In this document: piece after piece, positions 1 through 64,000 of the stretch
How the letters are laid out: every line of letters begins with the position of its first letter
Numbering within the stretch: position 1 is the stretch's first letter
Assembly (NCBI GenBank): GCA_036555275.1
Contig: DATBLR010000091.1
Coordinates: 8,888-72,887, forward strand
Length of the DNA stretch: 64,000 nucleotides
Direction: 5' to 3'
From: Gemmatimonadales bacterium
GTDB lineage: Bacteria; Gemmatimonadota; Gemmatimonadetes; Gemmatimonadales; GWC2-71-9
Notes under the pieces: model-generated
Told to the model about the DNA's origin: nothing
The model's input: only the letters and a program-made list of their open reading frames with translations
Databases searched by the model: none
Translations under genes and position numbers: made by a program

Positions 1-377
1 GCCCAATCGTAGGACTTCGACTGCTCAAGCTGCAGGTTCAGAGCCAGCCGCAGCGCCTCCGGAAGCACCGAGGCGCCCGAGCGCCGGATCTCATCCGCGG
101 TGATGACCTCGATGGCCGATGCGGTCTCCGACAGCTTCTCCGGCCGCTTGGACACTGAGGTGACCTCGATTGCCATGAGCTGCTCGAGGCTCAACTTCTT
201 CAAGGCACTGGGTGCCAGCAGGGAGTCCGGCGCCTGAGGAAAGGCGCGGCCCGCACCAACCGCAAGGCCGAGTACGAGGCAGGCGGAAAGCGAGAACCGA
301 TGGTGACGCGGCCGGAGAGACGGGGAATGGCGGCAGGTCCGTCGAACCGTGCGCGGATGAACCGGGGCAATGTTCAT
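1..377 (-). CDS. TonB-dependent receptor, signal peptide plus plug domain (5' part only; gene runs off the window start)
   Basis: Own translation of the minus strand from ATG at 377-375: MNIAPVHPRT...SACLVLGLAVGAG...LSLEQLMAIEVTSVSKRPEKLSETASAIEVITADEIRRSGASVLPEALRL. This is the typical TonB-dependent receptor plug N-terminus. Not in the ORF track because no stop lies within the window; the listed 91..456 ORF is a different frame. Confidence 0.75.
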   Translation of the reverse strand, partial: MNIAPVHPRTVRRTCRHSPSLRPRHHRFSLSACLVLGLAVGAGRAFPQAPDSLLAPSALKKLSLEQLMAIEVTSVSKRPEKLSETASAIEVITADEIRRSGASVLPEALRLALNLQLEQSKSYDW

Positions 378-485
378 AGGCCAACCTCGGCACGGCCGTC
401 GCCGTACCCGTCTCGGCGTTGAGCATCATGCAGGTGAGCGTTGGCCCGTCCTGCAAACTCGGTGGAGCCGCTCAGGAGGCGGGCA

Positions 486-1991
486 TCAGCCTGTCCTCGC
501 CGATGCGGTAACTGAACTCCGCGGCTCGGGCCGGTGCCGGTTCCCGCCCACGAGGGCCAGCAACCTGTTCCCCAAGGCGTTCAGGTCCTGCGCCGTCCGC
601 TCGGCCTGCCTGGTCGAGGCCAGGTTCTGCTGGGTGGCCTCGTGGATGCTCGCCATAGCCTGGCGGACCTGCGTCATGCCCACGGCCTGCTGCCCAGCCG
701 AGGCAACGATCTGGACCGCCGCCTGTGCGGCTTCCGCCACGGCTTCGGCCAACGCCCGGATTGTCTCACCGGCCTCGGTCACCTGCCGGGTCGTTGCCGT
801 GGCCTGCTTGGTGCCCTGCTCGGTGGTCATGACAGCGGCGCTGGTGGCACGCTGGATCTCCCCCAGGATCCGCCGGACCTCGACCGTCGCCTTCTTCGAC
901 TGCTCGGCCAGGCTCTTCACCTCTCCCGCCACGACGGCAAAGCCGCGTCCCTGCTCCCCGGCGCGCGCCGCCTCCACGGCGGCGTTCAACGCCAGGAGGT
1001 TGGTCTGCTCGGCGATGTCGTTCACCGTCGCGATGATCTCCCCGATCGCCTGGGCCTGCTCGGACAGCGCCAGGATGCTTTCTACGATGGACTCCACCTG
1101 CTCCTTCACGCCCTTCATCGCCGCGGTTGACTCCTGGACCGCCTTGCGGCCGGCCTCGCCGATCTCAGCCGCCCGCTGGGCCGAGTCGGCCACCGCCCTG
1201 GCCCGCTGCGCCGCCTGCTCGGCGGTCTGCGCCACTTCGTCCACCGACGCCACCGTCTGCGCCACCGCGGCCGACGTCTCGCTTGCGCCGGAGGCTTGCT
1301 GCGTCGTGGCCGCCAGGATCTCCGCCGCGCTCGACGCGAGGACCCCGGTCGTTTCGCGGAGCGGGCCGCTCACGGCGCGGTTCAGGAATACTGCCGAGAG
1401 CGTGCCGACCACCAGCGCCAGCAGACCTGCCAGCAGGAGGACCGTCTGCATCCAGGCCGCGGTCGTCTGCGCTGCCGTGGTGGCGGCATCGGTCAGCTGC
1501 TCGGCGCGCGCAATGCCACGCTGGATCGCCGCCCGCACGGCCTCACGGGCCGCAACGGCGCGCGACTCGCGGATGCGCTCCGCCTCGACGCCCCGGCCCG
1601 CCCGCGCTTCCGTCATTGATGCCTGCGACGCTGCGTCCCACTGTGAGACCGCGCCAAGGGCCTCGGCCCATATGGCCCGGCCCTCGGCAGTATAGGCGGA
1701 GTCGCGCAACTGCACGAGCAGCACGTAACTCAAGGCGAGGGTGCTATCACGGCTGCGCAGCTCTGCGTCGTTCGGTCGAGCCAGGAATCCCTGGAAATCC
1801 AGGATGGCGCGGCGGAATTCCGCCTGCGCCGTGAGCGCGGGAACGAGCGTACGCCGCTCCCGATCCAGGGCGGCTCGATAGGTCTCCGACGTCCTTCGCA
1901 GCGCCACGACGCCTACCAGCACCACGACGACCACGAGGCTCAGACCCACCGCGAACCCCGCAACGATCCGGCGACTCACGGTCCACTGCAT
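486..1991 (-). CDS. methyl-accepting chemotaxis protein (2 TM, HAMP, MCP signalling domain)
   Basis: ORF 486..2051. Likely start is MQWTVSRR at 1991, followed by TM helix [20 protein letters not shown], a second TM, and the signalling hairpin tip [34 protein letters not shown]. Confidence 0.9.
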
Positions 1992-2091
1992 AGGCTCCCC
2001 CTCACCTCTGGAGACATAACATTGCGCCTGCATCGAGCATGTGCCCCGCATCGACCGTGATGCAGCGCAGGCACTTCTGCCGTGGGCGCCT

Positions 2092-5055
2092 TCATCCCCG
2101 TTCCGGCTTCGGGGTCCGGCGCCGCGCCTGGGGTGGCAGGCGGTTCAGGACCTCGAGGAGCTCACTCGTGTCCGACTTCGTTACGATCGTGGCGACCTGT
2201 CCCCGAAGTGCCGATTGCTCCGCCTCAGTCAGGTCCTTGAAGGTGAAGATCAGCACGGGGATGTCGCGGGTGGCCGGCTGTGCGTGGAGTCGCTTCAGCA
2301 CTTCGAACCCGCTCATGCCGGGCATGATCAGGTCCAGAACGATCACATCGGGCAGCGCTTCATTGGCCAGCCGAATGGCCGCTTCGCCCTCGTAGGCTCG
2401 GAGGGCCAGGAAGCCACGCCGCTCGAGGGTCTCGGCGAGAAGATCCACCGTCTCATGGTGATCATCCACGACCAGCACCGCCGTGGGGCGGGCTTGAGCG
2501 CGTGGCGGTACTGCCCGGCGCACAGCCGCCACCAGGTCATCACGGCTGACTGGCTTCACCAGCCACTCCGCGGCCCCGAGGCCCACTCCCCGCTCGCGAT
2601 CGTCGGTAATGGAGACGACGACCACCGGGATCTGCTCGGTGTCGGCGACGGCCCGGAGCCTGGCGAGAACCTCCAGCCCGTCCTGGTCGGGGAGGAGGAC
2701 ATCGAGGGTGATTGCCGCCGGCCGGAGCCGCTCCGCCATCTCGACGGCCTGAGCGCCGGTGACCGCGTGCGCCACCGCGTAGCCGTGTTCGCGCAGATAG
2801 TGGGACAGGAGCTCGCCAGCCGCCGGGTCATCCTCGACGACCAGGATCAGCGGTCCCTCCGCCCGATCGACCATCGGAGCCGGTGCGACCGCAGGGGACT
2901 TGCGATATCCCAGCGGCTCCAACGGCAGCGAGAAGGTAAAGGTCGATCCCACTCCTGGACTGCTCTCGACCCAGATCGCTCCACCGTGCAGCTGGACCAG
3001 CCGGCGTGTCAGCGCGAGCCCGAGGCCAGTCCCCGACTCCTCCCGGGAGACCACCGACCCGACCTGCTCGAACTCCAGGAAGATGCGTTCCTGATCCTCC
3101 GCTGCGATCCCGATGCCGGTGTCCGCCACCGAGACCTGGATGCGCCGATCCGCCCCCGACGACGGGTCCGCCGCCACCACGCGGGCCGTGACCCGGATTC
3201 GACCCCCCTCAGGTGTGAACTTGATCGCGTTGCTCAGCAGGTTGTACAGCATTTGCTTGAACTTGGAGCGATCGGCGGTCAACTCGGGCAGGTCGGCGGG
3301 GGTCTCCACCTGCACGGTCAGGCGCTTGCCGATCGCGAGAGACTCGACCAGCTGCTGCACCTCGCCAATGGCCTGGGCTGGAGGGAACGCGACGAGCTCC
3401 AGAGTCAGGCGCCCCGCCTCGACTTTCGCAAGATCCAGGATGTCGTTCACGAGCTGCAGCAGGTGGCGCCCGCTGGCGAGGATGTTTCCCACGTACCTGA
3501 CCTGCTTGTCGTTGAGGCCCCCGAACGTCCGGTCTTCCAGCAGCTCAGAGAATCCGATGATGGCGTTCAGCGGCGTCCGGAGTTCGTGACTCATGTTGGC
3601 GAGGAACTGCGATTTCGCGCGGTTGGCCGCCTCCGCCATCTGCCGGGCCCGCTGCTCCTCGGCCGCCCGCCGGTTCGCCGACAGGTCGGAGTAGACGGCA
3701 ACCAGGCCCGAGATCTTCCCGGCGGAATCGTGCAGCGGCGCGGTCGAGATGGCCACCTCGATCAAGGAGCCGTCCTTCCGCCGCCGGATGGTCTCGACCC
3801 CGCCGAGCTCTTCCCCCCGCATCATGCGGTCGTGCAGCTCCTGGGATTCCGCGATCCGGTCGCTCGGGATGTTCATCAGCTCCTGACCGACTACCTCCGC
3901 GCGGCTCCATCCGAACATTCGTTCGGCCCCGCCGTACCAGCTCACCACCCGACCATCGCCGTCGAAGCCGACGATGGCCTGCGGCGAGGCCTCCACCAGG
4001 GCACTCAGCTCATCGTGGGCCCGCCGCAGCGCCTCGCCCGCTTCCTTCCGTTCGGTGATGTCCAGGCAGGAGCCGATGAAGCCCAGGAACTCTCCGTCGG
4101 CCGACGACCGGGGCACTCCGGTCTCGATCATCCACCGGTACACGCCGTCCCGCCGCCTGAGTCGGTACTCGACGGTGTACGGCAGGCGCGACTCGTGGCT
4201 CGCATCGTACTGCTCGAGACAGGGACGGAGATCGTCAGGGTGGATCACCTCCTGCCAGCCGTGCCCCAACTCCTGTTCCCGCGTGCGGCCGGTAAACTCG
4301 AGCCACCCCTGATTGAAGTAGGTCACCATCCGGTCGGGGCCCGACATCCAGATCAGGACCGGCGCCGAGTTCGCCAAGGTGCGGAAGCGGGCCTCGCTCT
4401 CGCGAAGGCTCCGTTCGGCTGTACGCAGCTCGAGGTTCTGCTGGCGGAGTGACTCCTCCGCCTGCTGTAACTGCCCAATGGTCTGCCGCAGATCCTCGGT
4501 GCGTGCCTGGACCCGTGATTCCAGCTCTGCCTGCAGTTGCCTCAACTCCTGGTTCTTGAGCACCGCATCCTCGAAGCTGGAGATCAGCAGGTCGAGGATC
4601 TGTTCCCGCTCGGAGCCGATCGTGAACGTCGAGCCGAGGAAGGTGACCGAGACCCGCATCTGGGTCTTGGCCCTGCGGCGCAGCTCCAGGTTCTGGAGCA
4701 CGTTCCGGATCCGGGCCAGCAGATGCTCGCGCTCGTAGGGTTTGGTGATGTAGTTGTCGGCGCCGGCGGCCAGACCGCGCACGATGTCCATGGGGTCGTT
4801 GAGGCTGGTGAGGAGCAGGACCGGGACCTGGGCCGAGCCGGCCTCCGCCTTGATCCGGCGGCACACCTCATACCCATCGATCCCCGGCATGGTGATGTCG
4901 CTGATCACCAGGTCAAAGGCACTGTCGTGCATCAGAGCCAGCGCCTGCTCGCCGTTCGGCGCCACCGTGGCGTCGTATCCGCTTTCCTGCAGCAGCAGCG
5001 AAAGCGCCTCCGCCTGGGTCCGGCTGTCCTCGACGATGAGAATCTTCACGGGCAT
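2092..5055 (-). CDS. hybrid sensor histidine kinase: REC - coiled coil - PAS - PAS - HisKA - HATPase - REC - REC
   Basis: 987 aa. N-terminal receiver (KILIVEDS...[14 protein letters not shown]...ITKP), H-box [12 protein letters not shown]-boxes DTGIGI and GTGLGLAL, two C-terminal receivers. Start overlaps the cheB stop by 10 nt. Confidence 0.9.
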
Positions 5056-6092
5056 CGTTTCCCCCCGCCGATCAGATTCATGAGATGCCAGCCGATTTCG
5101 GTGACCGGTAGCTGGGTATCCACCACGCCGGCGTCCATCGCGGCCCGGGCCATGCCGTACACGACGGATGACGCCTCATCCTGACCCAGCACCTTCGCCC
5201 CGGCCTCTTTGGCAGAGCGCAGCCCATCCACTCCGTCCGCTCCCATGCCGGTCATGATGACGGCGAGCATCCGTGAGCCGTAGGCCCGGGCGGCGGACTG
5301 GAACAGATAGGTCGCGGACGGCCGAAAGCCGCCGATGGCCGGCTCGCTGCCGAGGTGAATCCGGCCGTCGCGGCTCACGCCGAGATGGCGCTCATCGGGC
5401 GCCAGGTAGACGGTGCGCGGGGAGAGGACTTCCTGCTGTTCGGCGACCTTGACCCGGAGATCGCAATTGGAATCGAGCCAGGTGGCGAGGCCGCCGATGA
5501 ATCCGGCGGCCATGTGCTGGACCACGAGCACCGGCACTGGAAAGGAACCGTCGAGGTCCGCCAGCACGCGATGCAGCGCGGCCGGGCCGCCCGTGGAGGT
5601 GGCCACGGCTACCAGCTCGATCGCTCCCGCCTGCGGCGCCAGCCGACCGGGCCTGGCCGGTGTCGGCGCCAGGGACCGCCAGCGTCGGACGAGCTTGACC
5701 TGCGCCATGGCCTTGACCATCGCCAGCAAGCGCTCCCGATGACCGTTGAAGAGCTCGGAGTCGGGGCTCTCCGGTTTGCGGACCACGGCCAGCGCCCCGG
5801 CCCGCATGGCATTGAGGGAGAGTTCGACATCGCGGCCGCTGGCACTCGACGACACAATGACGATCGGGGTCGGCGCCAGGACCATGATCTCCTTGGTCGC
5901 CTCGAAGCCATCCTGCAGCGGCATGTGCACGTCCATGGTAACCAGATCCGGCTTGAGCCGGACGGTCATCTCGACGACCTCGAGGCCGTCCTTGGCCTCA
6001 CCGATCACCTGGATTTCCGGATCGCTCTGCAGCACCCCGACCAGGAGTGTCCTGACCGTGAGCGAATCCTCCGCCACGACGACCCGAATCAT
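5046..6092 (-). CDS. cheB: chemotaxis response regulator protein-glutamate methylesterase CheB (REC + methylesterase)
   Basis: ORF 5046..6269. Likely start is MIRVVVAEDS at 6092, which overlaps the cheA stop by 4 nt. Motifs STGGP, VVQHM, MTGMGADG. Confidence 0.9.
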   Translation of the reverse strand: MIRVVVAEDSLTVRTLLVGVLQSDPEIQVIGEAKDGLEVVEMTVRLKPDLVTMDVHMPLQDGFEATKEIMVLAPTPIVIVSSSASGRDVELSLNAMRAGALAVVRKPESPDSELFNGHRERLLAMVKAMAQVKLVRRWRSLAPTPARPGRLAPQAGAIELVAVATSTGGPAALHRVLADLDGSFPVPVLVVQHMAAGFIGGLATWLDSNCDLRVKVAEQQEVLSPRTVYLAPDERHLGVSRDGRIHLGSEPAIGGFRPSATYLFQSAARAYGSRMLAVIMTGMGADGVDGLRSAKEAGAKVLGQDEASSVVYGMARAAMDAGVVDTQLPVTEIGWHLMNLIGGGKRCP

Positions 6093-8272
6093 GTGCCGAG
6101 CAGCTGGCGCACCACATCCAGCAGCTGCTGCTGGTCGAAGCTCGACTTTCCCAGGTACGCGTCCGCGCCGACCTCGAGCCCGCGGGCCCGGTGCTCGGTC
6201 GACTCCAGGGCGGTGACCAGGACCAGGGGAAGTCGCCGGAATCGCGTCGACGCGCGGATGGCCGCACACAGGCCGAAGCCGTCCATCCGGGGCATGTCAA
6301 CGTCGGCGACGACCAGATCCGCGCCACGCTCCTGGAGTTGCCGCCACGCGTCAGCTCCGTCGACGGCCGTGTCCACCTCGTAACCGGCCGCCTGCAGCAC
6401 GCTCTGCTCCAGGGCGCGGGTAGTGATGGAATCGTCCACGACGAGGAGCCGCCGCCGGGTCGGCGTGCCCTCCGCAGCCTCCGAGCTGACCCCAAGGCGG
6501 CCGCCCAGCCCGAGACCCGCGTCGACCACCGCCGCCGGGTCGAGCACCAGCGCCACCTCGCCGGTCCCGAGTAGCGCGGCGCCACTCAGATTCGGCGACG
6601 GTCTGTCCTTTCGCCCAACCGGCCGGACGACGACCTCCTGTTCGGCCCGGAGCTCGTCCACCACCAGTGCCAACCGGCGCTCGCCGCTTCGCACCACGAC
6701 CATCGGGAGGATGCCGGCCGTCGGGCGCTCCTGAAACGGCGGGCCGAGCACTTTTGCCAGGGAGGCCAGGGGTACCGGCCCTTCGGGAGTGGTCAGCACA
6801 TCGCGGCCTTCGGCGTTGTGCAGGCTCGCCGGATTCACCCGGCACAGCCGATCCACAGCCGACGTCGGAATAGCCAGCGTCTGCGGCCCGAGGCCAACCA
6901 GGACCACGCGAATCGTCGCGAGACTGGGAGGGGCCTCGATGGTGAAGCGAGTGCCGCGTCCCGCCTCCCACGCGACCGCGACGCGACCCCGGATCCGTCC
7001 AACCGCCGCGCGCACCGCATCCAGTCCCACCCCCCGCCCCGAGACGACGGTCGGGGCGCTGCGGGTGGAGAACCCACCGCGGAAGAGAGCGTCGCCCAAT
7101 TCCCGATCGGTACCAGGCACCGGCGCGCCGGCCGCGCGCATTCGCTCGCAAAGGGCGTCAGCTCTCATTCCGGCGCCGTCATCAGCCACGCTTACGACGA
7201 TCCGGTCACCGCTGAGCGCCGCCTCGACCATGATCTCTCCCATCGCGGGCTTCCCTGCAGCCTGCCGCTCGGCAGCAGTCTCGATTCCGTGGTCAACGGC
7301 GTTCCGGACCAGGTGGAGCAGGGCGTCGCGGAGACCGTCGAGCACGGCGCGATCGGCCTCCACCTCCCCGCCCCGGATGACCAGCCGCGCCTCCTTGCCG
7401 AGGCTCGTTGCGAGGTCGCGAACCGTGCGGGGCAACACTTGGCACGCTTCCGCGAAGGGCCGGAGCCGGAGCCGGCGGGCCCGGTCGGCGACGTCGTCCG
7501 TTACCCGGGCAAGGCTGCGGGTGTCCTGCAGCGCGAGCGCAGCGAGGCGGCGGCTCTCCTGGATCAGGTGCTCGGCGTGAGCCGACACCAACTCCAGGGA
7601 ACGGACCAAGGCCGGCGAATGATCCAGGGCGAGGCGCAATTGCCGGCTGGTCCGCTTCCAGGTCAGCGCCCAGGTGACGGCGTATTCATGCAGCGACTGG
7701 AGCTCGACCGGATGCTGGGCAAGCCGCTCCTCGAGCATCGGAATCTGCCCAGCGGCGGCGAGGAGGCCGTCGAGTTTGTCGGCCTCGACCCGCACGTGTC
7801 CGTCACTCCGCTCAATGACCGGCGGGGGGACGGATGCGGCGGCCTCCGCGGCAGGGGGGGGCCGCCTGCCAGTGGTGGCGCCTGCCTCCAGGGTTTGCAG
7901 CGCCTTCCGAAGCTCCGCCGGCACCGCCTCCCCGGCTTCCGCTCCGGCCTTGAGCCGATTGCCAACCGCCGTCAGCGCATCCGCGGCTCTGAAGAGCACG
8001 CCGAACTGTTCGTGGCCCAGGGTGCGCCGGCCACTCCGCACCTCGGCGAGGGCAGCCTCCAGCGCATGACACACCTCCTCCACGGAGTCGACTCGCGCGG
8101 CGCGGGCGGCCCCCTTGAGGGAGTGAACCACCCGAAACAGCGAGCGCAACCGCTCAACGTCTGCCGGGGCGGTCTCCAGGGCCAGCAGGTCGGCATTCAT
8201 GATCCGCACCTGCTCGTCCAGCTCGCTGGCGAAGGTCACCAGCAGGCGACGCGCCATCTGGTCGCGGTCCAT
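6089..8272 (-). CDS. cheA: CheA-type histidine kinase with C-terminal receiver (Hpt-dimerisation-HATPase-CheW-REC)
   Basis: 727 aa. Hpt HSLKGAARAARV, N-box HLVRNAVDHGIE, DDGAGM, GRGVGLDAV, CheW-like domain, C-terminal REC (LLVVDDS...VVADVDMPRMDG). Confidence 0.92.
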   Translation of the reverse strand: MDRDQMARRLLVTFASELDEQVRIMNADLLALETAPADVERLRSLFRVVHSLKGAARAARVDSVEEVCHALEAALAEVRSGRRTLGHEQFGVLFRAADALTAVGNRLKAGAEAGEAVPAELRKALQTLEAGATTGRRPPPAAEAAASVPPPVIERSDGHVRVEADKLDGLLAAAGQIPMLEERLAQHPVELQSLHEYAVTWALTWKRTSRQLRLALDHSPALVRSLELVSAHAEHLIQESRRLAALALQDTRSLARVTDDVADRARRLRLRPFAEACQVLPRTVRDLATSLGKEARLVIRGGEVEADRAVLDGLRDALLHLVRNAVDHGIETAAERQAAGKPAMGEIMVEAALSGDRIVVSVADDGAGMRADALCERMRAAGAPVPGTDRELGDALFRGGFSTRSAPTVVSGRGVGLDAVRAAVGRIRGRVAVAWEAGRGTRFTIEAPPSLATIRVVLVGLGPQTLAIPTSAVDRLCRVNPASLHNAEGRDVLTTPEGPVPLASLAKVLGPPFQERPTAGILPMVVVRSGERRLALVVDELRAEQEVVVRPVGRKDRPSPNLSGAALLGTGEVALVLDPAAVVDAGLGLGGRLGVSSEAAEGTPTRRRLLVVDDSITTRALEQSVLQAAGYEVDTAVDGADAWRQLQERGADLVVADVDMPRMDGFGLCAAIRASTRFRRLPLVLVTALESTEHRARGLEVGADAYLGKSSFDQQQLLDVVRQLLGT

Positions 8273-8814
8273 CAGTCCCTGGACCTCGCGCCGTCTCCCG
8301 TCGCCGGACTCTGCTGGACCAGCGCCAGCAACCGGCGTCCCAGCCGATCCAGGTCCTGGGCCGCGCGCTCCGCCTGCCGGGTCGAGGCCAGGTTCTGCTG
8401 GGTCGCTTCGTGGATGTTGGCCATCGCCTGACGGATCTGGCTCATCCCCACGGTCTGCTGGCCCGCCGAGGCCACGATCTGGGCGGCCGCCTGGGCGGCC
8501 TCACCCACCGCATCGCGCACCTGCCTGGCAACGGTCCCCACCTGCTTGGTCCCCTCCTCGGTGGTCATCACCGCCGCCCCCGTCGCCCGCTGGATCTCGC
8601 CGAGGATCCGACGGACCTCCACGGTGGCGCGCTTCGACTGCTCCGCGAGGCCCTTCACCTCGGCGGTCTGCGCCACTTCGTCCACCGTGGCCACTGTCTC
8701 CGTGACCGCGGCCGATGTTTCGGTGGCCCCCGACGCCTGCTGGGTCGTCGCGGCCAGGATCTGGCTCGCGCTGCTCGCCAGCACCGTCGCCGTTTCCTGC
8801 AGCGGACGGCTCAC
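8272..8814 (-). CDS. MCP-derived protein lacking TM/HAMP and the signalling hairpin tip (intact ORF; possibly a pseudogene)
   Basis: 180 aa, colinear and highly similar to residues ~228-505 of the MCP at 486..1991. An exact in-frame gap removes ~99 aa (QAAQRARAV...RGFAVVAGE). The junction reads VDEVAQTAE|VKGLAEQSK. Its stop overlaps the cheA ATG by 1 nt. Confidence 0.6.
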   Translation of the reverse strand: MSRPLQETATVLASSASQILAATTQQASGATETSAAVTETVATVDEVAQTAEVKGLAEQSKRATVEVRRILGEIQRATGAAVMTTEEGTKQVGTVARQVRDAVGEAAQAAAQIVASAGQQTVGMSQIRQAMANIHEATQQNLASTRQAERAAQDLDRLGRRLLALVQQSPATGDGARSRD

Positions 8815-8910
8815 GCCCCGACGGCCGCAATCTTGTGGGAGATGACCAATCTCATTGCTCGACCTCCAGTTCAGTCCGTCCCGGCAGCTGTCCCGGCCTC
8901 CCGGGCCTCG

Positions 8911-9411
8911 TCACACAACATCCGCCCACTCGCGAAGCAAGGCCTTGGCGTCCAGCAGCAGCATCGCCTCACTGGTCATGCCCCGGAGATAGGGACGCGC
9001 CATCGTCCGGCCCTCGGGAAGGGGATGGATACTCGAGAGCGGGACCGAGGCCAGGACCTGGACCGCGTTCACCAGCAGGCCGAAGGCCGCCCGAGCTTCG
9101 CCCAGCACCAGCACCTGGTTCAGATCGTCGAGAGCCGCGACCGATAGCCCGAGTACCCGCCGGAGGTCGAGCACCGTCAGCAATTCTCCCCGCCAGCCGG
9201 TTACACCGTGAAGGGGGGGCTCGGCCCCGGGCAGCGCCGAGAGGTGGAGGAGCGGCGAGACCGCAACGACGTAGCGGGCTTCGATGGCATAGAGCTCCCC
9301 GGCGAGCGTGAACGCGATGACCTCCAGCGCGGCTCCGGCGGGCTGCTGCTTGAGGGGCCGGGCCAGGTGCCGGGCCCGTTCCTCAAGCAACAGAAGGGGG
9401 TCCGCGGCCAT
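8911..9411 (-). CDS. cheW: CheW-like coupling protein
   Basis: ORF 8911..9570. Likely start is MAADPLLLLEE at 9411, 17 nt after the cheR stop. CheW fold pattern: VIAFTLAGELYAIEARYV...GVTGWRGELLTVLDLR. Confidence 0.85.
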   Translation of the reverse strand: MAADPLLLLEERARHLARPLKQQPAGAALEVIAFTLAGELYAIEARYVVAVSPLLHLSALPGAEPPLHGVTGWRGELLTVLDLRRVLGLSVAALDDLNQVLVLGEARAAFGLLVNAVQVLASVPLSSIHPLPEGRTMARPYLRGMTSEAMLLLDAKALLREWADVV

Positions 9412-9428
9412 GCCCTGCGGCGGCGCCC

Positions 9429-10874
9429 TCACGCGATTGCCGATCGAGCGAGCTGTGCCTGGGCTCGCGCCAGGGTCGCCAAGCGGCTTGCGGGTTCGCC
9501 ATCGGACGCAGGCACGATCGCCGACTCCGGCAGCGCGGCGAGCCGGCGCTCCGCATTGGTGAAGGCGCACTCCGCCCCCGCGACATCACCCAGCCGGAGC
9601 AGCGCCGACCCGAGGAGCAGGTGGACCACGGCGAGGGTGGGGTCGAGATAGAGGGCGCGGCGGGCCGCGGCGGCGGCTTCGGCGTAGAGTCTCGCCTCGC
9701 TCAGCAGAAGAGCATGGAGATAGACCAGCTCAGCCACGAGCGGATGCCGATCCAGGGCCATTGCGCATGCCCGCCCCGCTTCGGCGAGGGCCCCGCGGTT
9801 CGCATGCGCGCGGACCAGCAGGATCCAGAGGGCGGCATCGTCCGGACTCCCGCGGAGCCAGCGTTCGAGGCAAAGCACGGCCCCCTCGTAATCGCGGGCG
9901 GCATACCGAACCAGCGCCTCGGGTTCGGTATCGGCGATAACCGCCGGAGGCTCCTGGACCGTCGGCGGCACCGGAATGGGCGCTACGGGATGGGCCGGTT
10001 CCATCGGTCTGGGGCGAGGGTTCGCAAACCTTGGCGGAACCGGTCCGCCACCCGGGCGGACCCGTCGGTACGCCAGCCCGGCCGGGGTAGTCAGCACCTC
10101 GCACTGGGCCAACCGAGCGATCGGTGGATCCGCCGCACCCAGCAGGAGCCAGCCCCGATCGCTCAGCGAATCAATCAGCCGCCGGGCGACCCGGGCCGCG
10201 GTGTCGGCATCGAAGTAGATCAGGACATTGCGACAGAGGATGAGGTCCATCTCTCCGATCCCGCTCGCCGGGGAAGGATAGATGTCCTCGGCCAGGTTCA
10301 GGTAGCGGAACTCCACCGCCTCACGCACCGCTGGCACCGGTTCCCATTTGCCCTGAATCCGCTGGAAGTACGCCTCAACCACATCGGGCGGGACCCCTCG
10401 GAACGACCATTGGCCGTACCGGGCGCGGCGCGCGGCCGCCAAGGCTGGTCGCGCGAGATCGGTTCCGAGGATCCTCGCTCCGCCGAGCCGGCCGAGCTGA
10501 GCCAGCTGAATGGCGAGGCTGAAGGGCTCTTCCCCGGTCGCGCAGCCGGCGCTCCAGATACGGAGCCCGCCCTCACATCCGACGAACCCGGGGAGGATCT
10601 CGTCGCGGATCAATGCCAATTGCGCCGAGTCCCGAAAGAAGTAGGTCTCCCCGACCGCCACCTCCGCGATGAGGGCCTGGAGCAGCGGCGCCTCGTTGGC
10701 GAGTCGAGCAGGGAACTCTTCGGGATCCATCCGGCCGGCGCAAAGCATGGTTCGTGCAATGCCCGCCTCGAGCGCCGCCTGGCGGGACTCACTGGCAACG
10801 AGCCCAGTCCGGCGACGGAGCACTTCACTGGCCGCGGCGACGATGGCCGCCGGCAGGGGCGCCGGCCGGCTCAT
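9429..10874 (-). CDS. cheR: chemotaxis protein methyltransferase CheR with C-terminal TPR domain
   Basis: 481 aa. ETYFFRD, RIWSAGCATGEEPFSLAI, LILCRNVLIYFD, then a TPR-like helical C-terminus. Confidence 0.9.
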   Translation of the reverse strand: MSRPAPLPAAIVAAASEVLRRRTGLVASESRQAALEAGIARTMLCAGRMDPEEFPARLANEAPLLQALIAEVAVGETYFFRDSAQLALIRDEILPGFVGCEGGLRIWSAGCATGEEPFSLAIQLAQLGRLGGARILGTDLARPALAAARRARYGQWSFRGVPPDVVEAYFQRIQGKWEPVPAVREAVEFRYLNLAEDIYPSPASGIGEMDLILCRNVLIYFDADTAARVARRLIDSLSDRGWLLLGAADPPIARLAQCEVLTTPAGLAYRRVRPGGGPVPPRFANPRPRPMEPAHPVAPIPVPPTVQEPPAVIADTEPEALVRYAARDYEGAVLCLERWLRGSPDDAALWILLVRAHANRGALAEAGRACAMALDRHPLVAELVYLHALLLSEARLYAEAAAAARRALYLDPTLAVVHLLLGSALLRLGDVAGAECAFTNAERRLAALPESAIVPASDGEPASRLATLARAQAQLARSAIA

Positions 10875-11362
10875 CTGGTCGGACCCGATGCGGCAGCAAG
10901 GACTTCGCCCCGCATGGCCACGCTCAGTAGCTGGTCGATCTCCAGCCGTTCCTCGATCGAGAGGAATTGATCAAGGTCGTGGATGATCAGGACTCCGTCT
11001 GGCAGTGTGGCGATTCCCGAAGCGTACTGCACGCCCGGAACCACGTCGGCAACCTTCCGGATGACTTCGGGAGCCACCGTCAGGAGGTCAAGCGCACGGT
11101 CGACTCGGAGCGCCACGGGGCCACCGAGCGTGTCGGCGAGCATGAGGTGTTGGTCTGGTTGCAGGGGCGCGGCGGGCAGACCGAATCGCAGTCGGAGGTC
11201 GAGGACGGGCGTCACGGTACCGCCGACATTGATGACCCCTTCGAGGACTGCCGGTGCTCCAGGGAGCGGAGAGATCGCAACCGCCCGCACGATCCGGTTG
11301 ACCGAGCGCGCGTTGACGGCCAGGCACCACCCCCCAATCTCGAAGACAAGCAGGGATACCAC
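10871..11362 (-). CDS. cheW: CheW-like coupling protein
   Basis: 163 aa. LLVFEIGGWCLAVNARSV...GVINVGGTVTPVLDLRLRFGL. Stop overlaps the cheR start by 4 nt. Confidence 0.88.
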   Translation of the reverse strand: MVSLLVFEIGGWCLAVNARSVNRIVRAVAISPLPGAPAVLEGVINVGGTVTPVLDLRLRFGLPAAPLQPDQHLMLADTLGGPVALRVDRALDLLTVAPEVIRKVADVVPGVQYASGIATLPDGVLIIHDLDQFLSIEERLEIDQLLSVAMRGEVLAAASGPTR

Positions 11363-11703
11363 CGCCCCCCCTCGGCTCCACTCGGTTGGCGTACCAATCC
11401 TGTTATCCTGTGCGCCTGGAACTACGAGAAGAGATAGAATATACGAAGGGAGGTATCCGCTTCGGTGTCAGCAAATTCCGACAAGACTCGGTTATTCAGC
11501 ACCCAGGGAGGCGCACAGGGGGCCGATCCGGGAGGGCGCGGCTAGTCAGGTGTGCTGGGGTTGCCTCCAGACCACTAGGGTTTGTGGGCCCTGCACCGGG
11601 CGTCAACAGCGTTCGCCGCGCGTGCTGCGTCAGCCGATGTGGGCGGGGTGTTGCGGCGGATCCGGGCGCGACACGGCTGGTGCACCCGCACACCCCTCCC
11701 CAA

Positions 11704-12015
11704 TCAGTTCCTCACGTAGCTGACTACAACTCGCCGCGCTTCCCGAGACTGGTCACCGGTCACTAGGTCACGCCCCGCGGCCTCTACCCACGCGTCGGCG
11801 GTGCTGGTTCCCGCTGGCGGGTGCCAGCCAAGCTCACCGGCCGCGAAGTGTCGTACAGCCGCGGTCTGGATGGTATCGAGCGGTACCACCCGCGCGCTGA
11901 CCTGTACCGTGGCCCTCCCCTGCCCGAAGGCCGGAACCGCGGCACCGCACACGATAAGGATGGCGAGTCCGGCTATCCGCCCTCCGCCCCAATCCCGCCT
12001 CAGAATTCTGTTCAT
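11704..12015 (-). CDS. small secreted hypothetical protein
   Basis: 103 aa with a plausible signal peptide (RIAGLAILIVCGAAVPAFGQG). No recognisable domain. Sits in a less GC-rich gap between two signalling modules. Confidence 0.4.
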   Translation of the reverse strand: MNRILRRDWGGGRIAGLAILIVCGAAVPAFGQGRATVQVSARVVPLDTIQTAAVRHFAAGELGWHPPAGTSTADAWVEAAGRDLVTGDQSREARRVVVSYVRN

Positions 12016-12398
12016 GTTGCCGCCTCGCTGGCCTGCTGTCAGAAGGTGAACACTTCAGCTAAGATCAATGTCCATGCAAGGTTAGGACCAAGATATCGTC
12101 CATATTCTTGACAGGCAGAGATGAACTGCTCGCCCACTGCACGAGAATCGGTGGCGACAAGGAACTGGGCGCTAGAGCTGCAGCCGCGTCAGATCTGTCT
12201 GACAGAAGGAAGCGAATTGGGCGGATTTCCGAGGCTTTGAAGTGGAAGAGTGTGGCGGGTGACCTACAGCGTGGCGCTGCCTGACAGAACGGCGGAGGCG
12301 CCGGACCGCCCTCCGCCCCAGCGGGCATCCTGGGCGACGGGCCCCAGCGCACCGCGAGCTGCAGCGCGCAAGGCCTCCTGAGAGGGGTGAGGGAGGAT

Positions 12399-13511
12399 CT
12401 AGGCCGTCACCGAGCCGGGCCCGCGGAACTCGACCGGGTCGGCATGCTCACTGTGATCGGCGACGAAGGTCAGGGTCTGCCGCCGGCCCACGACCGCGCC
12501 GAGTGCATCAACGACCTTCGGGTCCAGAATGGTGCCGCGGAGTTCCTTCATGCGCTCGACAGCGGCTTCGGGACCCAGCTGCTCCTGGTAGGGCCGGGCG
12601 CTGGTGAGGGCATCGTACACTTCGGCGGCCCCAAGCAGGCGGGCTCCCCAGGGGATTTCCATGCCGGCCGTGCCATCCGGGTAGCCGCCGCCATCCCAGC
12701 GCTCATGGTGGTGGCGGACGAAGCGCACCAGCTCCTCGCACCCGGGGAGCGGGGCGAGGATTTCGGAGCCGATGGCGCTGTGCTTCTTCACCTGCTCAAA
12801 CTCCTCGGGGAGGAGCCGTCCCCGCTTTTTCAGGATAGCGGAGGGGACCGCGATCATGCCGAGGTCGTGGAGCTGGCCGGCCCGGCGGACCAGCTCCACT
12901 TCCTCATCGCTCCGGCCGAGCTGCGCGGCCATGGAGGCGGCGAATTCGGCAACCCTGACCGAGTGGCCGGTGAGATAGGGATCACCCGCCTCTTGCACGG
13001 TGACCAGCGCGCCGAGGGCTCCGAGAGCCAGGCGCTCCAGGTTCGCCTGCTCCAACCGCACCTCGGCGCTCCGCTTGGCGAGCTCCTCCCGCAGATAATG
13101 GGCGGTGTCGTACTCTTCCATCCGCCGTTGCCGTTCCCGGGCAGCCCGCTGCAGCGCCCGCTCGAGCGAGTCGAGCTGGAGCGGTTTGACGAGGTAGTCC
13201 ATGGCGCCCCGCTGCAGACAGACCGTAGCGTTCACCGCCTCGGTCTGGCCGGAGAGCATGATGATGGCGAGGTTCCTATCGAGGTGGGTGGCCTCCTGGA
13301 CGAGATCCATCCCGCTCATGCCGGGGAGGTTCACATCGAACAGCGCAAAGCTGAAGGGCTGGCCCTCCAGCGCCTTGAGCGCGTCCTCCCCACTCTGGGC
13401 GGTGACCACCTCGAAATCGAGGCGCGCGAGGAACTGCCGCAGCGCGTCGCGCATCTCAGCATCGTCGTCCACCACCAGGATGCGATTGGTTCCCGCCTCA
13501 GCCCGTACCAT
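12399..13511 (-). CDS. response regulator with HD-GYP domain (putative c-di-GMP phosphodiesterase)
   Basis: 370 aa. REC (RILVVDDD...ALFDVNLPGMSG...VKP) plus HD-GYP (LHDLGMI, HHERWDGGGYP). Confidence 0.9.
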   Translation of the reverse strand: MVRAEAGTNRILVVDDDAEMRDALRQFLARLDFEVVTAQSGEDALKALEGQPFSFALFDVNLPGMSGMDLVQEATHLDRNLAIIMLSGQTEAVNATVCLQRGAMDYLVKPLQLDSLERALQRAARERQRRMEEYDTAHYLREELAKRSAEVRLEQANLERLALGALGALVTVQEAGDPYLTGHSVRVAEFAASMAAQLGRSDEEVELVRRAGQLHDLGMIAVPSAILKKRGRLLPEEFEQVKKHSAIGSEILAPLPGCEELVRFVRHHHERWDGGGYPDGTAGMEIPWGARLLGAAEVYDALTSARPYQEQLGPEAAVERMKELRGTILDPKVVDALGAVVGRRQTLTFVADHSEHADPVEFRGPGSVTA

Positions 13512-13523
13512 GGACGCACCTCG

Positions 13524-13892
13524 TCAGCGACGGTTGTGACTGCGCGCCCGATATGGGCGCATGGCCCGGATGAGCATTATCATCGCGCTCTCCGTTCGCT
13601 GCAGCTCCGCCCGGGCCTCCCGCAGATCCCCGGAGCGTGCCATCCGCTCCAGTCCCCGGAGTGCCTCGCTGGCCTCGCCTGCGGAGAACTGGGCCACGCT
13701 GCCTCGCAGCCGATGGGCGGCCCACCCCACGCGCGCGTCGTCACCGGCGGCGACCGCCGCTTGCAACTGGGCAAGGATGGGCGGTGCGTGCTCGAGGAAC
13801 AACTCGATCAGCTCCCTGAAGATCCGCCGGTCTCGTCCCAGCGCCTCGAACAGCTGCGCGAGATCTCCCGCGGGGTCCCGCCGCCCGGTCAC
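13524..13892 (-). CDS. Hpt (histidine phosphotransfer) domain protein
   Basis: 122 aa with Hpt motif [20 protein letters not shown] start overlaps the stop of the upstream kinase relic (GTGA). Confidence 0.8.
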
Positions 13893-14601
13893 GACGCCAC
13901 TCCCTGCGAGACCTCCCGCTGGGCCATGCTCGGCAGCCGGAACCAGAAGGTGGTTCCCTCCCCCACTCGACTCGTCACCCCGACCTCACCGCCGTGGGCC
14001 TCGATGGGCATCCTGCCCGACTCCATCCGGCTGACATCGAGGACGGTATCAACCATGTCCTTCATTCTCCGGCAAGGGTCTTCAGCTGGGTAAGCATCCG
14101 GAGCGTCTCTTCGGCGTTGGTCCGCGCGGCGTCCATGCTGAGGAGATGCAGGTACGCGGAAAAGGCGTCGAGCGGAGAGCGGACGTCGTGGACGAGCAGG
14201 TGCACCAGACTGTCGCGGAGCACCTCCAGCTCGCGGAGCCGGACATCCTGGGCTTCCAACTCGTCATAGAGCTTCTTCCCGCGGAGGGCGTTGCGGACCC
14301 GGAGCAGCAGGTCGGCGCTGTCGATCGGCTTGGTGACGAAGTCACTGGCGCCGGCGCGGATGCCATCGAGCTTCGGCATCATCACATCGAGCAGAATGAC
14401 GTCCGGCTTGCTCGCACTCGCGGCGGCGAGCCCGTCGAGCCCGTTCTCTGCCTCCTCGACAACATACCCGTTGGTCTCCAGCAGCTTCCACAGCAGCTGG
14501 CGGTTGGCCGGCTCATCGTCCACGACCAGGACGCGCCCCGGCTCCTTCAACCGAGCGAATACCTCGTCAGCGGGTGATGCCGCCACGCTCCGGTCCTTCA
14601 C
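13890..14601 (-). pseudogene. decayed hybrid kinase: REC with internal deletion - HisKA - frameshift - HATPase tail only
   Basis: ORF 14062..14601. The REC jumps from LLDVMMPKLDG straight to IRAGASDFVTKP (about 35-40 aa missing). The H-box VHDVRSPL is present. After the stop at 14062 my +1-frame translation continues [21 protein letters not shown]|[25 protein letters not shown], so the N/G1/F boxes of the ATP-binding domain are deleted. Confidence 0.65.
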
Positions 14602-14968
14602 GCGTCAGGTATCGAGCGACTTCGGTCGGAAAGGTTCGCGTATTGATCGGTTTGGTGATATACCCGATACACCCTGCGGAGCGCGCCGCCTCCTCGTCTC
14701 CTTTCATCGCCTGCGCGGTGAGCGCCACGACCGGGATCGCCGCGGTCCGGGGATCGGCGCGAAGGCGCCGCAATGCTTCCAGTCCGCTCATATCGGGCAA
14801 TCGGATATCGAGGAGGACCAGATCCGGCAAGTGTTCCCCCGCCATCCGCAGCCCTTCCGTGGCGGTGGTCGCCTCGAGGACCGTCAGCCCTGCCGTACGC
14901 AACACATCCGACGCCAGCTCCAGATTCATCGGATGATCCTCGACCACCAGCACCATGGCACTGGTCAC
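14567..14968 (-). CDS. single-domain CheY-like response regulator
   Basis: 133 aa. VLVVEDHPMN...LVLLDIRLPDMSG...ITKP. Start overlaps the stop of the upstream hybrid kinase by 4 nt. Confidence 0.9.
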   Translation of the reverse strand: MTSAMVLVVEDHPMNLELASDVLRTAGLTVLEATTATEGLRMAGEHLPDLVLLDIRLPDMSGLEALRRLRADPRTAAIPVVALTAQAMKGDEEAARSAGCIGYITKPINTRTFPTEVARYLTREGPERGGITR

Positions 14969-17412
14969 GCGGGTTCGCTCCCTTCGGAAACGGCGTCGGG
15001 CGCGCGACGGCGGGAGGGGATCCGCTCGATGGCGTCGAGCAGGGTCACCGTGTCCGACTTGGAGACGATCCGGCGCACCCGCCCGCTCAGTGCCTCGCGC
15101 TCGTCCGCAGCCAGCTCCTTGAACGTGAAGACTATGACCGGAATGCCCCGAGTTGCCTCCTGCTCCTGGAGCCGGCGGGCGACCTCGAACCCGGAGAGAC
15201 CCGGCATGACGAGATCGAGCACCACGACATCGGGAAGCTGCTCGGTTGCGAGGCGGATCCCCTCGGCCCCGCCGTAAGCGCGCAAGGCTCGGAAGCCGCG
15301 GCGCTCGAGGGTATCCGCGAGCAGGTCGACGGTCTCCCGGTGGTCGTCAATAACCAGGATGGTGCGCTCCCCGCCGTTCGATGTCGCCGGTACTGCCCGG
15401 GACACCGCATCGAGGAGCCGCTCCCGGTTGACCGGCTTGACCAGCCAGTCCGAGGCCCCGAGGCTGAACCCAAGCGCCCGGTCGTCGGTAATCGATACGA
15501 CGATCACCGGAATCCGCTCGGTGTCCGCCAATGCCCGGAGCCGGGACAGGACCTCGAGGCCATCCTGATCCGGCAGGAGGATGTCCAGGGTGATCGCGAC
15601 CGGCTTGAGCCGGCGGGCCATCTCAAGCGCCTGCTCGGCGTTCGCGGCCTGGGCGACGGCGTAGCCCTGGCTTGTCAGATAGTGGCAGAGTAGTTCGCCG
15701 GCCACCGGATCATCCTCGACCACCAGCACGACCGGCTTGCCGTCCTCCCCGGGCAGGGCCGCTGCTCCTGCTCCAGCCCGGCCGGGTGTCAGCACGCTGG
15801 GCGGAACCCGCGGCAGGAAGATGGAGAACGTAGAGCCCCTCCCGACGGTGCTTTCCAGGCCGATCCTTCCGCCGTGCAGATCGACCAGCCGGCGGGTGAG
15901 AGCGAGGCCGAGTCCGGTACCCTGCTGCTCCCTGACGTAGGAAGCGTCGAGCTGCTCGAATTCCAGGAAGATCCGGTTCTGGTCTTCCGGCCGGATGCCG
16001 ATACCGCTGTCTTCCACCTCGATGGCCAGCCAGTCTTCCGCCTCCCCCGGGGCGCTGGGGTCAGGGACCGTCCGGGCTCGCACCTGCACCAGCCCACCGT
16101 CGTGGGTGAACTTGATCGCGTTGCTGAGCAGGTTGTAGAGGATTTGCTTGAACTTGGCCCGATCCGCGGTGATGATCGGCAACGCGGCCGGCGAGCTCAC
16201 CTCCAGGCGCAGCCGCTTCCCCATCGCCAGTGACTCAACAATGCGCTGCACCTCACGGATCGCGGCGACGGGTTCGAAGCTGCTGGGCTCGAGAGTCAGG
16301 CGTCCAGCCTCGATCCTGGCGAGATCGAGAATGTCGTTGACCAGATCGAGAAGGTGTCGGCCGCTGGTCACAATGTTCCCCACGTAGCGCCGCTGCCGGT
16401 CGTTCAGGGGACCGGAGCTCAGGTCCTCCAGGAGCTCCGAGAAGCCGATGATGGCGTTGAGCGGAGTCCGAAGCTCGTGGCTCATGTTGGCGAGAAACTG
16501 TGACTTGGCGCGGCTGGCCGCTTCCGCCATTTCGCGGCCGCGCCCCTCTTCCTCCGCACGTCGGCGCTCGCTGATGTCAGCGTAGACCACGACGGCCCCG
16601 ATCACCGCGCCGCCGGAATCATGTAGCGGAGCGGACCAGAGGCTCACATCGACCCGCGAGCCGTCCTTGCGACGACGGGTTGTCATGAAATCGGTGATCA
16701 CCTCTCCACCCAGGGCGCGACGGCGCAGGTCGCTGTCCTCCTCGGTCAGGTCGGCGGGAACGTTGGGCAGCTCCCCCCCGACGACCTCGGCCGCCGTCCA
16801 GCCGAACATGCGCTCAGCGCTGGCGGGCCAGCTGGTAACGCGGCAGGTCAGGTCGATACTCACGATCGCCTGCGGCGACGCCGCCACGATAGTGCGGAGC
16901 TCGTCATGCGCTCGCCGCAGCGCCTCGAGCGCCGAGGTCAGGGCGTCCGGGCTGGTCCGCGCCGCCTTGAGGCGCACGTACTCGGTGACCTCCTCCAGCC
17001 GGTGAATGATGTAGGCAACCTTCTTCCCCCGGCCGAATACCGGAAAGTTGACCGGGCTCCACCAGCGCTCCTCGAAGCCGCCTCCCTCGGCCTCGGGCCG
17101 GCGAATGTCATACTTCTGCACCGCCATCGCATCGGGCCGCCGGTGCGTGAGAACCCGCTGGAGCGAGGCCCGGAGATTCCCGACTCCGGTGCCGGCGATC
17201 TCGTCGGGATTGTCGGGGAAGACCTCGAAGATGCCGCGGCCCACAATGGCCTCCCGGCGGGTCATCGTCGCCCGGAGGTAGGCGTCGCTCACGGCGATGA
17301 TGGTGAAGTCGGGCGCGAGCACCAGGTAGTGCCCCGGAACCGCCTCAAACAGCGCCCGGAAGTCCGCTGGGGGCAGCCTCGATCGGCGGGTGGCGGGACC
17401 GCGGCGCTTCAT
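14965..17412 (-). CDS. hybrid sensor histidine kinase: PAS - PAS - HisKA - HATPase - REC - REC (paralog of 2092..5055)
   Basis: ORF 14965..17556. Likely start is [10 protein letters not shown] at 17412, 8 nt after the upstream stop. H-box [25 protein letters not shown], two receivers. Long near-identical stretches with the kinase at 2092..5055. Confidence 0.9.
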
Positions 17413-17420
17413 TCCCTTCC

Positions 17421-18659
17421 TCAGCGCCTTTCGCCGGCATCGACATCCTTCAGATGGCGCGGCAGGGGAAGTCTGATGAAGGCGGCCACCAGCCGAGGAT
17501 CGAAGTGGCGGCCACTCAGCCCGCAGATCTCGGCGGTGACACGCTCCAGTGACCACGGGGGGCGGTAGGGACGGGCGTGCGTCAGGGCATCAAAATAGTC
17601 GGCGATGGTGACCAGCCGGGCCTCGATTGGAATGTCATCGGCCGCCAAGCCATCCGGATAGCCTTCTCCATCCCAGCGCTCATGGTGACTCCGGGCAATC
17701 CGCTCCGCCATTCGGATCAGGTCAGTCTGCCCGCCAGCCAGAATCTGGGCCCCGATGGTGGTGTGAGTCCGCATGACCGTGAACTCCGCTTCCGTCAACC
17801 GAGCGGGCTTGAGCAAGATCTGGTCGGGGATCCCGATCTTGCCCACGTCATGGAGGGGTGCCGCGCGGCGGATCAGATTCGCCCCATTCTCCTCGATGCC
17901 GACTGCGCGGGCCAGCGCCTCGGAAAGGGCCGCCACGCGCTGAGTGTGGCGTCCGGTGTCGTCATCGCGGAATTCCGCCGCGCTCGCCAGACGCTCCAGG
18001 ACCTCCAGTTGGGACTCGTCCAGTTGGCGGGTCCGGGCTAGAACCATCCCTTCCAGCTGCCGGTTCTGCTCCTTGAGCTCCAGATGCAAGAACCGGGTTT
18101 CCAGCAGATTGCCGATCCGGAGCAGAACCTCCACCCCGTCGAACGGCTTGAGCAGGAAATCCCGTGCCCCTCCTGCCAATGCCTGCTGCCGGACTTCGGT
18201 GCGGCTGTCGCCAGTCAGCATGATGACCGGAAGGTGATTGTCCGCGGCCAGTTCCTCGCGAAGGGCATGGAGCACACCAAACCCGTCGAGGCCCGGCATG
18301 TGGAGGTCGAGCAGAATCGCGTCCGGTCGAAACTCGCGAAACACCGCCAGCGCCTGCCGCGAATCCGCCGTGCAGTTGACCGCGCGGTAGCCCGCGTTGC
18401 CGAAAATGCCCTCCAGCAACTGGAGGTTGAGATCTTCGTCGTCTATGACGAGGATCCGCGCCTCGGGATGGCGCGCCGCTGCAGCCTGTCGATAAACTGA
18501 GAGCGCCGGGGCCCCCGGGGCACTCCGCTTCCGTTCGGACCTGCCGTCGGATCGTGGCGCCGCCGATCGCATCTCCTGCTCGCTGATTCTCATATCTGCT
18601 CCGCCCGACCCTTCGCCAGGGCTACGACTTGGCGACCGGACCGAGGTCGGTACTGTCAA
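17421..18659 (-). CDS. response regulator with HD-GYP domain (paralog of 12399..13511)
   Basis: 412 aa. REC (ILVIDDEDLN...ILLDLHMPGLDG...LKP) plus HD-GYP (LHDVGKI, HHERWDGEGYP). Start uncertain (18659 or MRISEQ at 18593). Confidence 0.88.
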   Translation of the reverse strand: MTVPTSVRSPSRSPGEGSGGADMRISEQEMRSAAPRSDGRSERKRSAPGAPALSVYRQAAAARHPEARILVIDDEDLNLQLLEGIFGNAGYRAVNCTADSRQALAVFREFRPDAILLDLHMPGLDGFGVLHALREELAADNHLPVIMLTGDSRTEVRQQALAGGARDFLLKPFDGVEVLLRIGNLLETRFLHLELKEQNRQLEGMVLARTRQLDESQLEVLERLASAAEFRDDDTGRHTQRVAALSEALARAVGIEENGANLIRRAAPLHDVGKIGIPDQILLKPARLTEAEFTVMRTHTTIGAQILAGGQTDLIRMAERIARSHHERWDGEGYPDGLAADDIPIEARLVTIADYFDALTHARPYRPPWSLERVTAEICGLSGRHFDPRLVAAFIRLPLPRHLKDVDAGERR

Positions 18660-18837
18660 GAGAAGCTACACCAGTCAGCATCTACCAGATGCGGACCACG
18701 ATAAGGCCAACCCCCCCGGAAGCGGTATCAGACATATCTGACAATTGGGGACAAACCGTTGTGAGGCAACCAATACGGCCAGCGGGTTACCCCTAAATCA
18801 AGGCGGGCTGCTGCGACAGGAGCAGGTGGGAATGGCG

Positions 18838-19467
18838 TCAGGCAATGAGTTGATTCTCGATGGCAAAGCGAACCAGGTCGGCGTTGGTTTCCATGGCCAG
18901 TTTCTGGAGAACTCCCAGGCGGTAGGTGCTTACAGTCTTGGGACTTAGGTCCCGCTCACCGGCGAGCTGCGTGATCCCCCTTCCCTGAGCAAGAAGCACC
19001 AGGATCTCGAACTCGCGGGTAGAAAGATCCCCGATGCGAGTGCCCTGAGGGGGCGCCGCGTCCCGCGCGTACGGCTCCTGGTCGGACTGGCCGCTGACGT
19101 AGGTACCCCCGGCCAAGGTCCGCATGATAGCGCGGGACAGCCCATCGACCGATTGCCGTTTGCTCACATACCCCCGGGCGCCTGCCTTGAGCGCGCGCTC
19201 GGCGTAGTGGGCCTCGGGGTGCATGCTCACCACGAGGACCTTGAGTTGGGGATGGCCGCTGCCGATACGCGACATCAGTTCCAGAAAGCCCGGGCCGGGC
19301 ATCGAGATGTCGGGCAGGAGCATGTCCTGGGTCGAATCGAGCGCGGTGAGAAGGCCCGCACCATCGGAGGCCTCTCCGACCACTTGGAAGCTCGGGTCAT
19401 CCCGGATGATGCGATTCAAGCCCTCGCGCACTGGAGGGTGATCGTCGGCGAGGAAGACCCGGATCAT
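18838..19467 (-). CDS. NarL/FixJ-family response regulator (REC + LuxR-type HTH)
   Basis: ORF 18838..19644. Likely start is MIRVFLADDHPPV at 19467. C-terminal LSTREFEILVLLAQGRGITQLAGERDLSPKTVSTYR. Confidence 0.88.
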   Translation of the reverse strand: MIRVFLADDHPPVREGLNRIIRDDPSFQVVGEASDGAGLLTALDSTQDMLLPDISMPGPGFLELMSRIGSGHPQLKVLVVSMHPEAHYAERALKAGARGYVSKRQSVDGLSRAIMRTLAGGTYVSGQSDQEPYARDAAPPQGTRIGDLSTREFEILVLLAQGRGITQLAGERDLSPKTVSTYRLGVLQKLAMETNADLVRFAIENQLIA

Positions 19468-19769
19468 CGGCTCTCCCGGGCGGGGGCGCTCCGGTGAGTG
19501 GCAGGATGAGGGAGAGCCGGGTTCCTTCACCCGTTGCACTCTGGATCTCGCAGCGGCCATGGAGCGCCAGCGCTCGTTCCCGCATGCCGAGCAGGCCGAG
19601 GGAGCTGGGATGGTGCATGGCTTCAGCGGGAAGGCCGATGCCATTGTCGCTCACTTCGAGGGTGGCCAGCCCGTCCGCGATGTCAAGCCGGGCCCGGACG
19701 AGATCCGCCTTGGCGTGGCGCGCGACATTAGCGAGTGCCTCCTGCAGGACCCGGAAGATCGTGGTGGAG
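19397..19769 (-). pseudogene. 5'-truncated NarX/LiaS-type histidine kinase: HATPase domain only, no HisKA_3 or sensor
   Basis: ORF 19397..19849. Only FRVLQEALANVARHA...VSDNGIGLP...GLLGMRERALALHG...GEGTRLSLILPL is kinase-like. The first ~27 codons are a read-through of the tRNA-Leu gene. There is no start codon between the tRNA and the N-box. Confidence 0.7.
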
Positions 19770-19855
19770 TGCTCGGGGGGAGGATCGAACTCCCACGGGG
19801 ATTGCTCCCCAAGGGATTTTAAGTCCCTTGCGTCTGCCAGTTTCGCCACCCGAGC
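19770..19855 (-). tRNA. tRNA-Leu (anticodon UAA), class II with long variable arm, no encoded CCA
   Basis: Reverse complement reads GCTCGGG TG GCG AAACTGGCAGA CGC A AGGGA CTTAAAA TCCCT TGGGGAGCAATCCCCGT GGGAG TTCGATC CTCCC CCCGAGC A. It folds by hand into a full cloverleaf (7-bp acceptor, 5-bp anticodon stem, TTCGATC T-loop). Confidence 0.9.
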
Positions 19856-19881
19856 GGCACCAGAAGTTAGCGCCTTCGGCC

Positions 19882-19934
19882 GGGGAACGGGGAACGGGGA
19901 ACGGGGAACGGGGAACGGGGAACGGGGAACGGGG
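19882..19934. repeat. tandem heptamer array (GGGGAAC) x 7.5, solo arm, immediately 5' of tRNA-Leu
   Basis: Read directly: ggggaac repeated perfectly from 19882 to 19934. No complementary arm nearby. Confidence 0.95.
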
Positions 19935-20075
19935 CCCGATGATGAGTTGGAGTTTCGCGTGCGTCAACCCCAATCTTCCTTAATCTCGCCTCGTTTCACC
20001 CTCCTCACTCTCCGCTCCCTTTGATCGGAGGCCGCCATCAATCGTGACTCCTGCCCGCTCGACGCCTCAGGTGTT

Positions 20076-20101
20076 GGGCCGCATGGGTGCGGCCCCTACC
20101 C
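20076..20101. repeat. GC-rich palindrome family member (GGGCCGCATGGGTGCGGCCCCTACCC) at the galK 3' end
   Basis: Read directly; same core as 32645, 55511, 60831. Confidence 0.8.
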
Positions 20102-21316
20102 GGCGCGCACCCCAAGCGCGGCCCTCGTGGCCCAAATGGTTGGCGTCCGGCCGAACCGCTTCCGGAACTCCTCCTGCACCTCCGCCAAGCACCGCGCCTC
20201 GACCTCGGGCGGAACGAGCGCGAGTACCGCGCCACCCCACCCTGCCCCGGTGAGCCGCGCGCCCCAGGCGCCGTGCCGAATGACGCTTGCCACCAGATGG
20301 TCCGCTTCATCGCAGCTGGACTGAAAGTCCCGGCGAAGCGACTCGTGCCCTTCGACCAACAGCCGACCGACCCTTGGGAGATCGCGACCCGCCAGGGCGC
20401 GGGCAGCCTCGTGGGTGCGCCCGACCTCCGTGACTACGTGCTTGAGGCGGAGACTCCACGGTGCCGGGATGGCCCGCAGCAGCGCCGGCAGGCGTTCCCC
20501 GGGGACGGCGGCCAGCTGCTCGACGGCTACGCCGTGTTCCCGGACCATGCCGAGGGCTGCATCGCACTCCTGTCTCCTCAGGTTAGCCCCCCCGTCGCTC
20601 AGCTGATGCACCACCCCGGTTTCGAGCATCCAGGCCCGCGCGCCAAACGGCAGGTAGGTCAGTTCCCCGGTCGCGGTCTCGAACAGGAGCGCGTAGCCCG
20701 GGCGAGCCAGCGCGGCGACGGTCTGACCCGCCCGGCCACAGCGCACCCCGACCTCGTCACGCTCGGCGCGGTAGGCCAGCTCGGCGACGTCCCTCACGGG
20801 GAGACGCCGGCCGGCGACCGCCAGCAGCGCGCGGGTCAACGCAACGGTGAGCGCGCCGGAGGATCCCAGACCCGCACCGATCGGAATCGTGCTGGCGATC
20901 GCCAGCCGGGCCCCCTTGGGGGCCAGCGCGCGACGGCCGAGGACCCGAATGACCCCGCTGACGTACGCGGTCCACGATCCGTCTGGCGACAGATCCGGCT
21001 CGATCACCCTGACGGTGCCGTCCACTGCCGAGACCACGGCCCATAGCTGGCTCGATTCGGCCGCGACAGCGGTTCGCCGCTCGATGGCGAACGGCAGCAC
21101 CGGTCCACCGTTGTCGTCGCTGTGGTCTCCGAGGAGATTCACCCGGCCTGGGGCCGAAACGACCACGGCCGGCCCGCTTCCAAACCGCTCCTGAAACAGC
21201 GATGTTGCCTGTCCGACGGGGGAGACCTGGGTCACGATCGGTTGCTCTGCATGGAGGCGCCTTGCATCGGTTTCTGCGGCTCGGCCTGTCTCTCGTCCCG
21301 CTCCTCCTGGCCACAT
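20096..21316 (-). CDS. galK: galactokinase (GHMP kinase family)
   Basis: APGRVNLLGDHSDDNGGPVLPFAI, GAGLGSSGAL, GARLTGAGWGGAVLALV. Start uncertain: a GTG at 21235 (VTQVSPVG) would avoid overlap with the divergent gene. Confidence 0.85.
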   Translation of the reverse strand: MWPGGAGRETGRAAETDARRLHAEQPIVTQVSPVGQATSLFQERFGSGPAVVVSAPGRVNLLGDHSDDNGGPVLPFAIERRTAVAAESSQLWAVVSAVDGTVRVIEPDLSPDGSWTAYVSGVIRVLGRRALAPKGARLAIASTIPIGAGLGSSGALTVALTRALLAVAGRRLPVRDVAELAYRAERDEVGVRCGRAGQTVAALARPGYALLFETATGELTYLPFGARAWMLETGVVHQLSDGGANLRRQECDAALGMVREHGVAVEQLAAVPGERLPALLRAIPAPWSLRLKHVVTEVGRTHEAARALAGRDLPRVGRLLVEGHESLRRDFQSSCDEADHLVASVIRHGAWGARLTGAGWGGAVLALVPPEVEARCLAEVQEEFRKRFGRTPTIWATRAALGVRAG

Positions 21317-22842
21317 CGCTCCCGGCCCAGCTCGCCCCGGTGGGGGCGCCCAAGGGTTCGCTCAGGTTCGATATCCGGGGCGCGTTCGAGAGCGCTGATC
21401 GGCGCCTGCTGGACGACCAGACCGAAGACTACCTGGCCGATTTCGGCAGCTCCGCGTTCGGCAGCGACCGCCTCCCCTTCCTGCGAGCGACAGACTCGCT
21501 GGTCGGGACCGTTCTCGGCCAAGCGGGGTACCGGCTCAATCTCGGCGCTCAGCGCGCCAACGGCCAACTCACCATCGGTACCGGCACTATCGCAGCGGCG
21601 CTCGGCATCACCAGCAAGGTCACCCTGTTCGCGAACGTCCCCTTCGTCACGACCCGGGTGCAGGCGCGGCTCCGGCTCGATTCCACTGCCGCAGACGGCG
21701 GCTTGAACCCCGCCCACCCGACCCTGGGCAACGCCTCCGATCAGGCCCTCGCCGCCACCTTCTTCACCGCCTTCGACAACGCCCTCTCGACCCTGCAGAG
21801 CAGAATCCAGAGCGGGACCTACGCCGGGGACCCCACCCTGCAGGCCATCGCCCTCGAAATCGCCGCCCGGGGTACCACGGCCCGGGACGCGCTGTCCACG
21901 ATCACCCGTGATCCCAATCAAGCCTCACCCTTCCTCCCGACCGCCGCGAGCCCGACCGGGCAACAGATCGTCGCTAGCATCAGAGGACTGCAGGATACGC
22001 TGGCGAACACGCTGGGCGTGCCGGGGTTTGCCAGCGACCCGGTGCTTGCCGCGGGCCGCCTCACCGATCAGGAGTTCGCAGGCTTCGTGAGCGACCCCGC
22101 GGGGCCCATGGACGCGTTTCCGCTGGGCGAATCGAAGATATCGCGCATGGGCGACATGGACGTCGGGGCGGTACTGACCCTGGTAGACCGTTTCGACCGC
22201 CCCGGGCATACGGGAGGTTTCCGGTTCGCCGTCACGGGGCTGGTTCGGCTGCCGACGGGGCAGCGTGACAATCCCGCCAACCTGCTCGATGTGGGGACCG
22301 GCAACGGCCGCTACGAGGTGGGTGTGTCAGGCACGGCCGATCTGGGTGCGGGACGGCTGGGTGCGCGGTTCACAGGCGGCTACCTCCTGCGGCTGTCGAC
22401 TCTCCGGGTCCGGCGACTGACCGCTCCGGGCGCTCCCTACGCCCTGGCAGGTACCCTGACCAATGTCAGGGAAGACGCCGGCGACGTCATGCAGCTGGGG
22501 GCCCGGCCATTCTTCCGCCTGGCCCGAAACATCGCGATCCACGGCGAGGTGGACTTCCAGCGCACCCTCGCGGACGCCGTCTCCTATGACTCACCATCGG
22601 ATTCCATCGCCGGCCTTTCGGCCAACCTGCTGGCCGAGAAGCGGCGAAGCGCGCTGGCCGTCGGCGGGGGCGTCAGCTACGTAGGGCGCTCGGCCCACGA
22701 ATGCGAGCCGGGCCGCAGGTGCGGCTGGCCCATCGAGGCAGGATGGAGCTACACCACCGTGGTGCAGGGCTGGGGTGGGCGGGTGGTGAAGTTCCGGACG
22801 ACAAGGCTCGAGATACGGTGGTATCAGAGGATTTGGAGATGA
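21202..22842 (+). CDS. putative outer-membrane beta-barrel protein (hypothetical); the only plus-strand gene
   Basis: 546-aa ORF. An in-frame TTG at 21262 would give the signal peptide MHRFLRLGLSLVPLLLATSLPAQ. Alternating G/T/S/aromatic-rich strand-like segments and an aromatic-rich C-terminus (EIRWYQRIWR). No named family recognised. Confidence 0.5.
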   Translation: MLPVRRGRPGSRSVALHGGALHRFLRLGLSLVPLLLATSLPAQLAPVGAPKGSLRFDIRGAFESADRRLLDDQTEDYLADFGSSAFGSDRLPFLRATDSLVGTVLGQAGYRLNLGAQRANGQLTIGTGTIAAALGITSKVTLFANVPFVTTRVQARLRLDSTAADGGLNPAHPTLGNASDQALAATFFTAFDNALSTLQSRIQSGTYAGDPTLQAIALEIAARGTTARDALSTITRDPNQASPFLPTAASPTGQQIVASIRGLQDTLANTLGVPGFASDPVLAAGRLTDQEFAGFVSDPAGPMDAFPLGESKISRMGDMDVGAVLTLVDRFDRPGHTGGFRFAVTGLVRLPTGQRDNPANLLDVGTGNGRYEVGVSGTADLGAGRLGARFTGGYLLRLSTLRVRRLTAPGAPYALAGTLTNVREDAGDVMQLGARPFFRLARNIAIHGEVDFQRTLADAVSYDSPSDSIAGLSANLLAEKRRSALAVGGGVSYVGRSAHECEPGRRCGWPIEAGWSYTTVVQGWGGRVVKFRTTRLEIRWYQRIWR

Positions 22843-23086
22843 GGAGAACGGGAATGGGGAACGGGGAATAGGGAACGGGGAAAGGGGAACAGGGAACGGG
22901 GAACGGGACAAGCCTGGAGAATTCTCCCCGCGTCAACGCTGCAAGGGCACCATCGATGGCTGAGAGATCAGAGCCAAGTGCACTTCCCGTTCCCTGTTCC
23001 CCGTTCCCCTTTCCCCCCTCCGTCGGAGATCCAGAAGGGAAGACACGCCTCACTCCCGTTCCCCCTTCCCCGTTCCCCGTTCCCCC
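22843..23086. repeat. opposed heptamer-repeat arms, GGGGAAC family (left 22843-22908; right 22983-23018 and 23053-23086), unique ~75-nt centre
   Basis: Left arm ggagaacgggaatggggaacggggaatagggaacggggaaaggggaacagggaacggggaacggga. Right arms cttcccgttccctgttccccgttcccc... and ctcccgttcccccttccccgttccccgttccccc. Fills the convergent gap between the OMP stop and the recN stop, and enters the recN 3' end. Confidence 0.9.
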
Positions 23087-24732
23087 TTCAGCAACACCTC
23101 CGCGTGTCTCCGCGCCGTAACCGCATCCGCGTCTCCCAACATCCGCGCCAGTTCGGTCACCCGGTCCTCTCCATGAATCCGCTCCACGTCACTGGTGGCG
23201 ACGCCTTTGCGCGCGGCCTTGGAGACGACCAGATGCCGTTCGGCGCGGGCCGCGATCTGGGGCAGATGGGTGATCACCAGCACCTGCCGACCGGCCGACA
23301 CTTCCGCCAGCGCCTGGCCCACCTCCGCGCCGATCTCGCCACCGATCCCCTGGTCGATCTCGTCGAAGATCAGGGTCGGGATCTGGTCGTGCTTCACCAG
23401 CACGACCTTGAGGGCAAGCATGATGCGCGACAGTTCCCCGCCTGACGCGGACCGGGCCAGCGGTCGGGGCTCGAGGCCGGTGTTGAGCCGGACGGTGAAG
23501 GTGACCACTTCCTGACCGGTGGACTCGATCCGCTCGAGTGGTTGAAGTTCGACCTCGAGCTTCCCGCTGCTCAGCCCCAGCTTGGGAAGCAGCCGGGTGA
23601 CCGCCCTGCTCAGCCGACCTGCCGCCTCGCGCCGTTTGCCGGTCAGGGCATCCGCAGCGGCACGTCCGGCGCCTTCCGCCGCCACCCGACGCGCCGCCAG
23701 CTGTCGCAGGTCCAGGTCCGCGGTATCGAGAAGCTCCAGTTCGGCTCTCGCGAGATCCCGGGCCTCGAGCACCGCTTCGAGCGTCGCGCCATGCTTCTGT
23801 TTGAGCCGGTAGATGATGTCTCGCCGCCGTTCGATCTCCGCCAACCGTGCCGGGTCTTCCTGCAATCCGTCGGCGTATTCCCCGGCCAGCCGGGCCAGCT
23901 CCGTCAGGTTGGCGTAGGCGGCATCGAGCAATTCGCGCCACCCGCCGAGTGTGGGGTCAATCCGCTCCAGGGCTCCCAGCAGCCGGTCGGCCTGGCCGAG
24001 GGCGGGAAGCGCTCCGCCCTCCTCCCCGTCGAGGAGTTGCCCGAGGCGCCGGGCCTGATCGGCCAGGGTGGCGGCGTGGCTGAGTCTCCGCGCCTCGGTG
24101 TCGAGGCCGTCGTCCTCCCCGGGCTGGAGCCGGGCCGCGTCGATCTCCTGTACGACGTGGCGCAGGTAGTCGGCACGGCGGCGGACCTCGTCCCGCCTGT
24201 TCGCGAGGGCCGCTTCTTCCTCCGACACCGAACGGAGCGCCGCGCAGGCCTCAGCGAGCGCGGCCCGCTCCGGAGCCGCCCCGGCATAGGCATCCAGAAT
24301 CTCCCGTTGCGCCTCCGCGTGAAGCAGGGACTGGGTCTCATACTGCCCGTGCAGATCCACCAGCACGCTGCCGATCCGGGCCAGGACCCCGATCGTGGTC
24401 GGGCTCCCGTTCACCCACGCCTTGGAGCGGCCATCGGCGCCGACCTCGCGGCGAATGACCAGTTGACCCTCTTCGATATCAATACCCTGGTCCTCCAGCC
24501 GGCGACGCTGGACGGGATCCTCGACCTCGAAGGCGCCCTCCAGAACGGCGCGGGGAGTGCCCGGGCGAACCATCCCGCTCTCGGCCCGGGCTCCGAGCAG
24601 GAGCGCCACGGCATCCACCAGCATCGACTTCCCCGCCCCGGTCTCGCCGGTGAGGACGTTGAGGCCAGGGCCCAGTTCCAGGGTTACTTCCGCGATCGTG
24701 ACCAGATCGCGGACCCGCAGCTCACGGATCAC
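23050..24732 (-). CDS. recN: DNA repair protein RecN
   Basis: ORF 23050..24765. Likely GTG start at 24732 forms a GTGA overlap with the nadK stop. LNVLTGETGAGKSMLVDAVALLLG, C-terminal LIFDEIDQGIGG. The last ~12 codons (KGERGTGKGERE) are encoded by a GGGGAAC-family repeat. Confidence 0.92.
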   Translation of the reverse strand: MIRELRVRDLVTIAEVTLELGPGLNVLTGETGAGKSMLVDAVALLLGARAESGMVRPGTPRAVLEGAFEVEDPVQRRRLEDQGIDIEEGQLVIRREVGADGRSKAWVNGSPTTIGVLARIGSVLVDLHGQYETQSLLHAEAQREILDAYAGAAPERAALAEACAALRSVSEEEAALANRRDEVRRRADYLRHVVQEIDAARLQPGEDDGLDTEARRLSHAATLADQARRLGQLLDGEEGGALPALGQADRLLGALERIDPTLGGWRELLDAAYANLTELARLAGEYADGLQEDPARLAEIERRRDIIYRLKQKHGATLEAVLEARDLARAELELLDTADLDLRQLAARRVAAEGAGRAAADALTGKRREAAGRLSRAVTRLLPKLGLSSGKLEVELQPLERIESTGQEVVTFTVRLNTGLEPRPLARSASGGELSRIMLALKVVLVKHDQIPTLIFDEIDQGIGGEIGAEVGQALAEVSAGRQVLVITHLPQIAARAERHLVVSKAARKGVATSDVERIHGEDRVTELARMLGDADAVTARRHAEVLLKGERGTGKGERE

Positions 24733-25598
24733 CGGATCACTTCCCGCTCGGAGAGATCGCCCCAATTGAGCTTCTGTCGCATCCGGGTGAAGTACCCTTC
24801 TGCGCCGAGACGGATCAGAAGCACCCGCGTCTTGGCGCGGCGGACGAAGACCCGGTCGCCCGCGGCCAATGTGGCACCGAGCTGGCCGTCGTAGGAGACC
24901 AGCAGGTCGTCGGCCCAGGGGGACATCGGTTCCACGCAGATGGTCGAATCGGGGGGAACTACGACCGGGCGTACCGCAAGAGTGTGGGCGCAGACCGGAG
25001 TGATGATCATGGCCTCGACCCCGGGCGCGACGATCGGTCCACCGGCGGAGAGCGAGTAGGCGGTCGAGCCGGTGGGGCTCGCCACCACGACACCGTCGGA
25101 GCTGTAGGGGCCGAGGTCCTCGCCGTCCACGTTGAGCCGGATCCGGACCACGCGGGCGACCCCGGATTTGTGGACGGCAACGTCGTTGAGAGCAAGCTGC
25201 TCGCTGCGCAGCGCGCCCTCGTCGCTCAAGATGTTGGCATGCAGGGAAAGCCGCCGTTCCAACGCGTAGCGACCGGCGACCAGTGCATCCAGCACGGAGG
25301 CCAACTCGTCCCGGGTGGCGTTGGTGAGAAACCCGACCCGTCCCAGGTTGATGCCCAGGATCGGCACCTCACGGCCGCGCAACAGACGGGCTCCCCGAAG
25401 CAGGGTGCCGTCTCCGCCGAAGCTGACCACGGCGTCGGGCGTGTCCTGATCCAGCAGGGGAAGCACCTGATCCCACAACGGGACCAGGCTTGGCTCGGTC
25501 AGGAGGGTAATACCGCGTGGAGGCGCGAGGCCTGCCAGCTCGCCCAGCACCGCCTTGAGGTCGGCGTAGCGCGGGTTCCCCACGACCCCGACCTTCAT
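24729..25598 (-). CDS. nadK: NAD+ kinase
   Basis: 289 aa. VVSFGGDGTLLRGARL, typical NadK length, conserved nadK-recN pairing. Confidence 0.9.
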   Translation of the reverse strand: MKVGVVGNPRYADLKAVLGELAGLAPPRGITLLTEPSLVPLWDQVLPLLDQDTPDAVVSFGGDGTLLRGARLLRGREVPILGINLGRVGFLTNATRDELASVLDALVAGRYALERRLSLHANILSDEGALRSEQLALNDVAVHKSGVARVVRIRLNVDGEDLGPYSSDGVVVASPTGSTAYSLSAGGPIVAPGVEAMIITPVCAHTLAVRPVVVPPDSTICVEPMSPWADDLLVSYDGQLGATLAAGDRVFVRRAKTRVLLIRLGAEGYFTRMRQKLNWGDLSEREVIR

Positions 25599-27493
25599 CG
25601 GGCCTCGACGCTCTCCTCGCTGTGCAGGGCCCGCAGGCGGCGGGCGATCCCGCCGGCGGTGAGTCCGTAGGTCTCCAGCTGCTCGGCGCGAGAGGCCTGG
25701 TCGATCAGCCGGTCGGGTACGCCGAGGGCGATGACCCGGACCTCCGGATGGGTGGTCTGCAGGGTCTCGGAAAGGCAGGCGCCGAAGCCATTGACGATGG
25801 TTGCCTCCTCCACGGTGACCAGGGTGCGATGTTCCGCCGCGAGGATCTGCAGCATCCCCTGATCCATCGGCTTGAGGAATCGGCAGTTCACCACGGCGCA
25901 GTCGATGCCTTCGGCGGCCAGCTGCTCGGCGGCTAGGCGGCTCGCCTCCACCATGGTGCCGACGGCGAGGATGGCCAGGTCCTTACCGTCGCGCAGCCGT
26001 TCCCAGGTGCCGTAGGGGATTGCTTCCACCTCCGACACCGGCCGCGGCTGGGCCGGCGCCTTGTCGCGCGGGTAACGGGTGCAGAACGGCCCGTCGCGGT
26101 GGGCGAGAGCAGTCTTCAGCAGGCCGATCAGCTCGTCCCCGTCCTTCGGGGCGGTGACGGTCATCCCCGGAACCGCCAGCATGTAGGCGATGTCGTACAG
26201 GCCCATATGGGTCTGTCCGTCCTCCCCCACGAGTCCCGCCCGGTCCATGCAGAAGACCACCGGCAGACGCTGCGCCGCGATGTCGTGGATCACGTTGTCG
26301 TAGGCCCGCTGCAGGAAGGTGCTGTAGATCGCCACGACCGGCTTGATCCCCTGGGTAGCCAGCCCGCCGGCGAAGGTCACCGCGTGACCCTCGGCGATCC
26401 CGACGTCGAAGAACCGCTCCGGCCATTTCCGCTGGAAGATGTTGGTGCCGGTGCCGCTGGGCATGGCCGCGGTGATGGCGACCAGATTCGGGCGCTCTTC
26501 CGCGAGCGTCGTCAACGCCTCCCCGAAGACCTGGGTCCAGGTCGGAGGCCCGCTCGACTTCTTGCGGGGCTCCCCGGTCTCGGGGTCATACGCCGCCAGG
26601 CCGTGCCACTTCTCCTTGTTCGCCTCAGCCAGGGCGAAGCCCTTCCCCTTCTCGGTGATCACGTGAATCACCCGGGGCCCGGTCATCGGCTTCACGAAGC
26701 GGAGGGTGTCGATGAGCTTTCGGAGGTCATGACCGTCGATCGGGCCGAAGTAGCGGAAGCCCAGCTCCTCGAAGAACATCCCCTCGGAGAACAGGTTCTT
26801 GGCGCTCTCCTCGATGTTCTTCGCCAGCTCGACCACCTCGGGCCCGAATACCCGGCCCAGCCGGAGGGTCCAGTGCTTGATGAACTCCCGAATCCGGTTA
26901 GTCGCCGGACTGGCCACGATGCTCCCGAGCGTCTTGCTGATGGCCCCGACGTTGGGGGAGATGGACATCCCATTGTCGTTGACGATCAGCACGATGTCGC
27001 GGTCGGAGTGACCTGCGTTGTTCATCCCCTCGTAGGAGAGGCCGCAGGTTAGCGCCCCATCACCGACCACCGCCACGACCTTGTGCTGCTCCCCCTTCAG
27101 GTCGCGCGCGGTCGCCATGCCCAGCGCCGCGGACATGGCGGTGCCCGCGTGCCCGGCGCCGAACTGGTCGTGCTCGCTCTCGTCGCGCTTGAGGAAACCC
27201 GAGATCCCGCCCGTCTGCCTGAGGGTGGGAAAGGGGGCGTTCCGCCCCGTGAGCAGCTTCCAGGCGTAGGCCTGGTGGCCGACGTCCCAGACGATGCGAT
27301 CGGTGGGCGAGTCGAACTCGTAGAGCAAGGCGATCGCCAGTTCGACCACGCCCAGGCTGGCACCGATGTGCCCCCCGGTCAGGGAGCAGCACTCGATCAG
27401 GCGCTCACGGATCTCGCTTGCCAGCTCCGGGAGCCTGTCCCGCGGGATGCGCTTGAGATCCGCGGGGGAGTGGATGGTGGCGAGGAGGGTCAT
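25595..27493 (-). CDS. dxs: 1-deoxy-D-xylulose-5-phosphate synthase
   Basis: ORF 25595..27571. Likely start is MTLLATIHSPADLK at 27493. GGHIGASLGVVELAIALLYEF, VVGDGALTCG. Confidence 0.93.
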   Translation of the reverse strand: MTLLATIHSPADLKRIPRDRLPELASEIRERLIECCSLTGGHIGASLGVVELAIALLYEFDSPTDRIVWDVGHQAYAWKLLTGRNAPFPTLRQTGGISGFLKRDESEHDQFGAGHAGTAMSAALGMATARDLKGEQHKVVAVVGDGALTCGLSYEGMNNAGHSDRDIVLIVNDNGMSISPNVGAISKTLGSIVASPATNRIREFIKHWTLRLGRVFGPEVVELAKNIEESAKNLFSEGMFFEELGFRYFGPIDGHDLRKLIDTLRFVKPMTGPRVIHVITEKGKGFALAEANKEKWHGLAAYDPETGEPRKKSSGPPTWTQVFGEALTTLAEERPNLVAITAAMPSGTGTNIFQRKWPERFFDVGIAEGHAVTFAGGLATQGIKPVVAIYSTFLQRAYDNVIHDIAAQRLPVVFCMDRAGLVGEDGQTHMGLYDIAYMLAVPGMTVTAPKDGDELIGLLKTALAHRDGPFCTRYPRDKAPAQPRPVSEVEAIPYGTWERLRDGKDLAILAVGTMVEASRLAAEQLAAEGIDCAVVNCRFLKPMDQGMLQILAAEHRTLVTVEEATIVNGFGACLSETLQTTHPEVRVIALGVPDRLIDQASRAEQLETYGLTAGGIARRLRALHSEESVEAR

Positions 27494-27506
27494 GGGCGTC
27501 GGGTCT

Positions 27507-27622
27507 CGGCGTTCAGCCTCGGTCAGTGTACAGCGTACAGGGTTCAGCGTACAGGGTTCAGGGTCTAACACCGGGCCTTGGTCTAAGACCCTGAACCCTG
27601 AACCCTGTACGCTGTACGCTGT
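27507..27622. repeat. opposed heptamer-repeat arms, GTTCAG/GTACAG family, between dxs start and ispA stop
   Basis: Left arm ...cagcgtacagggttcagcgtacagggttcagggtc. Short centre taacaccgggccttggtctaa. Right arm gaccctgaaccctgaaccctgtacgctgtacgctg. Both arms use the same heptamers in a different order. Confidence 0.9.
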
Positions 27623-27623
27623 C

Positions 27624-28526
27624 TCAACTTTCCCTGCTCACAATATACTGCGCCAAGGCCCCCAGCGACCCGGACGGGACACCGGCCTGCTCCAGGTGGC
27701 GGATGGCCTGACCGGCGAGGCTTGCCGCCTCGGCCCGTGCCCCCTCGATCCCCAGCACCGTCACGTAGGTGGATTTTTCGAGCGCGGCGTCGCGTCCGGC
27801 CGTCTTGCCGAGGCTGGCGCTAGTGCCGGTGACGTCCAGAACGTCGTCCGCGATCTGAAAGGCCAATCCGATCTCCTGGCCGTACTCCCCCAGCGCGTCC
27901 AGGGCCGCCGGCGGAGCCTCGGCGGCGATGCCGCCCAGCAGGCACGCGGCCCGGATCAAGGCTCCGGTCTTGCCGCGGTGGACCGCAGTGAGCCCGTCCA
28001 GGTCGAGGGTCTTCCGCTCCGCCTCGAGGTCGAGCCACTGGCCCCCCACCATCCCCTCGATGCCACCCGCCTCGAACAGCTCCCGCGCCATCCGGCGCAG
28101 GGTGTCGGGCCCGAGGAGCAGATCCCGCGCCGCCTGGGTCAGGACCAGCGCCGCCACGGGCACCAACAGGAAGCCCACTCTGGTCGCGGTCGGAATGTCG
28201 AAGGCCCGGTGCGTGGTCGGGCGGCCGCGCCGCAGGTCATCGTCGTCCATGCACGGCAGATCGTCGTGGACGAGCGAGTAGGTATGCACCGTCTCGACCG
28301 CCGTCGCCACCGCCGCGATCGCGGGCGAGCATCCGCCCACCGAGTCGTAGGCCGCCATGACCAGCGCGGCGCGAACCCGCTTCCCCGGGGTGGTCAGCGC
28401 GTATCCCAGCGCCTCTCCGGTCCGACCGGGAACGATTCGCCGAACCCGGTCGCTCCAGGCGCCGAGGAGGCTGTCTACCCGCTGGCGCGCATCGGAGAGC
28501 AGAGCCTCGACATCAGCATCCAGCAT
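27624..28526 (-). CDS. ispA: polyprenyl (farnesyl/geranylgeranyl) diphosphate synthase
   Basis: 300 aa. DDxxD motifs LVHDDLPCMDDDDLRRG and FQIADDVLD. Confidence 0.9.
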   Translation of the reverse strand: MLDADVEALLSDARQRVDSLLGAWSDRVRRIVPGRTGEALGYALTTPGKRVRAALVMAAYDSVGGCSPAIAAVATAVETVHTYSLVHDDLPCMDDDDLRRGRPTTHRAFDIPTATRVGFLLVPVAALVLTQAARDLLLGPDTLRRMARELFEAGGIEGMVGGQWLDLEAERKTLDLDGLTAVHRGKTGALIRAACLLGGIAAEAPPAALDALGEYGQEIGLAFQIADDVLDVTGTSASLGKTAGRDAALEKSTYVTVLGIEGARAEAASLAGQAIRHLEQAGVPSGSLGALAQYIVSRES

Positions 28527-28758
28527 CCATGTCCTCGGCCCGCAGAGTTCCCTCAGCGTCTTCCAGGACCTTCTTCACTCGTGCCTCGGCCTGACCCAGC
28601 CGCTCCCGGGCGCTGCGCAGGCGCGCGACCCCTTCTTCGAACAGGGCGAGGGAGCGATCGAGATCGCCGTCGTTCTGCTCCAGCTGTCGAACGATTTCCT
28701 CGAGTCGCCTCAGGTCGTCCGCGAGGGAGGCGGGGCCCTCGGGCCCGGGGCGGGTCAC
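28513..28758 (-). CDS. xseB: exodeoxyribonuclease VII small subunit
   Basis: 81 aa. LRRLEEIVRQLEQNDGDLDRSLALFEEGVARLR. Overlaps the xseA stop by 4 nt. Confidence 0.88.
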   Translation of the reverse strand: MTRPGPEGPASLADDLRRLEEIVRQLEQNDGDLDRSLALFEEGVARLRSARERLGQAEARVKKVLEDAEGTLRAEDMDAGC

Positions 28759-29903
28759 GGGGTACCCTCGGCGCGAGCTGGGACTTCCCCGTCGCTGACC
28801 CGCAGCCGGAACGGCAGGCCCGGAGCAAACTGCACCCGCCGCCGGAGCACCCGGCCGGTCTCATCACGCGCCACGCTGTAGCCCCGCTCGAGCACCCGGA
28901 GCGGCGACAGGGCGTCAAGCTGCGCGGCCAGACGCTCGAGGTCCCGCCGCGGCCGCTCCAGCTCGCGAGCCAGCGCCACCTCCAGCCGATCCGCGGTCCG
29001 GGCCAGCCGCTCCGCCGCCAGCCGGGTGCTGCGGCGGAGAGCGTTCCCCAGCCGGAGCCCGAGCGCGCCGACCTGGCGGGCGAGGTCACCCCGGTCCGGT
29101 ACTGCCAACTCGATCGCCTGGGACGGCGTGGCGGCCCGCACATCGGCGACAAGGTCAGTCAGCGACAGATCGGTTTCATGTCCGACCGCCGATATCGTCG
29201 GGACCCGGACCCGGGCCAGCGCGCGGCACACTACTTCACTGTTGAAGACGGTCAGATCCTCCTTGGAGCCGCCCCCGCGCCCGATGACGCAGACGTCAAT
29301 CCGCTCCAGCCGGTTGACGATCCCGAGCGCGTGCACGATTTCCCCCTCCGCCTCTGCCCCCTGCACCTTGCTCCCCACCACCAGGAGCTCGACCGCCTGC
29401 CACCGCTTCCGGGTGACCGTGATCATGTCGCGGAGCGCGGCCCCGTCCAGGCTGGTGACGACCGCGATCCGTTCCGGCAGTGCCGGCAACGGCCGTTTCC
29501 GGGTGGGGTCGAACAGGCCGTCCCTCTCCAGCGCCCGACGGACCCGCTCCAGCTCCAGCTGCTGGCGACCGATCTGGTCGGTGACCAGAAGCTCGGTTAC
29601 GTTGAGCCGGAACTCGCCCCGGTCCTCCCACACGGTGGGCGTTCCAAGCACGAAGACCTGGGTGCCGTCCGCCGGTGGCGGGCCCTTGAGCCGGCTCGCG
29701 TACCTCTGCCACATCACTACGCGAATCTGCGACTCGGCATCCCGCAAGGTGAAGTACCAGTGGCCGCTCTGGTACACCTTGAGACCGGACAGCTCACCCC
29801 GTACCCATAGCGCGCCCATGCTCCCCTCGAGCACCCGGCGGGCCGTTCTGGCGAGGAGGGTGGGAGTCCAGGGGAGATCAGAACCGGAGAAGAGGTCGGG
29901 CAT
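28755..29903 (-). CDS. xseA: exodeoxyribonuclease VII large subunit
   Basis: 382 aa. OB-fold N-terminus VRGELSGLKVYQSGHWYFTLRD, catalytic core, coiled C-terminus. Confidence 0.9.
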   Translation of the reverse strand: MPDLFSGSDLPWTPTLLARTARRVLEGSMGALWVRGELSGLKVYQSGHWYFTLRDAESQIRVVMWQRYASRLKGPPPADGTQVFVLGTPTVWEDRGEFRLNVTELLVTDQIGRQQLELERVRRALERDGLFDPTRKRPLPALPERIAVVTSLDGAALRDMITVTRKRWQAVELLVVGSKVQGAEAEGEIVHALGIVNRLERIDVCVIGRGGGSKEDLTVFNSEVVCRALARVRVPTISAVGHETDLSLTDLVADVRAATPSQAIELAVPDRGDLARQVGALGLRLGNALRRSTRLAAERLARTADRLEVALARELERPRRDLERLAAQLDALSPLRVLERGYSVARDETGRVLRRRVQFAPGLPFRLRVSDGEVPARAEGTP

Positions 29904-29926
29904 GTGGAGAACGGTTCCTGAAAGGA

Positions 29927-30074
29927 GGCGTTCGCTGAGGCGTTCAGCGTTCAGCGTAGAGGGTTCAGGGCCGGACCCTTCAGAGTCTAACTAAGGAGAA
30001 CGCTCCGTCGTCTAGCCCGGAATGGTGTGCCGGGCACCCCTGAACGCTGTACGCTGTGCCCTGAACGCTGCCCC
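29927..30074. repeat. opposed heptamer-repeat arms, GTTCAGCG family, ~66-nt unique centre, between xseA start and folD stop
   Basis: Left arm ggcgttcgctgaggcgttcagcgttcagcgtagagggttcaggg. Right arm cccctgaacgctgtacgctgtgccctgaacgctgcccc. Confidence 0.9.
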
Positions 30075-30956
30075 TCACATCCTCTGCTTCATCGCCTGCA
30101 ACGTGTTGGCCATCAGCATCGCGATTGTCATTGGCCCAACTCCGCCGGGGACGGGCGAGATCGCCGAGGCGACTTCGACGCACTGATTGTACGCGACATC
30201 GCCGGTCAGGCGGTAGCCTTTGGGGTGAGTGGGGTCGTCCACCCGGTTGATCCCCACGTCGATCACGACCCCGCCCGGCTTGACCATATCGCCGGTGACG
30301 AATTCGGCCTTGCCGATCGCGGCGATCAGAATGTCCGCGCTGCGGCAGACGGCGGGGAGATCCCGGGTGCGAGAATGGCAGACGGTGACGGTGGCGTCTC
30401 CCCCCGGCCCCTGCTGGATCAGCAGGTTGGCCATCGGCTTGCCCACGATGGTGCTGCGACCGAGCACCACTGCGTGAGCGCCCCTGGTCTCGATGCCGCT
30501 GCGCATCAGCATCTGGATTACTCCCCACGGGGTACAGGGCCGGAGCACCGTGGGGTCACCGATGACCAGCTTGCCGACATTCACCGGGTGGAAGCCGTCG
30601 ACATCCTTCATTGGATCGAGACGCAGCAGCACCTTCTGGCTGTTGATGTGCTTGGGCAGCGGCAACTGGACCAGGATTCCGTGGATTGCCGGGTCGGCGT
30701 TGAGCTGGTCCACGATCGTGAGCAGCTCCGCCTCGGTGATGGTGGCGGGACGGGTGATCTTGACCGAGTGCATGCCAGCCTCGGTACACGCCTTGTCCTT
30801 GCTGCTCACATAGGCTTTGGAGGCGGGGTCCTCGCCCACCAGGACGACGGCCAGCCCGGGGACGACGCCCCTGGCCTTGAGGCGGGCGGTTTCTTCGGCC
30901 ACCTCCTGCCGGATGGTCCGGCCGAGGGCGACTCCGTCGATGATGCGTGCGGTCAT
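30075..30956 (-). CDS. folD: bifunctional methylenetetrahydrofolate dehydrogenase/cyclohydrolase
   Basis: 293 aa. [45 protein letters not shown]. Confidence 0.93.
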
Positions 30957-32530
30957 CGGGCCACGTCCACCGCTCGGGTCTCGCGAATGACGACCACCTT
31001 GATCTGGCCGGGATACTGCAGTTCGCCCTCGATCCGCCGGGCGATCTGGTCGGAGAGCGTCACCGCCTGGGTGTCGTCCACCTTGTCCGGCGTCACGATG
31101 ACCCGGACTTCCCGGCCGGCCTGGATCACGCTGGACTTCTCCACGCCGGGGAAGCTGTTGGCGATTTCCTCCAGCATGGTCAGCCGCTTCACGTAGCTCT
31201 CAAATGCTTCCCGTCGGGCACCCGGCCGGGACCCGCTGATCGCATCGGCGGCCTGCACCAGCACCGATTCGGCGCTCTCGTGGGGCACATCGTCGTGGTG
31301 GGCGTGGATGCAGTTGATAACCAGGGGACTTTCCCCGTACCGGCGCGCGACATCCACGCCCAGCTCCACGTGGGTGCCCTCGCTCTCGTGGGTGAGCACC
31401 TTGCCGATGTCGTGCAGGAGCGCGCCCCGCTTGGCGAGCTGGACATCGAGGTGAAGTTCGGCCGCCAGAATGCCGGCCAGCCACGCCACTTCCTTGGAAT
31501 GGTCGTAGATGTTCTGGCCGTAGGAGGTGCGGTAACGCATCCGGCCGATCAGCCGGATCAGTTCCGGGTGCAGGCCATGAACGCCGGTTTCGAACGCCGC
31601 CTTCTCCCCCAGCTCCTGCATCTCGGTGGCCAGGTCCTTCTCGGCCTTGGCCACCAGTTCCTCGATCCGGCCCGGATGGATCCGGCCATCCGTGATCAGG
31701 GCTTCGAGCGAGCGCCGGGCCACCTCGCGGCGTACCGGATCAAAACAACTGATGATCACCGTGTCCGGGGTGTCGTCGATGATCACGTCCACGCCGGTCG
31801 CCTGCTCGAAGGCGCGGATGTTCCGCCCTTCCCGCCCGATGATGCGCCCCTTCATTTCATCACTGGGGAGAGCCACCGCCGACACGGTCGTTTCGGCCGT
31901 ATGCTCCGCGGCGATGCGCTGCACCGCAAGGGCCACGATCTTCCGGGCGTCCTTGTCGGCCGCCCGCTTGGCCTGTTCCCGGATTTCGCGGGCCAGCGCC
32001 TGGGCCTGGCTCCGGACCTCGTCCTCGACTCGCTGCAGGACCTCCCGGCGAGCTTCCTCCGCCGTCAGCCCGGCAATCCGCTCCAGCCGTTGGCGCTGCT
32101 CCTGCAGCAACTGCTCGACCTCGGTCTCCCTCTCCCGCAGCGTTGCGTCCCGCTGGGCCAGGGCCACTTCGCGCACCCCGAAGCCCATCTCCTGGCGCCG
32201 CACCTCCTCCAACTTCCGCTCCAGCGAGCTGTCCCGCTCCTCGGCCCGCCGCTCGAACCGGTCCCATTCCTCGCGCCGGCGCTGGGCCTCCTTGTCCAGA
32301 TCCTCGCGCAGCCGGAGGATCTCCATTTTGCCTTCGAGGACGATCTGGTTGCGGGCTTCGTGGGCCTTGTTGCCTGCCTCGGCGACCAGGCTCTGTGCTT
32401 CCTTGCGGGCGGCGTCCAGGGTGCGCGCCGCGCCTTGCCGCTGGATCCGGCTATAGAGGAGGAACACCACCATGGCCACGACGAGACCGGCAATGAGCCC
32501 CTCGGCGAGGGGCAGCTGGAGCGGCGACAT
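30953..32530 (-). CDS. rny: ribonuclease Y (TM - coiled coil - KH - HD)
   Basis: ORF 30953..32653. Likely start is [25 protein letters not shown] at 32530. KH ([13 protein letters not shown]) and HD (LLHDIGK). Confidence 0.92.
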
Positions 32531-32644
32531 GCGATCTATTCTCCAGGAGCGCGCCGGGCGGCACAGCTCCATCGTGGACATCGGGATGACAACGACACGA
32601 CAATGTGTGTGTTGGGCCCGCACGGGCCCAGGGCCTGCACAAGT

Positions 32645-32690
32645 GGGCCGCATGCATGCGGCCCCTACCCTGGATGCGGCTCCTACCCTG
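32645..32690. repeat. GC-rich palindrome family member (GGGCCGCATGCATGCGGCCCCTACCC + partial second copy) between zapA and rny
   Basis: gggccgcatgcatgcggcccctaccctggatgcggctcctaccctg read directly. Confidence 0.85.
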
Positions 32691-33009
32691 GAATACCGTG
32701 TGAACCCGACGCCCGTCGGCCGCGTTTGGCCGGCGGCAGTAGCCGGGCCAGATCGTCCGCCATCGCGTTCAGACGTGCTGCGTGCTCCCGGTCCCCTCGC
32801 CGGGCCTGAAACAGCTCGTCGGTGATGGCCAGGGCAGCGAGAATCGCCGCCTTGTGGGTTTCGACCTGGGGTAGCATCTCCCGGATGCGGCGCAGAGCGG
32901 CGTCGACGTAGGCCGCCACCTCCCGGGTGTACTCCGGCGGCAGTTCTGACCGGACGGTGTAATCCTCACCGCCGATGGTCACCCGTACGGCATGTTTCGG
33001 CGGGTTCAC
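32683..33009 (-). CDS. zapA: cell division protein ZapA
   Basis: ORF 32683..33231. Likely GTG start at 33009 forms a GTGA overlap with the upstream stop. VTIGGEDYTVRSELPPEYTREVAAYVDAALRRI. Confidence 0.8.
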   Translation of the reverse strand: MNPPKHAVRVTIGGEDYTVRSELPPEYTREVAAYVDAALRRIREMLPQVETHKAAILAALAITDELFQARRGDREHAARLNAMADDLARLLPPAKRGRRASGSHGIPG

Positions 33010-33317
33010 GCGGCTCCCTCGTCGGCGTCCTGCTCCAGAAAGCCAAGCCGGTTGGCCAGCATTCGCAGCCGGTCCCGGGCCGCGTCCATCCGCTCCCGGA
33101 AGGCCTGGTTTTCGACCTCCAGCTCGATCAGCCGCTGCCGGGACTGGATCAGCTCGGGTCCCGCCAGCACTCCACCCTTGGCCCGCGCCTCGGCCAGTTC
33201 GGCTTCCGCCTTGAGCGAGCGGCGCCGCCACGCCGCCAGCTCCTCTCCCACGTACTGCAGGAGGTCGCCCAGCTCCTGGACCGCTTTGGCGTCAGGACGT
33301 TCGTAGGCGTGCGTCAA
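33006..33317 (-). CDS. coiled-coil protein upstream of zapA (ZapB-like, hypothetical)
   Basis: 103 aa, heptad-rich (AELAEARAKG...LIELEVENQAFRERMDAARDRL), translationally coupled to zapA. Confidence 0.55.
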   Translation of the reverse strand: MTHAYERPDAKAVQELGDLLQYVGEELAAWRRRSLKAEAELAEARAKGGVLAGPELIQSRQRLIELEVENQAFRERMDAARDRLRMLANRLGFLEQDADEGAA

Positions 33318-35667
33318 GTTCCTGCTCCAGGGTTTTCAGCAGACGGCTCACCAGCCCGTCCACTTCCTCGTCGCGAACCGTCCGATCCGGCGCCCGCACC
33401 GTGAGGCGGAACTGGACCGCCCGGCGATCGCTTCCCAGCTCGTCGGACCGGAACTCACTCACCACGTCCACCGACTCCAGCAGTGCGCCACCGGCCCTGC
33501 GCATCGCACGCACCACATCACCCGCGGAGGTCCCCGCGGTAAGGATCAGGTTCAGGTCCCGCCACGAAGACGGGGTAACCGGGAGTGCACTGTAGCGCGG
33601 CGCCGGTCGCGGAGCATCGCTCAGGTCCAGCTCGAAGCCGAGCACCGGACCCGCCCACGCGGGCGGGGTGATGTCGAGTCGTTCGGCCCGACCCACCCGC
33701 TCTCCCGCTGCTGTTTCCGCGATCCAGCCCTGCGAATGAACTTGCACGGTCGCTGCCGGATTTGCCAGAGCCACTGCGGCCTCAAAGAGGGACTTGAGAT
33801 CCCACAGATCGAAGTCCCGCGTCTTGCCGCTCTCGGTCCAGTGGGGCGGAACCCGGGAGCCGCTGATAACGCCGGCGACCCGGATTCTCTCCACCGGGCG
33901 ACCATCGCCGCGGCCCTGGCGGAAGGTGATGCCGATCTCGAACAGCCTGATGTCCCGCACCTGCTGCGACCAGTTGGCCGCTACCGCCCGACTCAACCCG
34001 CCGAGCAGAGTCTGGCGAAGCCAGGCCTCCTCGGTCGAGAGCGGATTGAGCAGCTTGACGCTGCCAGGACCCTCGTTGGGCCCGAGCGGCAGCGACTGGG
34101 CTTCCAGCAGGCCGAGCGCCGCCAGACCGTCCCGCACCCGGGCGATGGCCTGGTCCATCGGGGAGTCGCCCAACCGCCCCACCCGATAGGGACGGAGATC
34201 GGTCGGAAAGCTGTCGTACCCATGCAGCCGGGCGACCTCCTCGATGAGGTCGATCTCGGCGACCAGGTCGGGCCGCCACCCCGGCACATCCACGGCCAGC
34301 CGTCCATCCTCCGGCTTGTTGAGCACCGTGCAGCCGATGGCAACCAGGTACTTCTCGATCGCCGCCACCGGAAGGGGCGCGCCCAGGACCTGCGCCACTC
34401 GTGCGACGCGCAGAAAAATCCGTGGCGGGTTGACCGGCCTGGGCCAGACATCCACCCCGTCCTCGATCCGTCCGCCGGCGGTGGCGACGATCAGGGCGGC
34501 GGCACGCCATTGCGCTTCCGGCAGCCCCCACAGATCCACGCCCCGCTCGAAGCGATAGGACGCATCGGTCGAAAGGCCCAGGCTGCGCCGGGTCCGGCGA
34601 ATGCGCGGCGGATCGAACCAGGCGCACTCCAACAGCAGGTCGGTCGTGGTCTCGCTGACCTCGGTGTTTGCGGCCCCCATCACGCCACCCACTCCGATCA
34701 GCCGGTTCGCGTCGGCGATTCCGGTCATCTCGGCAGTCAGGGTCCGTTCGACCCCGTCCAGCGTGGTGACTTTCTCCGAGCCCCGCGCCCGGCGCGCCAC
34801 GACCATGGGGCCCTCGAGCCGGGCCAGATCGTAGGCGTGCATGGGGTGATTCAGCTCCAGCATGACGTAGTTGGTGACATCCACCACGTTGTTGATGCTG
34901 CGCACACCGGCGGCCTGCAACCGATCGACCAGCCAGCCGGGTGAGGGCCCGATCTTCACGCCGCGGATCACCGTCGCGGTGAATCGCCGGCATCCCACGG
35001 CATCGTCGGTCCCTACGGTCACTCCGGCCACCGTGCCTCGCGCCGCCTCAACCCGCCGGAGCGCACCCATGCCCTCGGCCGGAATCCCGGGGATCTCCGG
35101 TAGCCTGAAGGGCACGCCGTAGCTCTGCGCCACCTCCCGCGCCACGCCCTTGTGACCGAGCAGATCCGGTCGGTTGGGGGTGATGTCCAGCAACAGCCGA
35201 TCGTCTCCGACGGGGAGCGCCGTCAGGAGCGGCGTTCCCGGCGTCGCTTCGGTGTCCAGCTCCAGAATGCCGTCGTGGTCCTGGCCCAGACCCAGCTCCC
35301 GGGCGGAGCAGAGCATTCCTTCCGAGAGCTCGCCGCGAATCTTGCGACGCTCCAGCGTCACCCCACCCGGGAGCGTGACCCCGACCCGCGCGAACGGGTA
35401 CTTCCTCCCGGCCGTGACGTTGGGCGCACCGCACACCACCTGGCGCCGGGCCCCCGAGCCGTCGTCGACTTCACACAGGGTCAGCCGATCGGCGTTGGGA
35501 TGGGCACGCACCGATTCCACGAGCCCCACTACCACCTGTTCCAGCCCCGGGTGCAACGGCTCGATGCCGTCCACGGACACTCCGAGCATGGCGAGGCGCG
35601 CGGCCAGGTCGCCGACGTCGAGTGGGCGGCGCAGGAACGCCTCGAGCCAGCGGCGGGAGAGGTTCAT
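33292..35667 (-). CDS. pheT: phenylalanine--tRNA ligase beta subunit
   Basis: ORF 33292..35811. Likely start is MNLSRRWLEAFL at 35667. tRNA-binding, B3/4 and B5 domains and C-terminal anticodon-binding-like domain recognisable. Confidence 0.93.
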   Translation of the reverse strand: MNLSRRWLEAFLRRPLDVGDLAARLAMLGVSVDGIEPLHPGLEQVVVGLVESVRAHPNADRLTLCEVDDGSGARRQVVCGAPNVTAGRKYPFARVGVTLPGGVTLERRKIRGELSEGMLCSARELGLGQDHDGILELDTEATPGTPLLTALPVGDDRLLLDITPNRPDLLGHKGVAREVAQSYGVPFRLPEIPGIPAEGMGALRRVEAARGTVAGVTVGTDDAVGCRRFTATVIRGVKIGPSPGWLVDRLQAAGVRSINNVVDVTNYVMLELNHPMHAYDLARLEGPMVVARRARGSEKVTTLDGVERTLTAEMTGIADANRLIGVGGVMGAANTEVSETTTDLLLECAWFDPPRIRRTRRSLGLSTDASYRFERGVDLWGLPEAQWRAAALIVATAGGRIEDGVDVWPRPVNPPRIFLRVARVAQVLGAPLPVAAIEKYLVAIGCTVLNKPEDGRLAVDVPGWRPDLVAEIDLIEEVARLHGYDSFPTDLRPYRVGRLGDSPMDQAIARVRDGLAALGLLEAQSLPLGPNEGPGSVKLLNPLSTEEAWLRQTLLGGLSRAVAANWSQQVRDIRLFEIGITFRQGRGDGRPVERIRVAGVISGSRVPPHWTESGKTRDFDLWDLKSLFEAAVALANPAATVQVHSQGWIAETAAGERVGRAERLDITPPAWAGPVLGFELDLSDAPRPAPRYSALPVTPSSWRDLNLILTAGTSAGDVVRAMRRAGGALLESVDVVSEFRSDELGSDRRAVQFRLTVRAPDRTVRDEEVDGLVSRLLKTLEQELDARLRTS

Positions 35668-35670
35668 GTG

Positions 35671-35809
35671 AGGGCAGGCGGGCAGGCGGGCAGGCGGGCC
35701 GGCGGGCCGGCGGACCGGCGAGCGGAGAGCCACCTTCGCGATTCGAGGAGAAGGAGGACAGTACCCGAACGTACGAGCGCGCTCACTGCCCGCCTGCCCG
35801 CCCGCCTGC
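35671..35809. repeat. opposed heptamer-repeat arms, GGCAGGC/GGCGGGC family, inside the pheS-pheT operon
   Basis: Left arm agggcaggcgggcaggcgggcaggcgggccggcgggccggcggaccggcg. Right arm ctgcccgcctgcccgcccgcctgc, which encodes the last residues of PheS. Confidence 0.9.
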
Positions 35810-36943
35810 AAATTGCTCCAAGAACCTCATATCCCCCTCGTACAGCAACCTGATGTCCGTGATGCCATACCGGTTCATGGCGATCCGTCCCGGGCCCATC
35901 CCGAAGGCGAAGCCGGCGTAGCGCTCGGGATCGAGGTTGCAGTTTGCCAGCACGGTGGGATGAACCATCCCTGACCCGAGAATCTCCATCCAGCCGGTGC
36001 CCTTGCAGGCCGCGCATCCGGTTCCGCCGCACACGCCGCAGGTCACGTCCATCTCCGCAGACGGCTCGGTAAACGGAAAGAACGACGGCCGGAACCGGAC
36101 AGCGGTCTTCGCCCCGAAGAACTCATGGGCGAAGTGAATGAGCGTGGCCTTGAGGTCCACAAAGGAGATCCCCTCGTCAACCGCGAGGCCCTCGATCTGC
36201 GCGAACACGGGCGCGTGGGACGCGTCGAAGGTGTCCTTGCGGTAGGCGAGGCCGGGGATGACCACCCGGATGGGCGGCGGCTCCTGTTGCATGACCCGGA
36301 TCTGCACCGGGGAGGTGTGGGTCCGCATCAGCCAGCGACCCTGGTCACGCATCCGTCGCTCGGCCGGCTCGCGGCGCTCAAATCCCGCCTCGACACCCGA
36401 GGTCCGGTTCCTCCGGCGGTCCGCGCCGGAGCGCCGGTCGGGAATGTCGAGGTACAGGGTGTCGTGCATGTCCAGCGCGGGGTGATCCGGCGGAAAATTG
36501 AGCGCCCCGAAGTTGTACCACTCGGTCTCCACCTCGGGTCCGCTCGCGCGGGCAAACCCCAGGCCGTGGAAGATGCCGACGATCTCCTCGATGACCTGGG
36601 TGACCGGATGGGTACCGCCCCCCCACCGCTCCCGGCCCGGCATGGTGAGGTCCAGGCCCTGGGCCGCCCGTCCTTCCGCCTCCCGGATGAGCGCGGCCCG
36701 GCGGGCGGCGAACGCGGCTTCGAGCTCGGCCTTGAGCTTGTTGGCGTTCCCGCCGAGGACCCGCTTCTCGCTCTCGGAGAGTTTCGGCAGGATGGTCTTG
36801 AGGATTTCACTCAGGCGGCCCTGTTTGCGGCCGAGGAGCGAGATGTATTCCGCCTCGAGCTCCCGCTCTCCGAGGGTCGGGATCACCGACAATCGGGACG
36901 CGATCTGCTGCAGGTCGGTGAAGTACTTGGGTTGATCAGACAT
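35783..36943 (-). CDS. pheS: phenylalanine--tRNA ligase alpha subunit
   Basis: ORF 35783..37000. Likely start is MSDQPKYFTDL at 36943. HPALDMHDTLY, LMRTHTSPVQIR, FAFGMGPGRIAM. The C-terminal AGGRAGGQ is encoded by the repeat arm at 35786..35809. Confidence 0.93.
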   Translation of the reverse strand: MSDQPKYFTDLQQIASRLSVIPTLGERELEAEYISLLGRKQGRLSEILKTILPKLSESEKRVLGGNANKLKAELEAAFAARRAALIREAEGRAAQGLDLTMPGRERWGGGTHPVTQVIEEIVGIFHGLGFARASGPEVETEWYNFGALNFPPDHPALDMHDTLYLDIPDRRSGADRRRNRTSGVEAGFERREPAERRMRDQGRWLMRTHTSPVQIRVMQQEPPPIRVVIPGLAYRKDTFDASHAPVFAQIEGLAVDEGISFVDLKATLIHFAHEFFGAKTAVRFRPSFFPFTEPSAEMDVTCGVCGGTGCAACKGTGWMEILGSGMVHPTVLANCNLDPERYAGFAFGMGPGRIAMNRYGITDIRLLYEGDMRFLEQFAGGRAGGQ

Positions 36944-37026
36944 GGAGTTCCGGGCTGACAAGCAACGCGGGGTCACCCACCACCGGGCGGGCGACCCCAC
37001 GGATGGATCTCGGGGTCAGACACGCC

Positions 37027-37380
37027 CTACGCGTGAGCCCGCGCTACCTCGGCGATCTTCGCGAAGGCGTCGATGTCCCTCACAGCCAGGTCGGCCAGAA
37101 CCTTCCGGTTGACCTCGACACCTGCCTTCCGCAGCGCCGCCATGAACCCGCTGTAGTTGAACCCGTGCATCCGGGCGGCGGCGTTGATGCGGGTGATCCA
37201 CAGGCTGCGAAATTCGGTCTTCTTCTTGCGCCGGTCGCGATAGGCATACTGCATCGCCCGCTCGACCGTTTCCTTGGCCGGCTTGTAGAGCTTGCTCCGG
37301 GCGCCACGCGCACCCTTGGCGGCGCGCATGATTTTCTTCTTCCGGGCGTGGTGAGCGACGTTGCTCTTGACGCGAGGCAT
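37027..37380 (-). CDS. rplT: 50S ribosomal protein L20
   Basis: 117 aa. [37 protein letters not shown]. Confidence 0.95.
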
Positions 37381-37390
37381 GGTCTCCTCC

Positions 37391-37585
37391 TTACGCCTGG
37401 AGCAGGCGGTTCACCCGCGGGAAATCGGCCGAGGCCACCAGGGCGCTCTTCTTGAGCCGGTTCTTCCGCTTACGGGTCTTCTTGGTCAGGATGTGCGTGT
37501 GGTTGGCATGAAACCGTTTGAGCTTCCCGGACCCGGTCCGCTTGAACCGCTTCATCGCCGCACGCTTGGTCTTCTGCTTTGGCAT
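37391..37585 (-). CDS. rpmI: 50S ribosomal protein L35
   Basis: ORF 37391..37639. Start is [24 protein letters not shown] at 37585. Confidence 0.93.
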
Positions 37586-37604
37586 CGGTCGTTGGCTTTC
37601 AGTT

Positions 37605-37675
37605 GGCGGACGGGCGGACGGGCGGACGGGCGGACGCACACCTCTGTCCGCCGGTCCGCCATTCCGCCGGTCCGC
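37605..37675. repeat. heptamer-repeat hairpin, GGCGGAC family, between infC stop and rpmI start
   Basis: ggcggacgggcggacgggcggacgggcggacg, then cacacctct, then gtccgccggtccgccattccgccggtccgc. Confidence 0.92.
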
Positions 37676-38197
37676 TCATTTTGGCCCCATCACCATCACC
37701 ATGTTGCGGCCTTCGAGCTTCGCCTCCTGCTCGATCTTGCCGATGTCCGCGAGGCCGTTCGCGAACCGGTCCAGCACCGCTCGGCCCAGCTCGAGGTGAG
37801 CTATCTGCCGCCCCCGATACATCATGGTGACCTTCACCTTGTTGCCGTCCTCCAGGAACTCGCGGGCGTGCCGGCTCTTGAACTCGAAGTCATGCTCCTC
37901 GATGCCGGGACGGACCTTGATCTCCTTGAGGTGAATCACGTGCTGCTTCTTCTTGGCGGCCCGCGCCGCCTTCGCTTCCTCGAACTTGAACTTGCCGTAG
38001 TCCATGATCTTGACCACGGGGGGGCGTGCCGTCGGGGCCACCTCCACCAGATCCAGGCCACGCTCCAGCGCGGCGGCCAGTGCCTCCTCGACCGGCAGTA
38101 CACCCAGCTGCTCGCCTCCGGGGCCGATCACCCGGACCGGGCTGATCCGGATCTGCCGATTGATGCGGACCCGGCGCTCACGCTCGTTAGTGGACAG
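37676..38197 (-). CDS. infC: translation initiation factor IF-3
   Basis: ORF 37676..38293. RINRQIRISPVRVIGPGGEQLGVLPVEEAL...LDLVEVAP...VVKIMDYGKFKFE. The start is uncertain because infC commonly uses a non-canonical codon; 38197 is only a guess. Confidence 0.88.
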   Translation of the reverse strand: MSTNERERRVRINRQIRISPVRVIGPGGEQLGVLPVEEALAAALERGLDLVEVAPTARPPVVKIMDYGKFKFEEAKAARAAKKKQHVIHLKEIKVRPGIEEHDFEFKSRHAREFLEDGNKVKVTMMYRGRQIAHLELGRAVLDRFANGLADIGKIEQEAKLEGRNMVMVMGPK

Positions 38198-38417
38198 TGC
38201 GTCGCTCCCCAGGAAGAAGAAGCCGGACACCCGAGTACCCCTGGGTGTCCGGCGCGCGAAAGTGGGCACGCCCCCGGGCGGCCCACCGGTCATCGCTGGC
38301 TACGGACCCGGTCGCGCCGGCATCTCCGCCGGGCTCGGGGTGGGGGGCTGAACCCCCGCTTTCATGGAACAGGGGCAAAGCTAGCTCGGGAGGCACCGGG
38401 CGGTCAACTAGGGAGCA

Positions 38418-38443
38418 CGAGAGGACGAGAGGACGAGAGGACG
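38418..38443. repeat. short tandem 8-mer array (CGAGAGGA x 3), solo
   Basis: cgagaggacgagaggacgagaggacgg read directly in the gap upstream of infC. Confidence 0.8.
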
Positions 38444-38581
38444 GGCACGGAGCGCGAAGCCGGGCGCCGCGTCAAGCCGCCACGAAACCGGGGCCGGGTG
38501 GGGTGGTATTTGTCGCGGCGGCGAGGCGGCGCCCGGCGAGCGTTTCGCAAGGAGCAGCAGCCCACCGAGACGGTACCGGAC

Positions 38582-39511
38582 TCACGGTGCAGACTTCACG
38601 TCCGTCAGGCCCACGCCCTTCCCGTTCTCGACACACCGCCCCATGGCAACCTGCGGGTCGTGCTCGAAGATGAACCACCAGTTCTCTGCCAGGGCATCGC
38701 GATACAGCGCCCGCTTCGACTCGAGGGTCCGGAGCGGCTCGAGATCGTACCCCATGATGTAGGCCAGTGGCAGATGGGCGCTGGTGGGGATCAGGTCGCC
38801 GAGAAATACCGCCGTTTCATCGCCGCTCGTGACGACGATGCTCTGGTGCCAGGGAACGTGCCCCGGCGTGAGTCGGGCGCGGATGCCCGGCAGGAGGTCC
38901 CGGTCTCCATCGACCAGCTGCCAGCGACCGGCCCCGGCCACCGGCTCGAAGTTGGGGGGCAGGTAGCTGGCCCGGGTCCGCTCATTGGTGTGGCGGGCGA
39001 ACTCGAGCTCGTTCTTCTGGACCACGTAGGTCGCGTTGGGGTAAGCCAGACGGACGGATGGGACGGTCAAGACGGACGCGACGGACGACTCCGTCTTGTC
39101 CGTCCTGTCCGTCTTGTCCGCCTTCACCGTATTCCCCCCCGCATGGTCAAAATGCAGATGAGTATTGACCACCCAACGCACTTCTTCGGGCTGGAACCCC
39201 GCCTCCCGCAGCGCATCCTCGAGCTGGGTCGGGCCCGGGTCGCCCCGATTCTCCACTGCGTAAATGTCGAGGAACTTGGGGTCCTCCTTGTCTCCGAGGG
39301 CCGTATCCACCAGGACCGGTCCGTCGGGGTGCTCGATCAGGAGGCAGCGCATGGCGAGCAGAATCCGGTTGCGATCGTCCGGCGGCACCTTGCGCGACCA
39401 GAGCGGTTTGGGCACCACGCCGAACATGGCGCCACCATCGAGACGCTGCCAGCCGCCTTCGAGGAGGTGGCAGCGGAGGGAGCCCAGGGTAAAGGTTTGC
39501 GAGAGCGCCAT
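38582..39511 (-). CDS. MBL-fold metallo-hydrolase carrying an in-frame repeat-encoded insertion
   Basis: ORF 38582..39553. Likely start is MALSQTFTLG at 39511. Metal motif VVNTHLHFDHAGGN, followed directly by the repeat-encoded KADKTDRTDKTESSVASVLTVPSVRL. Confidence 0.85.
   Translation of the reverse strand: MALSQTFTLGSLRCHLLEGGWQRLDGGAMFGVVPKPLWSRKVPPDDRNRILLAMRCLLIEHPDGPVLVDTALGDKEDPKFLDIYAVENRGDPGPTQLEDALREAGFQPEEVRWVVNTHLHFDHAGGNTVKADKTDRTDKTESSVASVLTVPSVRLAYPNATYVVQKNELEFARHTNERTRASYLPPNFEPVAGAGRWQLVDGDRDLLPGIRARLTPGHVPWHQSIVVTSGDETAVFLGDLIPTSAHLPLAYIMGYDLEPLRTLESKRALYRDALAENWWFIFEHDPQVAMGRCVENGKGVGLTDVKSAP
39049..39122. repeat. heptamer-repeat hairpin, GACGGAC family, inserted in frame inside the MBL hydrolase CDS
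   Basis: gacggacggatgggacggtcaagacggacgcgacggacg, then ac, then tccgtcttgtccgtcctgtccgtcttgtccgcc. Translated within the ORF as KADKTDRTDKTESSVASVLTVPSVRL. Confidence 0.88.
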
Positions 39512-39513
39512 CT

Positions 39514-39580
39514 CGGTACCGCGTACCGAGTACCGCGTACCGAGTACACACATCGTACGCGGTACGCGGTACGCAGTACG
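39514..39580. repeat. heptamer-repeat hairpin, GTACCGC/GTACCGA family, between MBL start and exonuclease stop
   Basis: cggtaccgcgtaccgagtaccgcgtaccgagtac, then acacatc, then gtacgcggtacgcggtacgcagtacg. Confidence 0.92.
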
Positions 39581-39581
39581 T

Positions 39582-40391
39582 TCAGGAAGTGTTCCTCTTG
39601 CGCTGCAGCCCGTTCAGATCTTGCAACGTTCTCACGCCCCGCTCCCGCGCCAGCAGAATCAGCCGGTCCAGCACCTCGGCCGTGGCGAGGGCGTCGCCCG
39701 CGGCCCGGTGCCGGGCCCGATTCTCGAGCCCGAAGTACAGGCTCAAACTGTCCAGGCTCCGCGATTCGAGGTGGGGCAGGAGGCGGCGGGCCAGGCGGAC
39801 GGTGCACAGTCGGGGACCCGTCAACCGGAGCGCCCGGGCGCGACGAATCTCGGCGCTCAGGAACCCCCAGTCGAACCGGACGTTGTGGGCGACGAAGATC
39901 CGTCCGGCCAGCGCGCCGAGCAGCTGGTCCGCGACCTGCTCGAAGCCCGGTGCCTTGGCCACCATGGCCTGGGTGATGTTGGTAAGGCCCTGGATCCGCA
40001 CCGGGATGTGAACGCCGGGATTCACCAGCGACTCGAACACGATCTCGCGGCGCGCGCCCTGCACCACCACGACGGCGACGTCGGTGACACGGTCGGCGCC
40101 CCAGGCCCGCATGCCGGTGGTTTCCACATCGACCACCGCAAAGGCGCACTCCTCCACCAGCGGTGAACCCTGCGCCTCGGCGACCAGCGCCCAGCGCCCA
40201 TCCTCGAGCTGGGTCACCCGCGGGTCCGCCGCCAGCAGAGCCACGGCCAGACGCTCCGCCACGGCGGCCGGCGCATTGACCATGCCGAGCACCTCCCGGG
40301 CCAGGCGCCCGACCTCCAGCGGGCCGCCGGCCATCAGGGTCATGGCCCTTTCCGCGAGGGTCCGGTCAGGGATGCAGGCCAGGCCGGTCAT
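39582..40391 (-). CDS. DEDDh 3'-5' exonuclease (DNA polymerase III epsilon-like)
   Basis: 269 aa. FAVVDVETTG, FVAHNVRFDWGFL, RHRAAGDALATAEVL. Start overlaps the arginine deiminase stop by 4 nt. Confidence 0.85.
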   Translation of the reverse strand: MTGLACIPDRTLAERAMTLMAGGPLEVGRLAREVLGMVNAPAAVAERLAVALLAADPRVTQLEDGRWALVAEAQGSPLVEECAFAVVDVETTGMRAWGADRVTDVAVVVVQGARREIVFESLVNPGVHIPVRIQGLTNITQAMVAKAPGFEQVADQLLGALAGRIFVAHNVRFDWGFLSAEIRRARALRLTGPRLCTVRLARRLLPHLESRSLDSLSLYFGLENRARHRAAGDALATAEVLDRLILLARERGVRTLQDLNGLQRKRNTS

Positions 40392-41620
40392 GTCGCACCG
40401 CGCCGCAGCGGCAGGGTCATGCAGCGCGGGCCACCCCCGCCCCGGACCAGCTCGTCCCCGTCGACGGTGATGACCGTGCGGTGCTTGGTATCGAGCCAGT
40501 CGTCAAAGGCGACGAAATCCACGCTGGAGACCGGCCGGAAGCCCGCCTGCTTCAGGGCCTCGATGGTCTCCTCGTTGCGGCGGTAGCCCACCACCATCCC
40601 GGGCTTGAGAGCCACCATGTTGCAGCCCGAGGCCCACTGTTCCCGCTCCTGCATCGAGCGGTGGGTGCCACCGGCGAAGATCGGGGTGAGCGGGCACCCG
40701 ACCTCCCGCAGGGCAGCGAAGAAATCCGGCATTTCGCGCACTCCGTCATGGCCCTTCTTGCGGTGCAGCACGGCCAGGCGCTCCGGGCCGATGAAGTAGG
40801 GCGGGTACACCACGCACAGCTCCCGATCCACCTGGGTGAACAGCATATCGAGATGGATCGCGGTCGGTTCCTTCGGCATCACGACCACCAGCACGTCGCT
40901 GACCTCGGTCCGCTCGAACAGCACCTCGGTGAGGTGATCGATGGCCGAGGGAGTGGATCGTTCGCTGAAGCCGATCACCAGGAGGTCCTGTCGCAGCATG
41001 TGAATGTCACCACCCTCGAGGGTGTAGTCGCTGCGCCGCTCCTCCGACCCATCGTACAGGAGCCCTTCGTTCCCCAGCGCGGGGTGGAACGCGAACAGGG
41101 TCTTGATGAGCAGCTCCTCCGTCCAGCGCACGCCGTGGCGCATCGACCCCACCACCGCGTGCCGGCCGATGATCACCCCGATGTCACGGGGGAAGAACAG
41201 GTTCGGCAGCGGCGGCAGCATGTAGCCCACTGAGTTGAGCGCCCTGGCAATGGCCCCGCCCTGCTGTTCCACACCCTCCACGATCAACCGCGCCAGGGCC
41301 CGCGGCTCGAGATCGTTGAGTCGCCGGCCCAGCTCACCCTCCGGCACGACATCCAGGGTGGCCCGAATGAAGAATTGCCGCGCGTCCTCCCGCTCCAGGG
41401 CCTCGGCGAGAAGGTCGGCCACCTGGTAGACCGTGGCGAACCGCTGCAGCACGGCCACGAACCGGCGATGCTCCCGTCGAGCGCTCTCGACCTGAATGAT
41501 GTCGTCGTACAGATAGGCGCCTTTGTTGCCCGGCGTTACCGCACGAAGCTCCGCCCCCGGCGTGTGGACGAGCACCGCTTCCAGCAGGCCGATCTCGCTC
41601 GTGACGTTGAGGGGGGGCAT
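40388..41620 (-). CDS. arginine deiminase family protein
   Basis: 410 aa. N-terminal VTSEIGLLEAVLVHTPGAEL, C-terminal GGGGPRCMTLPLRR (catalytic Cys motif of the guanidino-modifying superfamily). Confidence 0.8.
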   Translation of the reverse strand: MPPLNVTSEIGLLEAVLVHTPGAELRAVTPGNKGAYLYDDIIQVESARREHRRFVAVLQRFATVYQVADLLAEALEREDARQFFIRATLDVVPEGELGRRLNDLEPRALARLIVEGVEQQGGAIARALNSVGYMLPPLPNLFFPRDIGVIIGRHAVVGSMRHGVRWTEELLIKTLFAFHPALGNEGLLYDGSEERRSDYTLEGGDIHMLRQDLLVIGFSERSTPSAIDHLTEVLFERTEVSDVLVVVMPKEPTAIHLDMLFTQVDRELCVVYPPYFIGPERLAVLHRKKGHDGVREMPDFFAALREVGCPLTPIFAGGTHRSMQEREQWASGCNMVALKPGMVVGYRRNEETIEALKQAGFRPVSSVDFVAFDDWLDTKHRTVITVDGDELVRGGGGPRCMTLPLRRGAT

Positions 41621-41636
41621 GGCTTGAGAAACTAAT

Positions 41637-42170
41637 AGCGTTCAGGGTTCAGCGTTCAGGGTTCAGGGGGGCCGGTGCGGGCGCTCGGGCGAGACCGCGA
41701 AGGGACGTTGACATCCTCGCTAGCATGCGGCCAACCTCCGACGCGAGTCCGAGCAGGGTGTCGGCATCAGCTCTAGCCAGGTAGCCTACCCGGTGCGCCA
41801 CGAGGACCTGCGTCTCCAGCTCAAGCAGCGACCCGTTGGCGATCGAGAGATGACGGAGGTACTCGCGACGTGAGGAGCGCCCGTAGCCCTCGGCGATATT
41901 GCACGGTATCGAGACCGATGCCCGCCGCATCTGGGCGCTGAGGCCGTACCGCTCATGATCTGGGAATCGAGTGGCCTCTTTGTACACGGCTTCCGTCAGC
42001 TGCATGGCCCTGACCCAGACGGTCAGGCGCTGATGACCCCGACGGACCCTGATTCTATCCATGACGAGGAAGGTGACGCCCACCGCATTCGGCCGGGCGA
42101 CCACAATGACGCCGCACAGCCCACGGCAACGCACACCCTCTGCACGCTGAACCTTGCACCCTGAACGCTC
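41637..42170. repeat. opposed GTTCAG(C/G)G heptamer arms (41637-41671 and 42136-42170) enclosing the four-helix-bundle gene
   Basis: Left arm agcgttcagggttcagcgttcagggttcagggggg. Right arm ccctctgcacgctgaaccttgcaccctgaacgctc. The whole ORF lies in the loop. Confidence 0.85.
41649..42062 (-). CDS. four-helix-bundle protein (23S rRNA intervening-sequence protein / Avd-like family)
   Basis: ORF 41649..42134. Likely start is MDRIRVRRGHQRLTVW at 42062. Signature ERYGLSAQMRRASVSIPCNIAEGYGRSSRREYLRHLSIANGSLLELETQV. Lies between opposed GTTCAG(C/G)G repeat arms, and its last codons are repeat-encoded. Confidence 0.85.
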   Translation of the reverse strand: MDRIRVRRGHQRLTVWVRAMQLTEAVYKEATRFPDHERYGLSAQMRRASVSIPCNIAEGYGRSSRREYLRHLSIANGSLLELETQVLVAHRVGYLARADADTLLGLASEVGRMLARMSTSLRGLARAPAPAPLNPER

Positions 42171-42174
42171 GGCT

Positions 42175-42801
42175 TCACCGATTCGTCAACGCATAACTCA
42201 ACGTCTCCAGCTCCAGCGCCAGGTTAACCGTCTTGACCACCACATCATCGGGCACCGAGAGCTGGACCGGCGTGAAATTGAGGATCGCCTTGACCCCCTG
42301 CGCGACGCACCGCTCGGTAACCTGCTGGGCCACGTCGCCCGGCGTGACGATCACCGCGATCTCCACCGGGTGCAGGCGCAACTCGGCGTCCAGATCCCTC
42401 ACGTCCTTCACGGTCAGGCCGTTCCACGCCCGACCAATCTTGGTGGGGTCGGAATCGAAGATCGCCACGATCTCGAAGCCACGCTGTCGGAACCCCCGAT
42501 ACTGTACCAGCGCGCTGCCGATCTTCCCGGCTCCGATCATCGCGACCCGGTACACACGGCCCAGGCCGAGAATCTCCCGGAGCCGGCGTACCAGCTCCAC
42601 CACCGAATAGCCCAGCCCCCGCTTGCCGAAGGACCCGAAGAATGAGAGGTCCTTGCGCACCTGAGCCGACGTCGTCCCACCCCTGGCAGCAAGGGCTCCG
42701 GAACTGACGGTCTCGATGCCCTGCCCCTCGAACTCCTCCAGGAAGCGCAGGTACAGCGAGAGACGGCGAACGGTGGATTCGGCGATTTTCCGCATCGGCA
42801 T
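42175..42801 (-). CDS. rex: redox-sensing transcriptional repressor Rex
   Basis: ORF 42175..42939. Likely start is MPMRKIAESTVRRLSLYLRFL at 42801 (or 42795). Winged helix plus Rossmann fold (VAMIGAGKIGSAL). Confidence 0.92.
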   Translation of the reverse strand: MPMRKIAESTVRRLSLYLRFLEEFEGQGIETVSSGALAARGGTTSAQVRKDLSFFGSFGKRGLGYSVVELVRRLREILGLGRVYRVAMIGAGKIGSALVQYRGFRQRGFEIVAIFDSDPTKIGRAWNGLTVKDVRDLDAELRLHPVEIAVIVTPGDVAQQVTERCVAQGVKAILNFTPVQLSVPDDVVVKTVNLALELETLSYALTNR

Positions 42802-42818
42802 TGTGAAAGTTTTCACAA
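42801..42818. promoter_or_regulatory. Rex operator (perfect TTGTGAA-N4-TTCACAA palindrome) abutting the rex start codon
   Basis: Sequence TTGTGAAAGTTTTCACAA read directly at 42801-42818. It matches the established Rex box consensus TTGTGAAnnnnTTCACAA. Confidence 0.75.
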
Positions 42819-42853
42819 ATCTACTCGAATGCCTCGGCCGGGCAAAGGGACTG

Positions 42854-43648
42854 CTATTCGGGCAGGATGGAGACGGGGATCGCGCGATACAGACGGGCGA
42901 ACGTATCGGGGCCCAACTCGCCCGGTCGGATGGTCTCATGGAGACCGACTGAGGCCAGCCAGCTGACCACGTCGGAGACAGGTGCTCCGGTGAGGTCCCG
43001 GAGGGCGCGACTCAGTTGTTTGCGCCGGAAGCCGAACAGCCCAACGACGAACCGCCGGAAGGGGGCGATCTCCGCGTCGCTCACCAGCGGCTCCGGCCTC
43101 GGTCTCAGCCTGAGCACGGCCGAGCTCACCTTGGGGCGAGGCCGAAACGCTCCGGCGGGGACCGTGAACAGCCGTTCCACCGTCGTGACGGCCTGAACCC
43201 CCACGCTGAGAGCCCCATACTCCGCAGTCCCCGGGAGCGCCGCGACCCGATCTGCCACCTCCCTCTGCACCAGGTAGACGATGCAGACCGGCCGGGGTGG
43301 GCGCAGCGCCTTCTCGAGCAGCGGGGAGGTGATGTTGTAAGGGATGTTCCCGATGACGCGGAAACGTCCCTGCCCGACCAGCGCGTGCCAGTCCAGCTCG
43401 AGAGCATCACCGTGGATCAACGTGAGGTTGGGAAAATGTTGCCGCAGATGGGCGAGGAACGCCTGGTCCTTCTCGATCGCGAAGAGGTGCGGGGTCCGGG
43501 TTGCGAGCTGAGCGGTGAGACCACCAGGGCCCGGGCCGATCTCCAGGACAGCCTCGTCCCCCTCAATCTCCAGGGCGTCCGCGATGCGCCGGAGGATGCC
43601 AGGGTCGTAAAGGAAGTGCTGGCCGAGGCGTTTCTTGGGGCGGGGCAT
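42854..43648 (-). CDS. rsmA: 16S rRNA (adenine1518/1519-N6)-dimethyltransferase
   Basis: 264 aa. KKRLGQHFLYDPGILRRIADAL, VLEIGPGPGGLT. Confidence 0.92.
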   Translation of the reverse strand: MPRPKKRLGQHFLYDPGILRRIADALEIEGDEAVLEIGPGPGGLTAQLATRTPHLFAIEKDQAFLAHLRQHFPNLTLIHGDALELDWHALVGQGRFRVIGNIPYNITSPLLEKALRPPRPVCIVYLVQREVADRVAALPGTAEYGALSVGVQAVTTVERLFTVPAGAFRPRPKVSSAVLRLRPRPEPLVSDAEIAPFRRFVVGLFGFRRKQLSRALRDLTGAPVSDVVSWLASVGLHETIRPGELGPDTFARLYRAIPVSILPE

Positions 43649-43722
43649 GGGAGAACGGGGAACAGGGAACGGGGAACGGGGGAACGTAGCGACCGTTCCC
43701 CGTTCCCCGTTCCCTGTTCTCC
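43649..43722. repeat. heptamer-repeat hairpin, GGGGAAC family, between rsmA start and PP2C stop
   Basis: gggagaacggggaacagggaacggggaacgggggaacg, then tagcgac, then cgttccccgttccccgttccctgttctcc. Confidence 0.92.
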
Positions 43723-43727
43723 GCAGT

Positions 43728-45290
43728 TTAGATCCGCATCACCAGCAGCGTCCGGTCGTCGGCCGGCTGAGCGGTTGCCTTGTCCGCCTCCCGGAACACC
43801 GCACGGACAATCGCGTCCGGCGGGTCGGCCCGGCGGCGGACGATCTCGGCGAGGAGCCGTTCCTCGGTGAACTCCGACTCCCCGCCCTGCTCGATCAGCC
43901 CGTCGGTCCACAGGCAGAGCAGATCCTGCTTCGGGATCCAGGCTACCTGTTTCCGCTGGATACTCGCCGCGGCCGCGAGTCCGAGGGGAGGCGCGGTCGT
44001 TGGCAACCGCTCGGGGTCCCCCTTGGCCGGCACCCGGAAGGCGTGCGGATGCCCGGCGTTGGCATAGGTCAGGCGGCGGTGCTTCGGATCGAGTTCTCCA
44101 TAGAAAACCGAGAGGAACATCTCGGTTGAGGCCAGCTCGTCACCCAGGCTCTCCAGCATGGAAGCCAGGACCTCATCGGGCCTGTTGCCGCCGCCGGCGT
44201 GGATGCCGGCCGCGGACATGACGAGGGCCATGACCAGGGCCGCCGCGAAGCCGTGGGAGGACACATCCCCCAGCATCACTCCAACCCGGCCGTTGCCGAG
44301 CCGGGTGAAGGTGTAGAAGTCGCCGCCGACACTGTCCACCGGGCGGCAGATCGCCGCGACCTGGGCGTCCCCCTGCAGCACGCCGGGGGCCGGGAGCAGC
44401 TTGAGCTGGAGGTCATGGGCCAGCTCCAGCTCCCGCTGCAGCCGCTGGCGACGGAGATCCCGCTGGACCAGCCTGGCGTTCTCGATGGCGGCGCCGATCT
44501 GGTTCGCCACGGCGGAGACCAGCTTGGCGTCCGAGGGCATGAAGCTGTCGCCCAGGAGCCGCTCGGTGAGGTTGATGACCCCAACACAGCGGCCGCCCGG
44601 ACCGTAACAGATCGGGATGCTGAGAAACGCCTGGCTCTTGTAGTCGCGGGCGTCCTGGGAGCCGAGGTTCTGGGCCGTGGGATCTGTTGGGTCGAAGACG
44701 ATGATCCGCTTTTCGCGGAACACGCGCGCCGCCACCGAATGGGGATCGTCGGTGGCTACGGGGAGGAGTCCTTCGGGCGAGAAGCCGCGGGCGGCGACGG
44801 TGCGGAGCAGTCCGGTCGCCTCGTCGTGCACCATAATGGATGCCCGCCGCGATCCCACGACATCCGCCACTTCCTTCACGATGGTCGGCGCAGCCTCCTC
44901 CAGCCGGGTCGTGTGGCCGAGGATTTCGCTGATCGCGTAGAGGAGGTCGATCTCCTTGTAGACGCCGGCCAGCTCGTCGACCACCCCGGCGGTATCCCGC
45001 TCGACCCCCAGGAAGGCGCCCAGGATGCCGGCCAGTTGCGGGGCGACCTCCGCCGCGCGGGCCTGGGGCAGGTCCCCGACTTCCAGCCAGTACCCGTTCG
45101 TGTCAGGTACGGGGGCCAGCCACACGCTGCCGGTGGGGGTAGGGACAAGCCCGGGAGCCAGCGGGATCGGCGGGGTGAATCCGGGATCGGGGCCCGTGCC
45201 AAACCGGCGCAGGGTCCGCCCGTCATACCGCCAAAGCCGCACGCGGGCTCCCGCGAGGGCGCCCAGGGCATCCGCGACGGACTCAAGGCC
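43728..45290 (-). CDS. GAF domain-containing PP2C/SpoIIE-family serine phosphatase (RsbU-like)
   Basis: C-terminal two thirds of ORF 43728..45806. GAF region, then PP2C motifs (GGDFYTF, GVMLGDVSSHG, LCLWTDGL). The ORF's N-terminal ~170 aa overlap the RsbW-like gene in another frame, so the true start lies near 45290 and its codon is unresolved. Confidence 0.8.
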   Translation of the reverse strand, partial: GLESVADALGALAGARVRLWRYDGRTLRRFGTGPDPGFTPPIPLAPGLVPTPTGSVWLAPVPDTNGYWLEVGDLPQARAAEVAPQLAGILGAFLGVERDTAGVVDELAGVYKEIDLLYAISEILGHTTRLEEAAPTIVKEVADVVGSRRASIMVHDEATGLLRTVAARGFSPEGLLPVATDDPHSVAARVFREKRIIVFDPTDPTAQNLGSQDARDYKSQAFLSIPICYGPGGRCVGVINLTERLLGDSFMPSDAKLVSAVANQIGAAIENARLVQRDLRRQRLQRELELAHDLQLKLLPAPGVLQGDAQVAAICRPVDSVGGDFYTFTRLGNGRVGVMLGDVSSHGFAAALVMALVMSAAGIHAGGGNRPDEVLASMLESLGDELASTEMFLSVFYGELDPKHRRLTYANAGHPHAFRVPAKGDPERLPTTAPPLGLAAAASIQRKQVAWIPKQDLLCLWTDGLIEQGGESEFTEERLLAEIVRRRADPPDAIVRAVFREADKATAQPADDRTLLVMRI

Positions 45291-45292
45291 CG

Positions 45293-45769
45293 TCAGCGGC
45301 GGCGCAGTGTCATGCAGATGGAGTTTCCTTGTGCGTTGAAGCGGACATCGTCGACCAGGTTCTTGATCAGGAAGAGCCCGCGGCCGTTGGGTCGATCGAG
45401 GTCGTCGGGCAGGATGGGCGTGGGGACCGCCGCCGGGTCGAAGCCGGGGCCCTGGTCGGTGACCTCGATGCGGATCTCGTCCCCGCACACCTCGGCCTGG
45501 ACCTGGACCCACTTGGAGCGATCCTCCTGGTTGCCGGCGACGATCGCGTTCGCCAGGGCCTCCGCGGTCGCCACCCGCAGGTTGAAACGGGACCGGCGGC
45601 ACAGCCACCCGCCGTCGCAACAGTGCCGCATGAGAAGGTCCACCACCTCTTCGATACAGGCGACGTCGCTGGGTACCCGCAGCGAGACCTGCACCATCGC
45701 TCCGGTCGGGCCGGGCACCCGGCGGCGGCGCACGCACAGCCTCAGGGAGGCGGGAAGCGGAGCCGTCAT
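45293..45769 (-). CDS. anti-sigma regulatory factor, serine/threonine kinase (RsbW/SpoIIAB-like HATPase)
   Basis: 158 aa. ATAEALANAIVAGN, IEVTDQGPGFDP, GRGLFLIKNLVDDV. Start overlaps the STAS gene stop by 4 nt (an alternative start is MVQVSL at 45697). Confidence 0.82.
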   Translation of the reverse strand: MTAPLPASLRLCVRRRRVPGPTGAMVQVSLRVPSDVACIEEVVDLLMRHCCDGGWLCRRSRFNLRVATAEALANAIVAGNQEDRSKWVQVQAEVCGDEIRIEVTDQGPGFDPAAVPTPILPDDLDRPNGRGLFLIKNLVDDVRFNAQGNSICMTLRRR

Positions 45770-46107
45770 CCGGCGAAGCTCCCGACCGCCCGTTCTGCCG
45801 TGTCACTGATGGCGAACAACGTGTCCAGCTTGGTCAGCTCGAAGAGTGACCGGAGATCCTCGTTCAGCCCCGAAAGCCGGAGCTCCCCGCCCTGCTCGCG
45901 GACCTTCTTGGAAATCGACACCAGGGCACCGAGCCCGGAGGAGTCGATGTACCCCGTGCGGGAGAAGTCGATGACAAACCGGCGTTCGTCGTGATCGAGG
46001 GCCTGCTGCACTGCCGTCTTGAGCTCCTGCCGGTTGCCGACGATCAACTGACCCTCGACCCGGATCACGTAGACGCCGGCCTGGTCTTTAGTGGCGGTGA
46101 ATGGCAT
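45766..46107 (-). CDS. STAS-domain anti-sigma-factor antagonist (RsbV/SpoIIAA-like)
   Basis: 113 aa. FVIDFSRTGYIDSSGLGALVS (phosphorylatable Ser context), LRLSGLNEDLRSLFELTKL. Confidence 0.88.
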   Translation of the reverse strand: MPFTATKDQAGVYVIRVEGQLIVGNRQELKTAVQQALDHDERRFVIDFSRTGYIDSSGLGALVSISKKVREQGGELRLSGLNEDLRSLFELTKLDTLFAISDTAERAVGSFAG

Positions 46108-46137
46108 GAGGCTCCTCAGAGCGGGCGGTCGACTGCT

Positions 46138-46275
46138 GGCTACCGGCTATCAGCTATCGGCTATCAGTCGCTGGGCGGAGACCGGCTTCTGGCTCGGGTC
46201 GGTCGCATTCCGACCGCTTCAGGGTTGACCGCCAGCTGACGGCCGATAGCCGATAGCTGATAGCCGATAGCGGCC
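46138..46275. repeat. opposed heptamer-repeat arms, GGCTATC family, ~70-nt unique centre, between STAS start and pta stop
   Basis: Left arm ggctaccggctatcagctatcggctatcag. Right arm ctgacggccgatagccgatagctgatagccgatagcggcc. Confidence 0.9.
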
Positions 46276-46295
46276 AGCCCTCACCCGACCCTCCT

Positions 46296-47222
46296 CTACT
46301 CCGTCCCCTGCAACGCCACCATCGCTGCGACCTCCACAATATCCTCTGGAGACGCGCCGCGCGAGAGGTCGCTCATGGGACGGGCCAGGCCCTGCAGCAC
46401 CGGGCCCAGGGCCACCGCACCGCCCAGCCGCTGCAGCAGCTTGTAGCTGATATTGCCACTGTCGAGATCGGGAAACACCAGGATATTGGCCCGCCCGTGG
46501 AGGGGCGACTCGGGCGCTTTCCGGCCGGCCACCTCCGGCACCAGCGCCGCGTCTACCTGCAATTCGCCATCGGACGGAATCTCGGGCGCCCGGGCATGGA
46601 AACAGCGGGCAGCTGCGCGCATCCGGGCCACCGAGGGGCTTTCCGCGCTGCCATGGGTGCTGTAGGAAAGAAACGCGACCCGGGGATCGTCGCCCACCAG
46701 CCGGTGCCGGTCGCGGACGGCCCCAAGGGCGATATCGGCCAGCTCCTCCGGGCCCGGCTCCGGCACCACCGCGCAATCGGTGAAGGTGTAGACCCGGTTG
46801 TCGGGGAGCACCATGTAGAACGCTGAGCTGACGGTGTGCACGCCCTCGCTGGTGCCGATGGCCCACAACGCCGCGCGGACGACCTCCGCGGTGGTGGCAA
46901 CCGCGCCTGCCACACACCCGTCTGCCTCACCCAGGGCAACGAGGGAGGCGGCGAACCGGAGCGGATCGGCGGCGAGATCCAGCGCGTGCACCGCATCGTT
47001 GACCCGGTCCGGGCGCCGGTCCCGCAGGTGCTGGGCCACCCGGGCATGCCTGGGATCATGGAGCGGCTCGATCGCGCCGGGGCCCACCAGTATGGGCTCT
47101 GCGATGCCGTCCCGGCGCAGCCGCTGGGCGGCCTCCTGGATCCGCGGGTCGGCCGCGTCGGGCATTACGATCCGCCGCCGCCGCTTGGCAGCGCGGGCCA
47201 GGAGCTCCGACCGGAAATTCAC
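46296..47222 (-). CDS. pta: phosphate acetyl/butyryl transferase (short Pta type)
   Basis: 308 aa. RRIVMPDAADPRIQEAAQRL...GIAEPILVG, C-terminal PMSDLSRGASPEDIV. Confidence 0.82.
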   Translation of the reverse strand: MNFRSELLARAAKRRRRIVMPDAADPRIQEAAQRLRRDGIAEPILVGPGAIEPLHDPRHARVAQHLRDRRPDRVNDAVHALDLAADPLRFAASLVALGEADGCVAGAVATTAEVVRAALWAIGTSEGVHTVSSAFYMVLPDNRVYTFTDCAVVPEPGPEELADIALGAVRDRHRLVGDDPRVAFLSYSTHGSAESPSVARMRAAARCFHARAPEIPSDGELQVDAALVPEVAGRKAPESPLHGRANILVFPDLDSGNISYKLLQRLGGAVALGPVLQGLARPMSDLSRGASPEDIVEVAAMVALQGTE

Positions 47223-47701
47223 CGGGAGAACCGCCGGCGGAGCGCGTCCGCCACGACCGGGTGGACCAGCGAGGAGACATCCCCACCGTAGCGTGCCACC
47301 TCCCGCACCAGGCTCGAGCTCAGGTAGGTGGCATCCTCGGGCGGCACCAGAAACACGGTCTCCAGCCCAGGGAGCAGATGGCGGTTCATCATGGCCATCT
47401 GGAACTCGTATTCGAAATCACTCACCGCACGCAGCCCCCGCACGATGAGGGTGGCGCCCACCTCCCGGGCAAAGTCCACCAGCAGCCCCCCGAACGAGGC
47501 GAAGCTGATCCGGGGGTCGCTGCCGATCGCCACCCTGAGCATCTCCAGGCGTTCCTCCAGGCTGAACAGCGGCTCCTTGGCCGAGTTGCGGGCCACCGCG
47601 ACGATGACCCGGTCGGCCAGGACGAGGCTCCGGTGCACGAGGTCACTGTGGCCTCGGGTGGGCGGATCGAAGGAGCCCGGGTAGACGGCGGTCCGTATCA
47701 T
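47219..47701 (-). CDS. coaD: phosphopantetheine adenylyltransferase
   Basis: 160 aa. AVYPGSFDPPTRGHSDLV, ISSSLVREV. Confidence 0.93.
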   Translation of the reverse strand: MIRTAVYPGSFDPPTRGHSDLVHRSLVLADRVIVAVARNSAKEPLFSLEERLEMLRVAIGSDPRISFASFGGLLVDFAREVGATLIVRGLRAVSDFEYEFQMAMMNRHLLPGLETVFLVPPEDATYLSSSLVREVARYGGDVSSLVHPVVADALRRRFSR

Positions 47702-48213
47702 GGCGCGTAGCAGAAGGTGATGGCGGTGTCGCCGTACCGGCGGGTGTCGTCCCCCGCCAGCGTGGTTCGGACCGGATGCTCCACCGCCAGAATGCGCGCA
47801 AACGCGTTCTGGCGGAAGAGGGCCACGAGCCGGGCGGCGTCGTCCCGGGAGTAGGGCGGATCGGCAAAGGCCACGTCGTAGCTGCCGGGCGCGAGCCGGG
47901 CGGCGAAGCGCAACGCATCGGCCCGGTGCACCGTCGCCCGGCTGGCGAGCCCCAGTGCGGTGATGTTGGCCCGCAGGGCCGCTAGCGATGACGGCGCCAG
48001 GTCGACGAAATCCGCACTGGCCGCGCCGCGGGAGAGCGCCTCGATGCCCAGGGCCCCGCTACCGGCGAACAAATCCAGAATCCGGCTCCCGGGGAGGGCG
48101 TCCTGGAGGATGCTCATCCAGGCCTCGCGCACTCGGTCCGACGTGGGGCGAACCCGGGAATCCCTCGGCACCTCGAGCCTGCGGCCGCCGAGCTGCCCAC
48201 CGACGATACGCAC
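47698..48213 (-). CDS. rsmD: 16S rRNA (guanine966-N2)-methyltransferase
   Basis: 171 aa. RPTSDRVREAWMSIL, DLFAGSGALGIEALSRGA, DPPY. Confidence 0.9.
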   Translation of the reverse strand: MRIVGGQLGGRRLEVPRDSRVRPTSDRVREAWMSILQDALPGSRILDLFAGSGALGIEALSRGAASADFVDLAPSSLAALRANITALGLASRATVHRADALRFAARLAPGSYDVAFADPPYSRDDAARLVALFRQNAFARILAVEHPVRTTLAGDDTRRYGDTAITFCYAP

Positions 48214-48217
48214 GGGC

Positions 48218-50002
48218 TCAGACGGGAGGGGCAGAAGAGGCAGAAGGGGCGGGAGGGGCGGGAGCAGCGCCCGCCTCTCCCGCCGCCCCCGCTTCCGCCA
48301 CCGTCAAGGCGACGATTCGAGCTTGCAGCGTGATCTCTCCCTGGAATTCGTTCTGCTCCAGCCGGTAGGCGGCGTCCACGACCTCGGTACTGGGGGCGCG
48401 ATCGGCCCAGTGGAAGCCAATGGCGGGGAGTCGCCCACCCGGCGTAGCCAAGGTCGCCTTGAGGTGACCACTCCCGACCCGCCTGGCTGCCTCGAGCCGG
48501 ACGCTCCTGGTCCCGAAGACGGGGCTGGGGTTTCCCATGCCGCAGGGCTCGAGGTAGCGGCACAGTCGCTCCAGATCCGGATTGATCTCCCCCAGGTCGA
48601 GGACCAGATCCACCCGCTGTTCGGGCCCCAGGTCAAAATCGCTCAGGGACTCGCGGGCCACCGCGGCGAACCGCTCGCGGAAGGCGTCGAGCCGATCCCG
48701 GCGCAACGTCAGGCCGGCCGCCATGTGATGCCCGCCGAAGCGCTCCAGCAGATCCCCACAGCGATGCAACGCGGCATGCAGGTCAAAGCGCGAGATGCTC
48801 CGGCCACTGCCCTTGCCGATCTCGCCATCCAGCGCAATGAGAAACGCGGGCCGGCCGTAGCGCTCCACCACGCGCGAGGCCACGATCCCCACCACGCCCG
48901 GATGCCAGGTCTCCGAGGCGAGCACCAGCGCGGTGTCGCGCCCGGGATCCCGCTCCCGCTCCACCTGGCTGATGGCCTCCTCGAGGATTCGCTGGTCCAG
49001 CCCCTGCCGTTCGGCGTTGAGACGCTCCAGCATCGCGGCCAGCCGCGCCGCCTCGGCCTCGTCGTCGGTCAGCAGCAGTCGCAGGCCATCGTTGGCGTCC
49101 CCCACCCGGCCGGCGGCGTTGAGTCGCGGTGCGAGAATGAACCCCACCTGCCCCGCCCGGATCTCCCGTCCTTCCAGGCCGCTGGCCCGGATGAGGGCCC
49201 GGATTCCGGGCCAGCGGCTGTCCGACAGGAGCTTGAGCCCCTGTCGCACCAGCACCCGATTCTCGCCGACCAGCGGCACGATATCCGCCACCGTCGCCAG
49301 CGCGACCAGATCGAGAAAGTGGTACGGGAGGTTGGCGGGCAGCCCCAGTTCCGGAACCAGCGCCTGGACCAGCTTGAAGGCGATCCCGGTCCCGCACAGG
49401 GATCCGAGGCCGGAGGTGTCGTCCTCGCGTTGAGGATCGACGATGGCCCGTGCGCGGGGGAGCGTTGGGCCGGGCAGGTGATGGTCGGTGATCACCACTT
49501 CGATGCCCGCGGCCCGGCCCATGTCCACCGCATCGAGGGCGGTGATCCCGCAGTCGCACGTGATGATGAGCCCGGCGCCCGCCGCCCGCGCCGCGGCGAT
49601 CCCGGCCGTGCCGAGGTCGTACCCGTCCCGCAGCCGGTGGGGAAGGAACGGGGTGACCCGGGCGCCAGCGGCGCGGAGCGCGCGGGTCAGCAGCGTGGTA
49701 GCGCACTGGCCGTCGACATCGTAGTCGCCGTGGACCAGAATCCCCGTTCCGGCACGCACCGCCTGGCGAATGGCGGCGACCGCCTCCGTCATCCCGGCAA
49801 GCGCCCCGGGCGGGGCCAGATCGTCGAGCGTCGGGCGAAGAAAGCGGCGGGCCGCCTCGGGCGTCTCCAGCCCCCGTCGGGCCAGCAGCGCGGCCAGGGC
49901 ATGAGCGACACCCAGGCCGTGGGCGAGCGCGGCTACCAGATCCTCGGCGGGCGGGTCTTCGACGACCCAGCGGAGGGCGGGAACCGGGAAGGAGCTACTC
50001 AC
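48218..50002 (-). CDS. recJ: single-stranded-DNA-specific exonuclease RecJ
   Basis: ORF 48218..50050. Likely GTG start at 50002. ILVHGDYDVDGQCATTLL, VVITDHH. The Ala/Pro-rich C-terminal tail is encoded by a purine-rich repeat tract. Confidence 0.9.
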   Translation of the reverse strand: MSSSFPVPALRWVVEDPPAEDLVAALAHGLGVAHALAALLARRGLETPEAARRFLRPTLDDLAPPGALAGMTEAVAAIRQAVRAGTGILVHGDYDVDGQCATTLLTRALRAAGARVTPFLPHRLRDGYDLGTAGIAAARAAGAGLIITCDCGITALDAVDMGRAAGIEVVITDHHLPGPTLPRARAIVDPQREDDTSGLGSLCGTGIAFKLVQALVPELGLPANLPYHFLDLVALATVADIVPLVGENRVLVRQGLKLLSDSRWPGIRALIRASGLEGREIRAGQVGFILAPRLNAAGRVGDANDGLRLLLTDDEAEAARLAAMLERLNAERQGLDQRILEEAISQVERERDPGRDTALVLASETWHPGVVGIVASRVVERYGRPAFLIALDGEIGKGSGRSISRFDLHAALHRCGDLLERFGGHHMAAGLTLRRDRLDAFRERFAAVARESLSDFDLGPEQRVDLVLDLGEINPDLERLCRYLEPCGMGNPSPVFGTRSVRLEAARRVGSGHLKATLATPGGRLPAIGFHWADRAPSTEVVDAAYRLEQNEFQGEITLQARIVALTVAEAGAAGEAGAAPAPPAPSASSAPPV

Positions 50003-50708
50003 CGGAATCGTCGGCGTAGAGGATGACACCGCAGCTCTCACAGAAATCAATCAGCGTGCCGGCGCGGATCTGGCTCCTGCGGTTGAGCGGCACCGTGGTG
50101 AAGCAGGCACCGCAGGCTGCTCCATTGAGCGCCACGACCACCGCGACCGACTTGACCGATCGCAGCCGTTCATAGCGGGTGCGCAGGGCACGGTTCACTT
50201 CGGAAGCGGCTGCGTCGCGGGCAGCCAGCGCGGCGTCACGCCGCGCCTCGGCATCCGCCCGCCGCAGATCGATCTCACCGCGCGCCGTCACCTGCCCCTC
50301 CCGCAGCTCGGCGACCTGCTTCTCCGCCTGCTTCTGGCCCAGCTCCAGGGCGGTAATGACGTCCGCGAGCTTGAGCCACTCGGTCTCTTCCCGGGCGAGC
50401 ACCGAGCGGGCCAGATCCAGCTCGGTAGACACGGCCTGCAGCTCCTTGGGAGAGCGCACCTGCTCCAGCCGTGCCTTGCCGCGCTCTTCGAGTTTCTTGT
50501 AGTTGTCGATTTTTCCCTCCAGCTCCTGCCGACGCCGAACCGCGTCTGCCACCGCCCCCTGGGCTTGCGCCAGCGCACGCTGGGCGTCGGCCAGCTGGAC
50601 GTCGAGTGCCTCGGCCTCGGCCAGGACGCTATCGAGGCCACGATCGGCCTCCAGCAGCGCCACGTCCTTGGCCTGCAGCTCCAGGAGTTTCACGAGATCA
50701 GGGTGCAT
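49995..50708 (-). CDS. coiled-coil protein with C-terminal C4 zinc ribbon (COG1579-like)
   Basis: 237 aa. Long heptad region, then CGACFTTVP...FCESCGVILY. Confidence 0.75.
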   Translation of the reverse strand: MHPDLVKLLELQAKDVALLEADRGLDSVLAEAEALDVQLADAQRALAQAQGAVADAVRRRQELEGKIDNYKKLEERGKARLEQVRSPKELQAVSTELDLARSVLAREETEWLKLADVITALELGQKQAEKQVAELREGQVTARGEIDLRRADAEARRDAALAARDAAASEVNRALRTRYERLRSVKSVAVVVALNGAACGACFTTVPLNRRSQIRAGTLIDFCESCGVILYADDSGE

Positions 50709-50738
50709 GCAGCGTCCTCGGAATAAGAGACCAAGAGA

Positions 50739-50776
50739 GCCGTTGGCCGTCAGCCATTAGCAGTCAGCCGTCAGCG
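50739..50776. repeat. solo tandem heptamer array (CCGTCAG-like x 5) overlapping the dnaG stop
   Basis: gccgttggccgtcagccattagcagtcagccgtcagcg read directly. Confidence 0.8.
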
Positions 50777-52593
50777 TCCTGCGTCGCCCTTCGGCCGCGA
50801 CGCGTGGCCTGAAAACCCAGCGTTCGGAATTCCTCCGGATACTTCAGCTTCAGTTCCCGGGCCTTCTGATCCTTGAGGGCCAGCAGGGCGGACTTCTCCG
50901 CGCCGGTGGCCTGCCGGATCCTTTCGTTAAGCTCCCGCCACGTCTGAAACTCCGACCGGGCCTCGAGTTTGCGGCTTGCGGCCGCGAACAGATTGGCCTG
51001 GCCGGTGTAGTCCAACGGTATATCGGAGCTCGCGAGGCGAAGCCATTCGGCCCTCATTGCGTCGGAGAGAGTCTCCGGCGGGACGGCCACGCCCGGCTCA
51101 CGAAGGGTCAGCAGGACCTCAGCGAGCGCCCGGTACGAGGGCGTTTGAAACCACTCGGTCTGCATCGACTCGCGCCATCGGCTGCGCCATTCGTTGTCGG
51201 TAATCAGCAGCCGGAGCATCTGTTGCTCGGTCCTGGAACCGGCCTTTCGTGCGGGGGATCCTGACGAACTCGGCGGCTCAGCAGCTCGGAGGCCCGGCGG
51301 CTCCGCGGTCCGTGGAGCGGGCGCCTCCGCCGCCTCGTGTTCCAGCACCTTCTTGTCGACCCCGGATCGCTCGGCCACGAGCGAGAGGTAGAGTTCACGC
51401 TGGATCGGGTCCTTGGTGGCGCGAATGGTCGGGAGCAGACGATCCAGGGCGTCGCGCCGATGCTCGATCCCGCTGAACCAGCCCTTGCGGTCGAGCAGCT
51501 GGATCTTCCGTTCCATGATGTCGACCGCATCCCCGAGGATCCCCTCCAGCGCGGCCAATCCGCCACGCTGGACCAGGCTGTCGGGGTCTTCACCGGCGGG
51601 AAGGGTCGCGACCTTGACCCGCGTTTCGTGCCGCAGCAGCTCATCGCCGGCGCGGAAGGTGGCCCGGAGTCCCGCCATGTCGCTGTCGAGCAGCAGAATC
51701 GCCTGCGGAGCGTAGCGCTTGAGCAGGCCGGCCTGGTCCGGTGTCAGCGCGGTGCCCAGTGGAGCCACCACGTTCTCACAACCGGCCAGCACCAGGCGGA
51801 GCACGTCGAAGTATCCCTCCACAACAATGACGGCGCCGTCACGACGGATTGCGTTCTTGGCCGCGTGAAGGTTGTAGAGGGTCTGACCCTTCCTGAAGAT
51901 CGGGCTCTCGGGGGAGTTGAGGTATTTGGGCTCGCCAGGGCCCAGCAGCCGCCCACCGAAGCCCACGACCCGGCCACGCAGATCGTGGATCGGAAACAGC
52001 AGCCGGCCGCGGAACCGGGGGATGATGGTCCCATCCTCGCGACGCGCCAGCAGGCCGGCCTCGAGCATCACCGGCTCCTCCAGCCCGAGCGCCTTCATCG
52101 CCTGGACAAAGCCCTGGGCCCTCGGGGCGAAGCCCAGCTCGAAGGGCTCCACGGTTTCCAGCTCGACGTCCCGTCCCAGCAGGTAGCGTCGGGCATCCTC
52201 GGCGTCCGGCGCGTCGCGCAGCTGGCGGGCGAACCAGTCGTGAGCCATCGCAACGGCCTGGAACAACGGCTCCCGGGGATCGGGACCCTGGCGGGTGGAT
52301 TCCGGGATGACGATCCCGACCTTGCGGGCCACCTCGCGCACCGCCTCGGGATAGTCCAGGCCGAACCGTTTCATGTACCACGAGAACACGTCGCCGGACG
52401 CCTTGCAGACGAAGCAGTAGTAGCGTCCCTTCTTCGGGATCACCGCGAAGTTGCGGTGCTGGCCGCCGTGAAAGGGACAGGGGCCGCGGTAGTCGGAGCC
52501 GGTTCGCTTGAGGTCCACTGATTCGCCGATGATGGTGAGCAGGTCCGCGCTGTCGCGCACCTGCTCGATCACCTCGTCGGGAATCATGCTCAT
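50764..52593 (-). CDS. dnaG: DNA primase
   Basis: 609 aa. Zinc finger CPFHGGQHRNFAVIPKKGRYYCFVCKASGD, TOPRIM (VIVVEGYFDV...LLLDSDMAG). Confidence 0.93.
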   Translation of the reverse strand: MSMIPDEVIEQVRDSADLLTIIGESVDLKRTGSDYRGPCPFHGGQHRNFAVIPKKGRYYCFVCKASGDVFSWYMKRFGLDYPEAVREVARKVGIVIPESTRQGPDPREPLFQAVAMAHDWFARQLRDAPDAEDARRYLLGRDVELETVEPFELGFAPRAQGFVQAMKALGLEEPVMLEAGLLARREDGTIIPRFRGRLLFPIHDLRGRVVGFGGRLLGPGEPKYLNSPESPIFRKGQTLYNLHAAKNAIRRDGAVIVVEGYFDVLRLVLAGCENVVAPLGTALTPDQAGLLKRYAPQAILLLDSDMAGLRATFRAGDELLRHETRVKVATLPAGEDPDSLVQRGGLAALEGILGDAVDIMERKIQLLDRKGWFSGIEHRRDALDRLLPTIRATKDPIQRELYLSLVAERSGVDKKVLEHEAAEAPAPRTAEPPGLRAAEPPSSSGSPARKAGSRTEQQMLRLLITDNEWRSRWRESMQTEWFQTPSYRALAEVLLTLREPGVAVPPETLSDAMRAEWLRLASSDIPLDYTGQANLFAAASRKLEARSEFQTWRELNERIRQATGAEKSALLALKDQKARELKLKYPEEFRTLGFQATRRGRRATQDADG

Positions 52594-55145
52594 GGTGCGA
52601 ACTCCGCCACGGTCACGCCGGTGCCCCCCTGCGTGGGCGGGGCGAACCCGTGGCTCTTCACCCGCCGGTCATGCTGGAGCACCCGCCGCACCCGGTCGCG
52701 CACTACGCCGGTTCCCTTGCCATGGATGATCCGGAGGTACGGTTGTTCCGCGAGCACCGCCCGGTCGAGCGCGGCCACCACGGCCTGCTCGGCCTCGTCG
52801 CCGGTCATGCCACGAAGGTCAATGTCATACGAGGGAGCGGCGGATGAGGTGGATGAGGCGGACGGGCGGACCGGCGGAGCGGCGGACCGGCGGTCTCCCC
52901 TCACTTCGGTGAGGCTGCCGGGATCAACCACCAGTTTCAACGACCCGACCCGCACGACGGCCTTTCCATCCCCCCGAAGTTCCATGAATTCCCCTACCGA
53001 GCCGCTGGCCAGCCGAACCCGGGCGCCCGGCTTCATCCCGTCCGCCGCTCCGCCGGTCCGCCGATCCGCCTCCTCCAAGCTCCTGAGGGCCGCGGCCTCC
53101 GCGGCCGCCGCGGCCTCCACCGCTCGCCGAGCCTCGCGAGCGGCCGCGTCGTCACCCGCCGCCGCTTGCCGAATCGCCGCCTCGACTTTCTCCCGCGCCT
53201 CGAGCAGATAGCTTCGAGCCTGTTCCCGGGCTGCCTTCTCCGCCGCACGCTCCCGCTGGTGGAGCGCCTTGTCGCGAAGTGCCTGGGTCTCCTCCCGGGC
53301 CACCTGCGCCGCGGCCCGCGATTCTACCTCGGACAGCCGGGCCGAGAGCTCCTGTTCCCGTGCGCGCAGCTCCCGCTCCCGCTGTTCGACCGCGCTGAGC
53401 AGGGCGTCGAGATTCCGCTCCGCCTCGGGGACCTGGGTCTCGGCATCGGCCAGCACATCCTCCCGAAGGCCCAGCCGCCGGGCGATGGCCAGGCCGTAGG
53501 AGCGCCCGGGAACGCCCTTCAGCAGCCGATAGGTAGGCTGGAGCGTCGCGGCGTCGAACTGGAGCGAGGCGTTGACGATGCCTGGCGCGACGGTCGCCAG
53601 GCGCTTGAGGGCGCCGAGATGGGTCGTGGCAAGGGTAATGGCTCCGCGACGGGTCAGCGCGATCAGCGCAGCTCCGGCCAGCGCCCCACCTTCGGCGGGA
53701 TCGGTGCCGCCTCCGATCTCATCGATCAGCACCAGGGTCTCGTCGTCCGCCTCGTCGAGGATGACGCGGAGGGCAGTGATGTGGGCGCTGAAGGTCGAGA
53801 GGCTCGCGGCGATCGACTGCCGATCACCGATGTCGGCGTAAACCCGCGTGAACACGGGGAGAGCACTCCCCGGCCCGATCGGCGGAATGATCCCGCTCTG
53901 AGTCAGCGCCACGCTCAATCCCACCGCCTTGAGCAGCACCGACTTCCCGCCGGTGTTGGGGCCGGAGAGGAGGACGCAGCGTTCATTGCCTTCCAACGTC
54001 AGGTCAAAAGGGACGACGTCCGGGCGGCTCGGCGGCTCGGCTCGGCGGCTCGAGGGCTCGGTTGCACGGCTTGGTAGACTGGCGGGGCCAGGTGGGCCGG
54101 CCGAGCCGGCGAGCAACAACGGATGCCGCCCGTTCACGATCCTGAGCTCCGCGGGCGCCGCGGAGACCTGCGGTGCGTGGCCGTCAACATCCACGGCCCA
54201 GCGTGCCCGGGCCACCAGATCGTCCAGCGCCACGCAGGCGGCGTGCAATGCTTCGAGCTCAGCATGTGCGGGGCGCAGCATGTCGGTGAGCTCCCGGAAG
54301 ATGCGCAGCTCCTCCCGCGCCGCCCGGGACTCAGCCTCGCGAAGCGCGTTCCCCAGCTCGATCGCGGCCGTCGGCTCGAGGTAGAGCGTTGCACCGCTCG
54401 CCGATTCGCCGTGCACGAGGCCTTCGGGCCGGCCCCGCAGATCGCGGGGCACCGGGATCACATAACGTCCTTCCCGGAGGGTGACCCCGGCTTCGGCGCC
54501 CGTGGCGCGAAGAATCGCCTCCAGCTTCTGGACCAGTCGCTCGCGCGCGCTGCGGATGTCGCTGCGGGCGGCCGCAAGCCCCGGGCTGGCAGTGTCGCGG
54601 AGGGTTGCGTCATCGTCGAGGGCCTGCTCCAGCCGCCGCTCGAATGCCTTGTCCGGGGCGGGCAGCTCAAGGCTCGCCAGGTGCGGCGCCCACGGCAGCA
54701 CCCGGCGAAGCTCGCCCATGACCACCCGGGCCGCGGTGAGCGTCCGCCGCACCGCCAGGAGTTCGGGTCCGTCGAGCACGCTGCCGCCAATCCGGAGCCG
54801 GGCCAGCACCGGGGCAAGCGCCGGCACCGGCTCCGCCACCATTCCCTTCCCCTCCCGAGCCAGTCTCGCCAGCTCCTCCACCCGCAGCAACTCCTCGCGG
54901 ATCCAAACCGGATCTCGCCGTGGACTCCTGCCGCGCACACTCGCCGCGCCTAACTCACCGGCTGCCCGCTCGGCGATCTCCTCGACGACCGCGGCGAACT
55001 CGAGCGCCTCAAGCGCCTCGGCCCACTCGTCGGCTCCTGCCGCCGCGTCGCCGAGCCGCCGAGCCGCCGAAACAGCGGACGGGGTGCCAGCGTCCGCGGA
55101 CACTAGCACCCCGTCGGGGAGTTTGATCTGGGTCTGGTCGGTCAT
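52590..55145 (-). CDS. mutS2: endonuclease MutS2 (MutS domain V ATPase + Smr)
   Basis: ORF 52590..55340. Likely start is MTDQTQIKLPDG at 55145. LLSGPNTGGKSVLLKAVGL, LIDEIGGGTDP, C-terminal Smr IDLRGMTGDEAEQAV...LRIIHGKGTG. Confidence 0.92.
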   Translation of the reverse strand: MTDQTQIKLPDGVLVSADAGTPSAVSAARRLGDAAAGADEWAEALEALEFAAVVEEIAERAAGELGAASVRGRSPRRDPVWIREELLRVEELARLAREGKGMVAEPVPALAPVLARLRIGGSVLDGPELLAVRRTLTAARVVMGELRRVLPWAPHLASLELPAPDKAFERRLEQALDDDATLRDTASPGLAAARSDIRSARERLVQKLEAILRATGAEAGVTLREGRYVIPVPRDLRGRPEGLVHGESASGATLYLEPTAAIELGNALREAESRAAREELRIFRELTDMLRPAHAELEALHAACVALDDLVARARWAVDVDGHAPQVSAAPAELRIVNGRHPLLLAGSAGPPGPASLPSRATEPSSRRAEPPSRPDVVPFDLTLEGNERCVLLSGPNTGGKSVLLKAVGLSVALTQSGIIPPIGPGSALPVFTRVYADIGDRQSIAASLSTFSAHITALRVILDEADDETLVLIDEIGGGTDPAEGGALAGAALIALTRRGAITLATTHLGALKRLATVAPGIVNASLQFDAATLQPTYRLLKGVPGRSYGLAIARRLGLREDVLADAETQVPEAERNLDALLSAVEQRERELRAREQELSARLSEVESRAAAQVAREETQALRDKALHQRERAAEKAAREQARSYLLEAREKVEAAIRQAAAGDDAAAREARRAVEAAAAAEAAALRSLEEADRRTGGAADGMKPGARVRLASGSVGEFMELRGDGKAVVRVGSLKLVVDPGSLTEVRGDRRSAAPPVRPSASSTSSAAPSYDIDLRGMTGDEAEQAVVAALDRAVLAEQPYLRIIHGKGTGVVRDRVRRVLQHDRRVKSHGFAPPTQGGTGVTVAEFAP

Positions 55146-55204
55146 CCCGCCTGAAGTCCGGCGAGCGACACGGGTCTCTTGCTCATGACGGCCATGGAAG
55201 GGAA

Positions 55205-55405
55205 TCAAATCCGTGGCGGGCGCGGATAGGTGCGGCGAGTCTTGCGGTGCGCCGCGTTCTGCTTTCGTTTCCGCTTCTCGCTGGGTTTCTCGTAGTGGCG
55301 ATGTTTGCGCAAATCGGAGAGAATCCCGGCTTTTTCGCACTTCTTCTTGAACCGCTTGAGGGCCCGTTCAAAGCTCTCGTCATCATGGATGATGACTTCG
55401 GACAT
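55205..55405 (-). CDS. rpsU: 30S ribosomal protein S21
   Basis: ORF 55205..55486. Start is [48 protein letters not shown] at 55405. Confidence 0.92.
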
Positions 55406-55510
55406 CCCAGGACTCACCCCTCTCGACCGCCGATGGCGTATGGTGTTGAGGGATGGGAACTTAGAGGGGAGAATCGCGAAAGGCAACGGGCGGATGTGAT
55501 CCGCGTGCTC

Positions 55511-55532
55511 GGGGCCGCATGCATGCGGCCAC
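55511..55532. repeat. GC-rich palindrome family member (GGGGCCGCATGCATGCGGCCAC) at the 3' end of the SBP-OmpA gene
   Basis: Read directly; possible terminator-like hairpin without a U-tract. Confidence 0.85.
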
Positions 55533-57184
55533 TACTCCAGCGTGAACCACTGCACCTCGACGCGGCGGTTCTGCTCCGGGTCGGTACCCGCCGGTTCATC
55601 CCAACCCCGACCGACGATCTCGATGCGCTTGGGATCGACGCCGTGTTTCTGGATCAGGAGGCGCTGGATCTCCCCGGCCCGGTCGCGGGACAGCTCCACC
55701 GCCTTGAGCGCCATCTGCCGCACGAACGCCTCGCCACCCCTCTTTCGGAATTCTTCCACCAGCGAATTGTCAACGTGGCCGCGCAGCAGGATGGTCGAGC
55801 CCGGGCTCACCGTGAGCAACTGCTTGATGGCCTCCAGGTTTTTCAGGTTCTCGGCCTGGGCCAGGTCCAGCACCGCGGAGTTGGGCTGAAACAGGAAGCG
55901 GATGTCCTTGGAAAGCAGGGGATCGTTCTCGACGCTTCCAGGGCCGCCGGTCTTGATCGGGGCAATCGCGATCTTCTGGTCCTTGAAGAGACCCGCCTTG
56001 TCCAGGGCGGTCAGGGCCGCGAGATCGGCGAATCGCGCCGGATCGGCCGCGTCCTTGATCAGGTCGCTGCCATAGGCATACACCGCGGACTGGTAGATGC
56101 CGCCGAAGCTGCCGGCGGCGTCGATCGACCCGTTGAAGAAGGCCAGGTTCTCGGGCAGGTTCGCGAGGTGGACCTTCGCCAGCTCGGCGCGGGCCTGGTC
56201 GGGCGTCCATTTGAAGGCCTGGGCCACGACGGCGAGCTGGCTCTCAGGGTTGTCGCGGACCATGCGGTTCCCCTCCAGCAGGGCCCGGACGATCCCCTCC
56301 ACCATCCGGGGATGCTGCTCGGCAAAGCCCTGGTTCAGGACCAGGATATCGGCGATGATGAGCAGATTCCGGTTACTGGTGAGGAGCCGCGCCTTGCCGC
56401 CGCTCTGGGCGATGACTTCCGAGGTCTTGGGCTCCCAGGTCATCGCCCCGGCGAACCGTCCCTTACCACCCTTCAGGTCGGCGAGGAAGAGATCCCCGGC
56501 AGCAAACCCGTCATCGGTGTAGACCAGGTTGAGCCGATCCGGGCTGGGGGTCGCGTCCCCGCTGCCCAGCGTCGCGATGGAGAGCCCCGCCTCCTGGGCC
56601 AGATAGCGAATGAAGAAGTCGGTCTCGGTGAACTGGGCCGCGACGACAGTTTTTCCCCGCAGGGCGTTGACTCGGCGGACGTCGTTCAGCACCACCAGGC
56701 CGTCGGCCCCGCGAGAGAAGCCGATCTGGGCCGGCACCTTCACCTTGAACTGGCGGCCGTACACGGCCAGGACATCGGCGGTCGTCACCGAACCGGCCAG
56801 CTTGCCGCTGTTGAGCGCCGACCAGCTCTCCTCCTCGCTCACGCTGAGCCGCACCCGGCAACCGCAGTACCGGGTGAACAAAGAGCCCGGCCCGGGCTCC
56901 AGTCCGCCGTTGGCGGCGATCAGGCCCGCGTAGCCGGCGTACTCGCTGATTTCGATGGGGACAACGCTGTCAACTTTCAGCTCGAAGGCCGCCGCCGGTG
57001 CCAGGGTCGGCACTTCCGTCTGCACTTCACTGACCGTCGCGGCGGGCTCTTCCCGGCCCGGCAGGCTTGGCAGGTGGACGGATCGACCCCGGAGCAGCTG
57101 CGCCCCGAAGTAGATCAGACCGCCGATCAGGGCGAGGGAAAAGAGCTTGCCGAGAAAGGTGAAGCGGGGGGCGTTGTCGGCCAT
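55532..57184 (-). CDS. membrane-anchored periplasmic substrate-binding-like domain fused to a C-terminal OmpA/MotB peptidoglycan-binding domain
   Basis: 550 aa. N-terminal TM (LGKLFSLALIGGLIYFGAQLL). The central region resembles NMT1/SsuA-type binding proteins by eye only. C-terminal OmpA-like: ILLRGHVDN...SRDRAGEIQRLLIQKHGVDPKRIEIVGRGWDEP...NRRVEVQWF. Confidence 0.7.
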   Translation of the reverse strand: MADNAPRFTFLGKLFSLALIGGLIYFGAQLLRGRSVHLPSLPGREEPAATVSEVQTEVPTLAPAAAFELKVDSVVPIEISEYAGYAGLIAANGGLEPGPGSLFTRYCGCRVRLSVSEEESWSALNSGKLAGSVTTADVLAVYGRQFKVKVPAQIGFSRGADGLVVLNDVRRVNALRGKTVVAAQFTETDFFIRYLAQEAGLSIATLGSGDATPSPDRLNLVYTDDGFAAGDLFLADLKGGKGRFAGAMTWEPKTSEVIAQSGGKARLLTSNRNLLIIADILVLNQGFAEQHPRMVEGIVRALLEGNRMVRDNPESQLAVVAQAFKWTPDQARAELAKVHLANLPENLAFFNGSIDAAGSFGGIYQSAVYAYGSDLIKDAADPARFADLAALTALDKAGLFKDQKIAIAPIKTGGPGSVENDPLLSKDIRFLFQPNSAVLDLAQAENLKNLEAIKQLLTVSPGSTILLRGHVDNSLVEEFRKRGGEAFVRQMALKAVELSRDRAGEIQRLLIQKHGVDPKRIEIVGRGWDEPAGTDPEQNRRVEVQWFTLE

Positions 57185-57198
57185 GGCGGTTCCGGTCA

Positions 57199-57237
57199 GG
57201 GCTATCGCTATCGGCTATCGGCTATCGGCTATCGGCC
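57199..57237. repeat. solo tandem heptamer array (GGCTATC x 5) just upstream of the SBP-OmpA gene start
   Basis: gggctatcgctatcggctatcggctatcggctatcggcc read directly. Confidence 0.92.
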
Positions 57238-57244
57238 GCGGCAT

Positions 57245-57293
57245 GATCGCAGCGGGCCGCATCGCTGCGGGCCGCATCGCTGCGGCCCCTACC
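57245..57293. repeat. tandem 15-mer (GCGGGCCGCATCGCT x 2+) ending in GGCCCCTACCC; variant of the GC-rich palindrome family, at the pspA 3' end
   Basis: atcgcagcgggccgcatcgctgcgggccgcatcgctgcggcccctaccc read directly. Confidence 0.85.
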
Positions 57294-57295
57294 CA

Positions 57296-58030
57296 CTACG
57301 AGGGCCCGATCTCCTTTTGTGTCTGCGGGGTGTCCGGCGCCGCGCCTGCCTGGATTCCCTGGCTCGCAAGGAAGTCGGCCAACGCCGCCTGTTCCAGCGC
57401 CTTGGTTTCCCCTTCCTTCTCTCGAACCTTGTCCATGTCCACCATGTCCCTGGCGACCCGGGCCTTCCCGGCCGCCTTCTCGTAGCGCTTCTGCAGCACC
57501 TCATCCACCGTCTTCATGGTGTCGCCAAGATCGCCGACCCTGAAGGTGGCGTTCGTCAGGGCCCCGGCCGCCTCCGCCTGGGCCTCCTTGATCTTCACCT
57601 GGTCGAGCTGCTTGTCGAGGCGCTTGACCTTATCCTCGAATTCCTTCTGGACCACCTTTGCCTGCCGCAGGTTGGCCTGGTACGCCTCCTCGGTTTCCGT
57701 CAGCTCCGAGGCGTCGGTCGACAGGTCCGCTTTCAACTCCTGGAGCTCCCGCGCCAGGCTGCCCGCCAGCTCCATATTGCCGGCGTGATGGTTGGCCAGG
57801 ATCCGGCGCTCCAGATCCTGGGCTTTGGCAGACTTGGCCTTAACCTGGCCCTTGAGTCGCTCCGCGACTCCCGCCATCCGGGCCAGCGCGGAGTTGTACT
57901 GGGCCATCTTCTCCCGGAATTCCTGCCGGGCAGAATCCATGAGGGCCTCGGGATTAGACTCTTCAAGCCCACTGATGAAGAGTCCGACGAACCCGCGGAA
58001 CAAACGGCCGATCCGAGCTAACAGGCCCAT
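57296..58030 (-). CDS. pspA: PspA/IM30 family protein (ESCRT-III superfamily)
   Basis: 244 aa. N-terminal amphipathic MGLLARIGRLFRGFVGLFISGLEESNPEALMDSARQEFREKM, followed by long coiled coils. This is the pattern of PspA/Vipp1/LiaH proteins. Confidence 0.85.
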   Translation of the reverse strand: MGLLARIGRLFRGFVGLFISGLEESNPEALMDSARQEFREKMAQYNSALARMAGVAERLKGQVKAKSAKAQDLERRILANHHAGNMELAGSLARELQELKADLSTDASELTETEEAYQANLRQAKVVQKEFEDKVKRLDKQLDQVKIKEAQAEAAGALTNATFRVGDLGDTMKTVDEVLQKRYEKAAGKARVARDMVDMDKVREKEGETKALEQAALADFLASQGIQAGAAPDTPQTQKEIGPS

Positions 58031-58089
58031 GGTGCCCCCGCTGAGTGACGGTGAGGGTTAGAAGATTGGCGCGCCCGTGAGTGGTGTCA

Positions 58090-58233
58090 AACAGGGAACG
58101 GGGAACGGGGAACAGGGAACGGGACGAACTCTTATGCAATGGGCGTAAGGGCGTCATGAGGGGCATGATTACCGTTCCCCGTTCCCCGTTCCCTGTTCCC
58201 CCGTTTCTTTTCCCCGTTCCCGTTTCCCCGTTC
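58090..58233. repeat. opposed heptamer-repeat arms, GGGGAAC family, ~47-nt unique centre, between pspA start and AAA+ stop
   Basis: Left arm aacagggaacggggaacggggaacagggaacggga. Right arm ccgttccccgttccccgttccctgttcccccgtttcttttccccgttcccgtttccccgttc. Confidence 0.92.
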
Positions 58234-58237
58234 TGGC

Positions 58238-59956
58238 CTACACGAACCGCCTCAACTCCTCGATCTTCCGCTCGATCTCCTCCGGGGCGAGATCCCGGTA
58301 CCGCGCCGGCAGGAACCGGACATCGGTACACTCCTTGACCGCCACGAGGTCCATGTACTCGAGCTTGCGGGTGTGCGCGTTGGGACGCACCTCCCGGATA
58401 ACCTCGACCAGGATCTCCTTCAGCGGCCGGCGAGGCTCGGGAGACAGCTCCCACACCCTGAGGCTGCGCACGAAAACGCCTTCGATCTCGTTGCCGCCCA
58501 GGGTCAGGTCGCGAGGCAGCTCTGGCAGATCCCCGTCGCCGAGGGGCACCTGGATCTTCCGCGCCACCGCGAGGAGGAGGGCGCGGCGCTCCTCCACGGT
58601 CTCGGGGGGGAACAGCGGAATGTGGACATCGAGTCGGCCCTGGCGCTTCAGGTCCACTTCCAGCAGGTCGGGTCGCGAGGTCGCGAAGATCCAGATGATG
58701 CGGCCGCGGTTCGCGGTATCGGACATCTCCTTGGCGAGCATCGAATAAACCCGGCCGGAGAGCCCGCTGTCGCCTTCGCCCCCTTCCCGCTTGCCTGCGG
58801 CCTGGTCGGCCTCGTCCACGAACACGACGACCTGACCCAGCGCGTGCAGCACCGCGAAGATCTTCTCGAGGTTGGATTCGGTGGCGCCCACCCAGCGATC
58901 CCGGAAGTTCTTGAAGACCACACACGGAATGCCCAGCTCGCCGGCCCAGCAGGTGACCAGGAAGGTCTTTCCCGTCCCGATGCGGCCCGCGATGAGGTAG
59001 CCCATCGGCAGCGCGTGCAGCACGCCCCGCCGGAGCAGCTCGGCGTCCTCCCGGAGCCACGTGCGCACCGCGTCGAGGCCGGCGACGTGGTCGAGGGTGT
59101 AGCTCGACTCGATGAACTCCAGCAGCCCCTGGCACTCGCGCTCGATGGCGTCCTTCTTCATCCGGGTGAGCCACGCCACGGTGATCCGCTCCCCGTTCTT
59201 GAGCGCGAGGGCGAGTACCCGACGCGCCGCCACCCGGGAGAGGCCGGTGAGTCGCCGGGCGAGGATGTCCATCGACACGTCGCAGCTGGCGGGCAGCTCC
59301 GGCATCTCTTTCTGAACCAGGACGGCCAGATACTCCCGCATTTCCGCCTCGTTCGGCAGCGGGACCCGGAGCGCCACGGCGTGGGGGTTCTCCACGACCA
59401 GCTCGTTGAGGTCGTGCAGCCCCTCGCTGAGCAGGACGGTGACGACATTGGCATGGAGGATCGCCGGGTCGTTGGCCCAGCCGAGCACTTTGACGACGTT
59501 GGCGCTGAACGCGCCGCCCAGCGCCACCGCGTCTCCCCGGGGCACCACGAACTCGGCGAAATCAATCACCACCGCCAGCTTCCGGGCGGCGGCCTCCTGG
59601 TCCCCGATCGCCTGCAGGTTCAGGGTCCGGAGCAGGTAGCGATCGATGAGCTCGAGCGCTGAACCCGGCTCGCGCAGGTAGCTCTGGTTGCGGGCCTCGT
59701 CTCCCAGCGCCCCGCGCAGCCACTCGCTCCAGTCCTCCCCACCCCGGACGGCGCGGATGCCGCGGCTCCGGTCGTAGTGCAGCACCACGTCATAGGACGC
59801 GAACATCACTTCATCCAGAAAGCCCTTCACCGAGAGCATCCTGCCGTCCTGGGGCACGGCGTCGAAGATGTTGCCGTGCAGGATGAACTGGGCACAGCCG
59901 CCGGAGCGGAAGAGGTTCCGCATCTCCATCGCCCACGAGGGCAGCGGGGTGCTCAT
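58238..59956 (-). CDS. tandem AAA+ ATPase: degenerate N-terminal AAA-like module + active classic-clade AAA module
   Basis: 572 aa. D2 has Walker A GRIGTGKT, Walker B VVFVDEAD and an SRH-like ATSRPDLLEVDLKRQGRLDVHIPL. The N-terminal ~270 aa follow AAA topology but with a dead P-loop (FILHGNIFD) and dead Walker B (LAVVIDFAEF). Start overlaps the upstream gene stop (ATGA). Confidence 0.85.
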   Translation of the reverse strand: MSTPLPSWAMEMRNLFRSGGCAQFILHGNIFDAVPQDGRMLSVKGFLDEVMFASYDVVLHYDRSRGIRAVRGGEDWSEWLRGALGDEARNQSYLREPGSALELIDRYLLRTLNLQAIGDQEAAARKLAVVIDFAEFVVPRGDAVALGGAFSANVVKVLGWANDPAILHANVVTVLLSEGLHDLNELVVENPHAVALRVPLPNEAEMREYLAVLVQKEMPELPASCDVSMDILARRLTGLSRVAARRVLALALKNGERITVAWLTRMKKDAIERECQGLLEFIESSYTLDHVAGLDAVRTWLREDAELLRRGVLHALPMGYLIAGRIGTGKTFLVTCWAGELGIPCVVFKNFRDRWVGATESNLEKIFAVLHALGQVVVFVDEADQAAGKREGGEGDSGLSGRVYSMLAKEMSDTANRGRIIWIFATSRPDLLEVDLKRQGRLDVHIPLFPPETVEERRALLLAVARKIQVPLGDGDLPELPRDLTLGGNEIEGVFVRSLRVWELSPEPRRPLKEILVEVIREVRPNAHTRKLEYMDLVAVKECTDVRFLPARYRDLAPEEIERKIEELRRFV

Positions 59957-60807
59957 CGGGCCTCCTTGAGGGCCGCCCGGGCGACGGCAGGCGGCGGTTC
60001 TTCCAGCAGGTCATCCAGCGAGCCATACAGCTTCTGCTGGTCGGAGATCCACTGGGTGGCACCCCCCAGGCTGCCGGTGATCTCGTCCAGTCGGGCCGAC
60101 ATGCCGTCGGCGTCCGCCGACAGCGCGGCCTGCTCGCGGAGCAGCTCCACCTGTTCCTGAATCCGCAGAATCTCGGCCTCCAGGAAGTCCAGCTTCTCGC
60201 GTCCTTCCCGGCGCTGCTGCACTCGCTGCTGCAGGATCTCCGCCTGGCTGGTGAGGCTCTTGCGAAGGTCCCCAGCGAGCGACGCGTCGCCCAGTCGTCG
60301 CTGCAGGTCGGAGAGCCGGGTTTCCAGCTCCTGCGTCTCCCCCAGGTTCGGTTCCTTCAGCACCCGGCTGATCGCGCGGCGGGCAATCAGCAGACGCAGG
60401 TAAACCCAGATGAGCTTGCTCAGATTCTCGCTCTGTATTTCGACGCCGGAACCGGATGGATCCTGCTGGGCAAAGAGATCGAGGATGCCCCGGCAGCGGG
60501 CCACGAAAGCGACGTAGCGCGCCTGGTCCGGATCGGACAATCGTCGTACCATGGCGTCCAACCGGTCCTTCCACTCGCGCTCAGTGCCTGACGTGGCCCT
60601 GGCGGCGATCGCACGCTGAAAGCGGCCGTTGGTGGTGAGCGTCAGCAGGTAGGTGAGTTCCACCCCGGCCCCCACCAGCCAGAAGCCGGGGTTGGTCAGA
60701 CCTAACAGGCCGAAGGCCGCGAGGCCGATCCAGTTCGGCGCCACGAACATCCCGAACGGCCGGGCGTTGAACGCGGAAGTGAGGTAGGTCCAGAACGTGG
60801 GTTTCAT
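59953..60807 (-). CDS. 2-TM membrane protein with long cytoplasmic coiled-coil domain (hypothetical)
   Basis: ORF 59953..60888. Likely start is MKPTFWTYLTSAF at 60807. TM segments FGMFVAPNWIGLAAFGLLGL and FWLVGAGVELTYLLTL, then ~200 aa of heptad-rich helices. Confidence 0.65.
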   Translation of the reverse strand: MKPTFWTYLTSAFNARPFGMFVAPNWIGLAAFGLLGLTNPGFWLVGAGVELTYLLTLTTNGRFQRAIAARATSGTEREWKDRLDAMVRRLSDPDQARYVAFVARCRGILDLFAQQDPSGSGVEIQSENLSKLIWVYLRLLIARRAISRVLKEPNLGETQELETRLSDLQRRLGDASLAGDLRKSLTSQAEILQQRVQQRREGREKLDFLEAEILRIQEQVELLREQAALSADADGMSARLDEITGSLGGATQWISDQQKLYGSLDDLLEEPPPAVARAALKEAR

Positions 60808-60830
60808 CGTGACGGTGGCAGGGCCGCCGC

Positions 60831-60862
60831 GGGTAGGGGGCGCATGCATGCGCCCCCTACCC
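60831..60862. repeat. perfect 32-nt palindrome GGGTAGGGGGCGCATGCATGCGCCCCCTACCC between the HIT gene 3' end and the start of the 2-TM/AAA+ operon
   Basis: Read directly and checked to equal its own reverse complement. Confidence 0.9.
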
Positions 60863-61204
60863 CGGCGGCCATGCCATGCGCCGGCCACCCAGCAGATGGA
60901 AGTGAAGGTGAAACACCGATTGCCCGCCGTCGGGTCCGGTGTTGGTGATCAGCCGATACCCCGACGTGTCCAGACCCAGCTCGCTGGCGACGCTGGTCGC
61001 GAAGAGCAGCAGCCTCCCCAGGAGGGCCTCGCCCTCCGATCCGGAGAGGTCCCGTGCCGCCGAGTAGTGCTTGGTGGGGATGACCAGGACGTGGACCGGC
61101 GCTTGCGGGGTCAGATCGTGAAAGGCGACCGCCTCCGGCGTCCGGCGGACCAGCTTGGCGGCGATGTCGCCGCTCGCGATCTTGCAGAAAACGCACTCAG
61201 CCAT
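60857..61204 (-). CDS. HIT-family (histidine triad) nucleotide hydrolase
   Basis: 115 aa. CVFCKI, VHVLVIPTKH, GQSVFHLHFHLLGG. Confidence 0.92.
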   Translation of the reverse strand: MAECVFCKIASGDIAAKLVRRTPEAVAFHDLTPQAPVHVLVIPTKHYSAARDLSGSEGEALLGRLLLFATSVASELGLDTSGYRLITNTGPDGGQSVFHLHFHLLGGRRMAWPPG

Positions 61205-61910
61205 GACCGCCTCGCTGGCGTGCCAGCCACGCCGTGGTGAGGGCGGCGAGCGCCGCCGTTTCGAACCTCAGCCGGTTCGGACCGAGCCGCACCGGAGCAA
61301 ACCCCGCCGCCTTCAGGGCCGAGCGCTCCTCCGCTGTGAAGCCCCCCTCGGGTCCCACCGCGATGGTGACGGCATCGGTCTGGCCGAGACCGGGGAACTG
61401 CTTTCCCTCCTCCTCCGCCAGCCACCGCGCCCCCTCCGGTGGGCTAGCCAGAAACTGAGGCAACGGCACCGGATCCGCCACGACCGGGGCCCATGCCGAG
61501 CCGCACTGTTTGATGGCGTCGCGCGCCCGGCGACGCACCCGCTCAAGATGCGCCGGCCGAAGCCGGGTGGCCACGCTCGCGGTTCGGGCGGTCTCCAGCG
61601 GCACCACTCGGGTGGCTCCGAGCTGGGCCGCCTGCTCGACCAGCCAGCCGAAGCGGTCGCGATCTCCCGCGCCCACGGCGAGGATCGTGGGGACCGGGGC
61701 CGGCTCCCGGGCCACCGCCTCTACCCGCACCGTCACCCGCCGGCCCTCGAGCGCCAGCCGGCCGCTGGCCTCCGCGCCGGCGCCGTCGAGCAGACGCACC
61801 GGCGCGTCGGGCGCTGCTCGACGCACTGCGAGATGGTGTTCCTCTTCCGCCTCGAGCGTCACCGTTGCCCCCGCGACCAGGCTGCCCGGGCGCGCGAGGA
61901 CGGTGATCAT
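61197..61910 (-). CDS. rsmE: 16S rRNA (uracil1498-N3)-methyltransferase
   Basis: ORF 61197..61937. Likely start is MITVLARPG at 61910 (4-nt overlap with the prmA stop). EEHHLAVRRA, C-terminal LGPNRLRFETAALAAL. Confidence 0.85.
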   Translation of the reverse strand: MITVLARPGSLVAGATVTLEAEEEHHLAVRRAAPDAPVRLLDGAGAEASGRLALEGRRVTVRVEAVAREPAPVPTILAVGAGDRDRFGWLVEQAAQLGATRVVPLETARTASVATRLRPAHLERVRRRARDAIKQCGSAWAPVVADPVPLPQFLASPPEGARWLAEEEGKQFPGLGQTDAVTIAVGPEGGFTAEERSALKAAGFAPVRLGPNRLRFETAALAALTTAWLARQRGGHG

Positions 61911-62740
61911 GACCGAACGGCGGCCACCGCCCACCAAGTCTCGTCGACCTGCTCCGCGACGGTAGTGAACCCACCGGCGAGGAGCGCAGGCCGGAACAGC
62001 TCGGCCTCCGCCGCCTCCATACCGGAGAAGATGGCGATTCCACCCGGCCGCAGGGCGGCGTGGATCTCGGGCAGCAGCGCGATATTGATCAGCCGGAGAA
62101 TGTTGGACACGATCAGGTCGGCGGGTGCGACGAGCGGGGTGAGCTGGGCGGCGTCCCCCTCGAGGAAGACCACCCGCTCCAGCACCCGGTTGCGCTCGGC
62201 GTTGTTCGTGGCGAAGGGGAGGGCGTCGGAATCCACTTCAATGCCGATGGCCTTCCCCGCTCCCAGCAGGGCAGCGGCGATGGTGAGGATGCCGCTCCCG
62301 CTCCCCAGATCGAGCACCGTATCGCCCGGCCGCACGAAGCGATCGACCAGGGCCAGCGCGGCCCGGGTCGACCCGTGTTCGCCGCTGCCAAAGGCGAGCT
62401 CCGGGTCGATCACGATCACCCGGTCTCCGTCCGCCGCCGGGTGCTCGATCCACGTCGGCACCACCGCGAACCGGCCCACTCGCCGGACGCCCAACCCCTC
62501 GCGCCAGGCGTTGGTCCAGTCTACATCCGGCTGCTCGCGCCGCGAGACCGGGATCCCCGGTCCGTGCACCCGCGCCAGGTCGTGCTCAATGGCCTCCGCC
62601 GCCGGCATGGTGAGGGCGGAGGAGACCAGGGTCCCGTCCGGCCGCTCCTCGACCGCCTGCCCGGTCCGGGTGACCAGCCAGGCAGCGATGGCGTCGCGGC
62701 GGTCCGCGTCGGGCTGCACCTCAATCTCATACCAGCTCAC
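61907..62740 (-). CDS. prmA: ribosomal protein L11 methyltransferase
   Basis: ORF 61907..62770. Likely GTG start at 62740 (GTGA overlap with the dnaJ stop). [26 protein letters not shown]. Confidence 0.88.
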
Positions 62741-63861
62741 GCGCGCAGGGCCTCTTTCAGCTTGGCCCAAAAGCCGGCGGCGCGCTTGGGTGGGTCGCCC
62801 TCGTGTTTGGCGAGCTCCCGAAACAGCCGCTCCTGCTCCTCGGTCAGCGACTCCGGGGTCCAGACATGGACCCGGATGAGCATGTCCCCCCGGCCCGCCT
62901 GGCCCAGCCTCGGCAGGCCCTTGCCGCGAAGCTTCAGGATGGTCCCCCCCTGGGTTCCCCCGGGAATGGTCACCCGCTCCTCGCCGTGCGGGGTAGGGAG
63001 CGGAACGGTCAGCCCGAGGGCGGCCTGGGAGAAGGAAAGCGGCAGGTCCAGGACCAGGTTGTCACCGTCGCGTTCGAAGCGCTCGTCGTCCTTCACCTCG
63101 ATCATGACGAGCAGGTCTCCGGGCGGCGCATTGCGCGGCCCGACGGCGCCCTGCCCGCGAAGCGTCAGGTAGTTGTTCTCCGAGACGCCGGCCGGAATTT
63201 CGACCTGGACGGTTTTCTCGCTGCGCACCCGGCCTTCTCCGTGGCACTCCTCGCAGGGGGTCCGGATTACGACCCCCTCGCCGGCGCAGGTGGGACAGGG
63301 GCTCACCGAGACGAACTGCCCGAACATGCTCCGTGCCGCGCGACGAACTTCGCCCGTTCCGCCGCAGGTCGAGCAGCTCGCGGGCTTGGTACCCTTGCCA
63401 GCCCCGGTGCCCTCGCAGACGGCGCAGCGATCCAGGGTCTTGAGCTTGATGGAACGCTTGGCGCCGCTGGCCACCTCCGCCAGCGAAATCTTGACGTTCA
63501 CCCGGATGTCCTGGCCCCGCGGCGGCTCCGGCCGGCTGGCCTGGCCGAAGATCGATTCGAATCCGCCGAAGTCCCGCATGAAGATGTTCAGCGCTTCCGC
63601 CAGGTCCACATGGTGGAACCCGTGATATCCCGGCGCACCGGCCCCGCCCAGGCCCGCCTTGCCGTAGCGGTCATAGCGGGCCCGCTTATCCTGATCCTTC
63701 AGCACTTCGTAGGCTTCGGTGATCTCCTTGAACTTCGCCTCGGCATCTGGGGACTGGTTTCGGTCCGGATGGTAGTCCATCGCCAGCCGGCGGTAGGCCT
63801 TCTTGATGTCGGCCTCCGACGCATCCCGGGACACTCCGAGCAAATCGTAGTACTCGCTCAC
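62737..63861 (-). CDS. dnaJ: molecular chaperone DnaJ
   Basis: 374 aa. J domain [32 protein letters not shown], four CxxCxGxG zinc-finger repeats. Confidence 0.95.
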
Positions 63862-64000
63862 TCCATCAGTCCTTCCACCAGGCGGGTGGTGTGGTCCACC
63901 AGCCCGATGATCTTGTCGTAGGGCATGCGGGTAGGTCCGATGACCCCGATCACGCCGATGAGGTCGCCCGAGCGGTAGGAGCTCGTGACCAGGGTGAAGC
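63858..64000 (-). CDS. hrcA: heat-inducible transcription repressor HrcA, C-terminal end (gene continues beyond the window)
   Basis: Own translation: [46 protein letters not shown]. The [11 protein letters not shown] motif is typical of the HrcA C-terminus. Stop overlaps the dnaJ GTG start. Confidence 0.8.

Follow-up and report, generated by a model that had tools for sequence, protein, structure and literature searches.

Many genomes encode chemotaxis-like pathways with roles outside motility, but such pathways are understood in only a few species. The output of the Pseudomonas Wsp system (WspA-F, WspR) is a diguanylate cyclase, encoded directly after cheB. In the Che3 system of Rhodospirillum centenum (CheA3, CheS3, CheY3), which acts in cyst formation, CheA3 phosphorylates the first receiver (REC1) of the kinase CheS3 and controls CheS3 kinase activity, with the receiver of CheA itself serving as a sink for phosphate (PMC3868531, PMC4436063). 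Burkholderia cenocepacia has a Wsp-syntenic cluster in which WspR (REC-GGDEF) is replaced by a receiver-histidine kinase, WspH/WspHRR, the presumed target of WspE; the authors found no 3' regulator and reported such H-systems in Burkholderia only (PMC8552884, PMC4324302).

The locus analysed here occupies the minus strand of positions 486-11362 of a 64,000-nucleotide stretch of DNA (the window). Its host is a soil-dwelling member of the phylum Gemmatimonadota. The sequence data indicate that the cluster is probably a non-motility, Wsp-like chemosensory pathway of the alternative-cellular-function (ACF) type, in which CheA would phosphorylate REC1 of a hybrid kinase that feeds a phosphorelay. 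Assignment to the ACF class is inferred from the architecture and the relatives of the cluster.

Gene content and operon layout

The open reading frames, their translations and Pfam matches give the order cheW, cheR-TPR, cheW, MCP remnant, cheA-REC, cheB, a 987-aa kinase and a full-length MCP, which is the order proposed in the initial annotation; the E-values of the component domain matches are far beyond chance. Direct reading of the junctions also bore out the start/stop overlaps that had been noticed there. The cheW1/cheR and cheA/cheB junctions are ATGA overlaps, the MCP fragment and cheA overlap by 1 nt in TGATG, and cheB shares 10 nt with the hybrid kinase gene, which starts within the 3' end of cheB. 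A scan for sigma-70 promoters and terminators gave nothing exceeding shuffled expectation. The identical locus was found again in at least four independent metagenome assemblies.

The first gene, cheW1 (10871-11362, minus strand, as are all genes of the operon), encodes 163 aa (Pfam CheW, 85 bits), and cheW2 (8911-9411) encodes 166 aa from an inner ATG (77 bits). Between them, cheR (9429-10874, 481 aa; Pfam CheR, 135 bits) carries a TPR-like C-terminal tail, in which several TPR matches within residues 319-445 (E 1e-4 to 1e-2) fall short of their respective Pfam cut-offs; cheR orthologues likewise give TPR matches. The product of cheA-REC (6089-8272, 727 aa) has Pfam matches to Hpt, HATPase_c, CheW and a C-terminal Response_reg, with no Pfam match to P2 or P3. 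Inspection of the translation showed an intact HSLKG motif in its Hpt domain and the Asp of its receiver, and orthologues in Gemmatimonadota are 51-62% identical over the full length. The methylesterase gene cheB (5046-6092, 348 aa from an inner ATG; Pfam REC and CheB_methylest, 190 bits) retains the Ser-His-Asp residues in its translation.

Comparison with NCBIfam gave a specific name to only one component of the operon, CheB, which matches a CheB subfamily at 328 bits (cut-off 293). The flagellar-type CheA models of NCBIfam align with the P4-P5 part of CheA only, at 220-293 bits against cut-offs of 793-950. The core synteny of strict Wsp systems (two CheW, CheR with TPR, CheA-REC without P2, CheB) is present, the TPR part in the sense that each single match is below its cut-off and consistent with such a domain. 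Together with the 40H-like MCP described below, this makes the Wsp-like synteny recognized earlier real. However, no GGDEF domain was detected among the Pfam-scanned window proteins, including the product of the gene after cheB.

No flagellar or pilus genes were detected by Pfam in positions 1-55340 of the window or in the 10 kb preceding position 1, in agreement with the initial annotation; this region holds only two-component, TonB-receptor and housekeeping genes. No single-domain receiver is encoded within 486-11362, the nearest one being at 14567-14968 in the upstream operon.

A complete and a decayed receptor

The last gene of the operon (486-1991, or 2051 with a longer reading frame) encodes a full-length type-1 MCP of 501 aa counted from MQWTV (Pfam MCPsignal, 129 bits), with two transmembrane helices, a sensor region of ~150 aa and a 40H-like signalling domain; it gave no HAMP match. 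Its alignment with the P. putida receptor 6s18, which we take to be of the 40H class, is gapless over 268 residues, and in alignment it is 21 residues longer than Tsr, presumably of the 36H class. It spans the same length as the P. aeruginosa CtpM model of NCBIfam. The WspA orthologue of P. syringae has been reported as 40H class (PMC11253619). The in-slot MCP of the related locus L081 is 85% identical to the window MCP.

The ancestral receptor slot between cheW2 and cheA (8272-8855, minus strand) is occupied by a 180-aa open reading frame (8272-8814) and a relic (8811-8855). The fragment scores 20 bits against MCPsignal, below the cut-off of 34.6. Alignment with the full MCP showed that the counterparts of residues 1-206 and 258-356 are absent, leaving the fragment without the transmembrane and sensor region and without the hairpin tip. 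The relic, read directly together with its Shine-Dalgarno sequence, consists of 14 codons of the original N-terminus, out of frame. The C-terminal arm aligns without gaps to the type-2 MCPs of relatives. Its sequence thus marks the "MCP fragment" as the decayed remnant of a second receptor gene in the ancestral slot. A functional tip-less receptor was considered and rejected, because the frameshifted N-terminal relic indicates decay. The fragment and the full MCP show a dN/dS of 0.16, a value that is uninformative on the fragment after truncation because the two belong to old paralogue types. The open reading frame of the fragment is identical in four assemblies. A partial relative (P0241) begins exactly at the deletion boundary, but only because its contig ends there. 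A similarly deleted in-slot MCP (P0263 on L088) lies on a 2.2-kb Logan contig and may be an assembly collapse. With a degraded gene in the canonical slot, the condition of this strain's receptor array is uncertain.

The receiver head of the hybrid kinase

The hybrid kinase (2092-5055, minus strand, 987 aa) has three Response_reg, two PAS, one HisKA and one HATPase_c domain in Pfam. Its H-box (SHELRTP), N box, G1 and G2 are intact in the translation, and the Asp is present in all three receivers. The cluster combines a CheA-REC hybrid with a second kinase that bears a phosphorylatable N-terminal receiver. The head (residues 1-180, 4516-5055) consists of REC1, in which D53 aligns with D53 of PleD, and a conserved extension, and is the predicted target of CheA.

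Sequence comparisons of REC1 showed that its 14 best matches all belong to first receivers of che-linked kinases, drawn from many phyla. The che-linked first receivers score 98-132 bits, versus 84 bits or less for other receivers, and no such match pattern was found for REC2 or REC3. Together with its 55-aa extension, REC1 shares 50-67% identity with the heads of other che-linked kinases, compared with 36% for generic receivers; over the whole head (aa 1-180), identity to the che-linked kinases of Gemmatimonadota is 55-67%. Two head-bearing kinases that were chosen by sequence alone (P0100 and P0057) also terminate che operons. The same head follows a different che cluster in L093, with a CheA without REC and with CheC, CheD and CheY, so the head also occurs outside CheA-REC systems. 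The AF2 model of the head has a receiver, a beta-hairpin at residues 132-149 and a long helix starting from residue 150. A Foldseek search with this model retrieved generic receiver domains only, with the beta-hairpin extension unmatched.

The transmitter half and its neighbour

The remainder of the kinase (residues 181-987, 2092-4515) comprises a coiled coil, PAS1, PAS2, HisKA, HATPase_c, REC2 and REC3. An upstream phosphorelay operon is headed by a paralogue, HHK2 (14965-17556, minus strand), with the Pfam architecture PAS-HisKA-HATPase-REC-REC. HHK2 is 54% identical to the che-linked kinase over 816 aa; domain by domain, residues 341-987 of the kinase are 56-82% identical to HHK2 (DHp 82%, REC2 72%, REC3 64%), whereas the same residues show at most 35% identity or no match to the che-linked kinases of relatives. 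The kinase is thus, on sequence grounds, a mosaic of a che-type head (1-180) and a transmitter module resembling that of its neighbour HHK2. Since the kinases of related che operons have non-orthologous transmitters, their downstream wiring cannot be transferred to this locus. The mosaic structure also explains why no close full-length orthologues of the kinase were found beyond the identical sequence; the best matches cover 77-89% of it, mostly without the head.

The kinase has no Pfam Hpt domain. A free-standing Hpt protein (13524-13892, minus strand, 122 aa; Pfam Hpt, 37.8 bits), whose AHRLRGS motif aligns with a solved Hpt, is a candidate relay partner. The REC-HD-GYP response regulator gene (12399-13511, minus strand, 370 aa; Pfam REC and HD_5, 127 bits), with the motif HHERWDGGGYP in its translation, starts 13 nt after the Hpt gene and lies ~1 kb upstream of cheW1, and its product is a candidate terminal output. 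The HHK2 module is syntenic with L090.

Conservation among related loci

Three Gemmatimonadota genomes with CheA proteins 56-62% identical to that of the window keep the order cheW-cheR-cheW-MCP-cheA-cheB-[REC-sensor-HisKA-HATPase-REC]. Among 79 CheA relatives, which include genuine Wsp clusters with REC-GGDEF outputs, the output beside cheB/cheA is a REC-headed kinase in ~23, a REC-GGDEF protein in 29 and another kinase type in 5. A neighbour-joining tree of the 79 CheA sequences (midpoint-rooted, without bootstrap and indicative only) places the window CheA in a separate clade with kinase-type outputs only, and not with the WspE of the REC-GGDEF clusters. The REC-headed hybrid kinase recognized at the output position is real and no accident, being conserved in the three Gemmatimonadota genomes and in ~23 of the 79 related loci across many phyla. 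However, the arrangement had been treated as unusual, whereas it is widespread and has published precedents. A fused C-terminal Hpt occurs on the kinases of relatives in Planctomycetota, Gallionella and a gammaproteobacterium, and at two of these loci, L009 (the gammaproteobacterium) and L024 (Gallionella), the kinase is followed by a REC-EAL protein.

Proposed pathway and alternative readings

In the proposed pathway, the 40H-like transmembrane MCP (486-1991), coupled by the two CheW proteins, would govern autophosphorylation of CheA-REC, and CheR-TPR and CheB would provide methylation-based adaptation. CheA-P1 is predicted to hand its phosphate to Asp53 of REC1 in the kinase encoded right after cheB. 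Phosphorylated REC1 may then raise or lower the autokinase activity of the PAS-PAS-HisKA-HATPase core through the beta-hairpin and the long helix, the R. centenum precedent being inhibitory, and the two PAS domains could permit a second, cytoplasmic input. The core would phosphorylate its own REC2 and REC3. As the hybrid kinase has no Hpt domain, the phosphate would leave through a separate Hpt protein, for which the nearest candidate is the product of 13524-13892 with the adjacent REC-HD-GYP phosphodiesterase. Against this flow, CheB and the C-terminal receiver of CheA itself also compete for phosphate, and elsewhere CheA-REC can serve purely as a sink or inhibitor.

The CheA-to-REC1 transfer predicted in the initial annotation is the best reading, given the identity of the head to che-linked rather than generic receivers, the two blind-chosen kinases and the CheA3-CheS3 precedent. 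Alternatively, the hybrid kinase could be an independent PAS-sensing kinase, with CheA feeding its own receiver and CheB or an unlinked CheY-like protein, and with REC1 fed by, e.g., HHK2. CheA-REC and CheB would suffice as phosphate acceptors, the region is dense in two-component genes, including the single-domain receiver at 14567-14968, and the transmitter half derives from a non-che family. However, the REC1 head family is specific to the 3' ends of che operons at more than 20 loci in many phyla and at two loci found blind, the kinase start lies within the end of cheB, and there is biochemical precedent for transfer from CheA to a REC-headed kinase (PMC3868531), which together make an independent kinase improbable. 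Even less probable is that the cluster is decaying or non-functional in this strain, with the in-slot receptor destroyed, the operon rearranged and the output kinase a recombinant. Loss of the sensor and transmembrane region (with a frameshift) and of the kinase-control tip from the in-slot MCP would fit such decay, as would the mosaic kinase and a neighbouring REC-HisKA-HATPase gene that is truncated relative to L090. In contrast, the remaining genes are all full length with intact catalytic motifs, a complete type-1 MCP is kept in the operon, the tight start/stop coupling is retained, and the sequence is identical in at least four assemblies.

The preferred CheA-to-REC1 pathway is refined, and not excluded, by a reading of its final output. 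The Hpt and REC-HD-GYP genes in the operon of HHK2 weakly suggest that this output is breakdown of c-di-GMP, a mirror of Wsp, in which the kinase would pass phosphate through the free Hpt to REC-HD-GYP in a relay shared with HHK2. We regard this as a tentative possibility. The two C-terminal receivers and missing Hpt domain of the kinase, the two relay genes that lie 1-2.5 kb upstream of cheW1 in the same orientation, and the identity of DHp, REC2 and REC3 to those of HHK2 are consistent with it. In the clade of the window CheA, 6 of 24 loci have a REC-HD-GYP or REC-EAL gene within 10 kb, compared with 0 of 56 others, although the counted loci are phylogenetically non-independent. REC-HD-GYP adjoins cheW directly upstream in L092, in L093 it follows the kinase at a distance of 3 kb, and the fused Hpt domains and REC-EAL proteins of relatives point the same way. 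However, neither an HD-GYP nor an Hpt gene occurs within 10 kb of the three closest che operons (L081-L083). The upstream module is self-contained and conserved, and it is present without a che operon in L090 and L091, so its adjacency here may be accidental. Many other family members in Gemmatimonadales are at least as close to the che-linked kinase as HHK2 is (54-57% identity), and wsp mutations in B. cenocepacia leave c-di-GMP levels unaltered (PMC8552884). A broader generalization is speculative: there may be a widespread, undescribed "anti-Wsp" clade, in which CheA-REC, a REC-headed kinase, a fused or free Hpt and REC-HD-GYP or REC-EAL act in series, so that the receptor signal lowers c-di-GMP. 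At this locus, such a system would have arisen by grafting a che-type head onto the transmitter module of the neighbouring HD-GYP phosphorelay. The locus thus offers a testable hypothesis, that some Che systems with REC-headed kinases control c-di-GMP breakdown.

Comparison with known systems

The R. centenum Che3 system and this locus both have two CheW, CheR, CheB, CheA-REC and a REC-headed PAS kinase; this likeness concerns the architecture as published. Che3 has one MCP. It also has a dedicated CheY3 in the cluster, whereas the operon here contains no such gene. CheS3 is a REC-REC(pseudo)-PAS-HWE kinase, whereas the kinase here is REC-PAS-PAS-HisKA-HATPase-REC-REC. Burkholderia wspH lies 5' of its operon in a separate transcription unit; the kinase gene here is 3', translationally coupled to cheB and much larger, and it belongs to another phylum and another CheA clade.

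Pseudomonas Wsp shares two CheW, CheR-TPR, CheA-REC without P2, CheB and an output gene directly after cheB, and its 40H-class receptor corresponds to the 40H-like receptor here. Its CheA homologues are 33-39% identical to the CheA of the window, which belongs to a sister clade without REC-GGDEF outputs. Unlike in Pseudomonas, the output is a hybrid kinase and the receptor gene is not the first of the operon. Myxococcus xanthus Che3/CrdS-CrdA is also Che-like, lacks CheY and modulates a separate two-component system with a developmental output (PMC3147164), but there the target of CheA3 is the response regulator CrdA, whereas the kinase CrdS is not targeted by CheA and carries no receiver head.

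The design is thus already known from two model bacteria, and the locus adds no new kind of mechanism. It is a clear case of rewiring by domain grafting, with a che-specific receiver head on a foreign transmitter. The ~25 related loci show that a REC-headed kinase as Che output is not peculiar to R. centenum or Burkholderia; the design is conserved in Gemmatimonadota, Planctomycetota, Verrucomicrobiota, Chloroflexota, Desulfobacterota, Chlamydiota and others, which corrects the published claim that only Burkholderia has H-type Wsp systems and that their regulator is never encoded 3'.

Gene content and organization of the operon

The window has a G+C content of ~68%, and its proteins have their best-named homologues in Gemmatimonadales or Gemmatimonadota metagenome-assembled genomes. 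Gene calls based on the ORF listing, translation and Pfam/NCBIfam scans place eight genes in one direction on the minus strand (486-11362). In order of transcription, they encode CheW (cheW1, 10871-11362), CheR (cheR, 9429-10874), a second CheW (cheW2, 8911-9411), a 180-aa MCP-like remnant (8272-8814), CheA with the architecture Hpt-HATPase-CheW-REC (cheA, 6089-8272), CheB with a receiver and a methylesterase domain (cheB, 5046-6092), a 987-aa hybrid kinase of the form REC-PAS-PAS-HisKA-HATPase-REC-REC (2092-5055) and a full-length receptor (MCP, 486-1991). The tail of CheR is TPR-like, with several TPR models matching residues 319-445, all under their own cut-offs, and Pfam found neither P2 nor P3 in the cheA product. 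The ORF calls and Pfam domains confirm the gene order proposed in the initial annotation, and direct reading of the junctions bears out its four start-stop overlaps: ATGA at cheW1/cheR and cheA/cheB, TGATG at MCP remnant/cheA, and a 10-nt overlap at cheB/hybrid kinase. The phospho-acceptor and catalytic motifs read in the translations are intact, and D53 of the first receiver of the hybrid kinase (REC1) aligns to D53 of PleD. Four or more independent JGI assemblies contain the identical locus.

Conservation of the receiver-headed kinase output

Many full-length CheA orthologues with 51-62% identity are present in Gemmatimonadota, which implies several hundred such operons in the phylum. Three of their loci lie on long contigs (L081, L082 and L083), and all three show the order cheW, cheR, cheW, one or two MCPs, cheA-REC, cheB and then a receiver-headed kinase, which takes the form REC-(PAS or GAF-PAS)-HisKA-HATPase-REC. 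The flanks of the operon differ among all four Gemmatimonadota loci. In L081, a gene fragment of the phage-integrase family (4782-5405) is located ~600 bp 5' of the first cheW, which hints that the cluster may move among genomic sites.

A wider scan yielded 80 CheA relatives, one genome per species, whose neighbouring genes were mapped by our own ORF and phmmer procedure, with ten proteins checked by Pfam; outputs were counted over the 79 loci in which CheA is complete. The classic Wsp order, with REC-GGDEF 3' of cheB, occurs in 29 of the 79 (for example in Paraburkholderia, Achromobacter and Bosea), a REC-headed histidine kinase adjoins cheB or cheA in 23, and another kinase type is the output in 5, the remaining loci being too short or unlabelled. 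The loci with REC-headed kinases come from Gemmataceae, Limnocylindria, Ignavibacteriae, Victivallales, Geobacter, Waddliaceae, Gallionella, Armatimonadota, Rokubacteria, Tectomicrobia, Methylomirabilota, Verrucomicrobiota and one gammaproteobacterium. Bosea and Ancylobacter are examples of Alphaproteobacteria in which REC-GGDEF Wsp clusters were also found. The neighbour-joining CheA tree (no bootstrap, midpoint root) places the window CheA in a deep clade for which only kinases are known as outputs; its sister clade consists of REC-GGDEF systems and includes a verrucomicrobial subclade with REC-HK-REC-REC outputs.

The first receiver as the predicted target of CheA

REC1 was searched against all 268 receiver domains of the loci. 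Each of its 14 best matches (98-132 bits) is the first receiver of a che-linked kinase, with many phyla represented, and the next matches reach at most 84 bits, whereas the C-terminal receivers REC2 and REC3 showed no such preference in the same search. Domain-wise BLAST of REC1 with its 55-residue extension (the head, aa 1-180) gave identities of 55-67% to the heads of Gemmatimonadota che-linked kinases and 40-55% to those of Geobacter, Gallionella and Limnocylindria, compared with only 36% to other receivers of the window. In a blind test, two head-bearing kinases chosen from the homologue list (P0100 and P0057) each proved to close a che operon on its contig. The comparative signal is strong, and REC1 is the predicted target of CheA.

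All che-linked heads share a strongly conserved motif following REC1, K-T-x-x-G/R-V-x-V-x-F-L-G...I-T/G-S-E-R/K-E/Q-Q-I-L-D-L-L/F-I-S-S-x-E-D-A/V-V (window 4516-4680, minus strand; kinase residues ~126-180), which matches no Pfam family and no PDB entry. An AlphaFold model of the head, built from a five-sequence alignment (mean pLDDT 84), shows a receiver fold, a beta-hairpin at residues 132-149 with lower confidence, and an unbroken helix that starts at residue 150, reaches at least residue 224 and leads into PAS1; the motif is modelled as the hairpin and the start of this helix. A Foldseek search with the model returned generic receivers only. A signalling helix of this kind could allow a receiver to regulate the module that follows it. 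The same kinase type also ends a che cluster of a different kind (L093, 340-15934), which shows that the head can close such a cluster as well. CheA there has P3 and no REC, the cluster contains CheC (as a CheC/CheX-Hpt fusion), CheD and CheY, and a REC, a PAS kinase and a REC-HD-GYP lie 3' of the receiver-headed kinase.

Mosaic architecture of the hybrid kinase

A whole-protein search found no full-length orthologue of the hybrid kinase beyond the identical sequence. The best matches, with 50-57% identity and 77-89% coverage, are kinases of the form PAS-HisKA-HATPase-REC-REC from Gemmatimonadales, most of which carry other N-terminal sensors such as CHASE3. Residues 341-987 match a paralogous hybrid kinase in the same window (HHK2, 14965-17556, minus strand), with identities of 56% in PAS2, 82% in DHp, 62% in CA, 72% in REC2 and 64% in REC3. 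The same residues show at most 35% identity, or no match, to the che-linked kinases of L081-L083. Thus, the hybrid kinase combines a che-specific head with the transmitter of a different, lineage-expanded family. However, other family members reach 56-57% identity, so that HHK2 is not uniquely close and a recent local duplication as the origin of the transmitter is unproven.

The upstream module and a possible relay

HHK2 belongs to a set of minus-strand signalling genes upstream of the che operon (12399-19644). These encode REC-GerE (18838-19644), a first REC-HD-GYP (17421-18659), HHK2, a single-domain receiver (14567-14968), a truncated REC-HisKA protein (14062-14601), a free Hpt protein with the motif AHRLRGS (13524-13892) and, between the latter and the che operon, a second REC-HD-GYP (12399-13511). 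The region is syntenic with L090 (4984-14155), with the same gene order and 68-79% identity. L090 contains the module without a che operon and carries a full REC-HisKA-HATPase gene where the window has the Hpt ORF, which has no counterpart in L090, and the truncated gene, of which only the first ~200 residues are left. The core trio of the module is found in L091. The module REC-GerE, REC-HD-GYP, HHK2, REC, REC-HisKA-HATPase and REC-HD-GYP is a conserved Gemmatimonadales signalling unit.

Because the hybrid kinase ends in two receivers and lacks an Hpt domain, the neighbouring free Hpt and REC-HD-GYP would be the obvious candidate partners of a relay, with phosphodiesterase activity as a possible output. 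We consider this refinement tentative and somewhat improbable. REC-HD-GYP or REC-EAL genes lie within 10 kb in 6 of the 24 loci of the window's CheA clade vs. 0 of 56 other loci; in L092 a REC-HD-GYP gene immediately precedes cheW, and in L093 one lies 3 kb 3' of the kinase. The kinases of several relatives have a fused Hpt, and REC-EAL is the next gene after the kinase in a gammaproteobacterial locus (L009) and in Gallionella (L024). However, L081-L083 have no such genes within 10 kb. Support from other loci for the relay is recurrent but partial.

Receptors, surroundings and class

The full MCP has two TM segments and a sensor region of ~150 residues, and HAMP was not found in it. For 268 residues, its signalling domain can be aligned with no gap to the Pseudomonas putida receptor in 6s18, which we take to be of the 40H class; relative to E. 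coli Tsr, presumably 36H, it is longer by 21 residues. The receptor is consistent with the 40H class. Published work assigns this class to the WspA orthologue of P. syringae (PMC11253619) and to a Wsp-like cluster of Halomonas (PMC5907407). The MCP shares 85% identity over its full length with the in-slot MCP of L081 (8520-10004), and 73% in the periplasmic sensor, whereas CheA and CheB share only 62-63%. It may therefore either be unusually constrained or have undergone a more recent exchange.

The 180-aa remnant occupies the slot just 5' of cheA, where relatives hold the receptor gene(s). It lacks the TM and sensor parts and residues 258-356 of the full MCP, including the kinase-control tip, and its C-arm can be aligned gap-free to MCPs of a second paralogue type (L082 MCP2, L083 MCP and P0241). 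Upstream, a 14-codon ORF (8811-8855, minus strand) follows a good Shine-Dalgarno sequence, resembles the receptor's start (MRLVISHKIAAVG) but is out of frame, and ends in a GTGA overlap with the GTG start of the remnant. The simplest reading is that 8272-8855 (minus strand) represents the remnant of a type 2 receptor in its ancestral slot, with an ancestral MCP1-MCP2 pair as in L082, of which MCP2 decayed in place and MCP1 now stands at the 3' end. Another internally deleted MCP (P0263, 216 aa; L088 1401-2051) lies between cheW and cheA of a relative; it retains TM1 and lacks the sensor and tip, on a short Logan contig where repeat collapse is possible.

As the initial annotation had stated, flagellar and pilus genes are absent nearby: none was seen at window positions 1-55340 or over the 10 kb past the window start. 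The region at 20-55 kb is housekeeping (galK, recN, nadK, dxs, ispA, xseA, folD, rny, pheST, infC, recJ, dnaG and mutS2-like, named from Pfam domains). The sole plus-strand candidate in an otherwise minus-strand region is a 546-aa ORF (21202-22842) with a coding-like GC3 of 0.82, which overlaps the end of the galactokinase gene, has no Pfam match and may be spurious. Past the window start, directly downstream of the MCP (L084/L085 14679-20712), are genes for a TonB-dependent receptor, a DUF4154 protein (presumably YfiR-like), another hybrid kinase (CHASE8-HAMP-PAS) and two single-domain receivers, which brings the number of signalling modules in these 35 kb to three. The CheA-REC without P2, the TPR-like tail of CheR, the two CheWs, the 40H-like receptor and the Wsp clusters among the relatives point to a Wsp-like system of the alternative cellular function (ACF) class.

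Comparison with known systems

In Pseudomonas, the last component of the Wsp system is the cyclase WspR. B. cenocepacia has in its place WspH, a receiver-kinase hybrid encoded 5' of the operon, and wsp mutations in this species leave c-di-GMP unaltered (Kessler et al., PMC8552884). In contrast, the output of the window and related loci is a 3', translationally coupled receiver-kinase, found in many phyla. The same study found H-systems in Burkholderia only, a 3' regulator in none of them, and stated that Wsp systems do not occur outside the beta- and gammaproteobacteria (Kessler et al., PMC8552884). Given these 3' outputs and the alphaproteobacterial REC-GGDEF Wsp clusters, such statements hold only under a narrow definition. 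Biochemical precedent comes from R. centenum Che3, in which CheA3 is a CheA-REC hybrid whose target is REC1 of the kinase CheS3, and this phosphorylation shuts off CheS3-to-CheY3 signalling (PMC3868531, PMC4436063). The mechanism of the design is already demonstrated there, and by analogy the window locus would be a further case, in which the grafting of the transmitter and a possible output through phosphodiesterases merit follow-up.

Follow-up and report, generated by a model that had tools for sequence, protein, structure and literature searches.

A chemoreceptor-derived open reading frame without a hairpin tip, under purifying selection in a Wsp/Frz-like operon of a Gemmatimonadales bacterium

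Within the window, by which we mean the whole 64,000-nucleotide stretch of DNA that was analyzed, a 180-codon open reading frame (ORF) between a cheW and a cheA gene most likely represents, in a judgment that leaves ample room for doubt, a translated derivative of a chemoreceptor (MCP) that has no tip and is reduced to the adaptation region. The ORF is the remnant of an MCP gene that ancestrally lay between CheW2 and CheA in a Wsp/Frz-like operon. A frameshifting 5' deletion took TM1, the periplasmic domain and TM2 and left a relic leader of 14 codons, an in-frame deletion of 89 aa took the tip that binds CheA and CheW together with the distal part of the descending helix, and the substitution pattern shows purifying selection on the ORF. 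The operon reads:

10871..11362, reverse strand: CheW1, the first gene of the cluster (Pfam)
9429..10874, reverse strand: CheR methyltransferase with a C-terminal TPR region (Pfam)
8911..9411, reverse strand: CheW2, directly upstream of the ORF and its leader (Pfam)
8272..8814, reverse strand: the 180-codon ORF, derived from the operon's original B-type MCP but without its tip and TM segments, with a GTG start at 8814 and a TGA stop at 8274-8272
6089..8272, reverse strand: cheA-REC (Hpt, HATPase_c, CheW-like and receiver domains; Pfam), whose ATG overlaps the stop of the ORF
5046..6092, reverse strand: CheB (REC and methylesterase; Pfam)
2092..5055, reverse strand: hybrid REC-PAS-PAS-HisKA-HATPase-REC kinase (Pfam)
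486..1991, reverse strand: full-length A-type MCP paralog of 501 aa with an intact tip, after the hybrid kinase (Pfam, comparison)

By Pfam domains and gene order, on which the class assignment rests, this operon is of the Wsp/Frz-like (alternative-cellular-function) type, with CheA-REC, two CheW proteins, CheR-TPR, CheB and a dedicated MCP, and its gene order is common to more than 15 related contigs. Whereas the output of Wsp is a REC-GGDEF protein, the output here is a hybrid REC-PAS-HK. The MCP at 486-1991 is presumably the working receptor of the pathway.

The body of the ORF contains 0 stops and 0 frameshifts in its 180 codons and, as the original prediction had it, is intact and ends in a stop that shares one base with the cheA ATG (TGATG). 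It aligned to the cytoplasmic domain of the MCP at 486-1991 as three colinear blocks. In BLASTP against this MCP (taken there as 486-2051), residues 1-50 matched MCP residues 227-276 with 78% identity and residues 52-166 matched MCP residues 377-501 with 72% identity and one gap. The gapped alignment placed deletions of 99 aa and 10 aa in the ORF, the larger corresponding to MCP residues 278-376, within which the conserved 10-residue tip motif at MCP residue 362 falls. The hairpin tip, the kinase-control subdomain that binds CheA and CheW, lies wholly within the deleted 89 or 99 aa, and the tip columns that are at least 90% conserved in a 50-sequence alignment are missing from the ORF. The score against Pfam PF00015 (MCPsignal) was 20.1 bits, under the gathering cut-off of 34.6; homology to MCPs by descent is nonetheless clear from BLASTP E-values of 6e-47 and 5e-19 to the window MCP and from thousands of MCP matches in the protein collections. 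The parts that survive, and the join between them, are:

8662..8814, reverse strand: residues 1-51, the membrane-proximal descending (methylation) helix, corresponding to MCP residues 227-277 (BLASTP and gapped alignment)
8661..8662, reverse strand: the in-frame tip-deletion junction AQTA/EVKG, a loss of 89 aa by comparison with B-type MCPs or of 99 aa by comparison with the window paralog
8518..8661, reverse strand: residues 52-99, the part of the ascending helix that comes after the tip in a full receptor and in which constraint is most relaxed
8317..8517, reverse strand: residues 100-166, the membrane-proximal ascending helix, common to the ortholog L085 (substitution counts)

Two DNA strings that had been quoted as shared by both MCP loci were indeed found in both, GCCAGGTTCTGCTGGGT at 619 and 8387 and TCGTGGATG at 640 and 8408, but the description of the two as near-identical was too strong, with DNA identity between the ORF and the window paralog of only 75-78% (22-25% diverged) and synonymous sites near saturation. 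The first residue of the ORF corresponds to the residue just after TM2 in the paralog, and the homology predicted upstream of the GTG extends over 2-3 codons rather than 1-2 (RRGVSRPLQ versus NRAVSGPLR). The input module (sensor/TM) is absent from the ORF, its N-terminus surviving only as the 14-codon out-of-frame relic; the claimed loss of the TM region thereby stands, whereas a HAMP region was not lost, the parent MCP being without a Pfam-detectable HAMP. An input module is not obligatory for MCPs, as soluble MCPs exist.

Full-length B-type MCPs (L087_1, L088_2, L091_1, and P0127 in L086) occupy the same CheW2-MCP-CheA slot as the ORF and share with it the gap of ~10 aa in the ascending arm and a matching methylation-motif region; over the C-arm the ORF is ~70% identical to P0127 and 80% identical to the partial B-type sequence P0001, which has the gap as well. 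B-type MCPs differ from the ORF in length (404-475 aa versus 180 aa), in the codon from which they start and in carrying an invariant 25-residue tip. TM1, the periplasmic domain and TM2, which the ORF lacks, are present in L087_1, L088_2 and L091_1 (470-475 aa), and P0127 has an N-terminal region unlike that of these L-series proteins. B-type MCPs also have a matching gap of ~10 aa in the descending arm, such that the deletions are paired across both arms. Because the ascending-arm gap is common to full-length B-type MCPs, it is ancestral and not the separate lesion first supposed, although the gap itself is real; and because the parent was of this type, with its paired gaps, the tip deletion amounts to 89 aa, the ~99 aa originally claimed holding against the window paralog. 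The relic MCP start is out of frame with the body of the ORF, and therefore the 5' deletion was frameshifting.

A comparison of orthologous operons, which had been suggested as a check, showed that relatives do have a full MCP at this position: it fills the CheW2-[MCP]-CheA slot in L083, L089, L092-L095, L099-L101 and L116, the last being the closest relative by CheA (62% identity), and tandem MCP pairs occupy the same slot in L087, L088, L090 and L091. MCP genes are readily duplicated, deleted and rearranged in this slot (L081, L082, L085 and L105), and the L081 contig ends exactly at the codon corresponding to the junction. The same tip junction was not found in any other genome examined. 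No full-length member of the clade formed by the fragment and L085 was found among 5.8 billion clusters (90% identity) and 1.84 billion cluster representatives, and in both of these protein collections all known members of the clade are truncated. Two further signs were considered and set aside: dating of the 5' deletion by the apparent decay of the relic leader was dropped, as a departure from the N-terminal motif in the functional relative L089 (MRWSIAGK…) shows it to be variable, and an identical run of 35 nt across the junction was not taken as a sign of gene conversion, runs of 20-32 nt being common in all family pairs.

Substitution patterns point to purifying selection on the ORF. The only ortholog, L085 (ENA ERZ27286489, k141_9470877), comes from a contig of 566 nt that covers residues ~92-180, with the tip junction outside its span; it is truncated differently, with an in-frame stop and unrelated sequence upstream, and may be chimeric or a disrupted copy. 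The proposed calculation of dN/dS on the fragment, carried out against L085 over 71 codons, gave a dN of 0.039 and a dS of 0.54 (dN/dS 0.07). When the changes in ~67 codons were polarized, the terminal branch of the window sequence carried 11 synonymous and 0 non-synonymous substitutions (binomial p=4e-7) and the L085 branch carried 9 and 4, respectively (p=0.0015). A codon-model likelihood-ratio test rejected omega=1 for the clade of the fragment and L085 (2dL=133), and only the qualitative result of the maximum-likelihood branch model was used. Three-point omega, approximate because synonymous sites are near saturation and maximum-likelihood branch lengths are at their bounds, was 0.20 for the fragment lineage versus 0.08 for full-length relatives; within the fragment it was 0.27 for residues 52-99, versus 0.036 when this segment is part of a full receptor, and 0.145 for residues 100-166. 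Residues 52-99 also hold five lineage-unique replacements, compared with 0-2 in each of 14 relatives. Relaxation of a segment robbed of its native partner, with the remainder held tight, is unlike a dead gene. If both deletions fell within less than ~9% of the terminal branch, however, the low dN/dS would be no more than the legacy of a full-length ancestor that was functional. The two SNPs that segregate in the ORF within the population, A81G and A111T, are both non-synonymous, with no synonymous one beside them; they are uninformative because CheR, CheW2, CheA and CheB show the same non-synonymous excess. The view that the ORF is a recombination-generated pseudogene is borne out as to its deletion origin, given the relatives with a full MCP, and the frame is disrupted relative to the ancestral gene, the ancestral ATG reading 14 codons and then stopping; as to its being a pseudogene, long-term neutral evolution was rejected and dN/dS is not near 1.

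AF2 modeled the product as a two-helix hairpin (helices 2-84 and 90-168, mean pLDDT 82), with the following landmarks:

8725-8754, reverse strand: the sole methylation-consensus match, residues 21-30, identical to the motif of the paralog (motif search)
8548-8562, reverse strand: a predicted new hairpin turn, TEEGT, residues 85-89, at the glycine hinge (AF2)

The top PDB matches of the model were MCP cytoplasmic domains, the best being 1qu7, 3zx6, 2ch7 and 3g67 (Tsr/Tar and T. maritima MCPs), at Foldseek E-values that were weak (at least 0.02), as is usual for coiled coils. The ORF product is predicted to share the antiparallel two-helix hairpin of these receptors, but it would have no kinase-control tip, its arms would measure ~85 rather than ~140 residues, and, unlike in Tsr/Tar, the distal half of the modeled hairpin pairs two pieces of one former (ascending) helix. 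The recommended search for Glu/Gln methylation-site pairs, with the consensus [ASTG][ASTG]xx[EQ][EQ]xx[ASTG][ASTG], yielded the one match at residues 21-30; this motif and its native partner helix (~123-166) are both kept and are paired in the AF2 model, as expected of an adaptation region. A soluble protein with methylation-helix segments, which as first suggested might titrate CheR/CheB, is compatible with the selection data, the consensus motif and the predicted hairpin.

The start region of the ORF holds two additional features:

8863..8867, reverse strand: GGAGG, a Shine-Dalgarno-like sequence 7 nt 5' of the leader ATG (read from sequence)
8811..8855, reverse strand: the relic leader ORF, MRLVISHKIAAVGA followed by a stop, the ancestral MCP N-terminus (PSSM), out of frame with the 180-codon ORF

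The PSSM score of the relic was reached by 19 of the 104,332 14-mers in the window, and its TGA overlaps the GTG start of the ORF as GTGA. This relic of the ancestral MCP start had been overlooked in the original prediction. No well-spaced Shine-Dalgarno sequence was seen for the GTG start; an internal GTG at 8784 has AGGA upstream, the Shine-Dalgarno-like signal upstream of cheA is weak (AGGG/GAGG), and intergenic sites resembling terminators did not exceed chance. Ribosomes may load at the strong Shine-Dalgarno sequence and ATG of the relic leader, stop at its TGA and reinitiate at the overlapping GTG, or they may initiate instead at the internal GTG behind AGGA; 180 codons would then be read, with termination on the cheA ATG. 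The product would be a soluble two-helix hairpin that keeps the native pairing of the methylation helices and forms its new turn at the glycine hinge, as modeled. Because the tip is missing, the product would be unable to bind CheA or CheW. Through what it retains it might pair with itself or with the adaptation region of the full receptor, and CheR-TPR and CheB might also, or instead, dock on it or use it as a substrate, which would make it a methylation sink or modulator. Receptor function is presumably supplied by the full-length paralog that closes the operon at its 3' end.

At least nine independent metagenome assemblies (JGI and Logan; different samples and pipelines) carry the locus at 99.7-100% identity, their copies of its DNA having been recovered through CheA. 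Samples with the locus include JGI 3300035445, 3300032368, 3300036847, 3300038469 and 3300038549 as well as SRR18077947 and SRR12952508. Nine independently assembled contigs (L107-L115) contain the ORF with little or no change, and in L109-L115 it is identical. The exact 180-aa protein and its 170-aa gene-caller version were absent from the protein collection, the best CheA match in the GTDB-representative collection was 54% identical, and metagenome scans gave no matches with CheW2 and full-length MCPs only, with no tipless ortholog, when the fragment was the query. It had been suggested that two similar MCP genes collapsed into a chimera during assembly, and the similar tandem paralogs at this position in relatives, together with the break of the L081 contig at the corresponding codon, would fit such an error; the chance of it is nonetheless negligible in our estimation, given that the identical structure recurs across these assemblies, that the junction shares only GAG, a microhomology of 3 nt that leaves no shared k-mer able to cause a collapse, that the window's one other MCP differs from the fragment by 22-25% in DNA, and that lineage-specific residues are common to the fragment and L085.

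A recently inactivated, functionless relic is a more serious contender, plausible although less likely than a working protein: the paralog at 486-1991 would have made the in-operon MCP redundant, and two deletions would have struck it too recently for stops, frameshifts or amino-acid changes to have built up. All that canonical MCP function needs (sensor, TM and tip) is gone, the 5' deletion threw the body out of frame with the ancestral start, relatives including L116 retain a full MCP in a slot given to rearrangement, and with 45 one-step paths to a stop the frame would survive with a probability of 0.5-0.7 at a neutral divergence of 0.02-0.05. The absence of non-synonymous changes against 11 synonymous ones in the last 67 codons since the L085 split, however, confines any neutral phase to less than ~9% of the branch, the five replacements in residues 52-99, near-invariant in full receptors, need time, and every known member of the clade is truncated. 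That the frame is open solely as a translational-coupling conduit to the overlapping cheA start, with an irrelevant peptide, strikes us as improbable. The overlaps TGATG (with cheA) and GTGA (with the leader that bears the Shine-Dalgarno sequence), the weakness of cheA's own signal, and the survival in both the window and L085 of the cheA-adjacent 3' end of the old MCP all speak for it; yet selection for an open frame predicts a dN/dS near 1 without stops, as against the 0 and 11 counts and the 0.07 relative to L085, and a far shorter spacer would suffice.

A second tipless MCP derivative, of 216 aa, was found in another Gemmatimonadota lineage in three assemblies (P0023, P0392 and P0393; L082 and L117). 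It sits between CheW2 and a full 474-aa MCP, which is followed by CheA, has an intact ORF with 4-nt ATGA overlaps and no Pfam hit on record, and shows a dS of 0.7-1.5 to every full-length relative, an old divergence. Like the 180-codon ORF, it is tipless and follows CheW2 directly in an operon of this type, but it stems from an independent event with other junctions, retains TM1 and part of TM2, and has both arms shortened roughly symmetrically. Tentatively, and with more doubt than conviction, we raise the idea that Wsp/Frz-like operons of Gemmatimonadota repeatedly evolved selected adaptation-region-only MCP derivatives, tipless and with or without a membrane anchor, that modulate the pathway, perhaps through receptor heterodimerization or CheR-TPR/CheB buffering.

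Were that so, such derivatives would be the receptor-side counterpart of the kinase-blind CheW FrzB. FrzB of Myxococcus xanthus is a divergent CheW without the CheA-binding region, a core-array component of the Frz pathway that has been kept and that modulates receptor arrays, as shown experimentally (PMC6952110), and the CheR of this pathway, FrzF, has TPR repeats (PMC2535941). The likeness to the ORF is a functional analogy only, both being without a kinase-contact surface and both belonging to a Frz/Wsp-like pathway; FrzB is of the CheW family and has an experimentally established role, whereas the ORF is an MCP derivative known from sequence. If functional, the ORF would be a natural experiment in which the methylation (adaptation) module of a chemoreceptor stands apart from the module for kinase control, would offer a handle on receptor recognition by CheR-TPR and CheB in non-flagellar chemosensory pathways, and would reveal whether pathways of this kind are tuned by decoys derived from receptors. 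As a fresh relic only, it would represent ordinary paralog loss after duplication, of value mainly as an annotation warning.

Literature searches turned up MCP pseudogenes and receptors truncated for experiments, but no description of a tipless MCP inside a che operon. Gene callers annotate the locus as a hypothetical protein of 170 or 180 aa, with no Pfam hit on record.

The minus strand of the window carries a chemosensory cluster of eight genes, CheW1 through a full-length MCP, as follows.

10871-11362, minus: CheW1
9429-10874, minus: CheR with TPR repeats
8911-9411, minus: CheW2
8272-8814, minus: 180-codon ORF (the fragment)
6089-8272, minus: CheA-REC
5046-6092, minus: CheB
2092-5055, minus: hybrid REC-PAS-HK
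486-1991, minus: full-length MCP

The surroundings of the cluster are dense in signalling genes, with a REC-HD-GYP-type (HD_5) response regulator (12399-13511, minus) and a second hybrid PAS histidine kinase (14965-17556, minus) just upstream.

As originally predicted, the 180-codon ORF is a fragment of an MCP paralog that has lost the tip, the CheA/CheW-binding end of the receptor hairpin. BLASTP against the window's full MCP gave two colinear HSPs (78% and 72% identity), and gapped alignment left two stretches of the MCP unmatched, one of 99 aa and one of 10 aa, the larger spanning MCP residues 278-376 with the tip inside. The example DNA strings quoted for the two loci are present at both; DNA identity is just 75-78%, so that "near-identical" was too strong and the two genes are old paralogs. 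Nor was a HAMP region lost, since Pfam detects none in the full MCP. The fragment starts with GTG, its TGA stop overlaps the cheA ATG as TGATG, and one methylation-consensus match is kept. By descent it is an MCP fragment, but because it lacks the tip and scores below the Pfam threshold, we file it as an MCP-derived protein rather than an MCP. Gene callers are split over its start (GTG 8814 or GTG 8784), and on at least nine contigs with this locus (L107-L115) they predict a product of 180 aa or 170 aa; neither the exact 180-aa product (first residue V or M) nor the exact 170-aa version was present in the protein collection searched.

The proposal that the locus is an artefact, a collapse or chimera of similar MCP genes, has a negligible chance of being correct. 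The 648 bases that separate the CheW2 stop and the cheA start are 99.7-100% identical to the window in nine fetched contigs (L107-L115) from differing samples and assemblers, with just two SNPs. The two sides of the deletion junction have GAG alone in common, so k-mer collapse could not have made it, and the artefact is excluded for practical purposes. Additionally, the window's CheA is 100% identical to a protein from JGI metagenomes, and its cluster mates (at least 90% identity) occur on dozens of contigs.

In related Gemmatimonadota operons the slot between CheW2 and CheA is occupied by a full-length MCP (L083, L089, L092-L095, L099-L101 and L116, the last carrying the closest CheA, at 62% identity) or by two in tandem (L087, L088, L090 and L091). 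Alignment separates these receptors into an A type (494 aa), which includes the full MCP of the window, and a B type (~474 aa) with paired gaps of ~10 aa, one per arm. The fragment's ascending-arm gap is common to B-type L087_1, L088_2, L091_1, P0127 and P0001; the "further ~10 aa" reported as missing, a true gap against the paralog, is therefore a subfamily trait and no extra damage, and the tip deletion is 89 aa relative to the B-type parent. Upstream of the fragment, after CheW2, a GGAGG and an ATG (8855) stand where the relatives' MCP begins, ~35 nt farther from the CheW2 stop than its start. This ATG opens a 14-codon leader, MRLVISHKIAAVGA, similar to the MCP N-terminus, MRWTVSRRIAAGFA, a resemblance equalled in score by just 19 of 104,332 window 14-mers. 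The leader runs out of frame with the fragment body and ends in a TGA that shares bases with the GTG start (GTGA); the 5' deletion (TM1, periplasmic domain and TM2) was therefore frameshifting, and the present GTG start is secondary. The fragment arose by two deletions and has coupling-type overlaps on both sides. In the window's species the A-type receptor follows the hybrid kinase, at the operon's 3' end (486-1991, minus), whereas none of the relatives examined has a full MCP there (L093, L099, L100 and L116 have other genes), which implies its relocation or duplication. A phage-integrase-family gene (L116 2782-3405) lies just upstream of the orthologous operon in L116.

The sole clear ortholog of the fragment, P0180, is encoded on a short ENA contig (L085) and has in common with it the lineage-specific residues QQTVGMSQ and DLD.LGRRLLALVQ and the TGATG junction with cheA. 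Its homology starts only at fragment residue ~92, preceded by an in-frame stop and unrelated sequence; a partial ORF on the opposite strand of this part (MLTQLRGGRPPVYATISKGWVTTQ…; L085 1-246) has no Pfam match. The unrelated sequence may mark an insertion or a rearrangement breakpoint, or the contig may be chimeric. No full-length member of the fragment/L085 clade was found in two protein collections, one of 5.8 billion clusters (90% identity) and one of 1.84 billion cluster representatives. Over the 71 shared codons, dN was 0.039 and dS 0.54, and polarising the differences in ~67 of them with 15 outgroup sequences revealed purifying selection in both lineages.

Polarised substitutions in the fragment/L085 clade (synonymous; non-synonymous; binomial p)
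Window lineage: 11; 0; 4e-7
L085 lineage: 9; 4; 0.0015
Shared stem: 17.5; 11.5; no p given

A two-ratio codon model rejected omega=1 for the clade (2dL=133), of which the direction alone was used because synonymous sites were near saturation and some branch lengths at bounds. By segment, relaxation was strongest, about seven-fold, in the former tip-flanking piece (residues 52-99). There the fragment carries 5 lineage-unique residues, and each of 14 relatives only 0-2. Constraint on the membrane-proximal helices remained tight.

Omega by segment, three-point estimates (fragment lineage; full-length relatives)
Residues 1-51: 0.21; 0.09
Residues 52-99: 0.27; 0.036
Residues 100-166: 0.145; 0.096

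Within-population SNPs in the fragment (0 synonymous, 2 non-synonymous) resemble those of neighbouring genes and are uninformative either way.

Taken together, these patterns lean modestly towards a fragment that is translated and functional, a reading that draws on one species and one short ortholog. The recombination pseudogene of the original prediction was right as to deletion origin, but "pseudogene" finds no support in the substitution patterns, though a recent event would be compatible with it. A very recent relic without function would need both deletions to fall within less than ~9% of the terminal branch; what the substitutions show would then be the legacy of a functional ancestor. 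Over so short a neutral phase the ORF, one step away from a stop codon by 45 routes, would stay open with a probability of 0.5-0.7. A gene dead at deletion and then drifting, however, should not pair one changed segment with zero non-synonymous changes elsewhere, and we regard such a relic as unlikely, if a serious contender. That the frame is kept open merely to couple cheA translation is contradicted by the synonymous/non-synonymous pattern and is improbable. A soluble adaptation-region protein seems the best-supported of the three readings initially offered.

Such a functional fragment would be translated by ribosomes that reinitiate at the GTGA once the Shine-Dalgarno-driven leader has been read, or that start at the internal GTG (8784), and its product would be a soluble hairpin unable to join the kinase. 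It could act only via its adaptation region, by pairing with itself or the full receptor, or alternatively by offering CheR-TPR and CheB a substrate or docking site; a methylation-enzyme sink and receptor heterodimerisation are about equally likely. AlphaFold2, run on a 50-sequence alignment, predicted long helices at 2-84 and 90-168 joined by the linker TEEGT (mean pLDDT 82), and this turn coincides with the native ascending helix's glycine-hinge glycine. By arithmetic, the predicted arm lengths set residues 1-51 against ~123-170, within ~2 residues of the native methylation-helix pairing, and in the distal half of the hairpin two parts of the former ascending helix would be newly paired. The best PDB matches were to MCP cytoplasmic domains; their E-values were weak, as is typical of coiled coils. 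Several lineage-unique changes near the predicted turn (S79G, Q87E and A/T93G) were given no weight.

A second tipless case, a 216-aa MCP derivative (P0023, P0392 and P0393), was found in another lineage, flanked by CheW2 on one side and, on the other, by a full 474-aa MCP preceding CheA. It occurs in three assemblies, two of them fetched (L082 and L117). Its ORF is intact with ATGA overlaps, it keeps TM1 without the periplasmic domain and tip, it shows 65% identity to the neighbouring MCP, and all full-length relatives are separated from it by dS of 0.7-1.5. Both derivatives lack the tip, and their junctions differ. Tipless derivatives have thus arisen, and persisted, at least twice in this operon slot. 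Our literature searches turned up MCP pseudogenes and no description of a tipless in-operon MCP paralog. The nearest functional analogy is FrzB of M. xanthus, a CheW without the CheA-binding region that yet modulates Frz arrays (PMC6952110); a TPR-bearing CheR is also used in the Frz pathway (PMC2535941).

Further observations concern the related receptors. Full-length B-type MCPs lie at L087 5380-6777, L088 4284-5687, L091 1-774 and L090 4578-5975; their paired gaps are ~10 residues relative to the 494-aa type, ten not being a multiple of seven, and the descending-arm gap of L090_2 lies ~8 residues closer to the tip, suggesting separate events. Tandem copies within one genome group together and not by type (L081 1-384 and 416-1900; L088; L090), which points to gene conversion among neighbouring copies or to their concerted evolution; P0001, for example, has dS 0.29 to the adjacent m81 and 0.7-0.9 to other genomes. 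Position 1 of L081 (NCBI MAG contig JACOVF010000113) is the exact codon (VKSLAEQ…) matching the fragment's deletion junction, which could be coincidence or an assembly-graph break from a similar structural variant in that population. Frameshifts split MCP and CheA in L083 (6967-10609, 407-kb contig) and may be long-read sequencing errors, since the contig name is a bare number and not in short-read assembler style; an MCP C-terminus is likewise out of frame in L105 (3-724). Finally, an MCP ascending-arm C-terminus is joined to a sigma-70 region-2-like N-terminus (PF04542) in P0030 (JGI contig, 1061 nt) and to an N-terminus unrelated to MCPs in P0042 (ENA contig, 903 nt); each could be an assembly chimera or one more rearranged remnant of an MCP.

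Follow-up and report, generated by a model that had tools for sequence, protein, structure and literature searches.

An in-frame hairpin of tandem 9-nt units in an MBL-fold hydrolase gene of a Gemmatimonadales bacterium and the tandem-unit hairpin class to which it belongs

In an uncultured soil bacterium of the Gemmatimonadales, the gene for a predicted lactonase-type MBL hydrolase contains, within its reading frame, a hairpin made of tandem 9-nt units. Tandem-unit hairpins form a class that occurs throughout the lineage, and this one is a member of it. The evidence points to growth and turnover in place over transposition, and we assign a probability of roughly 0.7 to the reading in which slippage enlarged the hairpin repeat where it stands and the enzyme tolerates the resulting disordered loop. 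Palindromes read in frame within genes have, to our knowledge, been regarded until now as a peculiarity of Rickettsia that mobile elements account for. In the present gene, repeats growing in place seem to have given a conserved enzyme its new surface loop.

The host gene lies on the minus strand at 38582-39511 of the window (the whole 64-kb stretch of DNA analysed), in which gene boundaries were set by a GC3 heuristic. Its ORF and translation indicate an AiiA/3ESH-like, lactonase-type MBL-fold metallo-hydrolase of 309 residues that starts with MALSQ, the same start at which P0001, a protein 99% identical to it, begins. MBL-fold hydrolases are recognized by an HxHxDH metal motif, a PF00753 domain and an alpha-beta/beta-alpha sandwich fold. 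The motif is present as HLHFDH and the domain is detected with an E value of 4e-21 (76 bits), which places the protein among these enzymes; in the PDB it matches 3ESH (E 5e-35) and AiiA (E 2.5e-18), and its AlphaFold model has a Foldseek TM of 0.84 to 3ESH, the MBL fold being otherwise intact. Its close homologues are all from Gemmatimonadales.

The element occupies 76 bases (39049-39124) directly after the residues HLHFDHAGGN, and the ORF reads ...HLHFDHAGGNTVKADKTDRTDKTESSVASVLTVPSVRLAYPNATYVVQKNELEF... across it with no stop and no frame change. An earlier note, made from the letters alone, had placed a hairpin-capable element at 39049-39122, in frame after the HxHxDH motif, and both points stand. 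In the mRNA sense, the 5' arm (39090-39124, minus strand) consists of the 9-nt units GACAAGACG / GACAGGACG, translated as KADKTDRTDKTE, and the 3' arm (39049-39087, minus strand) of NNNTCCGTC units, translated as SSVASVLTVPSVRL. On the plus strand, TRF reports the former as 3.9 copies of TCCGTCTTG (period 9, 88% match) and the latter as 4.5 copies of a GACGGAC-type unit, also with period 9. The heptamer described earlier is thus correct for the 7-nt core GACGGAC/GTCCGTC but not for the repeat, in which a 2-nt spacer completes each unit and the codon register is kept (GAC AAG ACG = DKT). The element holds four TCCGTC units versus three of GACGGA, and its outermost units are native codons (R-A-D ... 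V-R-L). The two arms pair with each other in both DNA and RNA folds. Folded as DNA, the element reaches -27.4 kcal/mol (z -3.85, with 0 of 200 shuffles as good), and its mRNA strand folds at -54.2 kcal/mol (z -5.25); with the codons of the element itself shuffled as the control, z is -5.85. It is also the most stable 99-nt window of its gene (-55.0, against a gene median of -34.4).

Between GGNT and AYPNAT, the host protein has a loop of 27 residues, compared with 9-10 in orthologues that lack the element, and the net insertion is therefore 17-18 residues and not the 25-26 first proposed. At this site, a fixed loop of 45-48 nt is found in orthologues from taxa such as Gemmatimonadaceae, Nitrospira and Acidobacteriota, and 3ESH and AiiA align on either side of the insert, skipping the insert itself. 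A homologous segment in unrelated taxa, which would have indicated an ancestral loop, was looked for and was not found in the distant orthologues and PDB relatives; the alignment that the earlier note had called for confirms the insertion. At the sequence level, the alignment shows a lineage-specific insertion relative to an ancestral turn of 9-10 residues. The surface loop that was anticipated is modelled by AlphaFold as a low-confidence coil (pLDDT 44-56) between strands 128-130 and 153-155, and the insert is thus predicted to form a disordered loop in an intact fold.

The same site was compared in 121 proteins, the query and its 120 closest homologues; a metagenome protein scan gave, among the matches listed, relatives of at most 67% identity, and close relatives were retrieved individually. 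Inserts or loops of 17-50 residues are present in 66 of the 121, and in 62 of these 66 the N-terminal half is made of purine-codon residues and the C-terminal half of pyrimidine-codon residues. About 30% of close homologues are insert-free. The insert peptides differ in length (17-50 residues), sequence and composition even among close orthologues, and no conserved peptide common to the inserts was found in the aligned homologues. Where relatives have hairpins at the site, the periods are 9, 8 or 7, and one of them (L169) has a different unit family at precisely this codon position. In L173, a close relative, the site is empty of any hairpin and reads LRSGTGVRLGF, with a short, imperfect putative seed inverted repeat. 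At the other extreme, L164, L171, L172 and L083 have long loops with no remaining fold (z -0.2 to -1.3), a pattern that, for these genes, shows decayed inserts with the host gene retained.

Two kinds of change can be followed within this set. L161 and L162 are 99.86% identical to the window over 11.6 kb, and the sole indel is one 9-nt unit, which falls in the 5' arm at about 39104 and makes L161 and L162 one unit longer; as far as these sequences go, the element is shown to change by whole 9-nt units between near-identical strains. Across species, the compared arms show paired changes: GACGGA occurs with TCCGTC in the window, L161, L170 and L010, GGCGGA with TCCGCC in L001 and L165, and GGCGGA with CCGCCGAG in L163, L166 and L168. 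Insert lengths are intermixed over an NJ tree of the 121 proteins built with the loop removed, but the resolution of that tree is too poor for counting gains and losses. Because of this, it may be that one ancient insertion was later lost, exactly, several times. In the homologues aligned, the MBL loop site is a hotspot of hairpin inserts with turnover of length, period and unit family.

The window as a whole contains 12 tandem-unit hairpins. The nearest one (39516-39580; GTACCGN x4.6 / NCGGTAC x3.7) fills the spacer between the stop of an RNase T-like exonuclease gene (39582) and the MBL start (39511), and the orthologous spacer has a heptamer hairpin with covarying units in nine sequenced relatives; in L164 and L168, the spacer hairpins are nested. 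A second intergenic hairpin (37605-37675), with the 8-nt units GGCGGACG x4 / GTCCGCCG x3.8 and a stability of -68 kcal/mol over 101 nt, begins 0 nt past the infC stop (37676). Its unit GGCGGAC is one core position away from the GACGGAC of the in-gene element and is the unit of most orthologues' MBL-loop inserts. The spacer between pheS and pheT has a hairpin of 8-nt units (35672-35806; GGGCAGGC / CTGCCCGC) whose first arm overlaps the final pheS codons (...GGRAGGQ*). Intergenic heptamer hairpins are also found at 27524-27622 (CAGGGTW/CAGCGTA units, 1 nt past the upstream stop) and 29940-30070 (GCGTTCA / CTGAACG, 4 nt past the upstream stop, with a unique 71-nt centre), GGGGAAC-unit hairpins at 43641-43723 and 58090-58233 (each 4 nt past the upstream stop), and a GCTATCR-unit hairpin with a unique 74-nt centre at 46139-46279.

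Several members of the class enter coding sequence. MutS2 has a 31-residue insertion past RHPLL (LAGSAGPPGPASLPSRATEPSSRRAEPPSRP), a second in-frame hairpin in a conserved gene, identified from its fold and codons (54027-54114, minus strand; arms CTCGCCGGCTCGGCCGGC / GCCGCCGAGCCGAGCCGCCGAG); B. subtilis MutS2 (8qpp) aligns to query residues 44-344 and 376-849, leaving about 31 residues unmatched. The same gene has complementary 8-nt arrays in its linkers (52839-53070, minus strand), GGCGGACC x4.6 at 52857-52893 and TCCGCCGA x3.8 at 53041-53070, which are 147 nt apart and flank a small SH3/KOW-like domain. RecJ has 610 residues, and its OB domain stops at residue 579, before a C-terminal tail encoded by a period-9 hairpin (48223-48292, minus strand; CGGGAGGGG / CCCGCCGCC) that is read through as ...AEAGAAGEAGAAPAPPAPSASSAPPV*. 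Tandem arrays and folding also define a large GGGGAAC-unit hairpin between convergent genes (22846-23089), the last array of which is the RecN C-terminal tail (...KGERGTGKGERE*).

These hairpins were paired at a relaxed threshold, since requiring three shared 6-mers misses the element at 37605. By TRF, most arrays in the window have period 7 and some period 8, with period 9 in the MBL in-gene copy and the RecJ tail. The hairpins begin 0-16 nt past stop codons; nearly all intergenic spacers are filled by the class, starting at the stop codon, and it also extends into change-tolerant coding DNA, namely the C-terminal tails, linkers and surface loops of MBL, MutS2, RecJ and RecN. Density drops from 3.05 to 0.15 hairpins per 10 kb with ortholog divergence. 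The 5' arm is G-rich, and the 3' arm C-rich, in 50 of 61 hairpins; a G-quadruplex role for the G-rich arms was set aside, as the GTACCGN, GCTATCG and CAGGGTT families lack G-runs. Unit families recur (GGCGGAC at 37605 and 52857, GGGGAAC at four loci), but the units differ between loci and no conserved sequence was found beyond the 7-9-nt units. No published description of hairpin or heptamer repeats specific to Gemmatimonadota was found.

In a model that accommodates these observations, the hairpin would have nucleated where the native codons R-(A/S)-D ... V-R form a short inverted repeat (GCGGAC ... GTCCGC), although the repeat in the empty site of L173 is imperfect as well as short. Replication slippage would add and remove units, and arm complementarity would be kept either by arm-to-arm templated correction or by selection for pairing. 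In genes, the 9-nt period may persist because every slippage event then preserves the reading frame. The extra 17-18 hydrophilic residues would be a passenger that the enzyme tolerates and not an adaptation. The lack of a second copy, the unique centres, the native outer codons, the varied hairpins of orthologues and the one-unit change between strains all argue for growth in place and not transposition. A broader version of this model is doubtful as a whole: a lineage-specific, sequence-independent process would extend native inverted repeats into palindromes of 7-9-nt units with co-evolving arms, the G-rich arm always 5', filling unconstrained DNA and repeatedly and independently making disordered loops, linkers and tails in the MBL hydrolase, MutS2, RecJ and RecN.

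The earlier note had suggested a process like that of the Rickettsia palindromic elements (RPEs), and the element is indeed palindromic and in frame; what the window does not provide is a mobile consensus element. Such an account, in which a mobile palindrome or unit array of RPE or MITE type transposed in frame and the inserts of orthologues are independent arrivals at a preferred target, would draw on the recurring unit families and on RPEs as a precedent for in-frame palindromes (PMC10969869). The different unit family of L169 and the nested intergenic hairpins of L164 and L168 could equally represent insertion of foreign units. However, blastn-short returns only the element itself from the 64-kb window, and the centres of seven window hairpins are unique and unrelated, with no shared sequence, so that, for these 64 kb at least, a dispersed MITE or RPE family is rejected. 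What lies between the MutS2 arms is a conserved domain native to the protein and not element DNA, the outermost units of the MBL element are host codons, the inserts of orthologues share no peptide, and the sole strain-level change is a single unit. We regard transposition as unlikely.

Selection for a role in RNA or DNA might also explain why the arms covary. The intragenic structure might, for example, act on the mRNA or DNA by pausing translation between the two halves of the MBL fold, by offering a site to RNase III, by blocking decay or by terminating transcription in a non-canonical way, and the peptide would then be a by-product. The stability of the element relative to the rest of its gene and the position of the intergenic members exactly at gene 3' ends suit this idea, as does the proposal that cyanobacterial STRR hairpins stabilize transcripts (PMC2670836). 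Yet pairing has been lost from the long loops of L164, L171, L172 and L083, and close homologues without any insert are common. An Rfam scan of the whole window returned one tRNA only, and no known RNA family accounts for the hairpins. In an intrinsic (Rho-independent) terminator, a U-tract comes after a GC-rich hairpin; the element has no T-run behind it, and a scan of 27001-47000 for canonical terminators found 8 sites versus 7.0 expected, none of them a tandem-unit hairpin, so this candidate was rejected. A scan for canonical promoters likewise found no enrichment. A dedicated structural function is unlikely.

It is very improbable that adaptation at the protein level, i.e., selection for extra length in a flexible, charged loop close to the entrance of the active site, produced the insert, with DNA complementarity arising incidentally from low-complexity codon repeats. 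The metal-binding motif does immediately precede the loop, period 9 preserves the reading frame, and selected tandem repeats that create disordered regions are known from Borg elements (PMC9879509), but pairing far exceeds that of codon-shuffled controls, the insert is conserved in neither sequence, length nor composition, non-coding spacers show the same architecture, and in-frame translation of the two arms is enough to give the two peptide halves. Finally, although chimeric reads are known to arise at palindromes and the window probably comes from a metagenome assembly, an assembly or sequencing artefact such as a fold-back chimera is most unlikely, because the same element, plus one extra unit (a clean one-unit difference), is present on two independent JGI metagenome contigs; the reading frame is also intact, and dozens of independent assemblies have homologous inserts.

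If hairpins do grow in this sequence-independent manner, they offer a route to protein insertions that needs no mobile element. The relatives form a natural series, from the empty site of L173 through the short relics of L167 and the strong hairpins of the window, L161, L165 and L169 to the decayed copies of L164 and L171, complemented by strains that differ in unit number and species whose arms covary. This series opens to test the origin of hairpin repeats, their arm complementarity, their 5' G-rich polarity and the frequency with which hairpin DNA turns into protein sequence. In practical terms, metagenome-assembled Gemmatimonadota genomes that contain such elements will have inflated or broken gene calls and alignments.

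Among known systems, RPEs are dispersed families of about 100-150 bp; within each family, both the consensus and the encoded peptide are conserved. They are palindromic repeats that lie in frame inside conserved enzyme genes, with the peptide at a fold-compatible position (PMC10969869). The MBL element resembles them as a hairpin-capable palindrome read in frame at a structurally permissive site of a conserved enzyme ORF. It differs in that it comes from another phylum than Rickettsia, consists of tandem 9-nt units whose number varies from strain to strain, and has orthologues of different sequence, period and length, whose inserts (17-50 residues) share no family peptide; within the 64-kb window, it has no dispersed consensus family. 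MITEs have terminal inverted repeats around a conserved core, a target-site duplication and multiple copies. The seven unrelated centres and the single copy of the element in the window do not fit this description.

STRRs, with defined units such as CCCCAGT and others, are restricted to filamentous or heterocystous cyanobacteria. These 7-bp repeats occur as several unit families per genome, with hairpins in co-transcribed spacers, e.g., hupS-hupL, and a possible role in transcript stability (PMC2670836). The Gemmatimonadales window is similar in its short tandem-unit arrays, mostly of period 7 and of several families, and in its intergenic spacers, where an array is followed by its inverted complement to give a hairpin-capable sequence. 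However, the host here is a high-GC Gemmatimonadales bacterium, the units are of 7, 8 or 9 nt and other sequences, the arms have the G-rich 5' / C-rich 3' polarity (50/61), and the hairpins have repeatedly entered coding sequence in frame (MBL, MutS2, RecJ, RecN). REPs have a conserved sequence of 20-40 nt and are spread by a RAYT transposase. As abundant extragenic palindromes at the 3' ends of genes (PMC3116915), REPs and REPINs are also reminiscent of the window hairpins, but the latter share architecture alone, their centres being unique, and an unsystematic look at the ORFs recognized no RAYT-type gene in the window.

The fast-evolving tandem repeats of Borg elements have periods divisible by three and add low-complexity, disordered segments (PMC9879509), which the period of 9 and the pLDDT of 44-56 of the MBL insert recall. 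Borg repeats are direct only, whereas the MBL element is a direct array followed by its inverted complement, and therefore encodes a peptide with a purine-codon half and a pyrimidine-codon half. The TAACTGA heptamers of Beggiatoaceae and cyanobacteria likewise form abundant arrays adjoining genes, with few inside ORFs (PMC4679880). That system, however, uses a single heptamer, nearly always in direct orientation and ahead of start codons, only one inverted set being reported (PMC4679880), whereas the Gemmatimonadales arrays have many unit sequences and are mostly hairpins downstream of stop codons.

The element lies in frame at positions 39049-39124, inside a minus-strand gene (38582-39511) whose start is placed at the ATG at 39511 (MALSQ...), because a 99%-identical database protein (P0001) begins there. 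The gene encodes a protein of the MBL fold (PF00753, E 4e-21); of solved structures, S. aureus 3ESH (E 5e-35) and AiiA, an AHL lactonase, are nearest. The plus strand at 39046-39124 reads CCAGACGGACGGATGGGACGGTCAAGACGGACGCGACGGACGAC and then TCCGTCTTGTCCGTCCTGTCCGTCTTGTCCGCCTT; translated in the minus-strand ORF, the region gives ...HLHFDHAGGNT VKADKTDRTDKTESSVASVLTVPSVRL AYPNATYVVQ..., just as the earlier note had read it: an in-frame palindrome following the HxHxDH motif of an MBL-hydrolase gene. The capacity to form a hairpin is borne out by folding, in which the element is a single long hairpin both as DNA (-27.4 kcal/mol, z -3.85) and as the mRNA strand (-54.2 kcal/mol, z -5.25). When its own codons are shuffled as the control, z is -5.85, and every other 99-nt stretch of the gene is less stable. 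The units had been described as heptamers; a 7-nt core (GACGGAC/GTCCGTC) is indeed present, but with two further bases it repeats with a period of 9 nt in both arms, in register with the codons (GAC AAG ACG, or D K T).

The stretch from HxHxDHAGG to A-x-Y-V-V-Q is 45-48 nt long in most of the 80 genomes and 80 metagenome loci encoding relatives among the matches listed, a group that includes Gemmatimonadaceae, Longimicrobiales, Nitrospira, Acidobacteriota and others and has the peptide pattern xRDxxGxxxLxFP. Alignments to 3ESH and AiiA flank the segment on both sides, skipping query residues 132-154. Relative to most relatives and to both structures it is an insertion, with a net gain over the ancestral turn of 17-18 residues and not the 25-26 first counted. 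Among the query and its best 120 homologues (all Gemmatimonadales where named), the loop has 14 residues or fewer in 36 of 121, a distinct 16-residue form in 19 and 17-50 residues in 66. An AlphaFold model (mean pLDDT 79, pTM 0.85) renders the insert as coil (pLDDT 44-56) between strands 128-130 and 153-155, with the remainder superposing on 3ESH at TM 0.84; because the insert has low model confidence and sits at a hairpin tip, it is probably exposed at the protein surface.

DNA was retrieved for 14 close relatives, whose loci carrying the MBL orthologue are labelled here with L numbers. The window is matched at 99.86% identity by L161 and L162, across 11.6 and 8.9 kb respectively, and the sole indel is one additional 9-nt unit in the element's 5' arm, which brings the hairpin to -66.7 kcal/mol. 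In other species, hairpins of different units occupy exactly the same site: GGCGGACAA with period 9 in L001, L163, L164 and L165, and GGCGGACG or GGCGGAAT with period 8 in L166 and L168, the 3' arms of this group being of GTCCGCC or CCGCCGAG type, although that of L164 is gone. The arms covary. GACGGA is paired with TCCGTC in the window, L161, L170 and L010, and GGCGGA with TCCGCC in L001 and L165, a two-sided change found in every unit of both arms. At the same codons, the hairpin of L169 belongs to a different family with period 7 (GCCGATT... / ...CAATCGG, z -4.2), and a leftover GTCCGCC stands on its 3' side. The 64%-identical orthologue in L010 carries a separate GGACGG hairpin (z -3.5), apparently derived from local G-D-G codons, while its nearest relatives have none. 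Long loops in L171, L172 and L083 have lost pairing (z -0.2 to -1.3), L167 (LKAAEAPSRLAF) looks like a contracted relic, and the L173 loop, LRSGTGVRLGF, is of the ancestral type. In 62 of the 66 long inserts the N-terminal half is enriched in K, E, G, D, R and N, which have purine codons, and the C-terminal half in P, S, L, F and V, which have pyrimidine codons; at the protein level this mirrors a G-rich arm with a C-rich arm after it. On an NJ tree, itself unresolved, inserts of different sizes are interspersed.

The adjacent RNase T-MBL spacer (39512-39581) holds a heptamer hairpin in all nine relatives in which it is sequenced. The units of its two arms drift jointly. Most relatives have GTACCGN, L163 and L173 have GTGCCGA/GTGCCCA with TGGGCAC/TCGGCAC, and L165 has CGCGTTC with GCGGAAC; in L164 and L168 the spacer also contains a nested second unit family. 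In the long-read MAGs L163 (855-2086) and L168 (793-2827), the ORF calls for arginine deiminase and RNase T are split or fused, possibly through frameshifts from sequencing errors, and gene calls there need care. A small four-helix-bundle gene (PF05635, 23S_rRNA_IVP/bAvd-like; 41649-42005, minus strand; 3507-3863 in L161), located between the Rex-like and arginine deiminase genes, is inverted in L163 and L165, truncated in L164 and absent from L167 and L173, and thus resembles a mobile or unstable cassette in its behaviour.

The window (68% G+C) contains 12 such tandem-unit hairpins and several unpaired arrays, including GAGGACGA x3.9 (38413-38443), GTTCAGG x4 (41637-41668) and AGCCGTC x5.4 (50738-50775). 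A perfect CGGGGAA x7.7 direct array without an inverted partner (19881-19934) lies 26 nt from a minus-strand tRNA gene (19770-19855). Hairpin units vary by locus (GGGGAAC, CAGGGTW, GCGTTCA, GGGCAGGC, GGCGGACG, GTACCGN, GCTATCR, CGGGAGGGG), and the centres, of 2-147 nt, are unique and mutually unrelated. Periods are mostly 7 and in some cases 8. On a gene map drawn with a GC3 heuristic, intergenic hairpins (period 7 or 8) begin 0, 1, 1, 4, 4, 4, 10 or 16 nt past the preceding stop codon, where they do not overlap that codon. These intergenic hairpins lack T-tails, and none matches an Rfam family. Hairpins in the fetched loci become sparser as the MBL orthologue diverges (3.05, 1.57, 0.38, 0.25 and 0.15 per 10 kb); the trait is a property of this part of the Gemmatimonadales.

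Other genes are invaded as well. MutS2 (52590-55340, minus strand) has an in-frame, hairpin-encoded insertion of ~31 residues after RHPLL (LAGSAGPPGPASLPSRATEPSSRRAEPPSRP; 54027-54114), absent from B. subtilis MutS2, in which the peptide PSRRAEPPSR (PSRRAEP) matches 3'-arm peptides of the L163 and L166 MBL inserts. Further along the gene, complementary 8-nt arrays (GGCGGACC at 52839-52893 and TCCGCCGA at 53040-53070), 147 nt apart, encode the two linkers flanking a small SH3-like domain. Since the centre of this pair is a native protein domain, it cannot be an inserted element, and since the linker lengths equal those of B. subtilis, the arms arose around pre-existing sequence. RecJ reads through a period-9 hairpin (48223-48292) as its final ~25 residues (...AAPAPPAPSASSAPPV), the C-terminal tail of RecN (23055-23089) is a GGGGAAC array (...KGERGTGKGERE), and PheS (35786-35806) ends ...GGRAGGQ*, its last codons forming the first arm of the pheS-pheT hairpin. 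All three stop codons fall within the hairpin or just past it.

The earlier note had proposed that a process like that of the Rickettsia palindromic elements (RPEs) operates here, adding a surface loop to the enzyme. As to the outcome this is right: an in-frame palindrome adds a loop, probably at the surface. As a process, transposition of an RPE- or MITE-like element into the gene is probably wrong: dispersed copies are absent within the 64-kb window, each hairpin centre is unique, native sequence lies between the MutS2 arms, native codons make up the outermost units of the element, and close strains differ by whole units. These same observations argue for growth in place by slippage. Growth would have started from a short inverted repeat supplied by conserved residues (GCG GAC ... 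GTC CGC for A-D ... V-R) and proceeded by slippage, with the arms kept complementary by arm-to-arm templated correction or by selection for pairing, both of which are possible. The existence of decayed long loops suggests that pairing is not essential within the MBL gene. Arrays of period 9 are almost confined to coding DNA (both arms of the MBL element, both arms of the RecJ tail and 53090-53118), although the numbers are small; the lone exception (63937-63959) lies 76 nt beyond a gene start on a crude gene map. This contrast with the periods of 7-8 in spacers is consistent with slippage being filtered for preservation of the reading frame; in MutS2, period 8 persists in coding DNA too.

The G-rich arm is 5' and the C-rich arm 3' in 50 of 61 hairpins from the window and the L001-L168 loci; the order is reversed in six and neutral in five, near-identical strains being left out of the count. 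This polarity holds on both strands because the architecture is its own reverse complement. It may be that a C-rich, G-poor (Rho-loading) 5' arm is avoided on transcripts from either strand.

By itself, the in-gene element is a modest curiosity; a specialist would be interested in the site's behaviour as a hotspot, the covariation of the arms, their polarity and the recurrent invasion of conserved genes. No published description of such hairpins in Gemmatimonadota was found in a literature of incomplete coverage, which is absence of evidence only. Beggiatoaceae heptamer direct repeats (PMC4679880) and REPINs (PMC3116915) differ from the present hairpins in architecture or by their conserved sequence. 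For the hairpin class, the closest published analogue is the short tandemly repeated repetitive (STRR) 7-bp repeat hairpins found between co-transcribed genes in cyanobacteria (PMC2670836). RPEs are closest for the in-gene outcome (PMC10969869), and Borg tandem repeats for the creation of disordered protein segments by repeats (PMC9879509).
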